Below are positions 1 through 64,000 of a stretch of 64,000 nt of DNA, piece by piece. Below the pieces are notes generated by a model. It was given only the letters and a program-made list of their open reading frames with translations. It did not search any database and was not told the origin of the DNA. The first letter of the stretch is position 1. Each line of letters starts with the position of its first letter. The DNA lies in the NCBI GenBank assembly GCA_032718475.1, contig JAUCBJ010007152.1:9381-73380 (forward strand). The letters are read 5' to 3'. The position numbers and the translations under genes were made by a program. The DNA is from Nemertoderma westbladi (lineage: Eukaryota > Animalia > Xenacoelomorpha).

Positions 1-7
1 TAGTAGT

Positions 8-3000
8 TTGTTGACTGGACCTGCACTACTGACGACTAAACAGGTGAGTCCACCGTCGACACCTAAACCCGTTACATACTACGCTTACCCAATGACGTTT
101 CTACCCACAAGGCCAGTTGTTTCAAATGCTGTCATTCGCCCACCGGTTCAGTTTACATCGCAATCTACGACTTCGAGGAAGACTTGTGAGCCTACCGAAC
201 AACGGAGACCAGTGGATACGCGACCGTTCAACCAATTTACATCGCAATCTACGACTTCGAGGAAGACTTGTGAGCCTACCGAACAACGGAGACCAGTGGA
301 TACGCGACCGTTCAACCAATTTACATCGCAATCTACGACTTCGAGGAAGACTTGTGAGCCTACCGAACAACGGAGAACAGTGGATACGCGACCGTTCAAC
401 CAATTTACATCGCAATCTACGACTTCGAGGAAGACTTGTGAGCCTACCGAACAACGGAGATCCGTGGACGATGTTCCGAAACGGAACGTTAGAATTCGTA
501 CGACGCAACGGACGCGAGCACGTCGACCACCATATCCAGATGATAGTAGTACTTCGAGCGAATCGGATTACCCGAAACGCGAGGTATTTAGAACAGGGGC
601 GGCCGATGAATACAAACGCGAGCGTTCAGACAACTCCTTTGCAGACAATCCTCCACAGAATACACCAACACAGAAGGCGTTACAACCAACGGACGCAATT
701 AGTACACAACAGTTCGCCGACATCCTGCGACCAGTTGTTAACAAGTTGGCTCAGATCGAGGAACGTCTGGAGGAAGGTTACACCGACAGTTCGAGAAATT
801 CCGAATTCGAACACAATAGACACCCGAAGGAACCACAAAGACCGGTACCTTCAAACCCCACATCGTATCAGGGAAAAGCGCCAAGAAGGGATATCAACAA
901 GGTTACCAACCAAGGACGCGAAACTCTGAACGTTGCCGAGGAGATAGCGAAATTCGCAGCCAGACAGGGATTGCCGGTACAACAACCACCGAAGTTTTCC
1001 GGTAGCTCAAAACACTGGCATACTTTCGTAGACTATATCGAATCCCAGATCGCCGTGTGCGCCTTTACATCACGGGAGAAGTTTAATTACCTGCTTCAAA
1101 CGTTGTCAGGAGAACCTAAACGTTTGGCGGAGACTTTCGTCGGTGTACCGGACGCTTTCGAACTAGCGTACGATCGTTTAACTTCGATATACGGAGGTAC
1201 AGTTAGTATGGCCAGGTCAGTAATAGAGGAACTCTGTAAGGGAGGGGCTATCACTAAACCCGTCGACTTATTAAAACTGGCCGACGAGATAAAAAACGCT
1301 ATCACTACTTTAAGATCCATTGGACAACTTGATTACGGGAATACCCCTACAGTCCTATTAAAGATCATAGGACGACTCCACCATCGACTTCGTCGGGAGT
1401 GGAGGAAGGTCGAATACCAGCGGGAAGAGCGGGGAGGATTCTTAAAATTAGAAGATGTGTACCTTTTAATATCCAGGGAGGCAGTAGTAGAAACTAGATC
1501 TAACTACACCGACCAGCACATCGTGGCAGAAGGAATCACACTGCCATCCTCCAACCGACAAAAACCCCAGACAACATCCACTAAGACGGCCACTTACGCC
1601 ACACCGACGGAATCACGACAATTCTCGGACGGTAGTAGGGTATCTGCGCCCATTGGGACAAAACAGACGAGACAACAACTTAGTACCGACTTCAGCGGCT
1701 GCCAATACTGCGAGCATCTAGGCAAGCGGTATATCGGTCACAAGTTACGAGGTTGTCGACAATTTCGCGAGTTGAACTCGGAAGAATGACGGCTGCAAAT
1801 ACGGCCATTGGACTCTTGTTGGCGGTGTACGCGACACGGACACGTCCGTAAAGATTGCCCAAATACCGACACTTGTCCATCCTGTGGACGCAACCATGAC
1901 GGTCTGCTCCACACAGACAGCCACACGCCGACGAAACGCTTCGCCAGGGAACACCCGGAAGCAGCAGCGAGATGTGATGCGGCCTACCGAAAACGAGAAT
2001 CGAAAACAACTCCAACCTTCGTGACCCATATTGAGGATTGCTTCTCAGAACAATCCGGATCGTCGGACGAAGAGTTAGAAGACGACGACGAATATTCCAA
2101 TGGAGACGAACAACCGTCGATCGCGCTTCTGACTACTGACCAACTGAAGGGATTCAGTGTAATTCCGATTAAGGTTACTGGCACAAAGGGGAGCAAAAGA
2201 ATCTACGCGATTCTAGATTCAGCCTCATCTCACAGCTACGTGGACGAAAAGATAGCTGACGTAGTGACGGATCTTAAACAAGGTAAGTGCGTCAGTTATA
2301 CAGTAAGTAGTATGCACGGACAGCGTGCAATACCAGTGACACGAGTTAAGTTGGACTTAGACTCTCTTCTTCCAAAATCGCAGCACAGCGAGAGGGAGAG
2401 GTCTTTGTTGCCCTTTAAAGATCTAACCTTTGCGGCTACGAAGGACTTTAGTAACCTACTAGGTCCAGTGCCGGAACAATCTCTAGAGGACCGTAAGTAT
2501 TTCAGACACCTTGGTGTACCCGAATGTCCTGTCAATTATAGATCGGTAGCCATGCTGATCGGGACAGACCAATTCAACCTACATCAGGTGTGGGAAACCA
2601 GACCATCGGCAATTGTAGCGGGAAACGCATACGCCTGCAGAACGCCGATAGGGTGGTATACTCGAGCGCCTGTGCGCACACTAGACGTAAGTGACGAGGA
2701 AGACGATGTACAGAGTACATGTAGTTTATTAACTACAAATTCAATTCATTCCTTTTCACACGACGTGAACCATACTACGCTACAGTCGACAAAACATGAC
2801 AGACGTGTAACTAGTATGATAAGTCACAAGGAGCAGCTAACCCACCAGGTGAGTTTAAAACTTGGGGAGAAGACGAGTCAGCTAGAGATTCCATCGACGA
2901 CAGATGATAGGCTTGCGAGTCTACCTACCCCAATAACCTCAACAGTGCCCGTCGATATCGATGATGACGCGTTGAGAAATCATCAAATGGAACAAGCCGC

Positions 3001-6000
3001 TTTGGACAAAGAATTAACGGAGAAGACTATCAGGTGGTTAGAACAAGATACAGCTGAACCTGGTAGCTACGAACCTTGTATGTCGGAACAGGAGAAACAA
3101 TCTCTGAAGATCATGGAAGATACTATCCGCCAGACGAAAGACGGACATTATGAGGTAGGGATGTTATGGCGTAGCCAAAGTCCTAAACTTATAAACAACT
3201 ATCCACTAGCCTTGAGACGTCTACACTCAATACGGCAACGTCTATTAAAGGACGAGAAGGCCCATCTGCAGTACAACACTCAGATGGAGACGTATTTGAC
3301 TAAGGGATACGCTATCCAAATGACGAACCCGGAGATAGTGACTGACCAAACATATTACTTGCCACATCACTATGTGAGACACCCCGACAAACCAGATAAA
3401 GTACGCGTAGTCAATGACTGTGCGGCTCTGTTTGAGGGAATGTCCCTCAATAGTGAGTTGATGGATGGACCAAACATGAATAATTATCTTATGGGGGTGA
3501 TTATGCGCTTCCGTCAGCGTCAAGTAGCTTTTACTTGTGACGTTGAAGCGATGTTTCACCAAGTGAGAGCGTTAGAGCGAGACAGAGACAGTTTGCGGTT
3601 CCTCTGGTACCCGGAAGGAGACTTAAGTCTACCACCGGCGACTTACCAAATGCAAGTTCGCGTTTTCGGTGCCAGAGACAGCCCAAATTGCACGATGTAC
3701 GCCCTAAAGCAGGCCGCTAGGGATCAGAAACACCTGTATGACCCAGAGATAATTAAAATCGTAGAGCGTGACTTTTACGTTGACGACGGTTTACAGAGTT
3801 GCGACACAGTAGAACGTACTACAACAGTAGCACATCAATTACGGGACTGCTTAGCGGGCGGAGGTTTTAACCTCACCAAATTCGCCTCAAACAGTGCCGA
3901 ATTAGTAGACTCATTCGGGACTACTGAGCGTGGAGGTGGTGACATAGACCTAGAGTTCGAACCACTACTGACGACTAAGGTGTTAGGGCTCTTTTGGGAC
4001 CCAAACACAGACAACTTTCGAGTGAAAGTGAGACTGGACAGTCAAGAGAACACACTGACAAAGAGATCATGCTTGTCAAAGTTGAGCCGATTGTTCGATC
4101 CGTTAGGATTCATCAGTCCAGTGATACTGCAAGCCCGCATTTATATGCGCAGTATATGGAAGGATGGACTAACATGGGACGAGCCGATCTCATCAGACCA
4201 AGTAGACTTATGGAAGACCTGGGAGGCGGAATTATCTTCGCTAGAGGATTATTCCATACCCAGGGTTTACTTTCCATTGCAAAGTACATTTCCTGACAAC
4301 TTGGAGCTACACTGTTTTTCTGACGCCAGTGACAACGGTTTTGGTGTGGCAGCGTACTTGCGCAGACAAGTAGAATCAGACGAGTTCGATGTTTCGCTCA
4401 TTACTTCTAAGGCTAAGACCATGCCTACTAAGTATATGACGACACCACGAGCCGAGCTACAAGCCGCAACCCTGTCAACCACCATCGTGAACCTCATACA
4501 GACAGAACTACAGTCGAGTTTACAGATATTTTATTGGACTGACGCGACGTTGGTTTTATTTTACATAAACAACGACACACTCGAATTCAAGACATTCGTA
4601 GCTAACCGTCGCGCGGAAATTCTAGACCGTTCAATAAAAGAGGATTGGCGACATTGTCCCGGACCACAAAACCCAGCTGATATTGCGTCGCGAGGAATGA
4701 TGCCTGAGGAATTCTGTAAACCGGAGAACAAAGAATTTTGGCAACACGGACCCCAATTCTTGCAGAAATCGACACAAGATTGGCCTCCGTTATACGACAA
4801 CAAATCTAACACTATCCCTAAGGACGCCGAAATCAAGAAACCAAAAAAGGGGAAGACAAAGAAAAAGACAACGGCGGCAAAACTCAAGAAAAAACCAAAG
4901 GCGAAATGGAAAGATATAACTTCAAAGGTCAAGAGAGGAAGACTTGCGAGCCTTTCTACACCAGACATATCGCCAGACGGTCAACCAGACACGTTACTAG
5001 ACGGTCAACCAGACGTTTTGCCAGACATGTCACGAAATGTTCCACCAGACGCTAGTAACACACTGACAAACAGTAAAGCCGCAGTTTCTCTATTGGAGCG
5101 GCCTTCTATTGACAAACAACCAGATACGTTACCAGACGTATCGCCAGACACATTACTAGACAGTCGACTAGACATTTTGTCAGAAACATCACAAAATGTT
5201 CTACCGGACATTAGTAATGTATCGACTAACAGTAAAGCCGCAGTTTCCCTATTGGAGCGGCCTTGTATTGACAAACTACCAATTTTGACACACTTGAGCA
5301 ACCATAAGCACGGTGAAACCTCATGTATTACAGATGTGGGTAGTACCTACGCTAATGTAAATACAGGTGTTACTTTGCGCTCAAGAGACATACCGAACTT
5401 GCAACCTATGGTGAGACCTGGGATTAATGTCGGCAGGAAAATAAGTTTACCGAAACCTGCTGACCCCATAGAGTTCAAACCACCATTAACGATCGACTTA
5501 CAAAGTACTGACGATCAAGGTAAGAAGACGAAGAAGGACAAATTACTTGTAGACCCGGACGGATCAACAGTCAACAAGGGAATACCTACCGGCGGACCCG
5601 TGGGCCCTTCTAGTAATTCAAAACCTTCCAAAATCTCCATTGACTTACCTGATGACGTCACAAATACTCATGTCGACCGTATTGTAAACTTAACAGATTC
5701 TTGGACAAGCGCTTGCCGAAAATTAGCGTGGATTGTACGTTTTGTACAATACGTTAAAGGCAAACGCGACTTTACGCGTCGACTTACATTGACTGAGATT
5801 GACAGGTGTGAGATTAAATTAATTCGCCATTATCAACTGCGATATTTCGCGCGCGAATTCACATCTATAAATCAAGGTCAACCAATCAAGTCGTCACCAA
5901 TACTGAATTGGAGTCCGATAATTTATAATGGCTTAATTTGTCATAAATCTCGGCTTCAAAACATTGACTTTAACACAAACTTTAGGTACCCAATAATAAT

Positions 6001-7180
6001 ACCGCAACACCACGAACTACAACGTGCAATGATACTGGATGCACATCTACATCTGAAACACGCTGGAAGACACCACTGTCTTTCCTACTTACGTACTAGA
6101 TTTGTATTAATTAGACCCAGTAAAGCATTAAGTTCAGTGACACGTACGTGTATTATTTGTAAAAAGGTACATTCTAGAATAGGTACCCAAGAAATGAGTG
6201 AACTACCACAAGCACGACTTCAAGCATTCAGACCACCTTTTACAGAGACTGGAATTGATTGCTTTGGTCCCATACATACGAAACGTGGACGTATACTAGT
6301 AAAACGCTGGGGACTGATTTTCACATGTATGTCCAGTAGGGCAGTTCATATTGAACGTGTGATGGATCTTTCCACCAACGCGTTTATACTAGCACTGCGG
6401 CGATTTATCGCTAGACGCGGACTAGTAAAATGCTTGTACTCAGACCAAGGGACAAACTTTGTTGGTGCTCGGAATGAGCTTGCTAGAGCCTTTAAGAAAT
6501 TAGATCACGATCAAATCTCGAACGAACTACAACCTCACAAGATTGTTTGGAAGTTCAACCCTCCAGATAGTCCTTGGAGAGGCGGAGTCTGGGAGAGACT
6601 GATTAGATCTATAAAGACAGCTATGGCAAAAGTCATTCCAGTAAACCACATACTGACAGACGACCAACTGACAACATTGTTTGTTGAAATCGAGGCAATA
6701 CTAAATACTAGACCAATAGTATTAGTACCCGATGACAAACAATCTCAGTTCGCTTTGACACCGGCACACCTGCTAATGCAGGCACCGACCACATTAATGC
6801 CTATTTCTATTCCAATAGAAAGCGACAGCTACGGTAGAAAAGCGTGGAAAATCACGCAACTACTGGCTAACAAATTCTGGGAAATATGGCAAAACCATTA
6901 TTTGCCCTCTATTTCTGCCAGAACAACTTGGTACAATAACACCCGCGCATTAAAGACGGGAGATCACGTGCTGTTAGCGGAAGTGAATCTAAAAAGACGC
7001 TTCTGGATAACAGGTGTAATTTTAGCCACACATCCATCTATGGATGGAGTGACAAGAACTGTGACGGTACGGACAATTGACGGTCGTACAGTAGACAGAC
7101 CGACTCAACGTCTCGTACTTCTTGAAGAGACTCGTAACGAGTCTGGAGACTACAAATCTCCACCTAATACAAGTAAATAA
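8..7180 (+). CDS. BEL/Pao gag-pol polyprotein with one in-frame TGA (1787-1789); frame open to the window start
   Basis: ORFs 8..1789 and 1808..7180 share a frame. Gag PKFSG..W..F and CWRC..GH..C/CPSC..H..LLH knuckles; protease ILDSAS; RT YYLPHH, FGARDSP, FYVDD; RNase H FSDAS, PRAEL, NPADIASRG; integrase H-H-C-C, IDCFGP, SDQGTNF, GGVWERLI. Confidence 0.95.
149..470 (+). repeat. 84-bp (28-aa) coding tandem repeat, about 3.8 copies, in gag
   Basis: QFTSQSTTSRKTCEPTEQRRPVDTRPFN repeated; gaggaagacttg at 175, 259, 343, 427. Confidence 0.95.
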
Positions 7181-7842
7181 TTAGGAGTTTACAAATAGAT
7201 TTCCACGTACCTGTACACCGTAGTAAGGACAGCGGTAGAATTCCATTGTCTTTATATGTGAACATTGAGGGTAGTACCCTTATGTGTCACATAGGAGCGG
7301 GATTTGTAGGTATAAGAAATGGAATTCTACTTGGAACTCACAATATTGAGACATTTTCGAAATTTTAGACAATCCATTTGGATTTGAAAAATTTTTAAAA
7401 ATTTTCTCCAGTGAATAGATTTCAGGGTACAGTCGGGTGGAACTTAAAATTAGAGAAACAAGAGAGGAAGACTTGCGAGCCTTTCTTAAAAATTTTAATT
7501 AAATTTTACACGGTCTTGTTTCAATAAGTTACGTCAAAATAGACTCCCCTATATTTATTACTAATTCTTGATTGCTTATTTTCTGATAATAGTTTGGGAT
7601 CAAAAAGTGAGTATTTTAAACTCACAGCCAGTTTAGCCCAAATTCGTTTTTATTTCGGCAAAAATTTTTAGATAAGAAGCAGCGTGTCATTAAAGAAACC
7701 CTAGATCTTAGGCTATGGGTAGGAGGTTAGAGCGTTGTCGAAGCCCAAAAGGCAGACGAAACTCTCACGTCTCCTCACAACTAACCACAAACTCTGTTGT
7801 ATTCCCTCTAGTAGTAATGATTATGTAACTACACCTCTAATT

Positions 7843-9542
7843 ATGGAGAAAGGGATACAAGGAGAGCCGAGATGGGGATATGATATCCAAGAGGAGGCAG
7901 CAGCGCCATTCGAAAGATTTGGAGCCAAGGACTACACTATATTTGGTATAAAGGAATTATCAGAAAGTACAGCGAAGCTCGCAAAGACAGCAATGCCTTT
8001 ACTCGAGCAGGATTTAGCATATTTCGAGACGTGTATCTTCGCTGTGCGGGATCTCTTATCGAAAGACCATCTATGTTTACATTGTTACCCTATGAAGGAG
8101 AACGTATCGTGGAGATTACGGATGAATCACAGCAGACGCGCGCGCCTATCGGTCACCTTGGTGATGAATTCGAAGTAACTACTACGATCGCCGACGATCC
8201 TTTAGAGGAACTTCTTGAGATAGAAAGGAACCTCCCGAAGAAATCTCAGACGGAGATTCGACAACTTGAAGCAACAGATGCTATAGTTTGTATACAACCT
8301 TCAGAAACCTACCAACCCATAGACCCAGACGATTACGATTATAGTATGGGAGGAAGCGCTCGACCGATTGGAGATCTTATATACGAACGAGTGTGGTACC
8401 CTGCCAATACGATGTGTAGTAAATGTGGCGTCGCTGGACATCATATGACAAAGTGCAGTGGAAAGCACATTACTACGACTCAGCTAATCTGTGGATGGTG
8501 TGGGGATCAAGGGTCTCATACCTTTTATACTTGCTGGAGATTTATGGCTCAATGTACTTATTGCAATATAAAAGGGCATCGAGCATCTGAATGCCAACTA
8601 AGAGACATACCTTATGAACACGAATCTGTAAAACTCGTGAGAAATTATTTGATGAGTGGGAAGATTTAGCCGACGAGCATGTATCGGCACAAAGAAGACG
8701 GTTTCCGATGAGAGCGCATCTTGGATTTTGGGCGGTAAATCCCCAGACGATATGTCGGAAGGATACATCTCCGCTATGCCCCAATATGACGAACTTATCG
8801 AGGTTGTCGATATTTTGCCCCACGACAGCGGATTCCGAGTGGTGCGCGAGTATCTGTTACAAATTCACCCGGATAACAAAACACGTGGAATTTTCAGAAA
8901 GTCGTTAATCGGATTACGTATGGTGAATTCGATCGTTTCCGAACTGAAAAGCGGAATAAAGGAGCTTGGTTAACCGTCGCATGGGCGTACCGAGCCGCGT
9001 TTTACCACAAACGTATACGAGCGAGCGTATTCGAGGAAGAGGAGGTCCTAGAGGCGACAAATATACCAGCCACTCCGGTTGCGCCGTCTGCACGTCACCC
9101 TCGGGAGGACGGGCAGGGTAGGATCATACGGGTCCAGAAAGTGGGCCAACAATTAAAGAAAATTATTGATGTAGAAGAACGCAAGGGAGTTGAGCCGACC
9201 ATTCGAGTTACTCGGGATACGGTATCACTTCCAAGAGAACCAGTAGGAGGATCGGGACATACACCAGCTGATCAACAGGGGGCGCAAGCTACTCTTGGGT
9301 CTGCGTCGTCCGCTTCTCGCGCGTTCCCAGAAGTTCTACCAACTGTAGTGACAACTGATCGGTCACGAGGAATCGGTCGAGGTTTTGGGATGCCAAATAG
9401 ACGAATTTGCGAAGAAATGGTCGCACCGTCTCTCAACGTCCAAACGAAACCAGTGACTCGCCCCACGAGTCCCATATCGCGAGCAAAGTCACCTGTGCGC
9501 AGTTTTCGAGGACGCGGCAGGGCTCGATCCACTAAGCGATAA
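7843..9542 (+). pseudogene. BEL accessory ORF with three zinc knuckles, frameshifted
   Basis: Overlapping ORFs 7735-8178, 8031-8669, 8656-8973 plus an open frame about 8950-9542 join by three frameshifts. Motifs CSKCGVAGHHMTKC, CGWCGDQGSHTFYTC, CTYCNIKGHRASEC. Confidence 0.65.
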
Positions 9543-10146
9543 AAGGGAGGGCAAGGGTGGACGGAAGACTCGTGAGCCTTTCTTGTGAATTTGTGATTTA
9601 TTTGAATTTATATTTATATTTGTGATTATTCCGAACTTATGCAATTTATATTATTCCGAACTTATGCAATTTATATTGTTCCGAATATTATGCAATTTAC
9701 ATTTTATAGGCAGTATTACAGTGAAACAGAAATTTTCATTTATTTGTATTTGTAATTGTTTGAATTTATGCAATATTGAGATGCAATAGATTTATATTGG
9801 TGAATTTAATTTAGATTTATATTGTACTTACTTAGTAAAGCCTTAAATACGTAAAGTTTGAATTTGTAATTATTTTGTATCGAATCATTACGTAGAAAGG
9901 AAGTATTGTTTGAAATTTAATTGTAAATATGTAAGTACGCCCTAAGTATTCTATAGTTTGATTGATTATTGGTGAAAACCGTATATTTTATGCACGATAA
10001 TATCCTGTTTTCATGGAGCGGTATAGAATTATATTCCCTAAATGCCGTGAATTTTCAAAATTTTATTTTATTCGGATTAACTTTGTAAAAGATTGCTTTG
10101 AATCCTCATTTGTATTTGTAATATCTATTGTACATCTATTGGTCAA

Positions 10147-10225
10147 GTGGTTCAGTAGCTCAGTCGGTAGAGCGTTGGAAATTATATGTGTAGTAGGTAT
10201 TGAGTTCGAATCCTAGTAAGTGCGA
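10147..10225 (+). promoter_or_regulatory. tRNA-derived Pol III A/B box segment (not a functional tRNA)
   Basis: A box TAGCTCAGTCGGTAGAGC and B box GAGTTCGAATCC at tRNA-like spacing; acceptor and anticodon stems do not pair well. Confidence 0.6.
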
Positions 10226-10694
10226 ATTGTTTTTTGTGCAGAATTTCAACTCATTTAAATTAACCGCTACAAATTAATTGCATTTGTCTGTACCAATGAG
10301 ACTGTAGTTATTTGATTGTAACCAATGTCGTGCAAGTTATATATTAGCTGGACCAATAGCTATCTTTAAAAACCTGTTAGAACCTATTTATTTATTTATT
10401 TATTTCCTTTCCATTATCGGGCACTAATGACCCATGCTACTGTACGTACATTTTTAATATACTAAACGAAACACATAGCACAAAAATTAATTACGGTTGG
10501 ACCCTACAATCTATAATTAAATTCACAGTGACCGACAATCGACCAAAGAAAAAAAAAAAAAAATGAAACCAATAGAACTTCATTATACACTATCATTACA
10601 AAGTGAAAAATGCAAAAAAACACAAAAAAAAACAAAAAATTTACGAGGGTGGATATTTATGGCCCAGTATTGCGAATATATTAATTATACAATA

Positions 10695-13538
10695 TTACAC
10701 AGATAGAAGTACTTCCCAACGGTCCCGTAAAGTCGAGGACGTACAAATATTAAAACAAACTGAAAGTAAATCGTTACTAGAAGACGCTACTCGCCTTGCG
10801 AGCGAGCCTGCCGCAACCCTACATATTGCTACAAAAGTATTAACTCGATTATTTACAAAAATTGTATCCGCGTCATCACAGCGACTATACTTAAAAAGTA
10901 ACCTGAACGCAGTATTGTAGGCTACACGGACCTTACGCAGTTCCTCAACTCTAAATATACTCCACAATGAAGTACAATAAAGACTGTAACAATAAGTTTT
11001 AAATAGCGCTCGTTTCACTGGCAATGAGCAACCGCCAAAGAAACGTGCTAACTGGTTACCACGGCGATAAAGAGAACGCTTAGCAACCATCATATCAGAC
11101 TCATCTGACAGTGAACTACTAAGTATGTGTCCTAGATAAGTAAGTTCTTTTACGCAAGGTATTATTTTACCACATAAATAAACATCCCCAGATCTACCTA
11201 GTTTACATGTGTGAAAATATAAACACTTAGATTTACCGGGGTTATACAGAATATCGTGATCGATACCATACTTTTCACAGATTCGTAATAGCACTCTCAG
11301 ACCCTGAATACTAGGGGCCAAGACACAAAGGTCGTCGGCGTAAAGTAAGTTATTTAACCTACTGGACCCAACTTTACATCCTACAGAAGCACGATTTAAT
11401 AATTTACTCAAATCATTAAGATAAATGTTGAACAAAAGAGGAGACAACAACGAGCCTTGTCGTACAGAGTTACCGACACGAAAACCAGCTGAGGTAGCAT
11501 TACCCCAGGTTACAGTTAGCACTTGGTTAGTGTACCAGTAGAATAAAATACGTACTATACACACGGGTACTTTGAGATTTAATAATTTCTGAAAAAGTTT
11601 GTAATAATTAACCCGATCGAACGCTTTAGAGGCGTCTAAGAATGCCACATAAACAGGCGAGTCACGGGAGATATATAAATGAACTGTTTCTTTAAGAACA
11701 TATATACAAGTCTCGGTACCCAGTCCTGGACTAAAACCAAATTGATTGTCGGTCAATTTCGTTTTTCCCTTAATTCTACCAAATATACAAGATTCAAACA
11801 CTTTAGCACAAATATTAGATATATTTATAGGCCTATAATTATCCTTATCAGACAAAGAGGCATTCTTATTCTTTACAATAGGAAACAAAGCACAAACCAT
11901 AAATGAACTAGGAAGATATCCATGCGTTAATAATGCATTAAACAATAACGATAAAATAACACAGAGCTTATCACCGGCATACATAAAATGTTCCGGACAG
12001 ACGCCATCGGGCCCGGCGGTCTTCCCGCCATTCAGCCCCTCAATAGCCGATTTTACTTCGCGAGGGGAAACATGAGTTTTCCCCTCACCATCCCAATTTT
12101 CAAAGGTTTTCTTTAGAGACGAGATATCTTTCTCGTTGACGTCAACTGAGTTAAAAATACGTTCATAATTACCACGAAACAGATCAGCAATATCCGCGTC
12201 AGAATGAGCGTCACCAACTGAAGACGCTCTAGGGATTCTAGAATTAGTTATTTTTTGGGTTTGACGCCAAAAGTCCTTATTAGAAGCGAGAAATGAATCG
12301 GCCAATTTATCATTCCGAATCTCCTTCTCTCGGGCTCTACAGTTACGTAGAGCCAATTTATATTGAGCTGACGTTTTCCTTTTTACTTCCCAAAGCAACC
12401 CCGTTTTAGGGTTTCCATTTTCCCGCCAAATACGGAAGGCCTCACGAGAGGCCTCACGTTTTTCTTTCACAGATTCATTCCAACCGGGGACCACTGGTTT
12501 GTTAGAGCCCCCCGTTTTAGAATCCGGAAAACATTCCGAACCAGAATTTTTCAAAATACGCATAACATTATCATGTAGCAACTGAAATTGTAACAAATGT
12601 GCCTCGTTGCAACAATGTACATCAGAACAAATAATTGCTTCGTGGGGCAATATAATATCAGAAAATAAAACATTAGTACGATCGGCATATGCACGTTTCA
12701 TGTTATTATCTACTTTGTCCCAGAAGGGGGCGCTATAATTCTTACGTGAGTCATTATTCAAATTATTAGTTCCATTACAAAAATTATCACACTGCGAAAA
12801 AATAAATTTGAATGAAATAGGCATATGATCAAAATCTGACACCTCATACAGTATCTTCATATCCAAAATTAACTTATGAAATTCGCAACTCGATATCACG
12901 TGGTCGAGCCAAGACACGGTACCGTGTACATGGCTCGTGTATGTGAACGAGTTACTAGGTAACAAATGAGAGTCAGAAATATACAGCTTTTCATTGTCGC
13001 AAAATTTCATAAGTTCCTTGCCAAAGCTTCGGCGCGGGTCAGCGTTAAAGTCTCCCAATATACAGTTACTAGTAAAAGTATTAAAATCAATGATCGAACC
13101 ACATTTACCCAATAATTCAGAGAAATGGTCCATATTATCGTCCGATTGGCACGGCATATAAACATTGAGAAAAAGGCTCTGTGGGCCATCCGGGGCGCCA
13201 ACCCGCAGACCCATAATACGCTCCACATTGAACTCCTGAAAATTAATATAAGGAGCCAATGGCTTGCGCCATAAAGCCGCCAAACCGCCATGTGGCCTAC
13301 CCACCCTCGGGCCGAGGGACAGGTCGACTGAGGAGACTCCCCTACCAAAAAAACTATCGTGGATAGAATTCAGTTTATGCAGATCTTGCTTTACCATCCA
13401 AGTTTCCTGTAAAAAAACAATATCATGACTGTCTAGCAACTTAGTAACGTGGGGCAGGTTATTATCAATGCCATTACAGTTAAATGTACATATACGGAGT
13501 GAACTAGATATGGGTTCCATCACGCTTTCTGGGACCAT
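10695..13538 (-). CDS. LINE ORF2: APE endonuclease plus reverse transcriptase, intact 947 aa
   Basis: TFNCNG, LQETW, GDFNA, LDH, SDFDH; YRPI, FLDASKAFD, RQGSLLSP, YADD, YLG; C-terminal LYRRGN..LFKTYC..LY..LW resembles the RTE-X clade. Confidence 0.95.
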   Translation of the reverse strand: MVPESVMEPISSSLRICTFNCNGIDNNLPHVTKLLDSHDIVFLQETWMVKQDLHKLNSIHDSFFGRGVSSVDLSLGPRVGRPHGGLAALWRKPLAPYINFQEFNVERIMGLRVGAPDGPQSLFLNVYMPCQSDDNMDHFSELLGKCGSIIDFNTFTSNCILGDFNADPRRSFGKELMKFCDNEKLYISDSHLLPSNSFTYTSHVHGTVSWLDHVISSCEFHKLILDMKILYEVSDFDHMPISFKFIFSQCDNFCNGTNNLNNDSRKNYSAPFWDKVDNNMKRAYADRTNVLFSDIILPHEAIICSDVHCCNEAHLLQFQLLHDNVMRILKNSGSECFPDSKTGGSNKPVVPGWNESVKEKREASREAFRIWRENGNPKTGLLWEVKRKTSAQYKLALRNCRAREKEIRNDKLADSFLASNKDFWRQTQKITNSRIPRASSVGDAHSDADIADLFRGNYERIFNSVDVNEKDISSLKKTFENWDGEGKTHVSPREVKSAIEGLNGGKTAGPDGVCPEHFMYAGDKLCVILSLLFNALLTHGYLPSSFMVCALFPIVKNKNASLSDKDNYRPINISNICAKVFESCIFGRIKGKTKLTDNQFGFSPGLGTETCIYVLKETVHLYISRDSPVYVAFLDASKAFDRVNYYKLFQKLLNLKVPVCIVRILFYWYTNQVLTVTWGNATSAGFRVGNSVRQGSLLSPLLFNIYLNDLSKLLNRASVGCKVGSSRLNNLLYADDLCVLAPSIQGLRVLLRICEKYGIDHDILYNPGKSKCLYFHTCKLGRSGDVYLCGKIIPCVKELTYLGHILSSSLSDESDMMVAKRSLYRRGNQLARFFGGCSLPVKRALFKTYCYSLYCTSLWSIFRVEELRKVRVAYNTAFRLLFKYSRCDDADTIFVNNRVNTFVAICRVAAGSLARRVASSSNDLLSVCFNICTSSTLRDRWEVLLSV

Positions 13539-14695
13539 AGAATGAGCCTGGGCCCCAATACTCGTACGGCTTTATCATGCTAAACCTAGGCCAAATGGCC
13601 GGGTTCGATAGCCGCTCATACACATCGTGGTCTCGAGTGGAGATGATGAACGAACTGTAGTCGTCAAACTTCTTCTTCGAGTTAGCAACAACCGACACCG
13701 TCTCAATATCGTGTTTGTTCTTCAGAAAGTCCACTATAGAATCCGATGTAGCCGTGGGCTGCAGTCGCGTTACGAACAGCTTCTTCAGAGCCGGCTGTTT
13801 CTCCACAGCCTGCAACTCAGCAAATTCTCCGGTTCCTGAAACCAGCGGCTTGCGCGATCGTCTCTTTCTGAGATATTGCGTAAAGCCATCTTTATCAGGA
13901 ACAGAATCCAACTCACCTAACCGCTCCGGCGGTCGGGGGGCTGCCGGAGGACCGGCTCCTCTCCCGCGACCCAAACCCGAAGAAGGAACATATCTCGGGT
14001 TAGACGCCGGGGGCGCACCGAGCCTCGAGGAAGCCCCGGGGGCGGATTGGGCGGAAGACAACGCGTCCCGGTAAGGCAACTCCATAATGGTGGGAGTAGG
14101 CCCGCGAGAGTCGTTAATAACACTGAACGAGGTAGTCGAGGAATCGATACCCTCCGAGAGACCCGCGCATGAACGCGAGTGATCCATGAAGCCTAAAGTA
14201 GGCGCAGGCCTAAGCAGAGCACGATCGCCGGATTCGACACAATGCTGGTTGCGCAATATCTCAAACTCGTTTCTCAGTTCCAGTACATCGCCTTGCCGTG
14301 CAGTACTACCGATATTTGTCGTGTTCCTAGCAACTTCCACCCGTAAGTCGGACAGAATAGATCGTAAGTCCCTCAGGTCATCAGATTGAACCATTGCCTC
14401 TACCGCTTTACGGTCAGTAGGAGGTAGGCGGCAGGGATTTAAAGCGAAGAAGGTAGGTCTCGCTGGAGCGTCTACAAAGGCGTTCTCGTTAAATACCATA
14501 TAGATATCGGAGGCATGGCTAATTTTCTTTTTATTCCCCATGCGACCGACCCAAGCAGGAAGAGGTCTTCCGGAAACCGCACATTTCGTTGTTTCGTGAA
14601 AGAGCAGCCGTTTAGCCTCTACAACCTCTTCCAAGGAGTAGAAACTGTTGACAATAGACAAAAGGGACTGTTTAAAACTGTTCAAAAGGGACCTA
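13504..14695 (-). CDS. LINE ORF1 (N-terminus probably truncated)
   Basis: FYSLEEVVEAKRLLF, coiled-coil segment, RRM-like LFVTRL...YSSF...PAIWP; overlaps the ORF2 start by 35 bp. Confidence 0.85.
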
Positions 14696-17661
14696 TAGAA
14701 CAATCGAGAATTTTCTCGATTGATTGCAGCACAAATTTGCTATAAAAGGGTGCGATTTGTTCATTAGTTATTATTCTCTCAGTTATTCAGTTATCTGATA
14801 TTTGTTTATTCTGTCATTAGTTTTCAGATTACATTGTATTATAATTATATCTTCTGTAATAAAGTCAGAATTATCGCTAATCTGCTTTTCCTATCTGTTT
14901 TACCATGGATTCACTACGGTGAACAAACTTAGGGACAGGATGGCCGGCTAGAGATCGGGCCGCAGCAATGAACGGGAACATCGGAGGAATGTAGACGAGA
15001 GACAACCCGCAATACCATCTAGAGTTATTCGCCCATCGCCTGAAAGGTTAGACAGCGTTCGATCCTTGCTACCTAAGTGTAAGACCAAAAGATCAAAAGG
15101 TAGACGTAGTGACACGCTGTAAGCCTAAAATTACATCATAGGGACTGTACTGTCTTGATTCAGAAAAAACCGCAGTAGACCTTCATATTCCTACGGGGGG
15201 AGGGAGAGAGCGCAGGCAGATACTAGTACGCAGATAGGACGTAGGCACACCGGTACAAGGCATACACATTGGTTAGGGTGCAGCAAACTGTACGCTTAAC
15301 TCTTGCTAAGTACAGGTGCGTCTGTGACTATTTGCCGTACAACGGTGTCCATTGCATTAGAACTTGTAGGCTAGGGGGGTTGCTGTGTTTTCACCTGAAT
15401 TGGGATTGTACCGTTCAGGCGGTAGGGCAGTTTACTGGTTTACACTAGGCGCAAATAAATTGAGGCTATCAGGGATATACTAACATCTACCGTGTCCCCG
15501 CCAACGCCCTAATAGGAAGTTACCCGGACTACCTGGGTGACTAAAATTCTAGATAGGAGCCAGGATAGCTATTAGTACCTGTACGCCTACAGTAGTAAAC
15601 TAACACATCTCTTCTTAGTATCAGGGACCTGGTACCTAAAATTGCCGAATTCTGGGCGTAGTATTAACCTTATGCCTGAATTTGAGTCCTGGAAATACGC
15701 AAGAGGGGAAGGAACCTTATCATTCGTGAGTATTAGACCTACAAGTTACAAAATTAGAATATTCGTAAAATGCACACCGTACCCAGTAATTATATATGTG
15801 AAGGAGCAAAACTGTTTTTGACCGTTCAGAATTAACACACGCGCGTTAGAAATTATTTACACCTCAAAATATATAAAATTAACTTTCGTCCTTACTGCAC
15901 TTTGCCCGCTAGTTAGACATCTCCAAATATCTGCCTCTGTACCTAGCTAGCGTCCCTTTTGCCCAACCATATAAATCACACCGCGGCAAAGTATACGAGC
16001 CCCTTAGTCCGTCAGTGAGTCAGCCTGATTTTAGGATTCGCTGCGCGGGATTTTTGTTTTATCGAAGTTTGTCTGCTCGTAGACTGTTTTCTGCCTCACC
16101 GGTTATAAGAGATCGATACTGCAATATATTCGCTTACTTAGAGTTTACTGTTTTGGTGAGAAGGTCGGATTTATGATTTGATTCACAAACTTTACAGTAG
16201 GATATTGCAGGTATTGTTACTGTCTCTTCGAATACCTTATTAGTGAACGTTGTAAAAATAAAAAAATATGATATGGGCCAAATAGCCTACTGTGTGGTAT
16301 GAATTTTAAGAGCATGGGTACTATTAACACGTTTTAAACGATATAAAAAAAACTGGCCTTGATGCTACAGCACTACTTTTAAAAATCCCTCCATTTGTTT
16401 CTATCCTATAATTACAGTCAGCTATGGTGATGGGTTTTTTATGATATTTGTAAGATGTGTATTTTAAATTTGAAAGGTTTTTATACTTTAACCCTCCCCC
16501 GGTAACATGGGGTAAAATAATACCCAAAGGGGATAAATTTTGATATTTTTCGACAATCTCTCATCTTATGTATGTCCAACTTCATAGTATCTTCCAAAAA
16601 AATTGTAATCTAACGATTGTGTGGGTCAAACCCATAAAATTTTGTTTATGAAAAATGTTATGGCCCCTTAATTTGAAAACAACTTAGTTAGGTAAGATGG
16701 GGTATAAAAATACCCCCTTTTTCAGTTTGTTGCTGTATTTAATAACGTTATGGTGCTCGTTTAGTGGTGCTTTGTGGCTCATTTTGGTTTCATTGGAACA
16801 ACAACGGTCGATTTAGTTGTACTAGACAGCTAGAGGCATGTTTTAACTTTGTCTTTTAAGACCAAATTATCAGTATTATGAAGCTACCGTACTGTATTGT
16901 GTATGGCCTGTATTTCACAATCCAAGACTTCGGCCTAATCGCGATGCGATAGATTGCTAAGTATATGTGAATAACTCTTATTGTAGGCTTTCTTAGTGGT
17001 GTTCTGGCCTTTTGGGTCTCATTTTGGGTTAATTGTAGGCCTACAGTTGTACAGTAGCGCGTTGTACCACCCTTGCATTGTGAGTGGGGAATTACAGTAG
17101 AAAAAATTTAGTCAAACATGCAGTTAGATCAAGGCATTCATTACTTACATAAGGCGTTGTAAATTGAGCTATATCATTCGTGAGTTTTCATTTACAATAG
17201 CAATAACTTGCCTTCTATATATAAACTTTATAGACTTATTAGAGAGAGCTAGCGTCGTTGTTCGCACTTATGGTGTACCGCTGGCCCTGCGGTTAATAGC
17301 GCGTTGTACCACCCTTTCATTGCGAGTGGGGAATTAGAAACAATTTAGTTGCAGATAGATGCAGTTAGATCACGGCATTCATTTATTACATAGGGCGTTA
17401 AGCCTTGGCATACTATAGGGCTTCTAAAGGGGACATATGTAATGTACTGTATAACGAATATTTGTTTATACAGTATCTTATTCGCACAACTTACAGACGA
17501 TAGGCCTATTGTTCCCACAACTTACAATCTTATCTACAAATATACATTCAATTAAAAGTATATAATCATAATATATATTATGATACATAATATATTATCT
17601 GGATATAATCAAACTATCTTAATTCAATTTAGGCCTACAGTTATCAATATATCCCACAATA

Positions 17662-18830
17662 ATGAACTTAAGTGACAAATGCAGCATTTGTCAGTATTCA
17701 ATGATCCGGAAACACACTGTGAGGTTACTTCCATGTCGGCACTTACTTCACGAAACATGTAGTATTCCGATCATAGGAGCAAACTCACCAACTTGCCGGA
17801 ATTGCCGCGCAGAAGTAGTAGAATCGGCCCTGGTTAATAGAACAACCTCCCTTAACTAAATAATACCGATAGGGATCGTCAGTTGATTGTTGAATCAGGA
17901 AACCGAGGTGAAGAGTGGAATGCATTAGCCAATACCCTTGGCGTCAATTATAAAACCGTGTATCAATGGATTCGATCGGAAAAAAGGAAACCCAAAGGGG
18001 GTTAATAGAATTAATTAGTAATGTTGTTCTGGAACACAAGATAAGCTGGCTTGAGGAAAATCCATGCATAACACTTCGAATGATTAAATCCAGGCTGATG
18101 GTGAGTCACAATATAAACGTTTGTCTGTCAACCATATCGAATGCCCTGGATGGTTTGTCTTTTATGAAATCGTTACACCACCAGCCAATTAGCATGAACA
18201 ACGACATCAATAAACAAAAACGACGTGAATATGTTCAAGTTATCAACGAATACATTCGCCAGGGGCGTCAAGTCATGTGGCTGGACGAGACAAATTTTAA
18301 CTTGTTTTTACTTCGGAGAAACGGCTGTTCAAGAGTAGGAAATAGAGCTATTCTTACTTTAACAGCCACACGTTGTCCAAACATTCATCTTATTGGTGCT
18401 ATAACAATGAACAGTGTGGTTAAGATGGATACAGGGGGGGGGGGGGGGGGGGGTGGGTCTTTTCCGTGGGAAACTGCGAATGAATGGGTTCAAGGTGCTC
18501 TGGGTCAATGGGTAGATGGATGGTTCGCTTCAAACGAACTTGTTGTCGTCGCCAACAACGCGCCTTGCCACAATCGTCTACTGTTAGTTTTTGCCGAAAG
18601 TCAAGCTGTATTCGTAAAACTCGGTCCATATAGCCCAATGTTACCCATCGAAACTACGATTTGGTGTAAGATTAAATCGTACGTTATATCAGCAATAACT
18701 GTCCCCGAAGTTAGCGGAGTTGGTTTAGGAGAAAAGCGATTGCAATATCTTGAACAGTTAATCGATATTTCCAGGGCCACTGTTACAGTCGGAGACTGCT
18801 CAAGGGCAGCGCATGCAGTACGGCGATATA
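17662..18830 (+). pseudogene. IS630/Tc1-like DD(34)E transposase with N-terminal RING-H2 finger, degenerate
   Basis: RING CSIC..LPCRHLLHETC..CRNC. An HTH (DRQLIVE..LANTLGVNYKTVYQW) lies in an uncalled frame 17860-17990. Catalytic WLDETNF, (D>N)NAPCH, PYSPMLPIE. Confidence 0.8.
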
Positions 18831-18927
18831 CAGATATAGACGGTACTCCTATAGCAATACAGCCTATTTTCTATTCGCTCTCCTGGCATTTAACAGTTTA
18901 ATCATCAATACTAGTCTACAATACAGA

Positions 18928-21900
18928 ATGGCTGCAGCAGCAGCCCCAGCCAGAGGTACCCGATTTACAAATGTCTGTAAAGCATTTAATTCAGATACAG
19001 ACTGGTGGGAAACATACACAATTATGTTCAATACCAAACTATGTACTACAGATTAGAACCATCCAGATGGTACACAAATGGACAATGATGCCATTCTACA
19101 AGCAAAAACGGACATGTTTATTGCTAATTGCAGTTTGCAAACTATTGATTTGCTGAATGATCTGATGTACCCATCAGATATCACCAAGGAACCATTCGAC
19201 AGTTTAGAACGAACACTGAAGCAATATTTTCTAAAAGGAAAATCAAAACAGATAGAAAGGCGACGATTCAACCAATGTGTACAGAGTCCTGAAGAATCAA
19301 TCACTGACTACGCCAAACGGTTGCGGAATATTGCACGCAACTGTCAGTTTGGAGATTCTCTAGATGGGCGACTGAGTGAGCAACTGGCTGCTGGAGTTCT
19401 TAATGAAAATCTCGCAACCGAACTCATTCACAAAGATGATCCCACTTTTCCAGAGGCACTACTAACTGCTGTCAATTATGAAGAAGCGTACAAAATTGCA
19501 CAAAGTCGCAAAGTAACTTCAAAAGTCGATGTGGGACACATTACAACACAACCATTTGGTGGAAAGAAATTTAATTACGGGAAGAAAAATAATCCTCGAT
19601 GGAAATCCTACAGGATATACACCCAATCACAACCAGTTTACACAAGCTACAGGTGTTACATGTCATCGATATAGTAAATCAGGACACAAAGTTCCACAAT
19701 GTAGACTTCCATCCCATGTTGAGTGTTGTTTCTGCCATTTACGAGGTCATACCGTGTCTGCATGTATAAGGAAACAAAAAGGCTCATTTACACATACTGA
19801 ATCAATGGTGACAGCAAAGACAACTGGTAGATCTAATAGAGGCAACACCAATGCTGTTTCGGTTCAAAATGATGAATATGATGATATATTCCTGAGCCAT
19901 ACGGAGTTTGAAGACCAGACTACAGATGAATCTATAGCTAACGATCCTGTTACATTACCAAAGGTAAAACCTATTATACTACATATTAATGTACAACAGC
20001 AGTTATTAGAAATGCAATATGATCAACGAATCACAGCATCATATCATTTGAGACATATATGCTTAAATTCTCTGACATTAAATTACATACATGTACAGCT
20101 AAATTATGTGGTTACTTCCATGGAAGCACTGAAATAGAAGGTGTTATATATGTCGATATTCAAGGCCATATTCATAAGACGTTCATATTCAAGTACCAGA
20201 TTACAGAAAGATTATTGGCTTACCTCTTATCGTAACAAAAAATGATACCTCCAGATCAATGCCATTATTCGGTTTATATTGGTTACAACGATTTCAATTA
20301 ATTGGTGGTAATACAGATGACTTATTACAAAAAACACAGATCGAAAGTTCTGATATCTATATCGATATTGTGTCTACAATATCGATATAGATATCAGAAC
20401 TTTACGATGGAAAACAAACTTCAAAGTTGGCTAAGAGAGTACAAAGACGTGCTAACTGGTGTTAGCTGCTATAAGGGTGAAATTACAAAAATTCGCCTGA
20501 AAAACAACAATGTAAAACCAGTTTTCTACTGGTTCGTATAACCCCTGCAGCATATAAAGATAAAGTACAGGAACAACTAATGAAAGACATTGAAGAAGGG
20601 CGCCTAGCGTATCCAGACCCCACTGAAACTATTGAATGGGCTACACCCTTGGTCATTGTCCCTAAACCAGATGGGAGAGTTAGAATTTGCGGTGATTACA
20701 AAAGCACAGTCAACCCTTATCTTATTGGCGACCAATTTCCACTAATGAATATTGAGTAAATGTCTACGTTATTACAAGGAAATAAAATATTTACAAAACT
20801 TGATTTAGCAGCAGCTTACAATCAACTTCCAATTGATGATGAAAGCCAAATCCTACTTATTCTGGCTACACCATTAGGTTTGTTAAAACCTACCCATATG
20901 CCTTATGGCATTACACCTGCCGCTGCTAAATGTCTAAAAGTTGCTCATAAAACATTTCATAAACATATCACTGTAGCATATATGGATGAATTCCTTATAG
21001 CTTCAAAGAATACTGCAGAGCACCTACAAACACTACAACAAGTATTTCAATCTCTACGCGAAGCAGGTCTTACAGTGGCTCTTAAGAAATGCTCTTTCTT
21101 CAAAGAAGAATTAGAGTTTTGTGGACATATCATTAGCAGCAAAGAATTCTCAGCTGATCCTAAAAAAGTTGCTGCTATAATGAATCTTTGGGCACCTTCA
21201 ACACATATAGAACTACAAAGTGTTATGGGTACCATGAACTACTTACACAGATATGTTCATCGCTACGCAGAATTATCTAAACCTTTATATGATATTTTCA
21301 AACAAGAGGGGCCTATTCAATGGACGAAAGAGCTACATTTAACATATAATAAACTTAAAGAAAGCATAGCTCAATCCACCTTATTACATCATTTCAAACC
21401 AGAATATACAACTGAAGTAATCACAGATGCATCTGAAGAAACAGTTTCAGCAATTCTAGGGCAACGAAAAAATTCTAATGAATTCCAGCCAATTGCATTT
21501 GCATCTGCAAACCTAGAAAACCATCAGAAACGATACTCACAACTTGACCGTGAAGCCTTAGGAATTATGTTCGGCGTTCGACGATTTCAACATTATGTCA
21601 TAGGATGGAAATTCAAATTAATAACGGACAACCGTCCATTGAAACGCATATTACACCCTCAGAAATCATTACCCACTACAATGATATCGAGACTTCAACA
21701 TTGGGCAGTAGAATTGGCAGCTTACGATTATACTGTTGTTAGCATACAGTCTGAAGATAACATTGCTGATTCACTATCACGGTTAACCCCAAACACCAGT
21801 GAAAAAGTTGAAGACAACGATATAACAATTCGTTTTATTGATATTGTGCAAAGTCAAGCTCTAAATGATTGCACAATAATTAATAGACATACATTGCAAG

Positions 21901-23549
21901 AAGAAACCACGAAAGATGAAACACTCTATTACTTGAGATGTTTACTAGAATATGGTGAAACTATAAAAAATAGTTCTGTTACGAGGCTATAAAGCCATTG
22001 AGAATTAATTATCTGGGAAAGATAACATTATATTTCGAGGAAATTCAATTATTATACCAGAAAGTATACGAAATGTTGTTTTACAAGAATTACACTTATC
22101 ACACATTGGAGAGAAAGGGATGTATAGCAACGCAATGGAAGTTTGTTGGTGACCCACAATGAAGGAAGATATAAAGTTGTATACATCAGCCTGTGAAGCA
22201 TGCCAAGCATTTCGCAATTTGACACCTCAAATATACAAACCATTACCGGAACCAACTAGTCCATTTGAGAGAGTACACATTGACCTAGCTGATTACAAAC
22301 ATGATATCTTGTTGGGTGTCATTGATGTATACTCAAAATGGAAAGATGCGCGCTTATTACTGAAAAGGGGTTCCACCCAAATTATATCTGAATTGCGCAA
22401 TATATTTGCTATAATTGGCATCCCGTGCATAATATTCAGTGACAATGGGCCACAATTTGTATCCAATGAGATTGAAGATTTCTTTAGTAATAACGGAATA
22501 ACTCATTGGACCTCAGCACCTTACAACCCTACTTTCAATGGAGCAGCCGAATGTGCTGTTAAAGCCTTCAATAAATCATTGTCGCAAGCAAATCAAGCGC
22601 AAGGAATAGATTCTGAATTCACTATCAGAGACCATATTAGCTTCTTTCTGATGCAGGATCGTAATTCTCCTTATTCCAAAATTGAGTCAACACCAAACGA
22701 AGTGTTATTTCGACACAAAGTTAAAACATGATTCGATCAAAAATTAAATTACCCAATACACAGTTCAGACAAAAATATAAATGGGAAATTCATGATCAAT
22801 GAAGCTGTTCGGATTAACAACTACCATAGACATGGGAGAGGCTAAGTCTTATCGAAATGGATTCCAGGGAAAGTCATTGCTTCTGAAGGTTCTTGCATAT
22901 ATAAGATACAAGTGGGAGACATTATAGTTCGTAGAAACGTAAATCAAATGCGTAGACAAGATAACCCCTGGGCGAAATATGAAGAAAGTATACCAAAAGG
23001 AGAGTCATACAGGGAAGATATTACTAATGAGATACAAGACATCGTTTCACCACCAAGATTACTATCTAAAGATACTAGCGAGAATGGTAGTAAACCAATA
23101 TCTGGAAACGATATGTCAATGACTAGAGATAAACAAAGTACACCTCAACGACAGACTCAAATGCCTATTTGAGGCATCCAAAACTCTTATTAAGGTGAAA
23201 GCATTCATACCCCAACTACACCTCAGGCGAATGTTTCAAATCCTCAAACAAAAACTCTAAGGAGCGGGAAACAATACATTGTCAAATAGACTAAATACAA
23301 ACTACAAACTGAGTTCAAGATTGTTCGTGAGGGGGTGATATTAGGGTTCACATATAACTCTAGCATCTAAGAACTGTCAGTACATATATTATGTAACCCA
23401 TTAACTACTGACTGCCTGAATGTACTGTTATACTGTATGTATATGTATACCAGTAACGAGTATGTCACTTTGCAGTTGATTGCTTACAATGTACTAGACT
23501 CATACATTCATAGACATGAACCTCCATGCTATCTTTTATACGCTTAACA
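18928..23549 (+). mobile_element. Degenerate Ty3/Gypsy LTR retrotransposon; 5' LTR not found
   Basis: Gag (Q..EESITDYAKRL, CCHC knuckles), RT (WATPLV, RICGDYK, KLDL..AY, MPYG), RNase H (TDAS, YSQLDREAL, TDNRPL), integrase (RVHID, SDNGPQF, NGAAE); many stops and frameshifts. PPT gaggggg then TGATA at 23336 starts a probable 3' LTR. Confidence 0.9.
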
Positions 23550-24990
23550 AGCACCTTAGAAATTAGCGCTGCGAGTTAATTGTTTAGTTTTTATACAGAA
23601 GAACAATACCGGTACAACATTTGCTACACCCGTACATGGGAGAAGAAAGATACCAGTACAGCGGTACTATACAATCATTGAATACCGGTACCCTACCTGC
23701 CTACACTTACCGCTAGGCCTATTATCACTCATATATTTATCGTTTATCGTTAACAATTGTATATATATTAGGTAGAGGGTCCATTTTAGCTTTAGGCCAC
23801 ATATTAGTTGTATAGTTTATTTAATTATTTCTCACTGTCTTATAGACTGCTAAGAATTCGTATTTGTATTTGTGGGGCCACGAAGTGAGCGAAGCCTTAG
23901 CATATGGGTGCCATTAACGAGTTGTCTGTCATCGTCGTCGTCTTTCCGTCATCGTCATCATCGTAAATTTTGGATGGCTAATAACTCGGTTATTCCTTGA
24001 TGAAATTAAACGAAACTTGGTACGTATGTAGTCCGGCAAAAGTTTAGAAAGAATCAGAAGTTTGGTAAAAAAAACGAACGAATGTAACGAGTTTACATTG
24101 GATACGAGTATCCATTTGCCATAAAAAAGCAGTTACTCTCACAGTTTCGAGACTTTGCATAGTTATAAAGGTCATTAGTCTCCGTGTAGGAATATTATTT
24201 TAAGACAAAACAGGACGAGCGCAACGAGGCTAATGTAGGATAAGAGTATTTTTAAAACTAAAAATGTCATACTTAACTTAAATAGTGTAAACAGATTCAA
24301 TTCCCTGCACTACCCAGCGGAAAATGGAGAAAGTGGCTTTTTACCAATTATAGTTGGCCAGGTGACATTAGTAATATAATGTCACCTAATAACCAACACA
24401 GGCAATACACATTGCCAGCCACAAGCAGAGATGAGAGGCCGTAAACCATCTCAAGGGGACAAAGGGGCTATCACATAGGGATAATGGCACCACCATATGA
24501 AGAGATTATAGGTTAGCCAATGATGGGTCAGAAAACCATCTATCTGATTATTACTTTAAAACTGTTAAATCTGATTATTGGCTAGGCCACCTAATAGTAG
24601 GAATATTCAATATGTGTTAGTAATATAACCGTTACACTTATTACTTGTTATTCAGTTGGTCTGTGTAAAGTTGGGAAGCAAGACGGTTTTAACTGTTGTC
24701 CTCGTCTTTAACCGTGCTATTATTATGTTCTGCTTGTGCTATTATTATATTCTGACATTATGAACAACTGCCACTAAAACTCACTTGGCTATTATTCAAC
24801 CGGCCTTCGGCCTTACAGACTCAGATATTGCTAAGCCTTTCAGCAGCCCACGGACGCAGCGACGCGTATAGCCCGAAAGCGAACACATCTGGTCGGGATT
24901 CCCACGCCAACTCAGGAATCCCTTCACAGTTAAAACTGCTTAGTGAAACTTCAAACTCAAAGAAACTGTGACGAAAACACGCCAATGACA

Positions 24991-27900
24991 ATGAGCGAAC
25001 AACAGCCCCAAGGTCCAGAGGGAGAAGGAAGACCACCGCGCACCCCGAGCGATAGAGACCAAACGATTCGGGAGCCTGCGACGAGGCGGTACCGGCCCAC
25101 CACACCAGATTCGCCAAGGAGAGAGGGTTTGGTGGTTGAAGAGGACAGCGGCCGAGTAGAGGGGAAGAGGGATATGAGTCGGAGCGAGATCAGAGTGACG
25201 AACACAGTACCGGAGTCGTACGGCCTACCAGTGGCCGAGGGCGGCGAGCGGCCCACTGAAATGACAACGGTGGGGCCGACGGTACGACCTCGGACGAGGA
25301 GAGAAGGTCAAGTTCAGGGGGAAGACATCGGGACGAGCGATCGCCTACGATGAGGGTACAATGCCATGAGGAAGCTACTAAAGGATGCTAAGACCGGAGG
25401 AAAGGTAGACCAGCCCAAGTTGTACCGGAGACTCGGTGAGTGCAATAAACATTTCCACTACCTAGTCTGGTTTGTGCAGGGGGAACTAGCATGTGAGAGG
25501 GCGAGGGGGGTCGCCTCAGAACTGTTCGAATTGTGTCGATCCAAGATAATACCACCTGGTATAGTTTACGTAGGGCCTTATCTAGTGGATGCACGGGAAT
25601 TAAGTTAGTGGGATGGGCGGATTCACACGATGCTGAACCCGAGGTTAACCCTGTAGATTCGGTGTCGTCAGTTAGTAGAAATGCTAGCAAGCACAGCAAA
25701 ATTAGTAGAATGAACAGGCAATGGGAGTCTGTCGCAACCGAAATGTCCGCTACATCCTCCGCAAAAGCAAGAAAGATGTTAGAGATAGATCTGGCGTGTC
25801 AGATAGACATAGTTGCGTTAGACCAAAATGAGTTAGAGAGACAGTTGGATGATGGGACTGCATTGTTAGAAAGGAAAAGGGAGTTAGCGAGAGAATGTAA
25901 AGAGAGGGCCGAGAAAGTGGCTAGAGAGTATAGAGAGAGGGCTGCAAGGGAAGCAAACGAGTATAGAGAAAGGGTTGAGAGGGAAGTTGAGTTTAAAGAA
26001 CGGGAGGTGAGTGAAGTGAACGAGCGTAAAGAGTGAGAAGCGAGAGAAACAGAGTTAGCCGACCAGAGTATTAGAGAGGACAGAGAGAGAGAAAGGGCTG
26101 GCAAAAGAATGCGGGTTGAAATGCATACCTGGTTGAGGGGGTTAATGCAGGATCAGGCGAAACAAAAGCACCGATTAGAACTGGCAAAACTGGGTTTATC
26201 AGCGAGTGAGGCTGGTTTGATAAGTATTTATGAGGAACCAGGGGTCATGGAAACCTTTGTTAATACTCCACTTACAGGGACTGGATGGCAAACACAAGAC
26301 TGGTGTAACCAGACGGATGGGGGGGGGGGGGGGGGCTAATGACATTACGTTTAATGAGAAGGTTAATATTAATAATACCGTACTTAATAATCCTAATACT
26401 AATGAGGGTACTTTTCTTACAGGAAATAATGTTTTGATGAATAATAATAATATTAATGCTGGTACGGTAAATAATTCAAATAATTGAGTAAACGTATAAT
26501 TGAGTACAAGGCCGCGTGGAAACGCAGGTCAATGAACCCAGGGAAACTACAAGCGACGTATCGACTGGAAGAGAGCATGGGAGAGAGGGGAATGGGGAGC
26601 AACCAGAAGTGACAGGTGGGGGGGGGGTGGCTACGGGCACTCCACCACAACCAGTTATTGATGAGAGGGGGGGGGGGGGCAATAAATTCCCTACAGATGT
26701 CAGTGGGAAATGCGCATAGTGAGTCAAGTGAACCGGAGAATAGAGGAGAATGGAGGAGAATAGAGGGTCAGCAAATATCTACGAGGCCGTACAACCGGGT
26801 AGGGGAAGAAGCATTCATGCCGTAAATGGCCAAACGAGAGAATGTCGAACCCATTCGGAAGATGGAAGGAGAAGAGTAGGGTTCATCCGGGAGGTCGATA
26901 CGAGATCTCATGAATGTAGATATAACGCCGGAAGTAAAGGATGTGAGGGGGTCGATAGGGATAAGCAAGGAAATGTTGCTACGGGCAACCAGAGGTGTTG
27001 AGATAGGACGGACAGTGAACCGTCGATAGTTGAAGTGGAGGGAGAGAACCGGTGGGGTTGCACTTCGGGAGATTGCCATAGCCCCGAAGGAACACAGCCT
27101 GGCAATGTATATTACACACTGGGAGAGGGGTATAGAATATACCGAGATGAAGTAGATGAGAGAAGAAGGGATTGAAGGGCAACTCCCATTTGGAATGTAA
27201 CTGCTGATCGACGATATGGTGGTTGCAGGGAGGAGTTCTCGGAATATTCGAGAAGATTAAACTTTGGTCAGGAGGACCACATTCAGACTGCAGTACATAC
27301 TGCAGGTCTTACTGAACATACTATAGGCTATTCTGAGAGAGATAGTGTAGGTGATAGGGTAACGCGAATGCCAGGATTGGACCCAGAAGTCGCGGCTTAC
27401 ATACCGGTGAGTTTATATCATGTCCCCACCACAATGTCTAAACGGTGGATAGTGAGGTCTCACTCTAGTGGTTGACAATGGTGCCATTTCCTATATGGCC
27501 CTCTCCTTATTCATCCGCTGACATGTCTGGCACTGCCTCACTACTGCCTTTACCATCTTTCTAAGTTGAGTTACCTAGTACTTCCTCCTGATCTCGTTTA
27601 AGGTCGCATTAGTACCACCATGAATTATGGTCTTATGGGCGTCCCATATAATCTGGTGAACTATTGGTAACTTGTTAGGAATTATTACTGGTTTTGGTGG
27701 AACCAAGGCATTGGTGTTATTGGCCACTCTGGAATTCATTACCAGGATTCCATCCTCATCCAGTTGCGGCGACAGTGTGTGGATCCTGCTGTCTTGTCGA
27801 AGACGTTGTTGGTTCTTAATATGTTTAGTTTTGTCTTCGAATGCCTTACCTTGCTCGTATCATATTACGACTTTGACAGCTCCTTCAAGATCAATGGTAG

Positions 27901-28720
27901 GTTTGGATTTCCCAACGTACCAGCTCCCCCAAGGAATTCTCCATAAGCTCTCAGATATGCCACTAGCTTCTTAGTCTTATACCAGATAAAGGTGTAACTG
28001 CGTAACCTATCCTTTGGATTATCGTTTGATTCTATCGTCTTAGATTGTGATGGCGTTTCCTTAATCTCCCTCGCTAACTGGCTGAATATCTCTTCTCCCT
28101 CCGATTCGTTTCCCTCATCCTCCACTATTACTTCCTCTCCCTTTGGATTTACCTTCCTCATTGGTGGCCACTTCGACCTATCGTTGAGGAAGTGTGGACC
28201 ATGCTGCCACAACTCTTGCTTTCCCAAGAAAGCATGGTGTTGTATGCCTCTCGATAGCAAGCTGATGGCATATCGATGGCATATCTGAGAGCTTACGGAG
28301 AATTCCTTAGGGGAGCTGGTACGTTGGGAAATCCAAACCTACCATTGATCTTGAAGGAGCTGCCAAAGTCGTAATATGATACAAGCAAGGTAAGGCATTC
28401 AGAGACAAAACTAAACATTTTAAGAATTATTGGAAAAGGTGGATTCAAGAGTACCTACCAACGATGTACAAAAGAAGCAAGTGGAGAAATAATCAGAGGA
28501 AGCTTAAGAATGATGATTTAATAATTGTGACATGATATGATCATCAACAATCACTGGAGGCTGGCCAGGGTAGTTCAATGTTACTCTGGTGACGATGGAA
28601 AGATTAGATCCGTGGAGGTCAGGATCGGAGGAAAGATTGGGGCAAAGGATAGGAAGACCTACAGGAGGGCAGTAGGAAAGTCCATAAATTGTCCAATCGT
28701 CCAATAAATTGGACTGTGGA
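24991..28720 (+). mobile_element. Second BEL/Pao remnant, deleted and internally inverted
   Basis: Decayed gag-like coiled-coil ORFs on +. RNase H end (SRG..LWQHGPHFL) and integrase Zn-binding region on - (about 27470-28260). Integrase C-terminus YWKRWIQEYLP, DDGKIRSVEV on + (28425-28700). Confidence 0.75.
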
Positions 28721-28789
28721 GTGGGAATGAGGGTGAAACACCCTTCCCACACAAATGAAGCATAAAAATAATAAAATAAAAATATAATT

Positions 28790-29230
28790 ATGTACATACG
28801 TCCGATGAGTACAAACATACTAACGTACATACATACATCTGATGAGTACACCTGTACTAAGGTACATACTATTTAGGTTTAGAGGAACATTACATACATC
28901 TGATGATTACAAATGTAGTAACATACATAGAAGGTACATCCGATGAGTACACCTGTACTAACATATAGAATATATAGGAATAGATGGACATAATTACATA
29001 TGCTCAATGAGTACAACCATACTGACATACACACACACGTACGTCTGATGAGTACACATGTACTAATGTACATAATTACATAAGCACTAATGCCAGGTCA
29101 ATGGGACCAATTAGTAGTACATAATACATACTATATTTAGGATTAGATAAGTACACATTACGTACGTCTGATGAGCACTAAGTGCTAACGTACATAATAT
29201 GCACTAACGCCGGGTCAATGTGACCATATA
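28790..29230. repeat. Degenerate tandem repeats (acatacatctgatgagtaca... units); array continues after the Polinton at 47910-47965
   Basis: Repeated gatgagtaca..tactaa. The unit taatgcc(a/g)ggtcaatgggaccaa occurs at about 29086, 29205 (degenerate) and 47921. Confidence 0.75.
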
Positions 29231-29958
29231 AGTAGTATATGTTTGTATGACACAGCATCAAGGTCACCCATAGCCCATCATTACCATCCATTTCCAGTAC
29301 TGCATCCAATCAGAAGCCACCATTTCAACCTTTACCAGTGGTCGTTATTATTTCATCCAATCAGATGCCAGCATTTCATTCGTAACCATGGTAACTTCTC
29401 AAGTTCCCGCTTATTCCGCTAGAGGCGTTATTAGTCACCCAACGCTAGTACTGCATCCAATCACCAACCTTTATTTTACAGGTGTTCGGGTGTCTACACT
29501 TAGCATCAGGTAACTTCTACTATTTTTCAAATCGCTATTTTTCAGCAACCAGTATTTTCATATTCACCAACCTTTATTTTACAGACGCTAGGGATGTCTA
29601 CAGGTAACTTCTACTATTTTTCAAATCGCTATTTTTCACCAACCAGTATTTTCATATTCACCAACCTTTATTTTACAGACGCTAGAGGTGTCTACATGTA
29701 ACTTCTACTATTTTTCAAATCGCTATTTTTCACCAACCACTATTTTCATATTCACCAACCTTTATTTTACAGGTGCTACGAGTGTCTACAGGTAACTTCT
29801 ACTATTTTTCACCAGTAACTAAATTTAATTTTGCAATTTTTTCAGATAACAAAATATTCAACCGGGTTCGAACTCGGGACTGCTATAACTCCTCACAACT
29901 CACTACTCACTCTTCCATCCAACCTCGAGAGAAAAAGGCGATAAATATCCGAGTTATA
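29231..29958 (+). repeat. Polinton left TIR (728 bp, four internal about 94-bp units)
   Basis: Reverse complement of 47371-47909 plus two extra units; unit starts at 29462, 29565, 29659, 29753. Confidence 0.95.
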
Positions 29959-30684
29959 ACAAAATATTCAATCGATGATTGATATGATATGATATTGTAC
30001 TGTACAGTACGTAGCCTAACCTAACCATCCAATCGTATACCTACCGTAGCTATGATGGTTACTCTTCCTTTCACTTTTTTTCTCTCCCTCTCTCTCTTTA
30101 GTGTTGTTTATTATTGATTGATTGTTGTCATCTCAATGATTTCCTATCCACCCTCCCACCCGGTACTTGTCCACGTTGCTGTACCATCTTGTTTTGCCAC
30201 ATTTCTCAACTCACTCTTCCATCCAACCACGAGAGAAAAAGGCAATAAATATCTGAGTTATACCATAGTCATTGAATTCTTCATCTTCATCACTGGTAGC
30301 AGATGTTTATAAATAGCATCTAGTCCCTTAACATAATTACTATAGCATAGAATACATTAATTCGACTATTAATAATAATCGATTTCTTTTATCATTGTAT
30401 ATGTGACTGGTCGGTCAACTAAGTTGAATATAAGTTAGACATTGTTCACGTTGCATCTGTTACTCGTTACTGCTATTTCACTCTCTAACTCACGCTAATG
30501 TAATAAATCAACCATTAACCTAGAAGGATAATTTTAGCTGTACACTTGCATCTGTTACACGAAACTACTATATTATTCACTGTAAGTCACTCTGTTGTAA
30601 TAAAGCAACCATATAAACTGAAGTTTTACATTCTAATAATCATTTATTTAGTTTTTATTTTTCAAAATAGTTTTCATTCTAATT

Positions 30685-31729
30685 TTGGATTTATTTAAAA
30701 AAAGTTCAAGCAATACTTGGAAATTTACATGTAATAAATATACCTGTAGTATTGTTTATGGCAAGTACTTTATATTACACTCAAGCGATAGCAATGTAAC
30801 AACATGCTTCTCTTACCGGGATACACTCTACCTTCTAGACACCTTAGAAATATTAATCAACCGACAAAAGGAATCATCAGTTTCAAGAGGTAATATTTAT
30901 CCTAATATAGAATTTACAAGAGGAAAGTTAAATATTTCCACCTGCGTTATTACTGAAAACGTATATATTCAGAAGCGAGGCAAATGTCAAATTCTAAACA
31001 AATCACTCATTAATTTATTGCTTCAGAGTAAGACAAAAATATTAGAATTGTTATCACCACCACTCGAAATAATAAATCAGTATTATGTTGTTAATTTAAC
31101 CAATCCATCTTTTGTTGGTTTGGTAAGCAAATATAAAGGAACGGCTTATATGGGACTATGGGAGATTTCAGCTAGATATTCTGATGCTATTGGTCTTAGG
31201 GTATTATAATGGGTTTAACTTAACAGCATCGGAAGTAAATTCATTGTGGTATGAATGGAATTATGAAATTAGTAACGAAGGTGTCTCTTCAGAGCTAGAT
31301 ACGAGCGATAAAGCTTTATCTGACCGACTTAAAGTAAAAATAAATGTACAAGAAAAAAAAGTAATTATTACAGACAAGGAAAGCAAATATTTACAGTTAC
31401 ATTACGATAAAGACATACCACATATAGAGTTTCTCAACGATATGATGGAAAAGGTTTCATCAACTGATATAGCAGATGGTTTCGTGATTCTATATCAACC
31501 AACTTGGAAGTTTAAGGTTAATAAGTCATTTCCAGAAGCAGTTTCATCCACATTTAATCCAAAAACATACATCGAAGAGACATCGAGTGATAGAAAGCTC
31601 AGATCTACGTCTCAAACATCTTCCAATCCCAACAATGATTCTATACCTACAAAGAAAAGAAAAGTTACAAAAGCAAGTGAAGAGGTAGCAGATTACAATA
31701 AGGAACATATAAAAGCAGTATCAGATTGA
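30685..31729 (+). pseudogene. Putative PC4-like ssDNA-binding/coactivator-fold protein, frameshifted near 31200
   Basis: VGLVSKYKGTAYMGLWE ... GFNLTASEVNSL resembles the PC4 pattern V.V.EFKG...I.IRE...GI.L....W..L; the C-terminus has an NLS-like PTKKRK. Confidence 0.5.
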
Positions 31730-32280
31730 TTTATTATTAACTAGAGACTTTTTTTTCAGTTTCACACTGACTAGTAAAGGTAACTTTTTTACACAAAGCA
31801 TGATTATTATTTAGTAGATGAGTAAATTCTTTATTGAGTAAATATTGGTGATAGTTTATATTTAATGTGAGCATGGGATTAGGTATAAAACATTCGCAAG
31901 TAAATGCATGAGTTTATACCTGATATTATAATAAAACATTAGCATGTAAAACCTACTTTATCAATGAAAATTAAAAACGCATTATGCACATCTTGGTTTA
32001 GACTTGATTTTATTATAAAGAATTCAGTTGTAAAAGCAACTTTATTTATGATATTAGTTTCCAATGTAACTGTTATTTATGATTGGTTGGTATAAGTAGA
32101 AACTTGAAATATATATAAAGAGCTCAACTGATTCAATCGAGCTCATTCTGAAAATATTAAATTAATTAAAGTTTAGATATTATATTTTATTTGTGTTGAG
32201 TAGCTTATGAATTTTTTTTTGATTATATATATACTACAATATTCATATTAATTTTAAATTGTTTTTAGGATAATAAAGAG

Positions 32281-35200
32281 ATGGATAAACAATTGAAATG
32301 TCCATTTTGTCCTCTTCAAATTTCTAAACGAAATTATTTAACTCACTTGAAATCACATTTTCAAGAATACAATTGTTTTAATTGTCAAGTGAAATGTTCA
32401 CGTGAAGAAATTTGCAAATGACATGAATCAACTACGGGTTGTAAAGAAATGAAGTTTTGCGTGTATGAAAAAACTTGCCCTACTTGTAATAAAGAGTATT
32501 TATATGAGAATTATTTACATCATGACTGTCACCAACGTTATTATCATGTTAGACCACCACGATGGAACCAAAACAATACTGTCGCATCTAGAAAAAGACT
32601 GAAATCTGGTCAAGGTCCATCAATTTTTAGCCTCGAACGAGCCACACACGATAACCGTTTAGAAATCTATGTTTACAATCTTCCGAATGATGAAGATTTT
32701 CCTGATATTCATTCATCGATACTAAAAATTCTTCCTCATATTAAAAAGTTATTATTAGGAAAACTTAGCGAAATGAATGTACTTAGACCCTGGCTAGGTG
32801 TGAATATACTCATGTATCGATCACATTTTTCAGAGGGTGACCAAGAAGAAACTTTCTATTTTAGTTCTTCAGGTGGTGCAGTTAATACCGTAGATTCACA
32901 TGAAAGTTTCTATATTTGGTTTGAGTATGTACTAGAAAAATTAATGCAAAAAATAGCCATGTTTAACACTCGTGGCTCAGGGTGGCGCGTTAAATCTTTA
33001 TTAAGAGTGGAAATTAAAGTAGCTGAATCCAAGTCTAAGTCACTGGAATATAAAGGTCACGGTTATATGGAGTTACCTAAGGCTCTATCGAGTAAACAAT
33101 GTGTTATAAATATACAAACGGCTGATAATGACTATTTCAAATGGGCTATTATAGCCACAAAATTTAGTAGCAAAGTGAAGATAAACAAAAACCGTACTTC
33201 GTCATACACAGATTACATGAATCATTTGATTTTTGACAATGGGAACAAAGATTATCCAACAGAATGGCAGCTTGCAATTAAACTTTTTGAAAAACAGGAT
33301 TCAGCATATATAATTAATTTATTACTCTACGACAACAATCGAGTATCTATATTAAGACAGGCACCATTTAGTAAAATCACTCCAGATAAAGAGTTATTGA
33401 ATATATTACTTGTAAAAAATAAGAATAAATCAAAACAATCACATTATGTTTGCATAACTAACTTGAATCGCTTGATGAATACAAGAGGTAAGCATATTGG
33501 ATGTAGGAAATATTGTGAACGGTGTTTGACGCATTTTTACAGCAAGGATGTTCTAGAATTTCACCGTCTTACTTGTTATCAAGGAAAAAGTCAAGTTGAG
33601 AAGCTACCGTCTGAAAAAAGAACTCACATTAGCTTTAGAAATTTAGACAGAATATTACCAGCATTGTTTGTAATATATTTTGACATAGAATCTATTTTGG
33701 AGCCAGCTAGCAACAGTAAATTTATTCAGAATCATATTCCATGCGCTGTAAGTTATTTAATTGTCCCTAGTAGCGAATTAATCAATCCACCAAAATTTTA
33801 TTTGAAGACCTTTACAAAAACAATTGACAACAACTGTATTCAAGACTTTTTAGACTCTGTATATAATGACATCACCCAATTATATAAGTGGTCAGAAACT
33901 AACACGAGAGAAAAGATGATACTTAATGATGTAGATAAGTTAAGTTTTTGGGAAGCTAAAACTTGCTTTTATTGCAATGTTTTATTTAAGGATAAATCTG
34001 AGAAAACAAACATCACGCACATATTACTGGTAACTATATAGCAGCAGCTTGTAACGCATGTAACCGCTCTTTATCGTTGAAACGACACATGTATATACTC
34101 GCTGCACACAACTGCAATCACTACGATTTGCATTTTCTTTTACAAGTTGGGTTTACCAATAACAGATATTCCGATTGGTATATAAAGGTAATCCCTAAAA
34201 ATTCTGAAAGGTATATTTCACTAAGTATGCATATACCGGTGAAAGATCAAAAAACTAAAATTGAGCTATGTGTCTTAGACACATATCAATTTTTATCCTT
34301 TTCCCTAAGTACCCTTAAGTATACTAAGTTATAGTTACTACTAAGTAGTATTAAGTATTAAGTTACTACTAAGTTATCCTTTTCCCTTTGTTGATTGTTC
34401 AACAAAGGATATAGATAGCGAGGATATAACATCAGTTCTACCAATTACTGAACAGCAAATGAAATATTTTTATCCGAAATTAAATAATGCAACAATTAAA
34501 CGAAAAGGTATATTTCCCTACGAGTATCTGACAGATTTAAATAAATTCAATGATTCGAAATTACCATCAATAGACAAATTTTATAGTAAATTAACACAAA
34601 ATACCTGTACATCCAAGGAATATAGTTTTGCCAACACATCATGGAGTCAGTTTGACTGTTCAAATCTCAAGGATTATCTTTTAGCATACTTAAAACTCGA
34701 TGTTTGTCTCCTCGCTGATATATTTGAGAACTTTAGGAGAGTATGTAGACAAAACTACGAATTAAAAGTAGTTTATTATTGCAGTATCGCAGCTTTCACT
34801 TATGATTGCACCCTGAAATACAATAAATGTAAGTTAGCATTAATAAAAGATTACCAAACATATAGAGATTTTGAAGCATCTATTAGAGGAGGGGTTTCAT
34901 TCTGTCGAAAGCATTACATAGAATCAAATATACCAGATACTGATAGTTATGATCCAAGCAAGGAAGAGTGTCATATTTTCAATATAGATTTTAATTCCTT
35001 GTATTCGGGTAATTTAAGTAAAAAGCTACCTGTTTCAGGTTTTGAACAACTCAACGTTACATATTTAGAGAATGCTGCTCCAGAAGAACTAATAAACTAT
35101 TTAACAAATCTTGATACTGAAGGGGATATTGGGTTTTTCTTAATTTGTGATTTGAAATATCCCAAAGATATTCATGATCGTATATTAGAACTACCCTTAG

Positions 35201-36366
35201 CCCCAGAACATTTAAGTATAAATGAGACAATGCTTTCACCATATATGAAAGATCAATTTAATAATGTATGTAAACAAAGAGGTACTAATAGCAAGTATAA
35301 GATGTGTGCACCAAAACTTATATTGACACAATTCGATAAAGAATTCTATCATGTAAATTTAAAACTGTTAAAATTTTATATAAAACAAGGTTTAATTGTT
35401 ACTAAGCTCCATAAATTGTATTCTTTCCATCAAGACTTTGTATTTAAACCCTATATAGATTTTAATATTAATCAAAGACGTTTAGCAAAAACTTATATTG
35501 AAACAGTTGTTGCAAAGCTGCTGAATAACTCGTTATTTGGTAAAACAATAGAGAGGATACGAGATCGCTGTAATTTCCGTATCGCTAATAGCAATGAGAA
35601 ATGCAATCAATTGGTGAAACGTATAAATCACGAAAATTTCATGATTTATAACAATTCCTTATCGGGATACTTATTAGTGAAAGACAGCGTGACACTAGAT
35701 AAACCAGTCTATGTAGGTAGTACTGTCTTGGATTTAGCCAAACTTGATATGTATGAGCTGTACTACGATAAATTGCTACCTATTGAGAAAGAATTAAACT
35801 GCCGAATTGAAATTGTAGCATCAGATACAGACTCATTAATTGGTTGTTATTATAATACATCGCAGAATAATTTCTTAATAGCATTAATTAAAAATAATAT
35901 TCTAGATACCTCTAATTACCCCAAGGATCACCCTCTCTACAGCGATAAAAATAAATCCAGACTCTATTACTGTAAAGACGAGTTGTGCTCACAAGAGATT
36001 AAACAAGCAGTATTTTTACGTCCAAAGTTATATTCAATTTTGGAATGGAATAACAAAAATATTCGTAGAGCGAAAGGAATAACAAGAGCTGTCGTGGATA
36101 AAAAAATTTGCCACGAAGATTATTTAAGAGCATATAAGGATAACGAAGAAATTTCCAAGGAAACGCATCAATTTCAGAGTCAATTACACAAAGTGTACAC
36201 TGTAGCACGAGATAAGTTTGCTCTCAGCGCATTTGACGATAAACTTTATTGGGTTAATAAAAATCATTCACTTCCCTGGGGTCACTATCAAACAAAGGTT
36301 GTAAAACCAATTAAAAAAAATATACCTATTTATCGGGAGCCAAACAATGAACTATCAGATAGTTAA
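32281..36366 (+). pseudogene. Protein-primed family B DNA polymerase (pPolB) with N-terminal zinc fingers, terminal-protein/OTU-like region and HNH (EndoVII-like) insert; disrupted
   Basis: In-frame ATG at 32281, CPFC..H..H finger, TGA at 32419. RGSGW; exonuclease YFDIE, HNCNHYD, YLKLDV; HNH-like CFYC..HHAHITG..CNACN across a frameshift near 34010; 73-bp insertion 34317-34389; KGIFPY, DFNSLY, KLLNNSLFGK, SDTDS, PKLY, AKG. Confidence 0.95.
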
Positions 36367-36901
36367 TAAGAATGTAAGTTGCCAGCAAGTGTCAGCAATT
36401 AATTTGAAAGAATAAAAAAATCAATTATCTGGTAAACATATACTCAAACCAAATCAGTTTATATATAAGATATTTGGTGCCACATTATTAATATTTAAAA
36501 ATGGTCGTATTACATTATTAGGTAGTAAGTATAATTTCCAAAAAGTAAAAAAGCATATATTTGATAAAACAAGTATTAATTTGATTTTAATATCTGTTAA
36601 TTTATGTACTTATATTTTTAGTATTAACTCTGTAGTCTATAGGTTATTGATAAACAATACCGGGTTTTATGTTGTCTTTGATAATGTACAACTTCAAGTT
36701 ATATATGAACCTGAAATTTTTAATAATTGCAAAATAAGAATAAATAATACCGTAGTCATTTGCTGCTTTCATACCGGTAAATGTACTTTAATGTGTTCAC
36801 CTAGCAAATTTCACATTTATTACCCTATATTTAGTAAACTGGTTAATTATTTATTAATGTTTGGTGTTGTGACTTTAGGTGTAGAATATATTGGTAATTA
36901 G
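36347..36901 (+). pseudogene. TATA-binding protein (TBP)-like gene with one premature TAA (36413-36415)
   Basis: Hand translation: MNYQIVNKNVSC..INLKE*..GATLLIFKNGRITLLGSK....IYEPEIFNNCKIRINNTVVICCFHTGKCTL. Matches both TBP repeats (TALIFSSGKMVCTGAK; YEPELFPG..LLIFVSGKVVL). Confidence 0.72.
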
Positions 36902-37040
36902 AAGGTAAAAATTAAACATTATTATTTTTCAATCGATCTATCGGTAGTTAGGGAAAACTAACCTCGTTTGAATAAGCATGACTCTCACAGGCTGACTGCG
37001 CGCCTAGCTGACAGTAGCTGCGAGGCTGACTGTGTGACTA

Positions 37041-37942
37041 GCTGCGAGGTTGACCGCATCCTAGCAGCGTGGCTGACTGCGCACACATCTGATTGTAACT
37101 GGTTCACGATATTGTATACATTGGCTTAGTTTGTTACTGCAGGTACTGTTACATTAATACTGTAGTACCGGTACTGCAGTACAATGCTAATAGAAGGAAA
37201 TCAGTATGTTCTATCTGACTATACTGATACAACAACAGTGAAAGTACTGCATTACTGTATTGTTTGGGTAGGTGATCTAATCCCTGTATGTGAGACCCAT
37301 GCGTGCAATCCAGGTCATGACTGCAGTATGCTAATCAAGGTTCGGGTAGACTGCAGTATCCTTATAGGTGAAAAAAAAACAAATACTATTGCATCAGATT
37401 ACTGCTGTACTGATACCGGTAGACCGCAACTACAGTGTTGGAAGAGTAAAACAATGTCGGTACTGATAAAGTGGATGACAGTGGTGGATAAGGGCTGCGA
37501 GGTTGACTGCATCCTAGCAGCATGGCTGACTGCGCACACATCTGATTGTAACTGGCTCACGATATTGTATACATTGGCTTAGTTTGTTACTGCAGGTACT
37601 GTTACATTAATACTGTAGTATCGGTACTGCAGTACAATGCTAATAGAAGGAAATCAGTATGCTCTATCTGACTATACTGTTACAACAACAGTGAAAGTAC
37701 TGCAGTACTGTATTGTTTGGCTAGGTGATCTAATCCTTACATGTGAGACCCATGCATGCAATCCAGGTCATGACTGCAGTATGCTAATCAAGGTTCGGGT
37801 AGACTGCAGTATCCTTATAGGTGAAAAAAAACAAATACTATTGCATCAGATTACTGCTGTACTGATACCGGTAGACCGCGACTACAGTGTTAGAAGAGTA
37901 AAACATTACCGGTACTGATAAAGTGGATGACAGTTATGGATA
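37041..37942. repeat. 453-bp tandem duplication between the convergent gene blocks of the Polinton
   Basis: Near-identical copies offset by 453 (e.g. 37184 vs 37637). Confidence 0.9.
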
Positions 37943-38323
37943 GGCCTATAATAAATTATTGAATTTAACAGTACCGGTACCAACAGGTTAACATTACATC
38001 CTATACAGATTATGTTGCATTTCTGACTAATATTACTAAAGTTATATCACTAGTCAACTACTGTATGTGTTATTAGTTTGCGATGTATAGGATGTTTCGC
38101 AATACCAGTACAACTATATTAGAATGATATCGAGAATACTTACTGTACATGTTACGTCTATATCATATTGTTAAATGTGTATGTTAACCTAGCGCAATTG
38201 ATTCTTTTTTAGAGAACTTGTTGTAAAAAAAATTATATTTTATTATATTTTTATATTAACATCAAGATCATCACCAAAATAAAATTATATTATATCCCAT
38301 CACATTACAAGCTTAGAGTAAAC

Positions 38324-38899
38324 CTACTGTACATCATTCACCGCAGTTATTTCTTTCTGTTTATCACCTGTCTCAGTTAATCGCTTCATATAATTACATA
38401 CCCTCCAATCCTTTTCACTGAGCAGTAATTCAAGCAGCTATCACCATCTTTGTGAAAACTACATTTATCTTCTACAGTAGTTAATTTATCGTGGAAGGGG
38501 CATGGAGTTAAATAATTGTAATATAGTCAAAATATTCCCAATTTGTTCATCGATTTTGGAGCGTAAACATCAAGTTGGGTATTTAATATTGCGGCTTTCA
38601 TCAACCCGAATACATATATTATATTTATTTTTTAATTGTCTCTTCATGTACTTTTTAAGGTCATCTTGCGAAATGTCACCGTAATCCCAAGGTAAATGCG
38701 ATGTAATATCGCATAAATTGTTTACGTGGGCTTCATCTAATGCCGATAAGTTAATATCAGGAGGTCCTTTAATTAAAAACGTCTTTATATTAGTTTTACT
38801 GTATTTAGAATCAAATATAGCAAATTCTTTAAATACTACCGGATATTCCTTATTGTCTATCTTATAATATTGAAAATCAACAAAAATAATATTATCCAT
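38324..38899 (-). pseudogene. Polinton DEDD-exonuclease-like protein, frameshifted
   Basis: IFVDFQ..FKEFAI..PP..HLPWDYG; a second frame continues KCSFHKDGDSCLNYC to a stop at 38324. Confidence 0.6.
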
Positions 38900-38955
38900 T
38901 TTATCGAATAATATATTTAGATAAACAAAAGTTAAATGATTAATTACAACGCCTG

Positions 38956-39396
38956 TTAGTTTATTTTATAATAATTAACAAGCCATTTATATAATATTAT
39001 TTCATTTATTTCCACATTATTTGTAAACGCTCTCATTGGATAGTTTGTGTGAATTTGATTTACCAAGTAATAAAGACAGTATAACCCGCATGTGGTCCTT
39101 CTAGGGTCTTGAAATTGCCTGCGAGTAGTACACCACCTTGCTGAATTTTTCTCAAGCCATTTTTCAATACATCTGTTTGGATATTTTGGACCAAACGAAT
39201 TAAATAATTCAGCTTCATTATCTCGTATATATATAGCCACCCAATGAACACCTGGTAGATGCGCTTTATCGGTATTTACTATTAACCCATAATCTCTTCG
39301 CTTATTATTATCTAATTTAGGTAATTTATTAGATGGAAATGCCCCCAAATAGTGACCACCCACTGGAAACATATCAAGGTCCTCTGTAGATAACAT
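38956..39396 (-). CDS. Adenain-like maturation cysteine protease (PRO)
   Basis: NTD..PGVHWVA, FNSFG (usual Asp is Asn here), Q..TCGLYC. Confidence 0.92.
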   Translation of the reverse strand: MLSTEDLDMFPVGGHYLGAFPSNKLPKLDNNKRRDYGLIVNTDKAHLPGVHWVAIYIRDNEAELFNSFGPKYPNRCIEKWLEKNSARWCTTRRQFQDPRRTTCGLYCLYYLVNQIHTNYPMRAFTNNVEINEIILYKWLVNYYKIN

Positions 39397-39398
39397 AC

Positions 39399-40658
39399 TT
39401 AATCGATATGTATTTCTTTCCTGCTATTTAAACTTAATGATTGATCATAAATATTAAAAACGATTACATTTATGGTCTCAACCAACGGTTCGGCAAATCT
39501 TAATTTTAATTGTCCGTTAGTATATATTGATGGTTGGGGATCCCTAACATAAGCGTCGGCAGTTAGGTCCCAGGATATGAGTGGGCAATTACCTAAGTAG
39601 GTTTCATGGTCTATATTATTACCTCCATAACCGTTAATATATGTATTAATGTTCTTCATTAATTGAGTATACTCAAAAATGTATGTTCCATCTGTAAAAT
39701 TAGGCTCGTATATTACACCACCTACTGGAAGACCGTCTACAATCAGCTCCACGCGTCTAAGGTTAAAATGTTCAAATTTCAATGGGTTACTAGTTAATTC
39801 TCCCGAATATGAATTATTTGTTATAAAACCGATAATAACTAATTTGGGTTTTTTACCATCAAATATGTTTGTTTGGGTGTAATTTGTGGTTTGAGCGGGA
39901 ATAGTAAATGTAGTAACCTCTTTTTTTTGAAATTGATATTCAATATCGTAGCTCTCTAAACCTTTTAGATGGCTGCTTTCTATTACTGGATTAACCTCCA
40001 TTCTAGGGATTAGGATCTTTACTTCATCTAATTCTAGCCGAAGATTTGTCACAGCGTTTGCGTTTGGAGTGATTTTAAAAATAAACGAAGTTGATACTTT
40101 TCTAAAATGCATTCTTAAATCATACCCCGGTTGTATTATTTTACTTTCAGTATCAAAATCAATTGTCAATCCGCTTACAAATTGCATTTGTTTACTAAAG
40201 GCATTGCCAATAGGATGCGCACCGGGATTAATTTCATTTCCGTGTTCGGATAAAGGCTGACGAAAGCCGCCTGCCCCCAGTAGCCCATTTTTTGTTTCGT
40301 ATGTTGTAAATAGTAAATTGGATAAGTACGACTTGTAGAAATAATGGTTATTGCTATTTTCAACCTGCTTCTCATTAAGGTCTATTTTAATATCACTCCA
40401 CATAGTTCCAGAAGGGTAATTCAACATATAAATATGTGAGTTTTCAAGTCGTCTATCCCACTGTACAGTACATTTTGTAATTAATAATGCATCTTGCAGT
40501 TTCGTATAGAATTCATTGGATCTCGGTACAAGAAACGTGACTTCCCTACACTCGCTTCTGAGATTAGATACGGGGTAAATTATTTCATAATGCTTTGCTT
40601 TAAATTCAGTCTGTATTGGCTGTGTAGAAAATAAATTTAATTCCTTAATAATTGACAT
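39399..40658 (-). CDS. Major capsid protein (double jelly roll), intact 419 aa
   Basis: ELNLF..PIQT, Y.YKSYL, PKLVIIGF..YSG..NPLKFEHFNL, WDLTAD, G.LKLRF..PL: Polinton MCP pattern. Confidence 0.9.
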   Translation of the reverse strand: MSIIKELNLFSTQPIQTEFKAKHYEIIYPVSNLRSECREVTFLVPRSNEFYTKLQDALLITKCTVQWDRRLENSHIYMLNYPSGTMWSDIKIDLNEKQVENSNNHYFYKSYLSNLLFTTYETKNGLLGAGGFRQPLSEHGNEINPGAHPIGNAFSKQMQFVSGLTIDFDTESKIIQPGYDLRMHFRKVSTSFIFKITPNANAVTNLRLELDEVKILIPRMEVNPVIESSHLKGLESYDIEYQFQKKEVTTFTIPAQTTNYTQTNIFDGKKPKLVIIGFITNNSYSGELTSNPLKFEHFNLRRVELIVDGLPVGGVIYEPNFTDGTYIFEYTQLMKNINTYINGYGGNNIDHETYLGNCPLISWDLTADAYVRDPQPSIYTNGQLKLRFAEPLVETINVIVFNIYDQSLSLNSRKEIHID

Positions 40659-40660
40659 TA

Positions 40661-41224
40661 TTAAAAAATACTTTTTTCGCAGTGTTTCAGTTTGCCTTTT
40701 TTTATTTTTCTATTTTTACTACGACGATGATGTATGTTCATAGACATTGGTCTAGTCGGTCGCTTTAAATCTCTATAAACTTTTTCTACAACTGATCTTG
40801 TTGATGGTTTCATTTTATTTAATGCTTTATTAATAACCGTATTAGCCTGCTGATGTAAGACCCGCTTACCTTTTGGTATTACGTGTTGTCTCATAAATTT
40901 TGTGGTAAATGGTAAAACTTTTTGTAAAACTTTTTTTGCTAATGGCTTTCCAAATTTTTTCAATGTAGATAAAGCGTCTGTAAATATACCTTCTCCGTGT
41001 TGATTTGTCCGCATACCTCTGCGATAACGTTGAAATCGACATTGTTTTAAGTTTGGACCAAATGCACCAATTTGTTGACCGTAAGGGTCAATATATGATC
41101 CACCTCGAAAAACAGGAACTTGCGTCGAGCCTCTCGTACTTCTACCACCTTTAAAAACAGCAAGATTAGAGTCTGCACCACCATATTGAGGTTTACTGTA
41201 TCTTTGAAATAAATCGGAATCCAT
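40661..41224 (-). CDS. Basic core / membrane-penetration precursor protein
   Basis: QYGG, FKGG, FRGG, QHGEG protease-type sites followed by amphipathic IFTDALSTLKKFGKPLAKKVL; very basic; ends ...SIF. Confidence 0.7.
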   Translation of the reverse strand: MDSDLFQRYSKPQYGGADSNLAVFKGGRSTRGSTQVPVFRGGSYIDPYGQQIGAFGPNLKQCRFQRYRRGMRTNQHGEGIFTDALSTLKKFGKPLAKKVLQKVLPFTTKFMRQHVIPKGKRVLHQQANTVINKALNKMKPSTRSVVEKVYRDLKRPTRPMSMNIHHRRSKNRKIKKGKLKHCEKSIF

Positions 41225-41225
41225 T

Positions 41226-42075
41226 TTAATTTATTTTTTTAAAGTGTAAGGTAATAGAAGTTGTACCGTATTCAAAATTCAAATCTTTTCCTTCTTTGTC
41301 TGTTATTTCAATATGAATGTATGTTATCTTATATGATTTTTTTACAGGGATATAATGAATTGTATCCTTGGCAAATTCTTTATTTATTATACTACCATAT
41401 TTCACGTCATCAGGTAGCCACGCGACGAAGTAAAGCTAAACCAAAATCATTAATATATTCATTTTCAATTATATTAGTAGTCACGTACATGTTCGACTTA
41501 GGTTCTGGAATAGAATTGGGTGGTTGAGGACATAAAAATACCATCTGGTAAGCTTTTTCTTCATTTCCGATAATCTTTATTAAATAACCCTTTATATTAT
41601 TTTTCGTCTTCAAAATAATTTTAAAATTTGGATTTAAATTCGCACCGAGATTATTTTCAGTAATTCCAAAATAATAGGCTAATTGTTGACCTATAAATAA
41701 CTCTCGTACAGTTTTCCCTAAAATAAATTGCAACCTATTTTGCTGAGTATTTTCAACTATTTGTAATTTATCTTTCAACGCCCCAGTGTTAAAATAATCT
41801 ATAATGTCATTGATACTGTAGAACAAGCCGGATGGAAGTGTATCCTCAAAATTTTTTTTCCCTTTTTTTAATAAAATAACATTCTCTACATTGTTATACA
41901 TGGACGGTAACGTGGCTAAGTAAAATATACTTTTTATACCTACCACCCAGTTTTCGTTTGGATTTATAGGTAAGGCACCATGGAAATTGATCTGATAATT
42001 ACTACCGGTATTACAAGGAAAATCAATTGGACACAAGTTACTTGGTAGACTAACATAGAACTCATCCATCACCAC
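41226..42075 (-). pseudogene. Minor capsid (penton) protein 1, two frameshifts near the 3' end
   Basis: FYVSLPSN..FP.N..S.Y, WVVGI, MYVTTNII..LLR; shifted frames give HYIPV and IHIEITDKEG..NF..GTTSITLHFK. Confidence 0.85.
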
Positions 42076-42931
42076 CGCATATTAACTTAAATGTTATAAC
42101 AGTGCGACCACCGTTGAAATTAATTAATTCACCTTGGCTGTCACGTAAAGTAATTAAGATTGTTTTTAGTTTTTTATTCAACAACGGGTAATAGCAAATG
42201 CTCTCGTATTCGTGATTAATATATTTTCGATTTAATTGTGTTAAAGGACAGGTTCTTAAGAGCGGAGCTAAAGCGTCACCAACAAATGAGCTCTTAATAA
42301 TATCTGTATATATGAAGATTGTATCTTTATTACGAGTAATATTCGTAGGATCTGGAAAATCTAAAATCCCAATTTCCGAAATTTTTGGTCCACTATAATT
42401 TAAAATTAATATCGGCTGTTCTATATTGCTTAATTCATCCACTGTAGTGGTACTGTATATATCCCAATTCGGAATACCTGGATGATTCTGATCCAATAAC
42501 TGTTTTAAGCATAGAATTTGTATTAAATCACCGCGTAGACTTAATTGTATTTTTTTCAACTTTTTAGGAAATTTAAATTTAATTCTAGAATTATTTGTAT
42601 TAAAAATGAATTCGAAATCTCTATATTACGCTTCAGAATTAAACAGTTTATTTATATCATCAATAATGACTTGAATAGAGCTATGCATACCAGGAAATAA
42701 ACTGTATAATTTGGCATCTTTTGCATCTACCCCGATTGACAGTGAGATTTGAGTTTGCAAAGTAATATTACTGTATGTTGCTTGATATTGAATCTCGGCA
42801 AGTCCAATTTTAGCGTTTGAACCAATATATAATTCTTCGGCTAAATCAACAGTAAACTCGCTAGGGTTATTATTGGGATATGTGTTTAATGAGCTATCTG
42901 AAACTAGAGTGATATATGTATCTACAGCCAT
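42062..42931 (-). pseudogene. Minor capsid (penton) protein 2, one in-frame stop (42626-42628)
   Basis: YITLVSDSS..YPNN.PSEF.V.L, IGLAEI; IFIYTDII..VGD..APLLR, YYPL, LRDSQGE.INF..GRTVITF; both ORFs share a frame. Confidence 0.88.
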
Positions 42932-42945
42932 TATTATTATTATTT

Positions 42946-43368
42946 AAGCTCTCTCTGCTTGACTCCATTGTATATACTGTACTGTATAATGTTAAACTAT
43001 AGACATCTGTGACCACGTTCATTGTTTCTACAGTATATGCGAGAGATCAATATTTAAAGCAAATGAACTATAGATATTAGACTTACAGCATAGTAATATC
43101 ATTCGAGTTAATATTGATTAATTACGATCATATGTGACCATTATTCGCTTAAGCTCTCTCTACTTGACTCCTTATACATACTGTATAATGTTAAATTATA
43201 GACATCTGTCACCGCGTTCATTACCGCTTCTACAGTATATGCGAGGGATCAATATTTTACTGGCTTTATTTAAAGCGAATGAACTATAGATATTAAACTC
43301 TCAGTATAGTATAGTAATATCATTCGAGTTAATATTGATTAATTACGGTCATATGTGACCATTATTCA
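42946..43368. repeat. About 204-bp direct duplication upstream of the capsid gene block
   Basis: taagctctctct..cttgactcc...atatgtgaccattattc at 42946 and 43150. Confidence 0.85.
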
Positions 43369-43401
43369 CGCAATGAATTAATATACAGTATAAACCTAAA
43401 C

Positions 43402-44490
43402 TTATTGAATATGCTGTACCCACGACTGTTTTTTGGATCCAATGAATCGGACTAAATATTCTTTTTTCCCATTGCGCACACGTTCTTTAAGTTTGCCAAT
43501 ATTTTTGTCAATCGGAAGATAAATATTACTACTCGGGTGGACCTTTTGGAGTTCGTATGAATAAAATGAACCATTTATTATAGCACCAGCGCTGTCCTTA
43601 ATATCGAACATTACCACTGGTACTCTATCCAATCTGACCCGATGAATAATAAATAATTCACGTGTCCATTGTTCTCGATAGCCTTTAGCAAAAGCAGTAC
43701 GCGCGATAGATAAACGTACTGTATCTCCAACTTGAAATTTTATTTTCTTGTGATTAATCTGTCTATATTTCCCATATAATATATTAATTAATTCAGTTTC
43801 ATTAAATTTATTAACTTCAATGGGAGTCATTTGTATAGTCCTATGAAATGACCTATTATAAGCAAAAATAAGCTTCGGTAAAATTTTTATCCAAACATTA
43901 TTTCCCCGTTGTGTGAAAATTTTGAACATCTTTGTTTTTAATGTTCTATTGAATCTCTCGACAATAGCCGCCTTATTCACAGAGTACATTATGTAATAAC
44001 GTACACCAATAGTATCTAAATATTTTCTTACAGATTTATTTAGAAACTCAGACCCTTGATCAGTCGCGATTCTGTTTGGTTTACCTTTCTGGAATATTTT
44101 TTGCAATATACTAATAATTTCAATACCTGTTTTTGTCTTCATACCATAGGCAAAAGCAAGCCGGCTAAAGGCATCAATACATGTTAATATATAGTTATAA
44201 TTATTATTTTGTGATTTATATTGCTGCATATCCACCAGATCTATCATATATATATCTTTTAACCCTCCCGTAAATATTTTAGATGTTGGATAATGATGTC
44301 TACGTGGTGCGTGAAGGGAGTATGTCTTTTGCCCGCTCAACCATTTCTGAGCTTGAGATGGTTTGATGTTTGCGGCTTTTGCTAATTTTGCGATACTTGC
44401 AAAACCTGCAGGCGATGAAGGATCTAAATAAATTCTTAACAGTTTTTTGTCTAAGCTTCGGCTTAAAATCGGTTTCATCTTGAGTGGCAT
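43402..44490 (-). CDS. Retroviral-like (RVE) integrase with C-terminal chromodomain-like tail, intact
   Basis: IDLVD, IDAFSR, TDQGSEF, VERFNRTLK, YNRSFH.TI.MTP, FAKGY..QWT.E, EYLVRF.G. Confidence 0.95.
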   Translation of the reverse strand: MPLKMKPILSRSLDKKLLRIYLDPSSPAGFASIAKLAKAANIKPSQAQKWLSGQKTYSLHAPRRHHYPTSKIFTGGLKDIYMIDLVDMQQYKSQNNNYNYILTCIDAFSRLAFAYGMKTKTGIEIISILQKIFQKGKPNRIATDQGSEFLNKSVRKYLDTIGVRYYIMYSVNKAAIVERFNRTLKTKMFKIFTQRGNNVWIKILPKLIFAYNRSFHRTIQMTPIEVNKFNETELINILYGKYRQINHKKIKFQVGDTVRLSIARTAFAKGYREQWTRELFIIHRVRLDRVPVVMFDIKDSAGAIINGSFYSYELQKVHPSSNIYLPIDKNIGKLKERVRNGKKEYLVRFIGSKKQSWVQHIQ

Positions 44491-44711
44491 CTTTTCGACA
44501 ACCGCAAGTAATATGTATATTCAAATCTCTTATAAAGGGCATCACCGTAAAAACAGCTGAAATTTTTTTATTTTCTTTGAAGTTGATGTTTTGAAGGGTT
44601 TTCTTTTTGTAGTATTTACTCTAGGTATATCTTGAGGTTTTAAATCAGTAGCTAACGGTTTAGTCGATACTAAATATAATTTTCTAAATGTTACTCCCGT
44701 TTTAACCATTA

Positions 44712-45095
44712 TTACCGTCCGCGGTTAATTTTTTTCGCAATAGCCGCTCCAGCGGCGGCGGCACCAGCACTCGCAGCGAGTTTCGCACCAATGCCGAGTA
44801 AGGGTATTAGAAACGGTAGTATGCCTCCAGATTGATTGGTTAACTTTTTTCTGTAACTTGATATATTTTTTGTTTTGCGGTTGAGTGATTTTAATACCTT
44901 ATTATAACGACGAATATTTCTAAATGAATGAGGGGTCAATTGTACGTTACCTTTTAGAACATTTAATGCGGTATTTACAATGAGCCGTATTAATTCGTTA
45001 CTCGCGGTATGGTTAATAAAATAAGTTCTTTGTTGAGGGGTAGCGCTATGTAGAAATTCCAATTCGTTACGATATTTCTGCACAAGTCTATTCAT
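44712..45095 (-). CDS. Core protein with adenovirus pX(mu)-like C-terminus
   Basis: N.LKGNV.L region then QSGG|ILPFLIPLL..A-rich tail; compare adenovirus pX MRGG|ILPLLIPLIAAAIG. Confidence 0.7.
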   Translation of the reverse strand: MNRLVQKYRNELEFLHSATPQQRTYFINHTASNELIRLIVNTALNVLKGNVQLTPHSFRNIRRYNKVLKSLNRKTKNISSYRKKLTNQSGGILPFLIPLLGIGAKLAASAGAAAAGAAIAKKINRGR

Positions 45096-45128
45096 TGTTG
45101 CAACATTATTGAAAATTGTTACAAAATA

Positions 45129-45812
45129 TTAATTATTATTATTATTATTATTATTATTTTCGCTACGTTTATAGTCAATGTAATTTTTAATGTAACAATT
45201 ATGATTACGAAATATATCCGATCTAAATCTTAAATGTTCGGGTGTTTCCTGTCGTAAATCAATTAAGAAATGCGAAAATGGTTCAATAGTCGCATCTTGA
45301 TAGGAATCTACTAAAAATTTGGTCTGCCCTGGTAACATCTGCTTCGCGAAATTTAAAACCGATAAACTGTCTCGCGGATTTTTCATTAATACTAGGGTAT
45401 GGCTATTAATTGATCTTGTGCGGTTATGCTTCCTACCGTAAAACATGTTTTGCGTTATGAAACAAATAAATATATTGGAATGATGAGCAACCTTAGTAAA
45501 CAATACAGTTAAAGCTGTACTAGACTCAGTTTCTATTAATAAATCATCTATAATTAATAAATCTCGACTATTCACTAAACTATCTATATTTTCAGGCAAA
45601 CCTTTGTAAAGGTGAGTAATACCAGGAATAGTCGGGGGATTGCTCCCGTAACAATACAATACTCGTAAGGGGTGTTCGTTGAAGCAGCCATTCTTGTGTT
45701 TAATTAAATTACCAACAAATGTAGACTTTCCGGAACCAGACGGGCCAGAAATTATCATACTCGTTCCCATTTGAAAGTTTAAATTATATGGACCTGAATT
45801 AAAGTCAGCCAT
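45129..45812 (-). CDS. A32/FtsK-like DNA packaging ATPase
   Basis: Walker A GPSGSGKS, Walker B LLIIDD, HH..ITQN, R..N...KNPRD. Confidence 0.93.
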   Translation of the reverse strand: MADFNSGPYNLNFQMGTSMIISGPSGSGKSTFVGNLIKHKNGCFNEHPLRVLYCYGSNPPTIPGITHLYKGLPENIDSLVNSRDLLIIDDLLIETESSTALTVLFTKVAHHSNIFICFITQNMFYGRKHNRTRSINSHTLVLMKNPRDSLSVLNFAKQMLPGQTKFLVDSYQDATIEPFSHFLIDLRQETPEHLRFRSDIFRNHNCYIKNYIDYKRSENNNNNNNNN

Positions 45813-45962
45813 TTATTATTATTATTAAGATATCAATAATACAATCACCATTACTATGTATATATGTAACAATTCACAAAAAACAGCATTTTACAACAAA
45901 AAGTATGTACAACTGTAGTATTAGTATATTTATCATGGCAATCTTTCGTTCTATTTATTACC

Positions 45963-46664
45963 TTATTTGAAAAGATTGTGTAATCGTATACCAGCAATCA
46001 ACAGACATTGTTTTCGATTTAAATAATGTCCACACCAAGTGAGATAACGGTGACATCGTATAAATTCGTTATACTTCTTAGTTTGACATTTACATTCTAT
46101 ACCACGTCCGTAGCATTTAGTACTGGAAATATGACTTAGAGTATGCTCCGTCAAAGTGCGAATTACTCTCATACACAAATCATTGCAAAGAATACCTTCA
46201 TCAAGTTTCAAATAATACTTTTTTGGTTTTATACCTCTTGAAGATGATTCATCTTTATATGTCTTAAAGTAAATATCAAAACTACGTAAATTCTTATTTA
46301 ATTTTACTGTGATATTTTTATGTTCTTCATCAAACAACCAAGGTACCATAAAGCCGCCTTTTTTCACTATATATCGATAAAAAATATTCTGTGATATTGT
46401 AAATAACTCGTTAGGTTCGTTACTTTTTCCTGAAATGTAAATAGAATTCCGCAGCTCTTTCCAATAATATGGATTATATAACTTGTTTACTCTGCAAAGT
46501 GTCTGTACTCTACAAATTGGACAAATTTTAGTATAATCATTAATTTCAACATGTTGATCAATACATGTCACGCAAGTTCCATGTTTATTAACACATATGT
46601 AACAATCAAGATGTTTTAAATTAGAATAACAAATACTACAATTTGTGTTTATTAATATATCCAT
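45963..46664 (-). CDS. RING-finger protein (putative E3 ligase), intact 233 aa
   Basis: CSIC-x9-CVNKH..CVTC-x12-CPICR at the N-terminus; Cys/His-rich C-terminus. Confidence 0.75.
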   Translation of the reverse strand: MDILINTNCSICYSNLKHLDCYICVNKHGTCVTCIDQHVEINDYTKICPICRVQTLCRVNKLYNPYYWKELRNSIYISGKSNEPNELFTISQNIFYRYIVKKGGFMVPWLFDEEHKNITVKLNKNLRSFDIYFKTYKDESSSRGIKPKKYYLKLDEGILCNDLCMRVIRTLTEHTLSHISSTKCYGRGIECKCQTKKYNEFIRCHRYLTWCGHYLNRKQCLLIAGIRLHNLFK

Positions 46665-47370
46665 TTTTCTTAAATAACCAAACCAAAATCGTTAAAATGT
46701 TGATAAAATATTTATAATATAGCTGAAAGAGTCAAGATTCAACTTCATTGTCATCGGTTTCATCAGTGGTTACAAGGGTTTCTTTCGAAATAATAACAAT
46801 AAACAAAGCCATAATTTCATAAGCATTTTTACGATCTAATTTGATCTCAAACTTTTCACATTTATTGCTCGCTATATTACCACTATATTGAGTAATAACA
46901 ATAAAGTTATCTGACATTGATAAAATTGTGAATTTATCTAAATCATCTTCTTCTTTGTAATCTAAAAGGTAATTAGTAGAATCTACCTCACCGAAAATAT
47001 CAATAGATCATAGTTCTTTTCTTGCTTGTTCAGAAAATGTCTATTTTAAAATTAGGTTGTGAAGGACAATAAATAGTGTTACCAATAACAATACAAGTAA
47101 GATTATCTACAGTATTAAATGTATGTCTTATTACAGGCGCAGGTGTATCAGAAGACATTATTATTATTATTATTATTATTTTATGTAATAACAATTAAAT
47201 AACAGCGACAAGACAGATAAATAAATATTAATGATATTTTTTTCTATTCTATTCATATATTTATATAGATCATGTTATATATACAACCAATCAACTAAGA
47301 ACACGTGTCACATGTAACCAATAGAAAGTAAATAATAACAGTAAATGAAGCAAAATAGGTCAGGCTACAG

Positions 47371-47909
47371 TATAACTCGGATATTTATCGCCTTTTTCTC
47401 TCGAGGTTGGATGGAAGAGTGAGTGGTGAGTTGTGAGGAGTTATAACGGTCCCGAGTTCGAACCCGGTTGAATATTTTGTTATCTGAAAAATTGCAAAAT
47501 TAAATTTAGTTACTGGTGAAAAATAGTAGAGGTTACCTGTAGACACTCGTAGCACCTGTAAAATAAAGGTTGGTGAATATGAAAATACTGGTTGGTGAAA
47601 AATAGCGATTTGAAAAATAGTAGAAGTTACCTGATGCTAAGTGTAGACACCCGAACACCTGTAAAATAAAGGTTGGTGATTGGATGCAGTACTAGCATTG
47701 GGTGACTAATAACGCCTCTAGCGGAATAAGCGGGAACTTGAGAAGTTATCATGGTTACGAATGAAATGCTGGCATCTGATTGGATGAAATAATAACGACC
47801 ACTGGTAAAGGTTGAAATGGTGGCTTCTGATTGGATGCAGTACTAGAAATGGATGGTAATGATGGGCTATGGGTGACCTTGATGCCGTGTCATACAAACA
47901 TATACTACT
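47371..47909 (-). repeat. Polinton right TIR (539 bp)
   Basis: Reverse complement of the left TIR with only two internal units. Confidence 0.95.
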
Positions 47910-48502
47910 CATATATGCAATAATGCCGGGTCAATGGGACCAATAATAGTACATAATACGTACTATCGTTGGCACTGAGGGCGCCACGTGACGAGTTGAG
48001 CGGGATATGTAGGCGTGGTAGGATAAATAGTGTAGGCCGCACAAACTAGACTACTATAGCGCATAGCCCAGAGTGCAGACTTAGAGTATTGTTGCAGACC
48101 CAGAAAGCTGTCTGGTGGAAAGTTTGCATAACAATAGGAAAATTGTACTGTAGCTAGTAAACATACAATGAGTAGTGATGAATTACTTATGAAGTAATTA
48201 ACTGATGGGGTGCTACTTAATAAGTAGCAAAGATGTATAGATAAATAATTACAGCAAGGTGAAGAAATCGTATTAACTGAAAATTAAAAATTCTAGAAAC
48301 ATAATTAAAAAGTAATGGACAAAATTGCGAAAGTAGGAAAAAATTGATACGTAACTCAAAAATTAATTGTAAAAAGGGAGATAAAAGTAGATAAAAGGTA
48401 AGCCATCGCTGATTTAATGCTGATTGAAACTGAAATTAGTTATCTCTTGCCCTACTGAGCCTTTGCAAGGCACCACCAGTTCGGTGAGAGAGAGAAATCG
48501 GG

Positions 48503-48990
48503 ATGGCGGAGAAGTTAGTCAAGATGTGGAAGTCGGAAAAGAGTGAGAGTGAGCTATTAGTCGATTTCATGCGGAGACATCTGGAGAATAAGACGAGGAA
48601 TTATTACAATCGACTCCCTAAGAGTCAGAAAGCATATGTGTTACAAGATCAGTACCGAGGTATGCACGAACACGATTAGTTCGAACCTACGGAACACCAT
48701 CATTGGATGATGCGATTGACAAACATCTTTGTTATGTCATAAAGGGGGAGGAGAGTTCCTTTGGGATTCCAAGGTATGAGAGGGAACCAGCTATGAAGGA
48801 ATGGACGAAGTTTGTCGAATCGGTAGATGGTTTACATGGTTTTGGGTAACGAGGGGACTGTAGAGGATGACGACGAGATGAGCATGGGGTCCAAGGGGTC
48901 GGGTAGAACTATATTGCTGCATCTAGCGGCACCAAACGGAGATATTTTTCTGTTCGACCTGGGGACCTATGGAAAAAAGATGGACAAAGC
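48503..48990 (+). pseudogene. Degenerate ORF with a 3'-5' exonuclease (EXD/WRN-exo)-like start
   Basis: MVLGNEG...ILLHLAAPNGDIFLFDL resembles (A/G)LDxEG...LLQLA..G...LFDL; stops and frameshifts. Confidence 0.4.
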
Positions 48991-48999
48991 TGAACCGTT

Positions 49000-49280
49000 T
49001 ACCGGATGCGGTGCAGAAACACTGATTCCTCTGATTGACTGTTTTCTCTTGCAAGCCAGTTGCCAAAGAATTAGATTACTGATCTCAGATCCTGACACCC
49101 ATCTATGATGCGTTATGCCTGTAAGGTGGTGCTGGATTTTGGCAATTCTCGGTCTTGACCAAGATTGTTGCAAGATGCCTAGTTTGTTGTTATTGAGCCT
49201 TGTTAAGTTTATGCGATGCACCTTGTGCAGCATCCTGATGTGCGGTATGTAATTTATTGTTGGTTCACCATCAAGAATTT
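49000..49280 (-). mobile_element. RTE-like LINE 3' fragment
   Basis: RML.KV..I....NNKL...SNLILWQ resembles the RTE ORF2 C-terminus. Confidence 0.5.
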
Positions 49281-50499
49281 TGGTGTGTCATGCAGTCGAA
49301 GTGAACACATACCATATTCTAAACATTAACCATGCCAAGTTGTCTCCTGTTGGTTGCCTGCTGTCAGTTGTCGGTTTACTGATGTCGGCTGTCTGCTGTC
49401 AGTTCTCTGCTGTTTGTTGTCGGTTTTCTGCAACTGTCGGTTCCCAGTTCCAAAAGGTGGTTATTATTTAATATATAATGATACTAAAATTGTTTCTTCC
49501 TTTGTTTAGTAAGAATCAATAAGATGGGATAAAATCGACACCAGTCTACGCCGCTTTCATTGACTTCAGGAAAGCTTTGATTCTTTGTCTGTATGTTTGT
49601 CTGTCTGTGTGTGTTATCTTATTTTATCTATTACATAATAAAGAAAATAAACTACTGAGTCAGCAAGTTTGCTACCGGCGATTTTCTTGGTCGTTGAATT
49701 TGTTTTATGATGCCAGTTGTAATGCTTGACAGAATCTACGGTCTGTCTGTCTGTATGTATGTATGTATGTATGTATGTCTGACTGTCTGTCTGATTGACG
49801 TACAGATATACAGTACAGGCCACCAGAAAAAGCAGATTTCATCCAATGTGATCACATGTGAACACATTTGTTCAAGTCATCTGATTGGCAGGTTATGGCG
49901 AGTTATCTAGCTAACTTGCTGGGACCGACAAAGGCTTAGTGTGCGGTGCGCCTGTATGTCTGATATCAGGTAGATGAGAGAGCCCACAGGACGTAACATT
50001 GCGGACATGGGCTGTATTGGTAGAGAGAGAACTACATACAAGACCACATGGAGGTTCATGGAGTGTATGGGAGTGGATGGGTATATGGATGGACGAGCCT
50101 AGACCATTGAATAATTAATTTAGTGCAGGGAGATGTCGCGCCATTAGTCTGACACCGAGAGGGCATAGAGAAACACCAGAAGATGCCTTAACATCACTAA
50201 CTATAGGCGTGCTTACTTGAGACACTATAAACCGCACACTATAAAGGTAAACAAAATCCTTATCGCATTTCCAGCTGCAGTGAGTGACAGTTCGCGGCAA
50301 ACTACAGAGAGTTTCCAGATTACTAAGCGTTTCAAAAGTATTCAATTGTATCCTTTGGCGAAAAAATTTCGGTTGTTGCCAATTCAATTATGTTCAATTA
50401 TGTTCAATTGTCCCGTTCAACAACATTACATTACACTGGTACACATTTGATAAAATGTGTTCACAATTGTACAAATCTGCGTTTTCTGGTGGCCTGTAC

Positions 50500-50990
50500 T
50501 GTACATAGAAACAGACAGTCATGATTATGTTAAACATAAAAAACTGACATCGAAAATAAATTCGCCGACCTTATGGAAAACCCCATGGCCATATTATTGT
50601 AAAGTTAAATGATTTTATTCAATTTTTTTGACAGACATACATACATACAGACAGACAGATAGACAGACATACATAGAAACAAACAGGCAGTCAAGATGTC
50701 GTAAAAATAAAAACTGACTTCGAAAATGGATTCACCGACCTGGAAAACCCTATAGCCATATTATTGTAAAGTTAAATTATTTTCTTCAATTTTTTGACAG
50801 ACATACATACAGACAAACAGACAGATACAGTAGACTTTTATACATAGAAACAGACAGTCAAAAACGTAAAAAGTGACATCGGAAATGAGTTTGCCGACCT
50901 AGAAAACCCCCTAACCATATTTTGGTGAGGTTATTTTCTTTATTTTTTGACAAACAGACAGACAACAGACAGACAGACAGACATTTAGAC
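50500..50990. repeat. Three about 170-bp direct repeats with (ACAG)n/(ACAT)n microsatellites, DINE/Helentron-like
   Basis: acatagaaaca..aaactgac.tcg..ccgacct..gaaaaccc..ccatatt at about 50502, 50670, 50842. Confidence 0.6.
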
Positions 50991-52526
50991 AATTTCCGTC
51001 AGTGCTGCAACCTTACAAGGTCGATTTTTGGATTCTACAGTACGTTAAATTTTGATCTTAAATCAATAAAAAAATAAATTTGAATTTTTTTTTGTTTTCT
51101 ATGATTTTTTCAAATGTTTGAAATTTGTGTCAAATGAGAGTATTTGAAATTGACCACCCCTTTCTATGTGTTGGGTCACAAGAAAACAAGAAACAACTAT
51201 CTTTCTCATTAATTTGTTTCCTCAGACATATCTATCCCGTCTCTATTGAAACTGGCTTAAAAATTTTCAAAATGAATATTTATCCTGCGGTATTCTATTC
51301 TATTCTATTCTATTATATTCTATTCTTTTATACTGTAGCTTCCCTGAAATTCTTTCTCTCGCAAACCTAAAGGAGATTATTGATAAAATTAAATCACAAT
51401 TTTCTTAAGCCCTGGATATACTTCGTCTGATGTCAGACAAGTGTCTGATTTTAGACTCAGACAGTCAGTCTGATGACAGACTTGATCTAGTCTGCTAGTA
51501 GAGGCCCTACCCCATGTAAAACTGAAATTTTAGTTTTCAGTTATACAGACTGACTGCGAGCTGACACCAAGATACTAAGATAAATACCAAGACTAAATAC
51601 CAAGATAGCATAGAGGCCGATCAGCCGATAGGCCATGCTACTGTACATTAACTGTCTCAAAATGGAATGTTTTAGTGTTTTACACTTCTAGCACGTTCCA
51701 AATTTAATTAGTCCTCACTGCCTAATGACAAATGAAATCATCTACTGTATTACCGGTATCTATTTTGTCTATGTAGACAGTCTAATTCGAGACGTTGTAC
51801 CTCACACCACCTTATCTTATTGGTATGTAGCTAAGCTACAGTCCCTATCTCATTCTAGATACCGTTTCTCAAACTGGGTACCTTTTCTCTTACCTCACTC
51901 TTACTAACTCAAACCTGTCTGGTTTACTCAAACCCAACTCAAACTCGCATAACCACCCACTGTGCACTGTGTAGCAGTCATACAACAAGCTGTCTGTGTT
52001 TAATGGCCCACTCTCTTCTGTTAACTCTGCATACGGGTTTGATGGTCTCCTGCTGTTATAACATTCCCTAAACTTGATTTGTTTGCGTGTAATTAACTCC
52101 AGTAGATAGTGAGAATTAAGTTGCAGACTCAATGACTCAATTTATTTTTAAATTTCAGAATAAAAAAATTATATGCTAAATTACTAAACTGAAGATTTAT
52201 TAATTTTTTATTACATTTATTAAGTATGTATGACTCATAACATATTAACGTTATTTTACATTAAAATATAACCATATAATATAACCAACCAATTTTATAA
52301 ATTTAATTTAATGTCGCGTATATTTCGCTAATGTTTCTAATGTTTAACTTTAATGTTTTACTAATGTTTTACTAATGTTTAATTCTCTATTACATCGTCA
52401 ACACAATTATTCGCAATACATCCGGGTGTGGGTATACCGGGCAAAGGGCCAAAGGAAACCTCTGTAATTATAGACAGGGCAATATTTATGGGAGGGGGGG
52501 GGGGGGTGTGGGTGTTGCGAGGTCCC

Positions 52527-53474
52527 GGTAGCACAAACTTAGTTCCAATCGCACATTTTCAAAGGCAAACTTAATTCCAATTGAAACGAATTTAGTTCCA
52601 AAATTAATTTTACAAATCGAACTTAGTTCCAATCGAGGCGAACTTAGTTTCAATCCCAGAATATAAAAACGAACTTAGTTCCAATGGATGCGAATTTAGT
52701 TCCAATGGAAGCGAATTTAGTTCCAATGGAAGCGAATTTAGTTCGACTGGAAGCGAATTTAGTTCCAATGGAAGCGAATTTAGTTCCAATGGAAGCGAAT
52801 TTAGTTCCAATGGAAGCGAATTTAGTTCCAATGGGTACGAACTTAGTTTCAAAGTTTTAATCGTGGGGATAGCCACGTAGTAGGCGAAGCCTATTGCGTA
52901 TTGTCAATATTTGGGGTGGGTCAGGGTCAACAATAATTGTAAATAATTGTAAAACCATTCAGTCATTTTTAAAAAACGAATTATTATTAAATGTATAATT
53001 ACACATTTTGAATTATATATTAATGACGAGTGTACTGATACTGACTGACTGAGTCTGTAGTATTATTTGGGTTAGGAGGTTGGGCGTAGTTTGGGTTATG
53101 AGCTTGGGCGTTGTTTGGGATAAGATTGTTTTCGTTAGGAGGTTGGGCGTTTTGGGTTAGTTATTTACAATTATTGTTTAACCAGCCTCTTAATAGTGTC
53201 ATTAAACAGATTCTTCGCCAACTACGTGGCTCGCCCCTTTGGAACTAAATTCGCTTCCATTGGAACTAAATTCACATCCATTGGAGCTAAATTCGCATCC
53301 ATTGGAACTAAATTCGCATACATTTGAACTAAATTCGTTTGTTTTCGTTTTTCTCTAGTTATTGGAACTAAGTTCGCCTAAATTGGAACTAAATTCGCCA
53401 AAATTGGAACTAAATTCGTTTCCATTGGAACTAAATTCGCATGAGGCTTATATTGGAACTAAGTACGGGGAATC
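52527..53474. mobile_element. Foldback/Mutator-like non-autonomous element
   Basis: 9-bp TSD CGAGGTCCC (52518-52526, 53475-53483); G...C termini; arms built from the 21-bp repeat gcgaatttagttccaatggaa in opposite orientations. Confidence 0.85.
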
Positions 53475-54136
53475 CGAGGTCCCATATGCACTAATAATTC
53501 TTATTTAACCATTAGATTTTTAAACTGACATGTCTTGTAAGGTTGACATCAAACAGACAGACAACAGAGCACCAATTTCCCTCAACAATATTCCCAGAAT
53601 TAAAACTTCTCTACAAACAGACCGAGCCAGTGTGGTTTAGTTAACAACATATATTTAGTAGAGCAAAGGAACTGCGTGATTGACATGTCTTTTATGAGAC
53701 ACACCCCTAGTAGCACACCAACGTTCACCTCACGTTTAGAATAGTTCTAATAACGTGGATAACGTTGTTCTGATAACGTTCTAGGTGCGTTCACTGTACA
53801 CGTTCATCTAGGAAGGGATTTGTCGCGCTCAAAAAACGTTGATTCGACGTCATCTTATAAACGTTAGATATTCGTTCTAAAATGGTCCGTTCAACTAATT
53901 ATTTACCGAACTCCTTTTGAACGGTTTAATATTGTTTTGAAAAGGTTCAATAATGGTTCCTTCAAACGTTCAAAACTGTTGGTTTGAACTGTGCTTGAAC
54001 TAAAAGTGTAGTTCAAATATATAATTTCGAACGAATATTTAACCACTGCTAAATAGCTGTCAATCATTCACTATTAAATGATAATATGGCAAAATGCCCC
54101 TCCCCCCCCCCCCCCCCCCCCTGGACAACTGACCAT

Positions 54137-54930
54137 AGATTTATTTATACATTATGTAAAAACAATAACAAATACACCAAACAATGTACCGGTATAAAGG
54201 TATTGTCCAACATAACATATAGGATTACCCCTAAAGCTTTGCAGCTTATTTCCAAGGGGGTCCTTTATGTTACTTGGTTACAAATACAATATTACACTAC
54301 GCTAACCTAAAACCAATATAAAACGTAATTACACTATGTACATGTACAACTTTACCGAGAGCGTGACAATGCCCGACTCAACGATAAAGTTGTAATGTAC
54401 AGAACAATTTATTATAAAACGTAATTACAGTATAAATAGTAAATAATTAATAAACTAATAACTTACTGTAGGACTATTGTACCTATTTTTACATTGCACA
54501 CGGAGATGAGATTTAACTGCAGATTTAAAAGAATGTTGATTATTTAGGTTTTTAATTTCATTAGGCAGAGCGTTCCAATTTTTTATGCCGTTAAAAAAGA
54601 AAGTATCAGATTCAAAGGATTTACAATTCGGGAGGTAGAAGTTTGAAGCACTAGCTCTGGTACTGTAAGAGTGTGTATCGCGTACTCTGTTGAATTTTTG
54701 TTTTAGGTAATTGGGACATTTACCATTATACACTTTATGCACATGGTTAAGGCGTAGCTGCTTAACTCTACTATCTAAGTTAAGTAGTCCAGATTCAGAA
54801 AAGTCATCTGGAGTTAGGTGGTGCCTAGGTTTGTAGTCTTTAATAAATCGTACTACTTTATATTCTGAGCTACTTGTAATTTACATTTAAGCTGTTTGGT
54901 TAAGCCTTCATACCAAGAAGAGCAAGCACC
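54137..54930 (-). mobile_element. CR1/L2-group LINE 3' fragment
   Basis: HKVYNGKCP.YL..H.YSTR..TF.F.G...WNALP..IK..SFK..VK.HL plus 3' UTR. Confidence 0.8.
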
Positions 54931-56315
54931 GCTGTTAGTGCAACGATTTGTGTACTGCAGGACTGCAGCAAAAGTAAATCAACTGAACATGAAAACAAAC
55001 ATTTGCTTGTTGAAATAACACCACAAGTTTATATTGAATATTACCACTACTTACTTTATCACAAATATACCGAATTTACCGAACATGAGAAACATGGAAA
55101 GAAATATAACAAGAAGATAAATCAAATAGGAAATACATAATATATCATTAAGGTAAAAGTTAAATAGATAAGTCTAGAGTTAATTATTACAGAGTAGGAG
55201 TACTGTATAATGATATCTTTCTCTGGGTAGCATTCCTTCGTTTTCTCCTGAATTTTGTAGCTAGTCGAATCCCCACACACACTCCATCCATAATAAATTG
55301 CCTTTCCCAGCTGTAACAAAAATAAAATTTATTTAAAAATAAAAAAAATTAAAAGAAACATTTTATGCACTACTTTACTTCAAAAAAAGGAAGGAGCCGA
55401 TTATATAATTATACCTAATGAATAGCATGTTGTATAAGTCACTTTTACTTCAAGTGATATACTGTTAGGCCTATACTTTTATAAACTGTATACTCATGCA
55501 CAAATATGAAACCGAATCTTTCTAATGTGATGCTCATTTATACATACAGTAGGTATTCAACCGGTAGGCCTACCGGTACCGGTACTTTTATAATATTAAA
55601 TTAAGTTTATTTCTGTTAGTCAGGTACCCGTAGTTCTAATTATTTTTGACCAAAACTAGTCAATAGTAGGCCTACAGGTCTAACAGTGCGTAATAGGCAA
55701 TAAACTGAATGGCCGTCGGCCTAGGCTTTAATCAAACTGCAGACATATGGAAACTGAAAGTAATTTAAGTAGCCCTTCTCATCAACATTATTCATTCTGT
55801 CATTCGTAACATCATTCAGGATATCCTACAGTATGTATTAGGCCTACCTGTACCGGTAACATAGAAAACTAAATGCAGACTTATGCATTATGCAAAAGAA
55901 AACTGAAATTCATTTAAGTAGTAATTCACTCTCTGACTGTCCGATCAGTCATTAACAGATTCATGATATAGGCACTAGTGTAGCCCGTGTCACCATTATT
56001 AAGCTTTTTTTAATAGCTGTTTTGGACTGTTTTTGGTTAGGCCTATTGATTTATGTTCTGGAACATATTGTGGACTCATTACATGTTCAATTTTTGTGGT
56101 AGCTAGTGTTTTTGATGGTAGGTGGTGTTTTTATATACTAGCTAATTTTTTAAAAAAATCAAAAAAAATCGTACCGTAGGCCTATTTTCTAGAACTCTAT
56201 AGTGTTTAAATATTTAGCTAATATTATGAGTCACACTTTTGAAAGACATTCACATATTTCAGAAATATCCGAAATATCGCAATCCGAGGAAAATGCAATT
56301 TGGCAATCGTACCTA

Positions 56316-58335
56316 CAGTCGGGGTCTCAAAGTGCATCTGTTCTTTGAGATTTTCTCAAAGTTTTTCTAAAAGTGTCTAAAAGTCATTACATTACTCCCA
56401 ACGGCCGCTTTGAATTCTTGTAGACACTTTTAGTTTGGAATCTCAAAGTGATTTCCTGCTTTTAGGCACTTTGAATTCTTTGAGAAATGTCACTTTGAGG
56501 TAGTTTGCGGCACTTTTAATTCTTTGAGAAAATAAACTCCGAGGTATTACTGATTGACAGCTCGTGGTATGTTAACTGAGAGGCAGAGGCATTCTCGGGG
56601 AACTATGCGGGCAACAAAGTGATACTTGTGTGCTGGCCAGTTGTTGCATAGAAGCTATATTCCCATTAATTTATCAAATTGAGGTTCCTGAGGTCATTAC
56701 GGGATGGGTTTTCGGTCGCAAGTACAAATTGAATTTACGGCACCCTAAAGTCTTTCTAAAAAACATTCATTTAAATAATACATGAAACATAATTAGTGAA
56801 ACAAGATTAATGCTTGACAAGATTGATTATTTTAATAACATAATACAATATCAGATTAACAATTAATATAAGAGAAACTGCACTGTAGTATCTCTGTGTA
56901 TACGCAGTTTCATTATAATGACCTAAAGAAGCCCTGTTGGGAGAAAGCTTGTAATAACATTTGTTATTCATTTCATTAGTCACCTCAGGTCAAACCGTAC
57001 TACCTTAACTGTTTAATTAATATGATAACTATGTTGACGAGAGCGCGAGAATTCCTTCTTAAAAACTAAGAAAGGCTTTCGACTTTCAAGAGTGAACGGC
57101 TACAATCTTGTGTTGTTTTAGCTTAATAGAGATATTAAAATATCCCCTGCCGCTGGCGTTTATATTTGAGCATATTTTAAATGTTTGCCTCATATTCAAT
57201 TGATGTGTACCGCCTTCTGGCAAAGCGGTACCCAGTTTAAACTATCAATCACAGCTAGTGAGTAGCGACCCACGGACGGCGACCTTCAAACAAACAGGTG
57301 CAGAGTCGGAAAGAACTGTCACATGCTTTGCTTGGCTTGTGGTACCATTTGATTACATAATAGATTTTGGCAGACTGGGCGGTCGCTCTGACCATATGCA
57401 TTGCGCACCAACAATGCCTAAAACATCTATGGGAACAGCCAATTAGTGCGCTTGAATCATTTATCTTTATTCCTGCCTCTATCTTTATTCTTTACTTTGT
57501 ATAACACAATTTACAGTGCGGCAAAGTATGGCTGGTTGACCATTGAAATGCATTGGTAAAGGTATTCGGCGTTCACGTGGGCTAAACAAATTTAAACAGT
57601 ACAGTTTTAGCACTATACATTAATATAGATAGGGCAACAGACAAACTGTCTATGACACAAATACCAACACATTCCGATAGCCCGCAATTATGGCGTCTCT
57701 AAAGAGTCCAAATATAAATTAATAAAATCCTCTATGAAACAATAAAAATACCTACAAAAAATACTGCTGTATTAAATATTAGTTACTGCAGTAACATATA
57801 ACAATTACTGCAGTAACAAATATTTATTACTGCAGTAATAAATATTTATTACTGCAGTAACAAATATTTATTACTGCAGTAACAAATATTTATTACTGCA
57901 ATAATCAATATTAATAAATTAATAAATAATTGAATAAAAATTTATACTGCAGTAATCAATATTAATAAATAATTGAATAAAATATTTCTACTGCAGTAAC
58001 AAATTATTTGTTACTGCAGAAAAATACAATTTTTTATTACTGCAGTAAGTTTAATTCTTACTTTCAGTAACAAATATTTATTACTGCAGTATTTTTTGGA
58101 GGCATCTTTATTGTTTCATAGAGGTTTTTATTACTTATATTTTACCCTATAGTCAAAGTCAATATACCCCATACCATAGCCAGCTTCAGGCAGGACTGTA
58201 TGAAATGACTGACAGTACTACTTTGAAATCTTTGAGGACACTTTGTCATTTTCTTGGACCACTTTTAGAAATTTGAGACACTTTTAGTTCTTTGAGAAAA
58301 TCTCAAAGAACAGATGCACTTTGAGACCCCGACTG
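56316..58335. mobile_element. Tc1/mariner-type non-autonomous element (TA TSD)
   Basis: TA|CAGTCGGGGTCTCAAAGTGCATCTGTTCTTTGAGATTTTCTCAAAG and its exact reverse complement ending ACTG|TA. Confidence 0.88.
57699..58152. mobile_element. Small palindromic (foldback/MITE) element with ttactgcagtaa repeats
   Basis: cctctatgaaacaataaa / tttattgtttcatagagg inverted ends; internal tandem array. Confidence 0.65.
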
Positions 58336-60809
58336 TACATATATACTATAAATATACATATAATAAATATATATGCCGCCTCCGCTTTGCAGGACCTTGC
58401 TTTCGCCGTGAGAACCAGTGAGTCTGTGCACAATCTTGCGCTTTGACACCCCATGACTTCACCCAAGTCACCTAAGCCAAGGACATTGGCTTTGGAGATG
58501 CTGATAATTATGGGGATAGGGAATTGCGGCGGTGGAATTTTGTATATAACCTGGCATATCATTCTTTGCATGCTGCTTCACAGTAAGCCAATTGAAGGTT
58601 GCATGGTGGTGGTGGTGGAACAAATTTTTGTTATAGATAGATAGATAAATACTTACATACCGCATTATAAACTTGAGAGATTCAACCAAAGAATTTAAAT
58701 ATTTAATTTACCGCTGTGGCTTAAGCAGGCTGATCGGTAAATTGGATCAATTAAAAAAATTTATATTTATTCAATCATGTTTTTTTGCATTAATTTTATC
58801 TGTTTATTACAACAATTTTCGAATTAAATTACATGCAGTACCGCTCATGTGATATATTAAATTACATATTTTAAAGCTAATAACTCTAACTGTCTAAAGT
58901 TCTGTCATATATTCGACTAGAAATAAAATTATTAACTAATAATTAAATTGTAAATAATTACCTTTAATCTCTTTGATGGATGGCGGCCCTTTATTATTGG
59001 TCCCGATACGGTTGAAAAGCATCACAAGATTGACCTCGATCTTCGCACTGTTCGCCTATTGAATGTATGTACCCCATGACGTATGTACCCCATGCTGTCA
59101 TAAAAATATACAGGAAATAATTGAGACGCAACAAAAATTAATTTAAATTACAGTTATACAATGCAGTATGTTGTATTACACACCGTTATACAGTACCTAC
59201 TACTGTATACTTTGCTCCTGAGTTCTGTATGAACCAATATACCACTATTTTTACATCAATCAGTACTTGGGCAGTTCCAGTATTGCCTGTAATTGGATGA
59301 TTCATCACAGACACTGGTTCCCATAGCGTGGGAAAGTTTGTCGTTCAGATAATTATTATTTTGAACGGAAAATGTTTAGTATTGAACCGCTATTGAACTA
59401 CGGTTATGAAAAACATAGTTTGGACATTTTTTGAACGACAATTTTAAAAATATCTGAACTGAAATTGAACTGGTTAATTTTTATTGGATAATAAACAATA
59501 TTGAAACGTTCACAATAGAAAACGGAAATATAACTTGCCATTTACAAATCGTTACTTTTCAGTTTCTGAACTCAAATTGAACTGGTTATTGCTTTGGACG
59601 CCATTCAAACGTCCAAGAACATTAACGGGAAATTAACTGATACCATTAATGAACGTTACTTTTCAGTTGAACTTGAAACACCAACACCATTTAGGCGTTA
59701 TTATATGGAGACTAATTTAGAACGTTGAAATCTGGTACAGTATGTGCGACGTTTATGGAGTGGACATGTTCTCAACGTCCAAAAGCTGTGTGTGAACGTT
59801 ATGTGCTACTAGGGACGCAAGCCGGCCTGCCCAGCTTATGTAATTCAACCCATTAACTCAAGAGCCCAAGCAACAGACAGAGGCCCCTTCCCCATGTGGT
59901 GCCTCACTCAACCAGAGTAATTATCCATACCGTACGGAAGAGTAATGCTGAGTATGGCAGTTGGAAGTCAACCTAACTCAAACCATGGCGCCAGACTCTA
60001 GTTTGAGTTAGATTGAGATGGTTGCATCTTTCTGATTTCTCAACTCTTACCCCAGTCTTACCTACTGAAATTCTCCCTTGACTATCATTTTAGTAAAAGG
60101 TTTGAGAAATGATACCCAGTTTGAGAAATAATATTCAGAATGAGATAGGGACTGTACATACTGACATAGATGGTCTAGGAACAACGTACTATCACTACTA
60201 TCAGACTATATAGCTATAGCGATATTATATAGGCTGATAGACCTATCAAATCCACAATCAGCCAATTAACTGACTCTGACGTCTGCTTACCAGATTACCA
60301 TATCAATCTAATATATCAGTCCATGCCCTTGCCCTAATCTCCCCTATCACCTGATCACCTATTAGGCCTATTACAGTATTACATATTACGGTACGGTAGG
60401 CAGGTAGGCTTATATAAGAGATGTACCGTATCTGTAGGCCAAGGCAGCAAGGCTGTCTGGCTGTAGCACTGTGTGTAGCCTGCGTGCCTGCCTACTTGCC
60501 TAGTCAGTCTGCTAGTCTGCTAGTGTCAGAGCAGCAGAGTGTAGAACTACCAGTACTTAATTATGTTATTAGGTCTACTGATGCTGCAGCTGCGGCTGGA
60601 TTAGCTGATTAGCTACCGGCAGACCGGTAACGCTGTAACGTACCTACGGCCTGCAGTGCTCAGGTGCTGCAGACCTGACTCTGTCTGCCTACGCCAGTAG
60701 GCTGCTGCATGCTGTGATAAGGATCAGACGGCACTGGTCAGCTGGTCAATTAGCTGATTAGGTATTGGTACCGGCATGTTTCTCATTCAGGCCTAAAAAT
60801 TATCTGATT

Positions 60810-61079
60810 ATGGCAAAGACAACCAAATATGAATATCAACATCTGATTGGTAGTTTCACAGATTTTGGTTCCCTCTCAAACAGTACCGTTGCTAGTACCG
60901 GTACGGGAACTACAACCACCTATGTTTTCTCACCTCCAGATGAAATCGAGTTGCTCGAACCTCAACCGCGGTCTAGAAAAAAAAGCGACGAAAACAAACA
61001 GGAGGCAGATTCCTTCTTGGAGAGGGAAATCCGTCCTGGTGATACAATTCAGGGATTCTCCTTGCAGTATGGTGTCCAG
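60810..61079 (+). CDS. LYSMD3: LysM-domain protein (LYSMD3/4-like), coding exon 1
   Basis: Acceptor cattcag at 60790, ATG at 60810, 90 codons ending EIRPGDTIQGFSLQYGVQ, then a GT donor at 61080. Confidence 0.85.
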
Positions 61080-61404
61080 GTTGTTTACTATCTGTAGCCT
61101 GTAGGGTGTAGGCCTATTATTCTATTACAGTATTAGGCCTATTAGGCTATATGTATCAGATTCAGATTATATTCATTCAGATACCGGTATTATTACAGTG
61201 GGGCCGGTATTAGCAGATTAGCATTAGGCCTAGAAAATTACAGTATTATAACATATAATAAGGGTATTATCAGATTATTATTAGGCCTACAGTATTATCA
61301 GATTATACTGCATCTTACTGTCTTATATAATTTTAAATTTTCTGTCGATTTCCGTATTTACTGAGTGTTGAATTGAGTGTATCTGTATAATACTACCGGT
61401 ACCT

Positions 61405-62805
61405 TAGTGTTTAAACGGGATCACACTTTTCGGGATTTCCTGGATCGCTGGGACCGGCATTTTCACTCTCGGGATCCTGTTTTTCGGGATCGGGATTGCA
61501 ATTTTGTATTAAATTTCCTTAAAGTTAATAGGCCTAGTACAGTAGTAGGCCTATGGTGATATCAGTATATATGGCGGAATGGCGGGGTTTGGCTAACACT
61601 CACTTTATCTTACACTTCTGAAATATTTGTAAGATTAAGTTATATTAAAATTATCTTGCATTTGATTACTACTACTAGGATCGGCATTGCAGCTGCATTT
61701 TTAAGAATGCTGTGCCGGCTTATCGACAAAATTGCACCGCCACAACTCCCTATCACCCATGACATTTGCTAGATCATCCGCATCTTCAAGGCCAGTGTCC
61801 TTTAAGATGCATCTCAAGAAAGTTATTGGCTGTCCACCATGCTTATTCACTCCATGACTGCGTGAGGCGCCAAAGTACCCGATTATGCACTGGCTGGTGC
61901 TCACGGCGAAACCAATATCCTGCAAAGAGCAAAGGACAGTTTGCTTTGCTTTGCTTTGTTCTGGTGTCAAGCTTGGGGAAACCATTGAGACACCTCCAAT
62001 GTTATATAGTGTCTGGTTGGAGATGTGTGCATTGTACTTGACACAATGAACCCGGCGTAGCATTCTTGTGAATGTACCATCCAGAGATTTGGTGTCCTCA
62101 GCAGTTAGAGCCCAGCATGGACTCCCATAGAGGAGTACTGGAACTACTGCTGCTCTAAATAATCGGACCTTAAGTTTCCGATTATTTCTCGGTGACTTCC
62201 AAATCCTGGAAAGCCTATTCAAGGCTGCCCATGTCTTTCCCTTACGTATTCGAAGGTCCTCACCTGACTTCCGGATCCATGATCCCAGGTAACAGAAGTC
62301 ATCCACATGCTCAAGCATACCATCTTTTGAGCTTATGCTCATCCGATTAGAGACTTGCTGAGGATTTTCAAAGTTAAGTGTCAAAATGTTGGTCTTTCTG
62401 GAGTTAATAAAAAGACCAACACTAGAAGCAGCATGTTCTAATGAGCTGAGGAGCCGAGAGTGTTAGGTTGCCCTTCTTGGGAACTGGCACCAACTTATTT
62501 GTTTTCATTTCTTGTGGGACTCTTGTTGTTCGGTACATGTCTACTATGATGGGATAGATGAGCTTTAAATATATAGATAGATGCATTTGATTACTGGATG
62601 TTTTACTGAAATAAAAATTAGATATAATATAATCATGTAGCCTAATCAAAACATTTCCGTTCTGCTGGAACTATTTCTCAGATATTCAACAAATTTACTT
62701 ATAATAAGTCTATATTTACTTCGGGAAACCAGATCCAATAATGTTGGGATTGCGTCTTTCGCCGGGATCCCTGTTTTTCTGGATCGGGATCCCGTTTAAA
62801 CACTG
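61405..62805. mobile_element. hAT-like MITE in the LysM gene intron
   Basis: TAGTGTTTAAACGGGATC / GATCCCGTTTAAACACTG ends; cgggat subterminal repeats; TSD imperfect. Confidence 0.7.
61701..62560 (-). mobile_element. RTE LINE fragment nested in the MITE, internally deleted
   Basis: LVPVPKKGNL, VDDFCYLGS, KVRLFRAAV.PVLLYG...W, LDGTFTRMLR. Confidence 0.85.
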
Positions 62806-62863
62806 CTACCTTTACACCTGTTCTGGTGAGTGAGAAGTAATTCAACGATTTATTTAATTTTAG

Positions 62864-63394
62864 GTGTCCGAACTGAGGCGTGCGAACGGAATTCTTTCCG
62901 ATACCGACTTCCGGGGTCTTAGTCGAATCCGGATTCCGGTACGACCTCACGGCTTATTAACCGACCCGAGGGAGGAACAAAAACGACGGCCAGATGTCGG
63001 GTCCTTACAGGCGGACAGTCCGTCGGTAACTAACCTAGAAACGGACTCGGAACCAACTCGGTTCCACGATATATCTATCGGGGACTCTCACTGCAGTATC
63101 ACAGACAGACCGACAGACCCTGCAGAATTCCTACAGCGAATGGACTCAGACATACAGAATATCTGTCGGTCGACGGACACACTGAAACCCTCCCTGGAGG
63201 AAACAACTCGGTATTTGACCAACAAACGGATTCTCCCTTTACCCGCCCGCAACCCGCCCACCAACGGCGCCGACTGGGGTGTTAAGTGGTGGGCCTTATT
63301 GGGCCTCTCTCTCCTTGTTATCGTACTTATTGTTATTTACGGCGTTTGGGCTTATTGTAGTAAACATTCCTGTAGTTTATTCCATTTCAGCTAG
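62864..63394 (+). CDS. LYSMD3: LysM-domain protein (LYSMD3/4-like), coding exon 2
   Basis: Acceptor tttttag at 62863, phase 0. VSELRRAN..IRIP completes the LysM domain; FLQRMDSDI, GADWG and a C-terminal TM helix are typical of LYSMD3/4; total 266 aa. Confidence 0.88.
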   Translation: MSELRRANGILSDTDFRGLSRIRIPVRPHGLLTDPREEQKRRPDVGSLQADSPSVTNLETDSEPTRFHDISIGDSHCSITDRPTDPAEFLQRMDSDIQNICRSTDTLKPSLEETTRYLTNKRILPLPARNPPTNGADWGVKWWALLGLSLLVIVLIVIYGVWAYCSKHSCSLFHFS

Positions 63395-64000
63395 GTTTTG
63401 GTCGACATTCTTGTATATTTATTTATTGCATGGGATACAATTGGTTTCACAGAGGGTATACCGGGGTTATTTTGACACCGGAACCAATCTGACATTCAAA
63501 AATGTTCTTTTTTTCAGAATTATTTAAATCGTTGGCGTTTCGGATGTACATCTGGTCACTAAAACTATCGAAATACCGAGCACATTACATTTTTTAGGAA
63601 TTCTTGGTGTCTCTCTCCCCCCTAAATCCATTGCAGATTTAATGTTTTTTTTTTTAATTTAGTTTATTTTAGTTTATTTACTATGTTATTACTACTAGGT
63701 TATTTAGTGAAGGGCTTTACTTACACTGATATATTATTATAGGTTTAAAACATTGAATCTTTGCTGGGCTGTAATTGGTACGCACAGGATAAAAACATAA
63801 GAAAAGTTTCTTCAGCCTACGCCTACAGGCCAGGGATTACCCACAAAATCTGACGATTTATTTCCGGTGCGGTCCCCCCAGAACTATACTCCCAAGAGGA
63901 AACTCCAGTACTCATTTAGCTACCTTACATTTAGGATTCAAGGCAGAGATGCGCCCTGGTTAACATTTTAGGCAACATTAAGGAAATTTATATTTGTATA

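Follow-up and report, generated by a model that had tools for sequence, protein, structure and literature searches.

A Polinton in the genome of Nemertoderma westbladi carries a TATA-binding protein (TBP)-family gene which, judged from its sequence and homologs, is a genuine, conserved accessory gene of a Polinton family. The gene lies in the 64,000-nt stretch of DNA analysed here (contig JAUCBJ010007152.1; hereafter the window), where it is interrupted by a single premature stop. A preliminary description of the same DNA had proposed a divergent, Polinton-borne member of the TBP family, a proposal now borne out by a Pfam match and by the open homologs that sister copies and other Polintons contain.

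A TBP-family gene overlapping the polymerase gene

36347..36901, plus strand: TBP-family gene, 184 codons, stop at codon 23; PF00352 E 2.7e-9 in two stretches

The frame opens with an ATG at 36347, shares 20 nt with the end (36366) of the protein-primed DNA polymerase B (pPolB) frame, and closes with a TAG at 36899-36901. Its sole premature in-frame stop is a TAA at codon 23 (36413-36415). The preliminary description had read the locus in the same way, as an ATG overlapping the end of pPolB, 184 codons and a single TAA, and the sequence confirms each point. It had also stated that the open reading frame track shows the 3' part only; the stop-to-stop list indeed holds a 161-aa piece that begins at 36416. 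The motifs it had named, YQIVN...INL and YEPEIF...CCFHTGKCTL, are both present in the translated frame.

The Pfam search that it had suggested for the stop-corrected protein was run with X at the stop and returned PF00352 at 37.2 bits (cut-off 22.9), with the two matched stretches corresponding to both repeats. The unbroken 161-aa part matched by itself at E 6.1e-8. Searching the PDB with the first-repeat stretch gave five matches, all of them TBPs (best E 0.004), and a profile built from three Polinton proteins matched 35 of 35 TBPs at E<0.01. Against an independent Polinton TBP, the protein scored 25.2 bits, a value reached by none of 2000 composition shuffles (best shuffle 14.6). The two-repeat assignment rests on Pfam, since no significant internal repeat emerged when the two halves of the protein were compared by BLAST (best E 0.99). 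The second half searched alone produced weak PrfA matches and one further unrelated chain, and nothing else; the PrfA matches (E 0.01-0.04) were dismissed as chance because they are not significant and are far outweighed by the TBP signal.

The host element

29231..47909, no strand: Polinton/Maverick element, 18,679 bp, ends AGTAGT...ACTACT
32281..36366, plus strand: pPolB, in four pieces; homologs, many with PF03175
38956..39396, minus strand: adenovirus-type cysteine protease, Peptidase_C5 E 4e-5
39399..40658, minus strand: major capsid protein, labelled by size, position and related-locus homologs
40661..41224, minus strand: basic core-protein-like gene, a putative label; no significant Pfam match
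41226..42931, minus strand: minor-capsid-like genes, labelled by position and matches to related-locus genes; no Pfam match
43402..44490, minus strand: retrovirus-like integrase, rve E 1.2e-10
44712..45095, minus strand: PW / protein-X-like core gene, Adeno_PX only at E 0.013
45129..45812, minus strand: packaging ATPase, P-loop; Pox_A32 E 0.004
45963..46664, minus strand: RING-finger accessory gene, zf-RING_2 E 0.004, below cut-off

The element is a Polinton by its terminal inverted repeats with AGT/ACT ends and its 6-bp target-site duplication, CATATA, at 29225-29230 and 47910-47915. The inverted arms (29226-29623 and 47517-47914) are 97% identical, which makes the repeats at least 398 nt long. 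The gene at 44712..45095 is labelled PW / protein-X-like tentatively. By sequence matches, the element has the Polinton genes pPolB (broken here), an rve integrase, a packaging ATPase and an adenovirus-type protease. The end motif is that described for Polintons in PMC8097293.

The left arm encodes, on the plus strand, two frames to which no function was assigned, followed by pPolB and the TBP gene. The right arm encodes, on the minus strand, the RING, ATPase, PW-like, integrase, minor-capsid-like, core-like, major capsid and protease genes and one more frame. Decay is evident in this copy: pPolB has been broken into four pieces (32281-32421, whose start is C2H2-like, 32449-34041, 34002-34334 and 34345-36366), and the minor-capsid-like genes are split (42626-42931, 42062-42625, 41410-42069 and 41226-41435). 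Homologs of pPolB numbered 1813 at E<=1e-20, many with PF03175, and the named relatives, 34-38% identical, belong to corals, a pseudoscorpion, a mite and a snake; together with the transposable elements of the flanks, they point to an animal host. The major capsid candidate has 15 homologs at 22-27% identity and matches in 11 of the 114 related loci described below. For the double-jelly-roll capsid genes homologs were found and Pfam gave zero matches, so that their labels are putative.

No TFIIB or RNA polymerase was matched by Pfam among the 24 frames or pieces of the element, a scan that a very divergent or short TFIIB could escape. Nor did the element match herpesvirus-type extra Pol II-binding domains or activator partners, the TBP being a 184-aa core with no match to a partner family.

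Several minor features were recorded alongside. Two overlapping frames at 30652-31729, perhaps one broken gene, had no match in Pfam and local searches; they contain a stretch that, by eye, we take to resemble the PC4 coactivator fold. Two non-coding tandem duplications occur, one of two ~435 bp units 3' of the TBP gene (37000-37920) and one made of a shorter pair, upstream of the minor-capsid-like genes (42950-43400). The Polinton is inserted in a satellite-like repeat (28790-29230 and 47910-47966; 29080-29134 and 47913-47966 match directly at 89%), and its wider flanks (92-7180, 10695-14541 and 17966-22731) hold BEL/Pao with long open frames, a LINE with endonuclease and reverse transcriptase, part of a DDE transposase and a Gypsy-like element that is split.

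The stop and selection on the gene

Sister copies were taken from contigs of four DNA runs under one organism label, which represent at most three samples from three studies; codon 23 is covered by 13, 5, 9 and 2 contigs in the four runs. In each run, virtually all of the summed contig depth differs from the window at this codon, and no other difference is listed within it, from which we read codon 23 as a sense codon in the sister copies. Of the differences recorded in one comparison, the only indel inside the gene is an in-frame loss of 9 nt close to its 3' end; among 40 of 67 differences in another, none is an indel inside the gene. One sister contig has 10 gap letters in the gene, so other broken copies exist.

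With the stop excluded, the sister copies differ at 39 sites, 26 of them third positions. There are 21 synonymous and 18 non-synonymous sites where 19.5% synonymous would be expected, corresponding to a pN/pS of about 0.21 (p 2e-6) over the 40 best-supported of 67 differences, a set in which subfamilies are mixed and five codons with two changes each are read as single changes. One of the variants, at residue 121, is acidic-to-acidic. By these differences, which supply the selection test that the preliminary description had called for, we regard the frame as open and under purifying selection in the sister copies.

The preliminary description had presented the gene as hidden by a premature stop. 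That there is one stop, and that the frame is cut short in the open reading frame list for this reason, holds; the stop itself reads as ordinary decay of this copy and not as a special feature, because pPolB and the minor-capsid-like genes are broken here too, the sister copies have a sense codon, and the differences are mostly synonymous. Its relevance is to annotation only, as gene callers overlook or shorten the gene. Read-through, recoding or splicing around the stop was ruled out, since the sister copies simply lack it. A broken copy would also be expected if a captured host TBP fragment were decaying without function, a reading against which the pN/pS across sister copies speaks directly.

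TBPs in other Polintons

Direct searches with the window protein were empty. A 5.8-billion word search confirmed none of 29 candidates, no match at E<=0.001 was obtained among 1.84 billion representatives, and none was found in IMG/VR, metagenomes, phages or plasmids, which indicates that the protein is highly divergent. Single-sequence scans with pPolB and the major capsid protein (MCP), and an MCP alignment, likewise gave zero loci in IMG/VR. PF00352 was found in none of seven virus records; the control was positive in 4 archaea of 14 genomes.

A pPolB alignment recovered 114 related loci, comprising 34 viral loci and the best 80 of 548 metagenomic ones, many of them short fragments. In a phmmer comparison of the window TBP with the 3572 frames of these loci, one clear match emerged, in L037 (E 1e-6; next 0.22). 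A Pfam scan restricted to 288 of their frames (120-280 aa, non-core, not nested) identified two TBPs, in L037 and L041:

L037:14633-15142, strand not given: L037 TBP, 169 aa, open, PF00352 E 2e-15
L041:8426-8914, strand not given: L041 TBP, 162 aa, open, PF00352 E 7e-8

Both loci are Polintons with open pPolB, integrase and ATPase frames, and they provide the intact copies in other Polintons that the preliminary description had recommended looking for. A detectable TBP is present in 2 of the 39 related loci of 10 kb or more, in keeping with its earlier placement of TBP outside the canonical Polinton core; as most relatives have no detectable TBP, Polintons in general do not need one. Other regulators also occur among the relatives: Bcl-2 with a double PC4 in L045 (4778-5221 and 6229-6849), a VLTF3-like late transcription factor at L040:5447-6085 and an F-box gene at L104:644-1087.

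The window and L037 proteins are 24% identical (E 5e-9), and the window and L041 proteins show no detectable relation (E 0.12). In a FastTree phylogeny of 96 polymerases with midpoint rooting, from which 19 of the 114 loci were left out for short coverage, the window and L037 fall in one eight-leaf clade (support 0.97) and L041 falls elsewhere; the six other leaves of that clade are fragments of 1.5-8.4 kb. This distribution fits an old gene of one clade combined with either a second capture or many losses, and the L041 TBP is possibly an independent capture. The position of the gene varies as well, from 3' of pPolB in the window to before the ATPase in L037.

These homologs bear again on the notion of a captured fragment decaying without function. 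The very high divergence of the window protein from all TBPs, with no match among 1.84 billion representatives, would suit such a fragment, but the signature residues are kept despite that divergence, and an open homolog with the same altered motif occurs in a distant Polinton of the same clade (L037). Taken with the selection on the sister copies, we consider this explanation very improbable and already largely refuted.

Residues and predicted fold

Residues were mapped to the yeast TBP chain (numbering = chain + 60) from tool alignments and by eye. In these alignments, Asn7 and Asn85 correspond to the two minor-groove Asn of yeast TBP, and Phe50, Phe125 and Phe141 correspond to yeast Phe116, Phe190 and Phe207, so that three of the four intercalating Phe are kept. 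Phe50 is aligned directly in a PDB match, and Phe141 is aligned through L037. The conserved L5.1 Phe, which by our reading is yeast Phe116/Phe207, is kept in both lobes. The position of yeast Phe99 is occupied by KPNQ (34-37) in the window and by KPYQ in L037 in a manual alignment, leaving the fourth Phe missing. As we read it, retention of three of four Phe bars the term canonical TBP and not membership of the TBP family.

The stirrup, YEPEIF (120-125), retains both glutamates, Glu121 and Glu123 (yeast Glu186 and Glu188). The stirrup of L037 reads YEPELF; that of L041 reads YNIEIF, with one of two acidic positions left, and its N-lobe is reduced. The Pro after the stirrup is kept in L037 and is Asn in the window. 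The helix-2 region of the N-lobe is ~8 residues shorter than in yeast and still has five Lys in residues 60-76, so that a loss of contacts with host regulators does not follow, and the helix-1 region of the C-lobe is ~9 residues longer than in yeast TBP by manual alignment.

Compared with cellular TBPs (PF00352; yeast 1ngm/1ytb, archaeal 1mp9 and 2z8u), the window protein is thus alike in its two repeats and length of about 180 aa and, by alignment, in its LIF.NG and CF.TG strands, YEPE.F stirrup, three of four Phe and both Asn. It is unlike them in having KPxQ for the first Phe, Asn for the post-stirrup Pro and altered helix-region lengths, in being borne by a mobile viral element, and in being too divergent for single-sequence detection in large databases.

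AlphaFold gave low-confidence models from one sequence (pLDDT 41.0) and from two (33.9), both of which place strands at residues 87-121, the lengthened helix-1 region of the C-lobe, where TBP has helix. With these models, Foldseek returned zero matches at E<=0.001 and the best VIA Z was 4.8. Models of such low confidence, and the empty fold searches made with them, neither show a saddle fold nor count as evidence against one.

Precedents and other viral TBPs

In the accessible literature on Polintons, Mavericks or adintoviruses, a single direct precedent for a TBP was found. Starrett et al. 2021 (PMC8502044; preprint 10.1101/697771) carry the label 'TBP' in the Fig. 5 legend for a MELD virus with an adintovirus-like PolB. 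That element resembles ours as a Polinton-related element with a TBP-like gene; the difference is that the precedent is a legend entry only, with no mention of TBP in the text of section 3.4. The term is also absent from the accessible text of PMC8097293, 10.64898/2026.10.13.758929 and 10.64898/2026.06.19.733378. A Polinton TBP is therefore not wholly unreported, and, as far as the text of these sources extends, it is barely noted in print, the one direct precedent found being a legend label.

Two designs of viral TBP invite comparison. NCLDVs also encode RNA polymerase, whereas in the 18.7-kb window element the TBP has an acidic stirrup and the scanned frames yielded a match to neither TFIIB nor polymerase. 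Large dsDNA viruses are a known source of viral TBPs (PMC7221094, Ravarani et al. 2020; PMC11410667, Nomburg et al. 2024), and those of NCLDVs, including ASFV B263R, are like the window protein in being divergent and virus-encoded with DNA-binding signatures kept. According to PMC7221094, TFIIB is bound through the two glutamates of the stirrup, and most large-virus TBPs in which these are lost are paired with a viral TFIIB. NCLDV TBPs differ in being mostly accompanied by a viral TFIIB and in having a variable stirrup; the accessible text of PMC7221094 has no occurrence of 'Polinton'.

In KSHV, ORF24 mimics TBP and drives the late genes through host Pol II (PMC12529657). As a model of how such a protein might work, it and the other beta/gamma-herpesvirus mimics combine a viral TBP fold, a variant late TATA box and host Pol II. 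ORF24 is unlike the Polinton protein in being multi-domain, part of a six-member complex, devoid of the stirrup glutamates and able to bind Pol II directly (PMC12529657); the Polinton protein keeps the glutamates and consists of the TBP core alone, and no helper gene was matched. Beside the NCLDV TBP and TFIIB pairs and the herpesvirus mimics, it would represent a third viral TBP design, a bare TBP seemingly built for host TFIIB.

Promoters and proposed role

32082..32120, plus strand: host-type promoter-like site, reverse CCAAT (ATTGG) plus TATATAAAG, upstream of pPolB

We propose, at about an even chance of being right, that the Polinton TBP recruits host TFIIB and Pol II to element promoters, probably those of late genes. 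The preliminary description had suggested two possible roles, redirection of host polymerase and a decoy, both of which stay hypothetical. The proposal draws on the kept stirrup, the lack of a TFIIB or polymerase match in the 24 frames, a candidate box in L037 and the herpesvirus precedent. From the layout, the protein would be made early together with pPolB from a host-type CCAAT and TATA promoter, for which 32082..32120 is the candidate, serving the arm that holds pPolB and TBP. With three of four intercalating Phe and both minor-groove Asn kept, it would bind and bend AT-rich boxes of element promoters. Its preferred box would differ from that of the host given the change of the first Phe to KPxQ and of the post-stirrup Pro to Asn; Pro at the latter position favours T at the first box position (PMC12529657). 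The acidic YEPE stirrup (Glu121, Glu123) makes host TFIIB a likely partner, to which, with RNA polymerase II, the element promoters would be handed. The targets suggested by the layout are the late genes of the opposite strand, for capsid and packaging.

In the window element, an identical 10-mer, TGATTGGTTG (reverse CCAAT), stands at the start of each arm and a TATA-like word comes after it, at about 32080-32120 (plus strand) and about 47260-47292 (minus strand); both sites are candidate early promoters. Cluster-leading genes on the minus strand (45812, 42931 and about 47158) have (AAT)n runs directly before the ATG, and TATATACA lies 45-52 nt upstream of the ATPase and of the first minor-capsid-like gene. 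The word ATACAT precedes five of nine late genes (nominal p 0.001), a signal that falls to P 0.28 after correction for word choice; other top words gave P 0.32 and 0.63. This lack of a significant shared upstream motif in the window element counts against recruitment to element promoters. TACATA, for which the three TBP-bearing elements rank second to fourth of 40, was not counted because it was chosen afterwards among five patterns. In one promoter-word test, starts were a few bases off for 2 of 15 genes in the window, 1 of 13 in L037 and 1 of 13 in L041.

The L037 element differs in this respect. Across L037:11153-18662, the coding strand carries CATAAAC 12 times and the opposite strand never. 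It lies upstream of seven of 13 genes (ATPase, PW-like, integrase, PLA2 and others, and not TBP), a count matched by none of 1000 random sets; with automatic gene calls the enrichment is p 0.013 only, still the best of 40 loci. The word is upstream of none of 15 genes in the window element and none of 12 in L041, so the evidence for a TBP-specific box derives from L037, one relative among the three elements.

If only the absence of a significant motif in the window element is considered, a decoy or host shut-off factor would also be compatible, one that occupies host TATA boxes or titrates host TFIIB and so damps, for example, antiviral transcription. Of the motifs, the TFIIB-binding stirrup is preserved best, the N-lobe has changed, and the patchy occurrence recalls Polinton accessory genes such as Bcl-2 (L045) and F-box (L104). 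In L037 a TBP occurs together with a TATA variant that is confined to one strand and lies ahead of packaging, integrase and other genes, which fits activation better, and a general TFIIB sink would presumably also harm the element's own host-type promoters; we regard a decoy as fairly unlikely.

The location of the gene could instead point to an architectural DNA bender that serves replication, integration or packaging and not transcription, acting for instance on AT-rich terminal repeats: the TBP gene shares its start with the end of pPolB here and lies directly beside the packaging ATPase in L037, and its DNA-contact residues are largely kept. A pure bender would presumably not need the acidic stirrup, whose known role is TFIIB binding (PMC7221094) and which is retained in the window and L037; in L041 a single acidic position is left. 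We judge this role distinctly unlikely.

Returning to recruitment of host TFIIB and Pol II, we tentatively suggest, as something that falls short of probable, a one-gene early-to-late switch in a clade of animal Polintons, in which a remodelled N-lobe reads a lineage-specific TATA variant and the stirrup engages host TFIIB and Pol II for the capsid and packaging genes. The box would be CATAAAC in L037 and perhaps an ATACA-type word in the window, with TBP and box diverging together between lineages. If true, this would imply a programmed phase of virion production, and no smaller viral takeover of Pol II promoter choice would be known; Polinton particles have not been observed (PMC8097293). 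A TBP apparently under purifying selection offers a concrete handle on capsid-gene activation, consisting of one small protein and one candidate box.

Promoter classes are what would distinguish such a switch from a general TBP substitute, which would raise the output of every element promoter, early ones included, or keep them active when host TBP/TFIID is limiting or silenced (e.g., in the germ line), with no switch involved. The canonical TATA-like sites at the start of both arms, and the fact that no late-specific motif is significant in the window element, would suit a substitute. Canonical TATAAATAG is found in L037 at the KilA-like gene, which has CATAAAC as well, and at one neighbour; set against the seven CATAAAC genes, these two suggest two promoter classes; we therefore hold a general substitute to be unlikely. 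The pairing of a Polinton TBP with a candidate box is seen most clearly in L037 and its CATAAAC word, which makes this element the most suitable test case.
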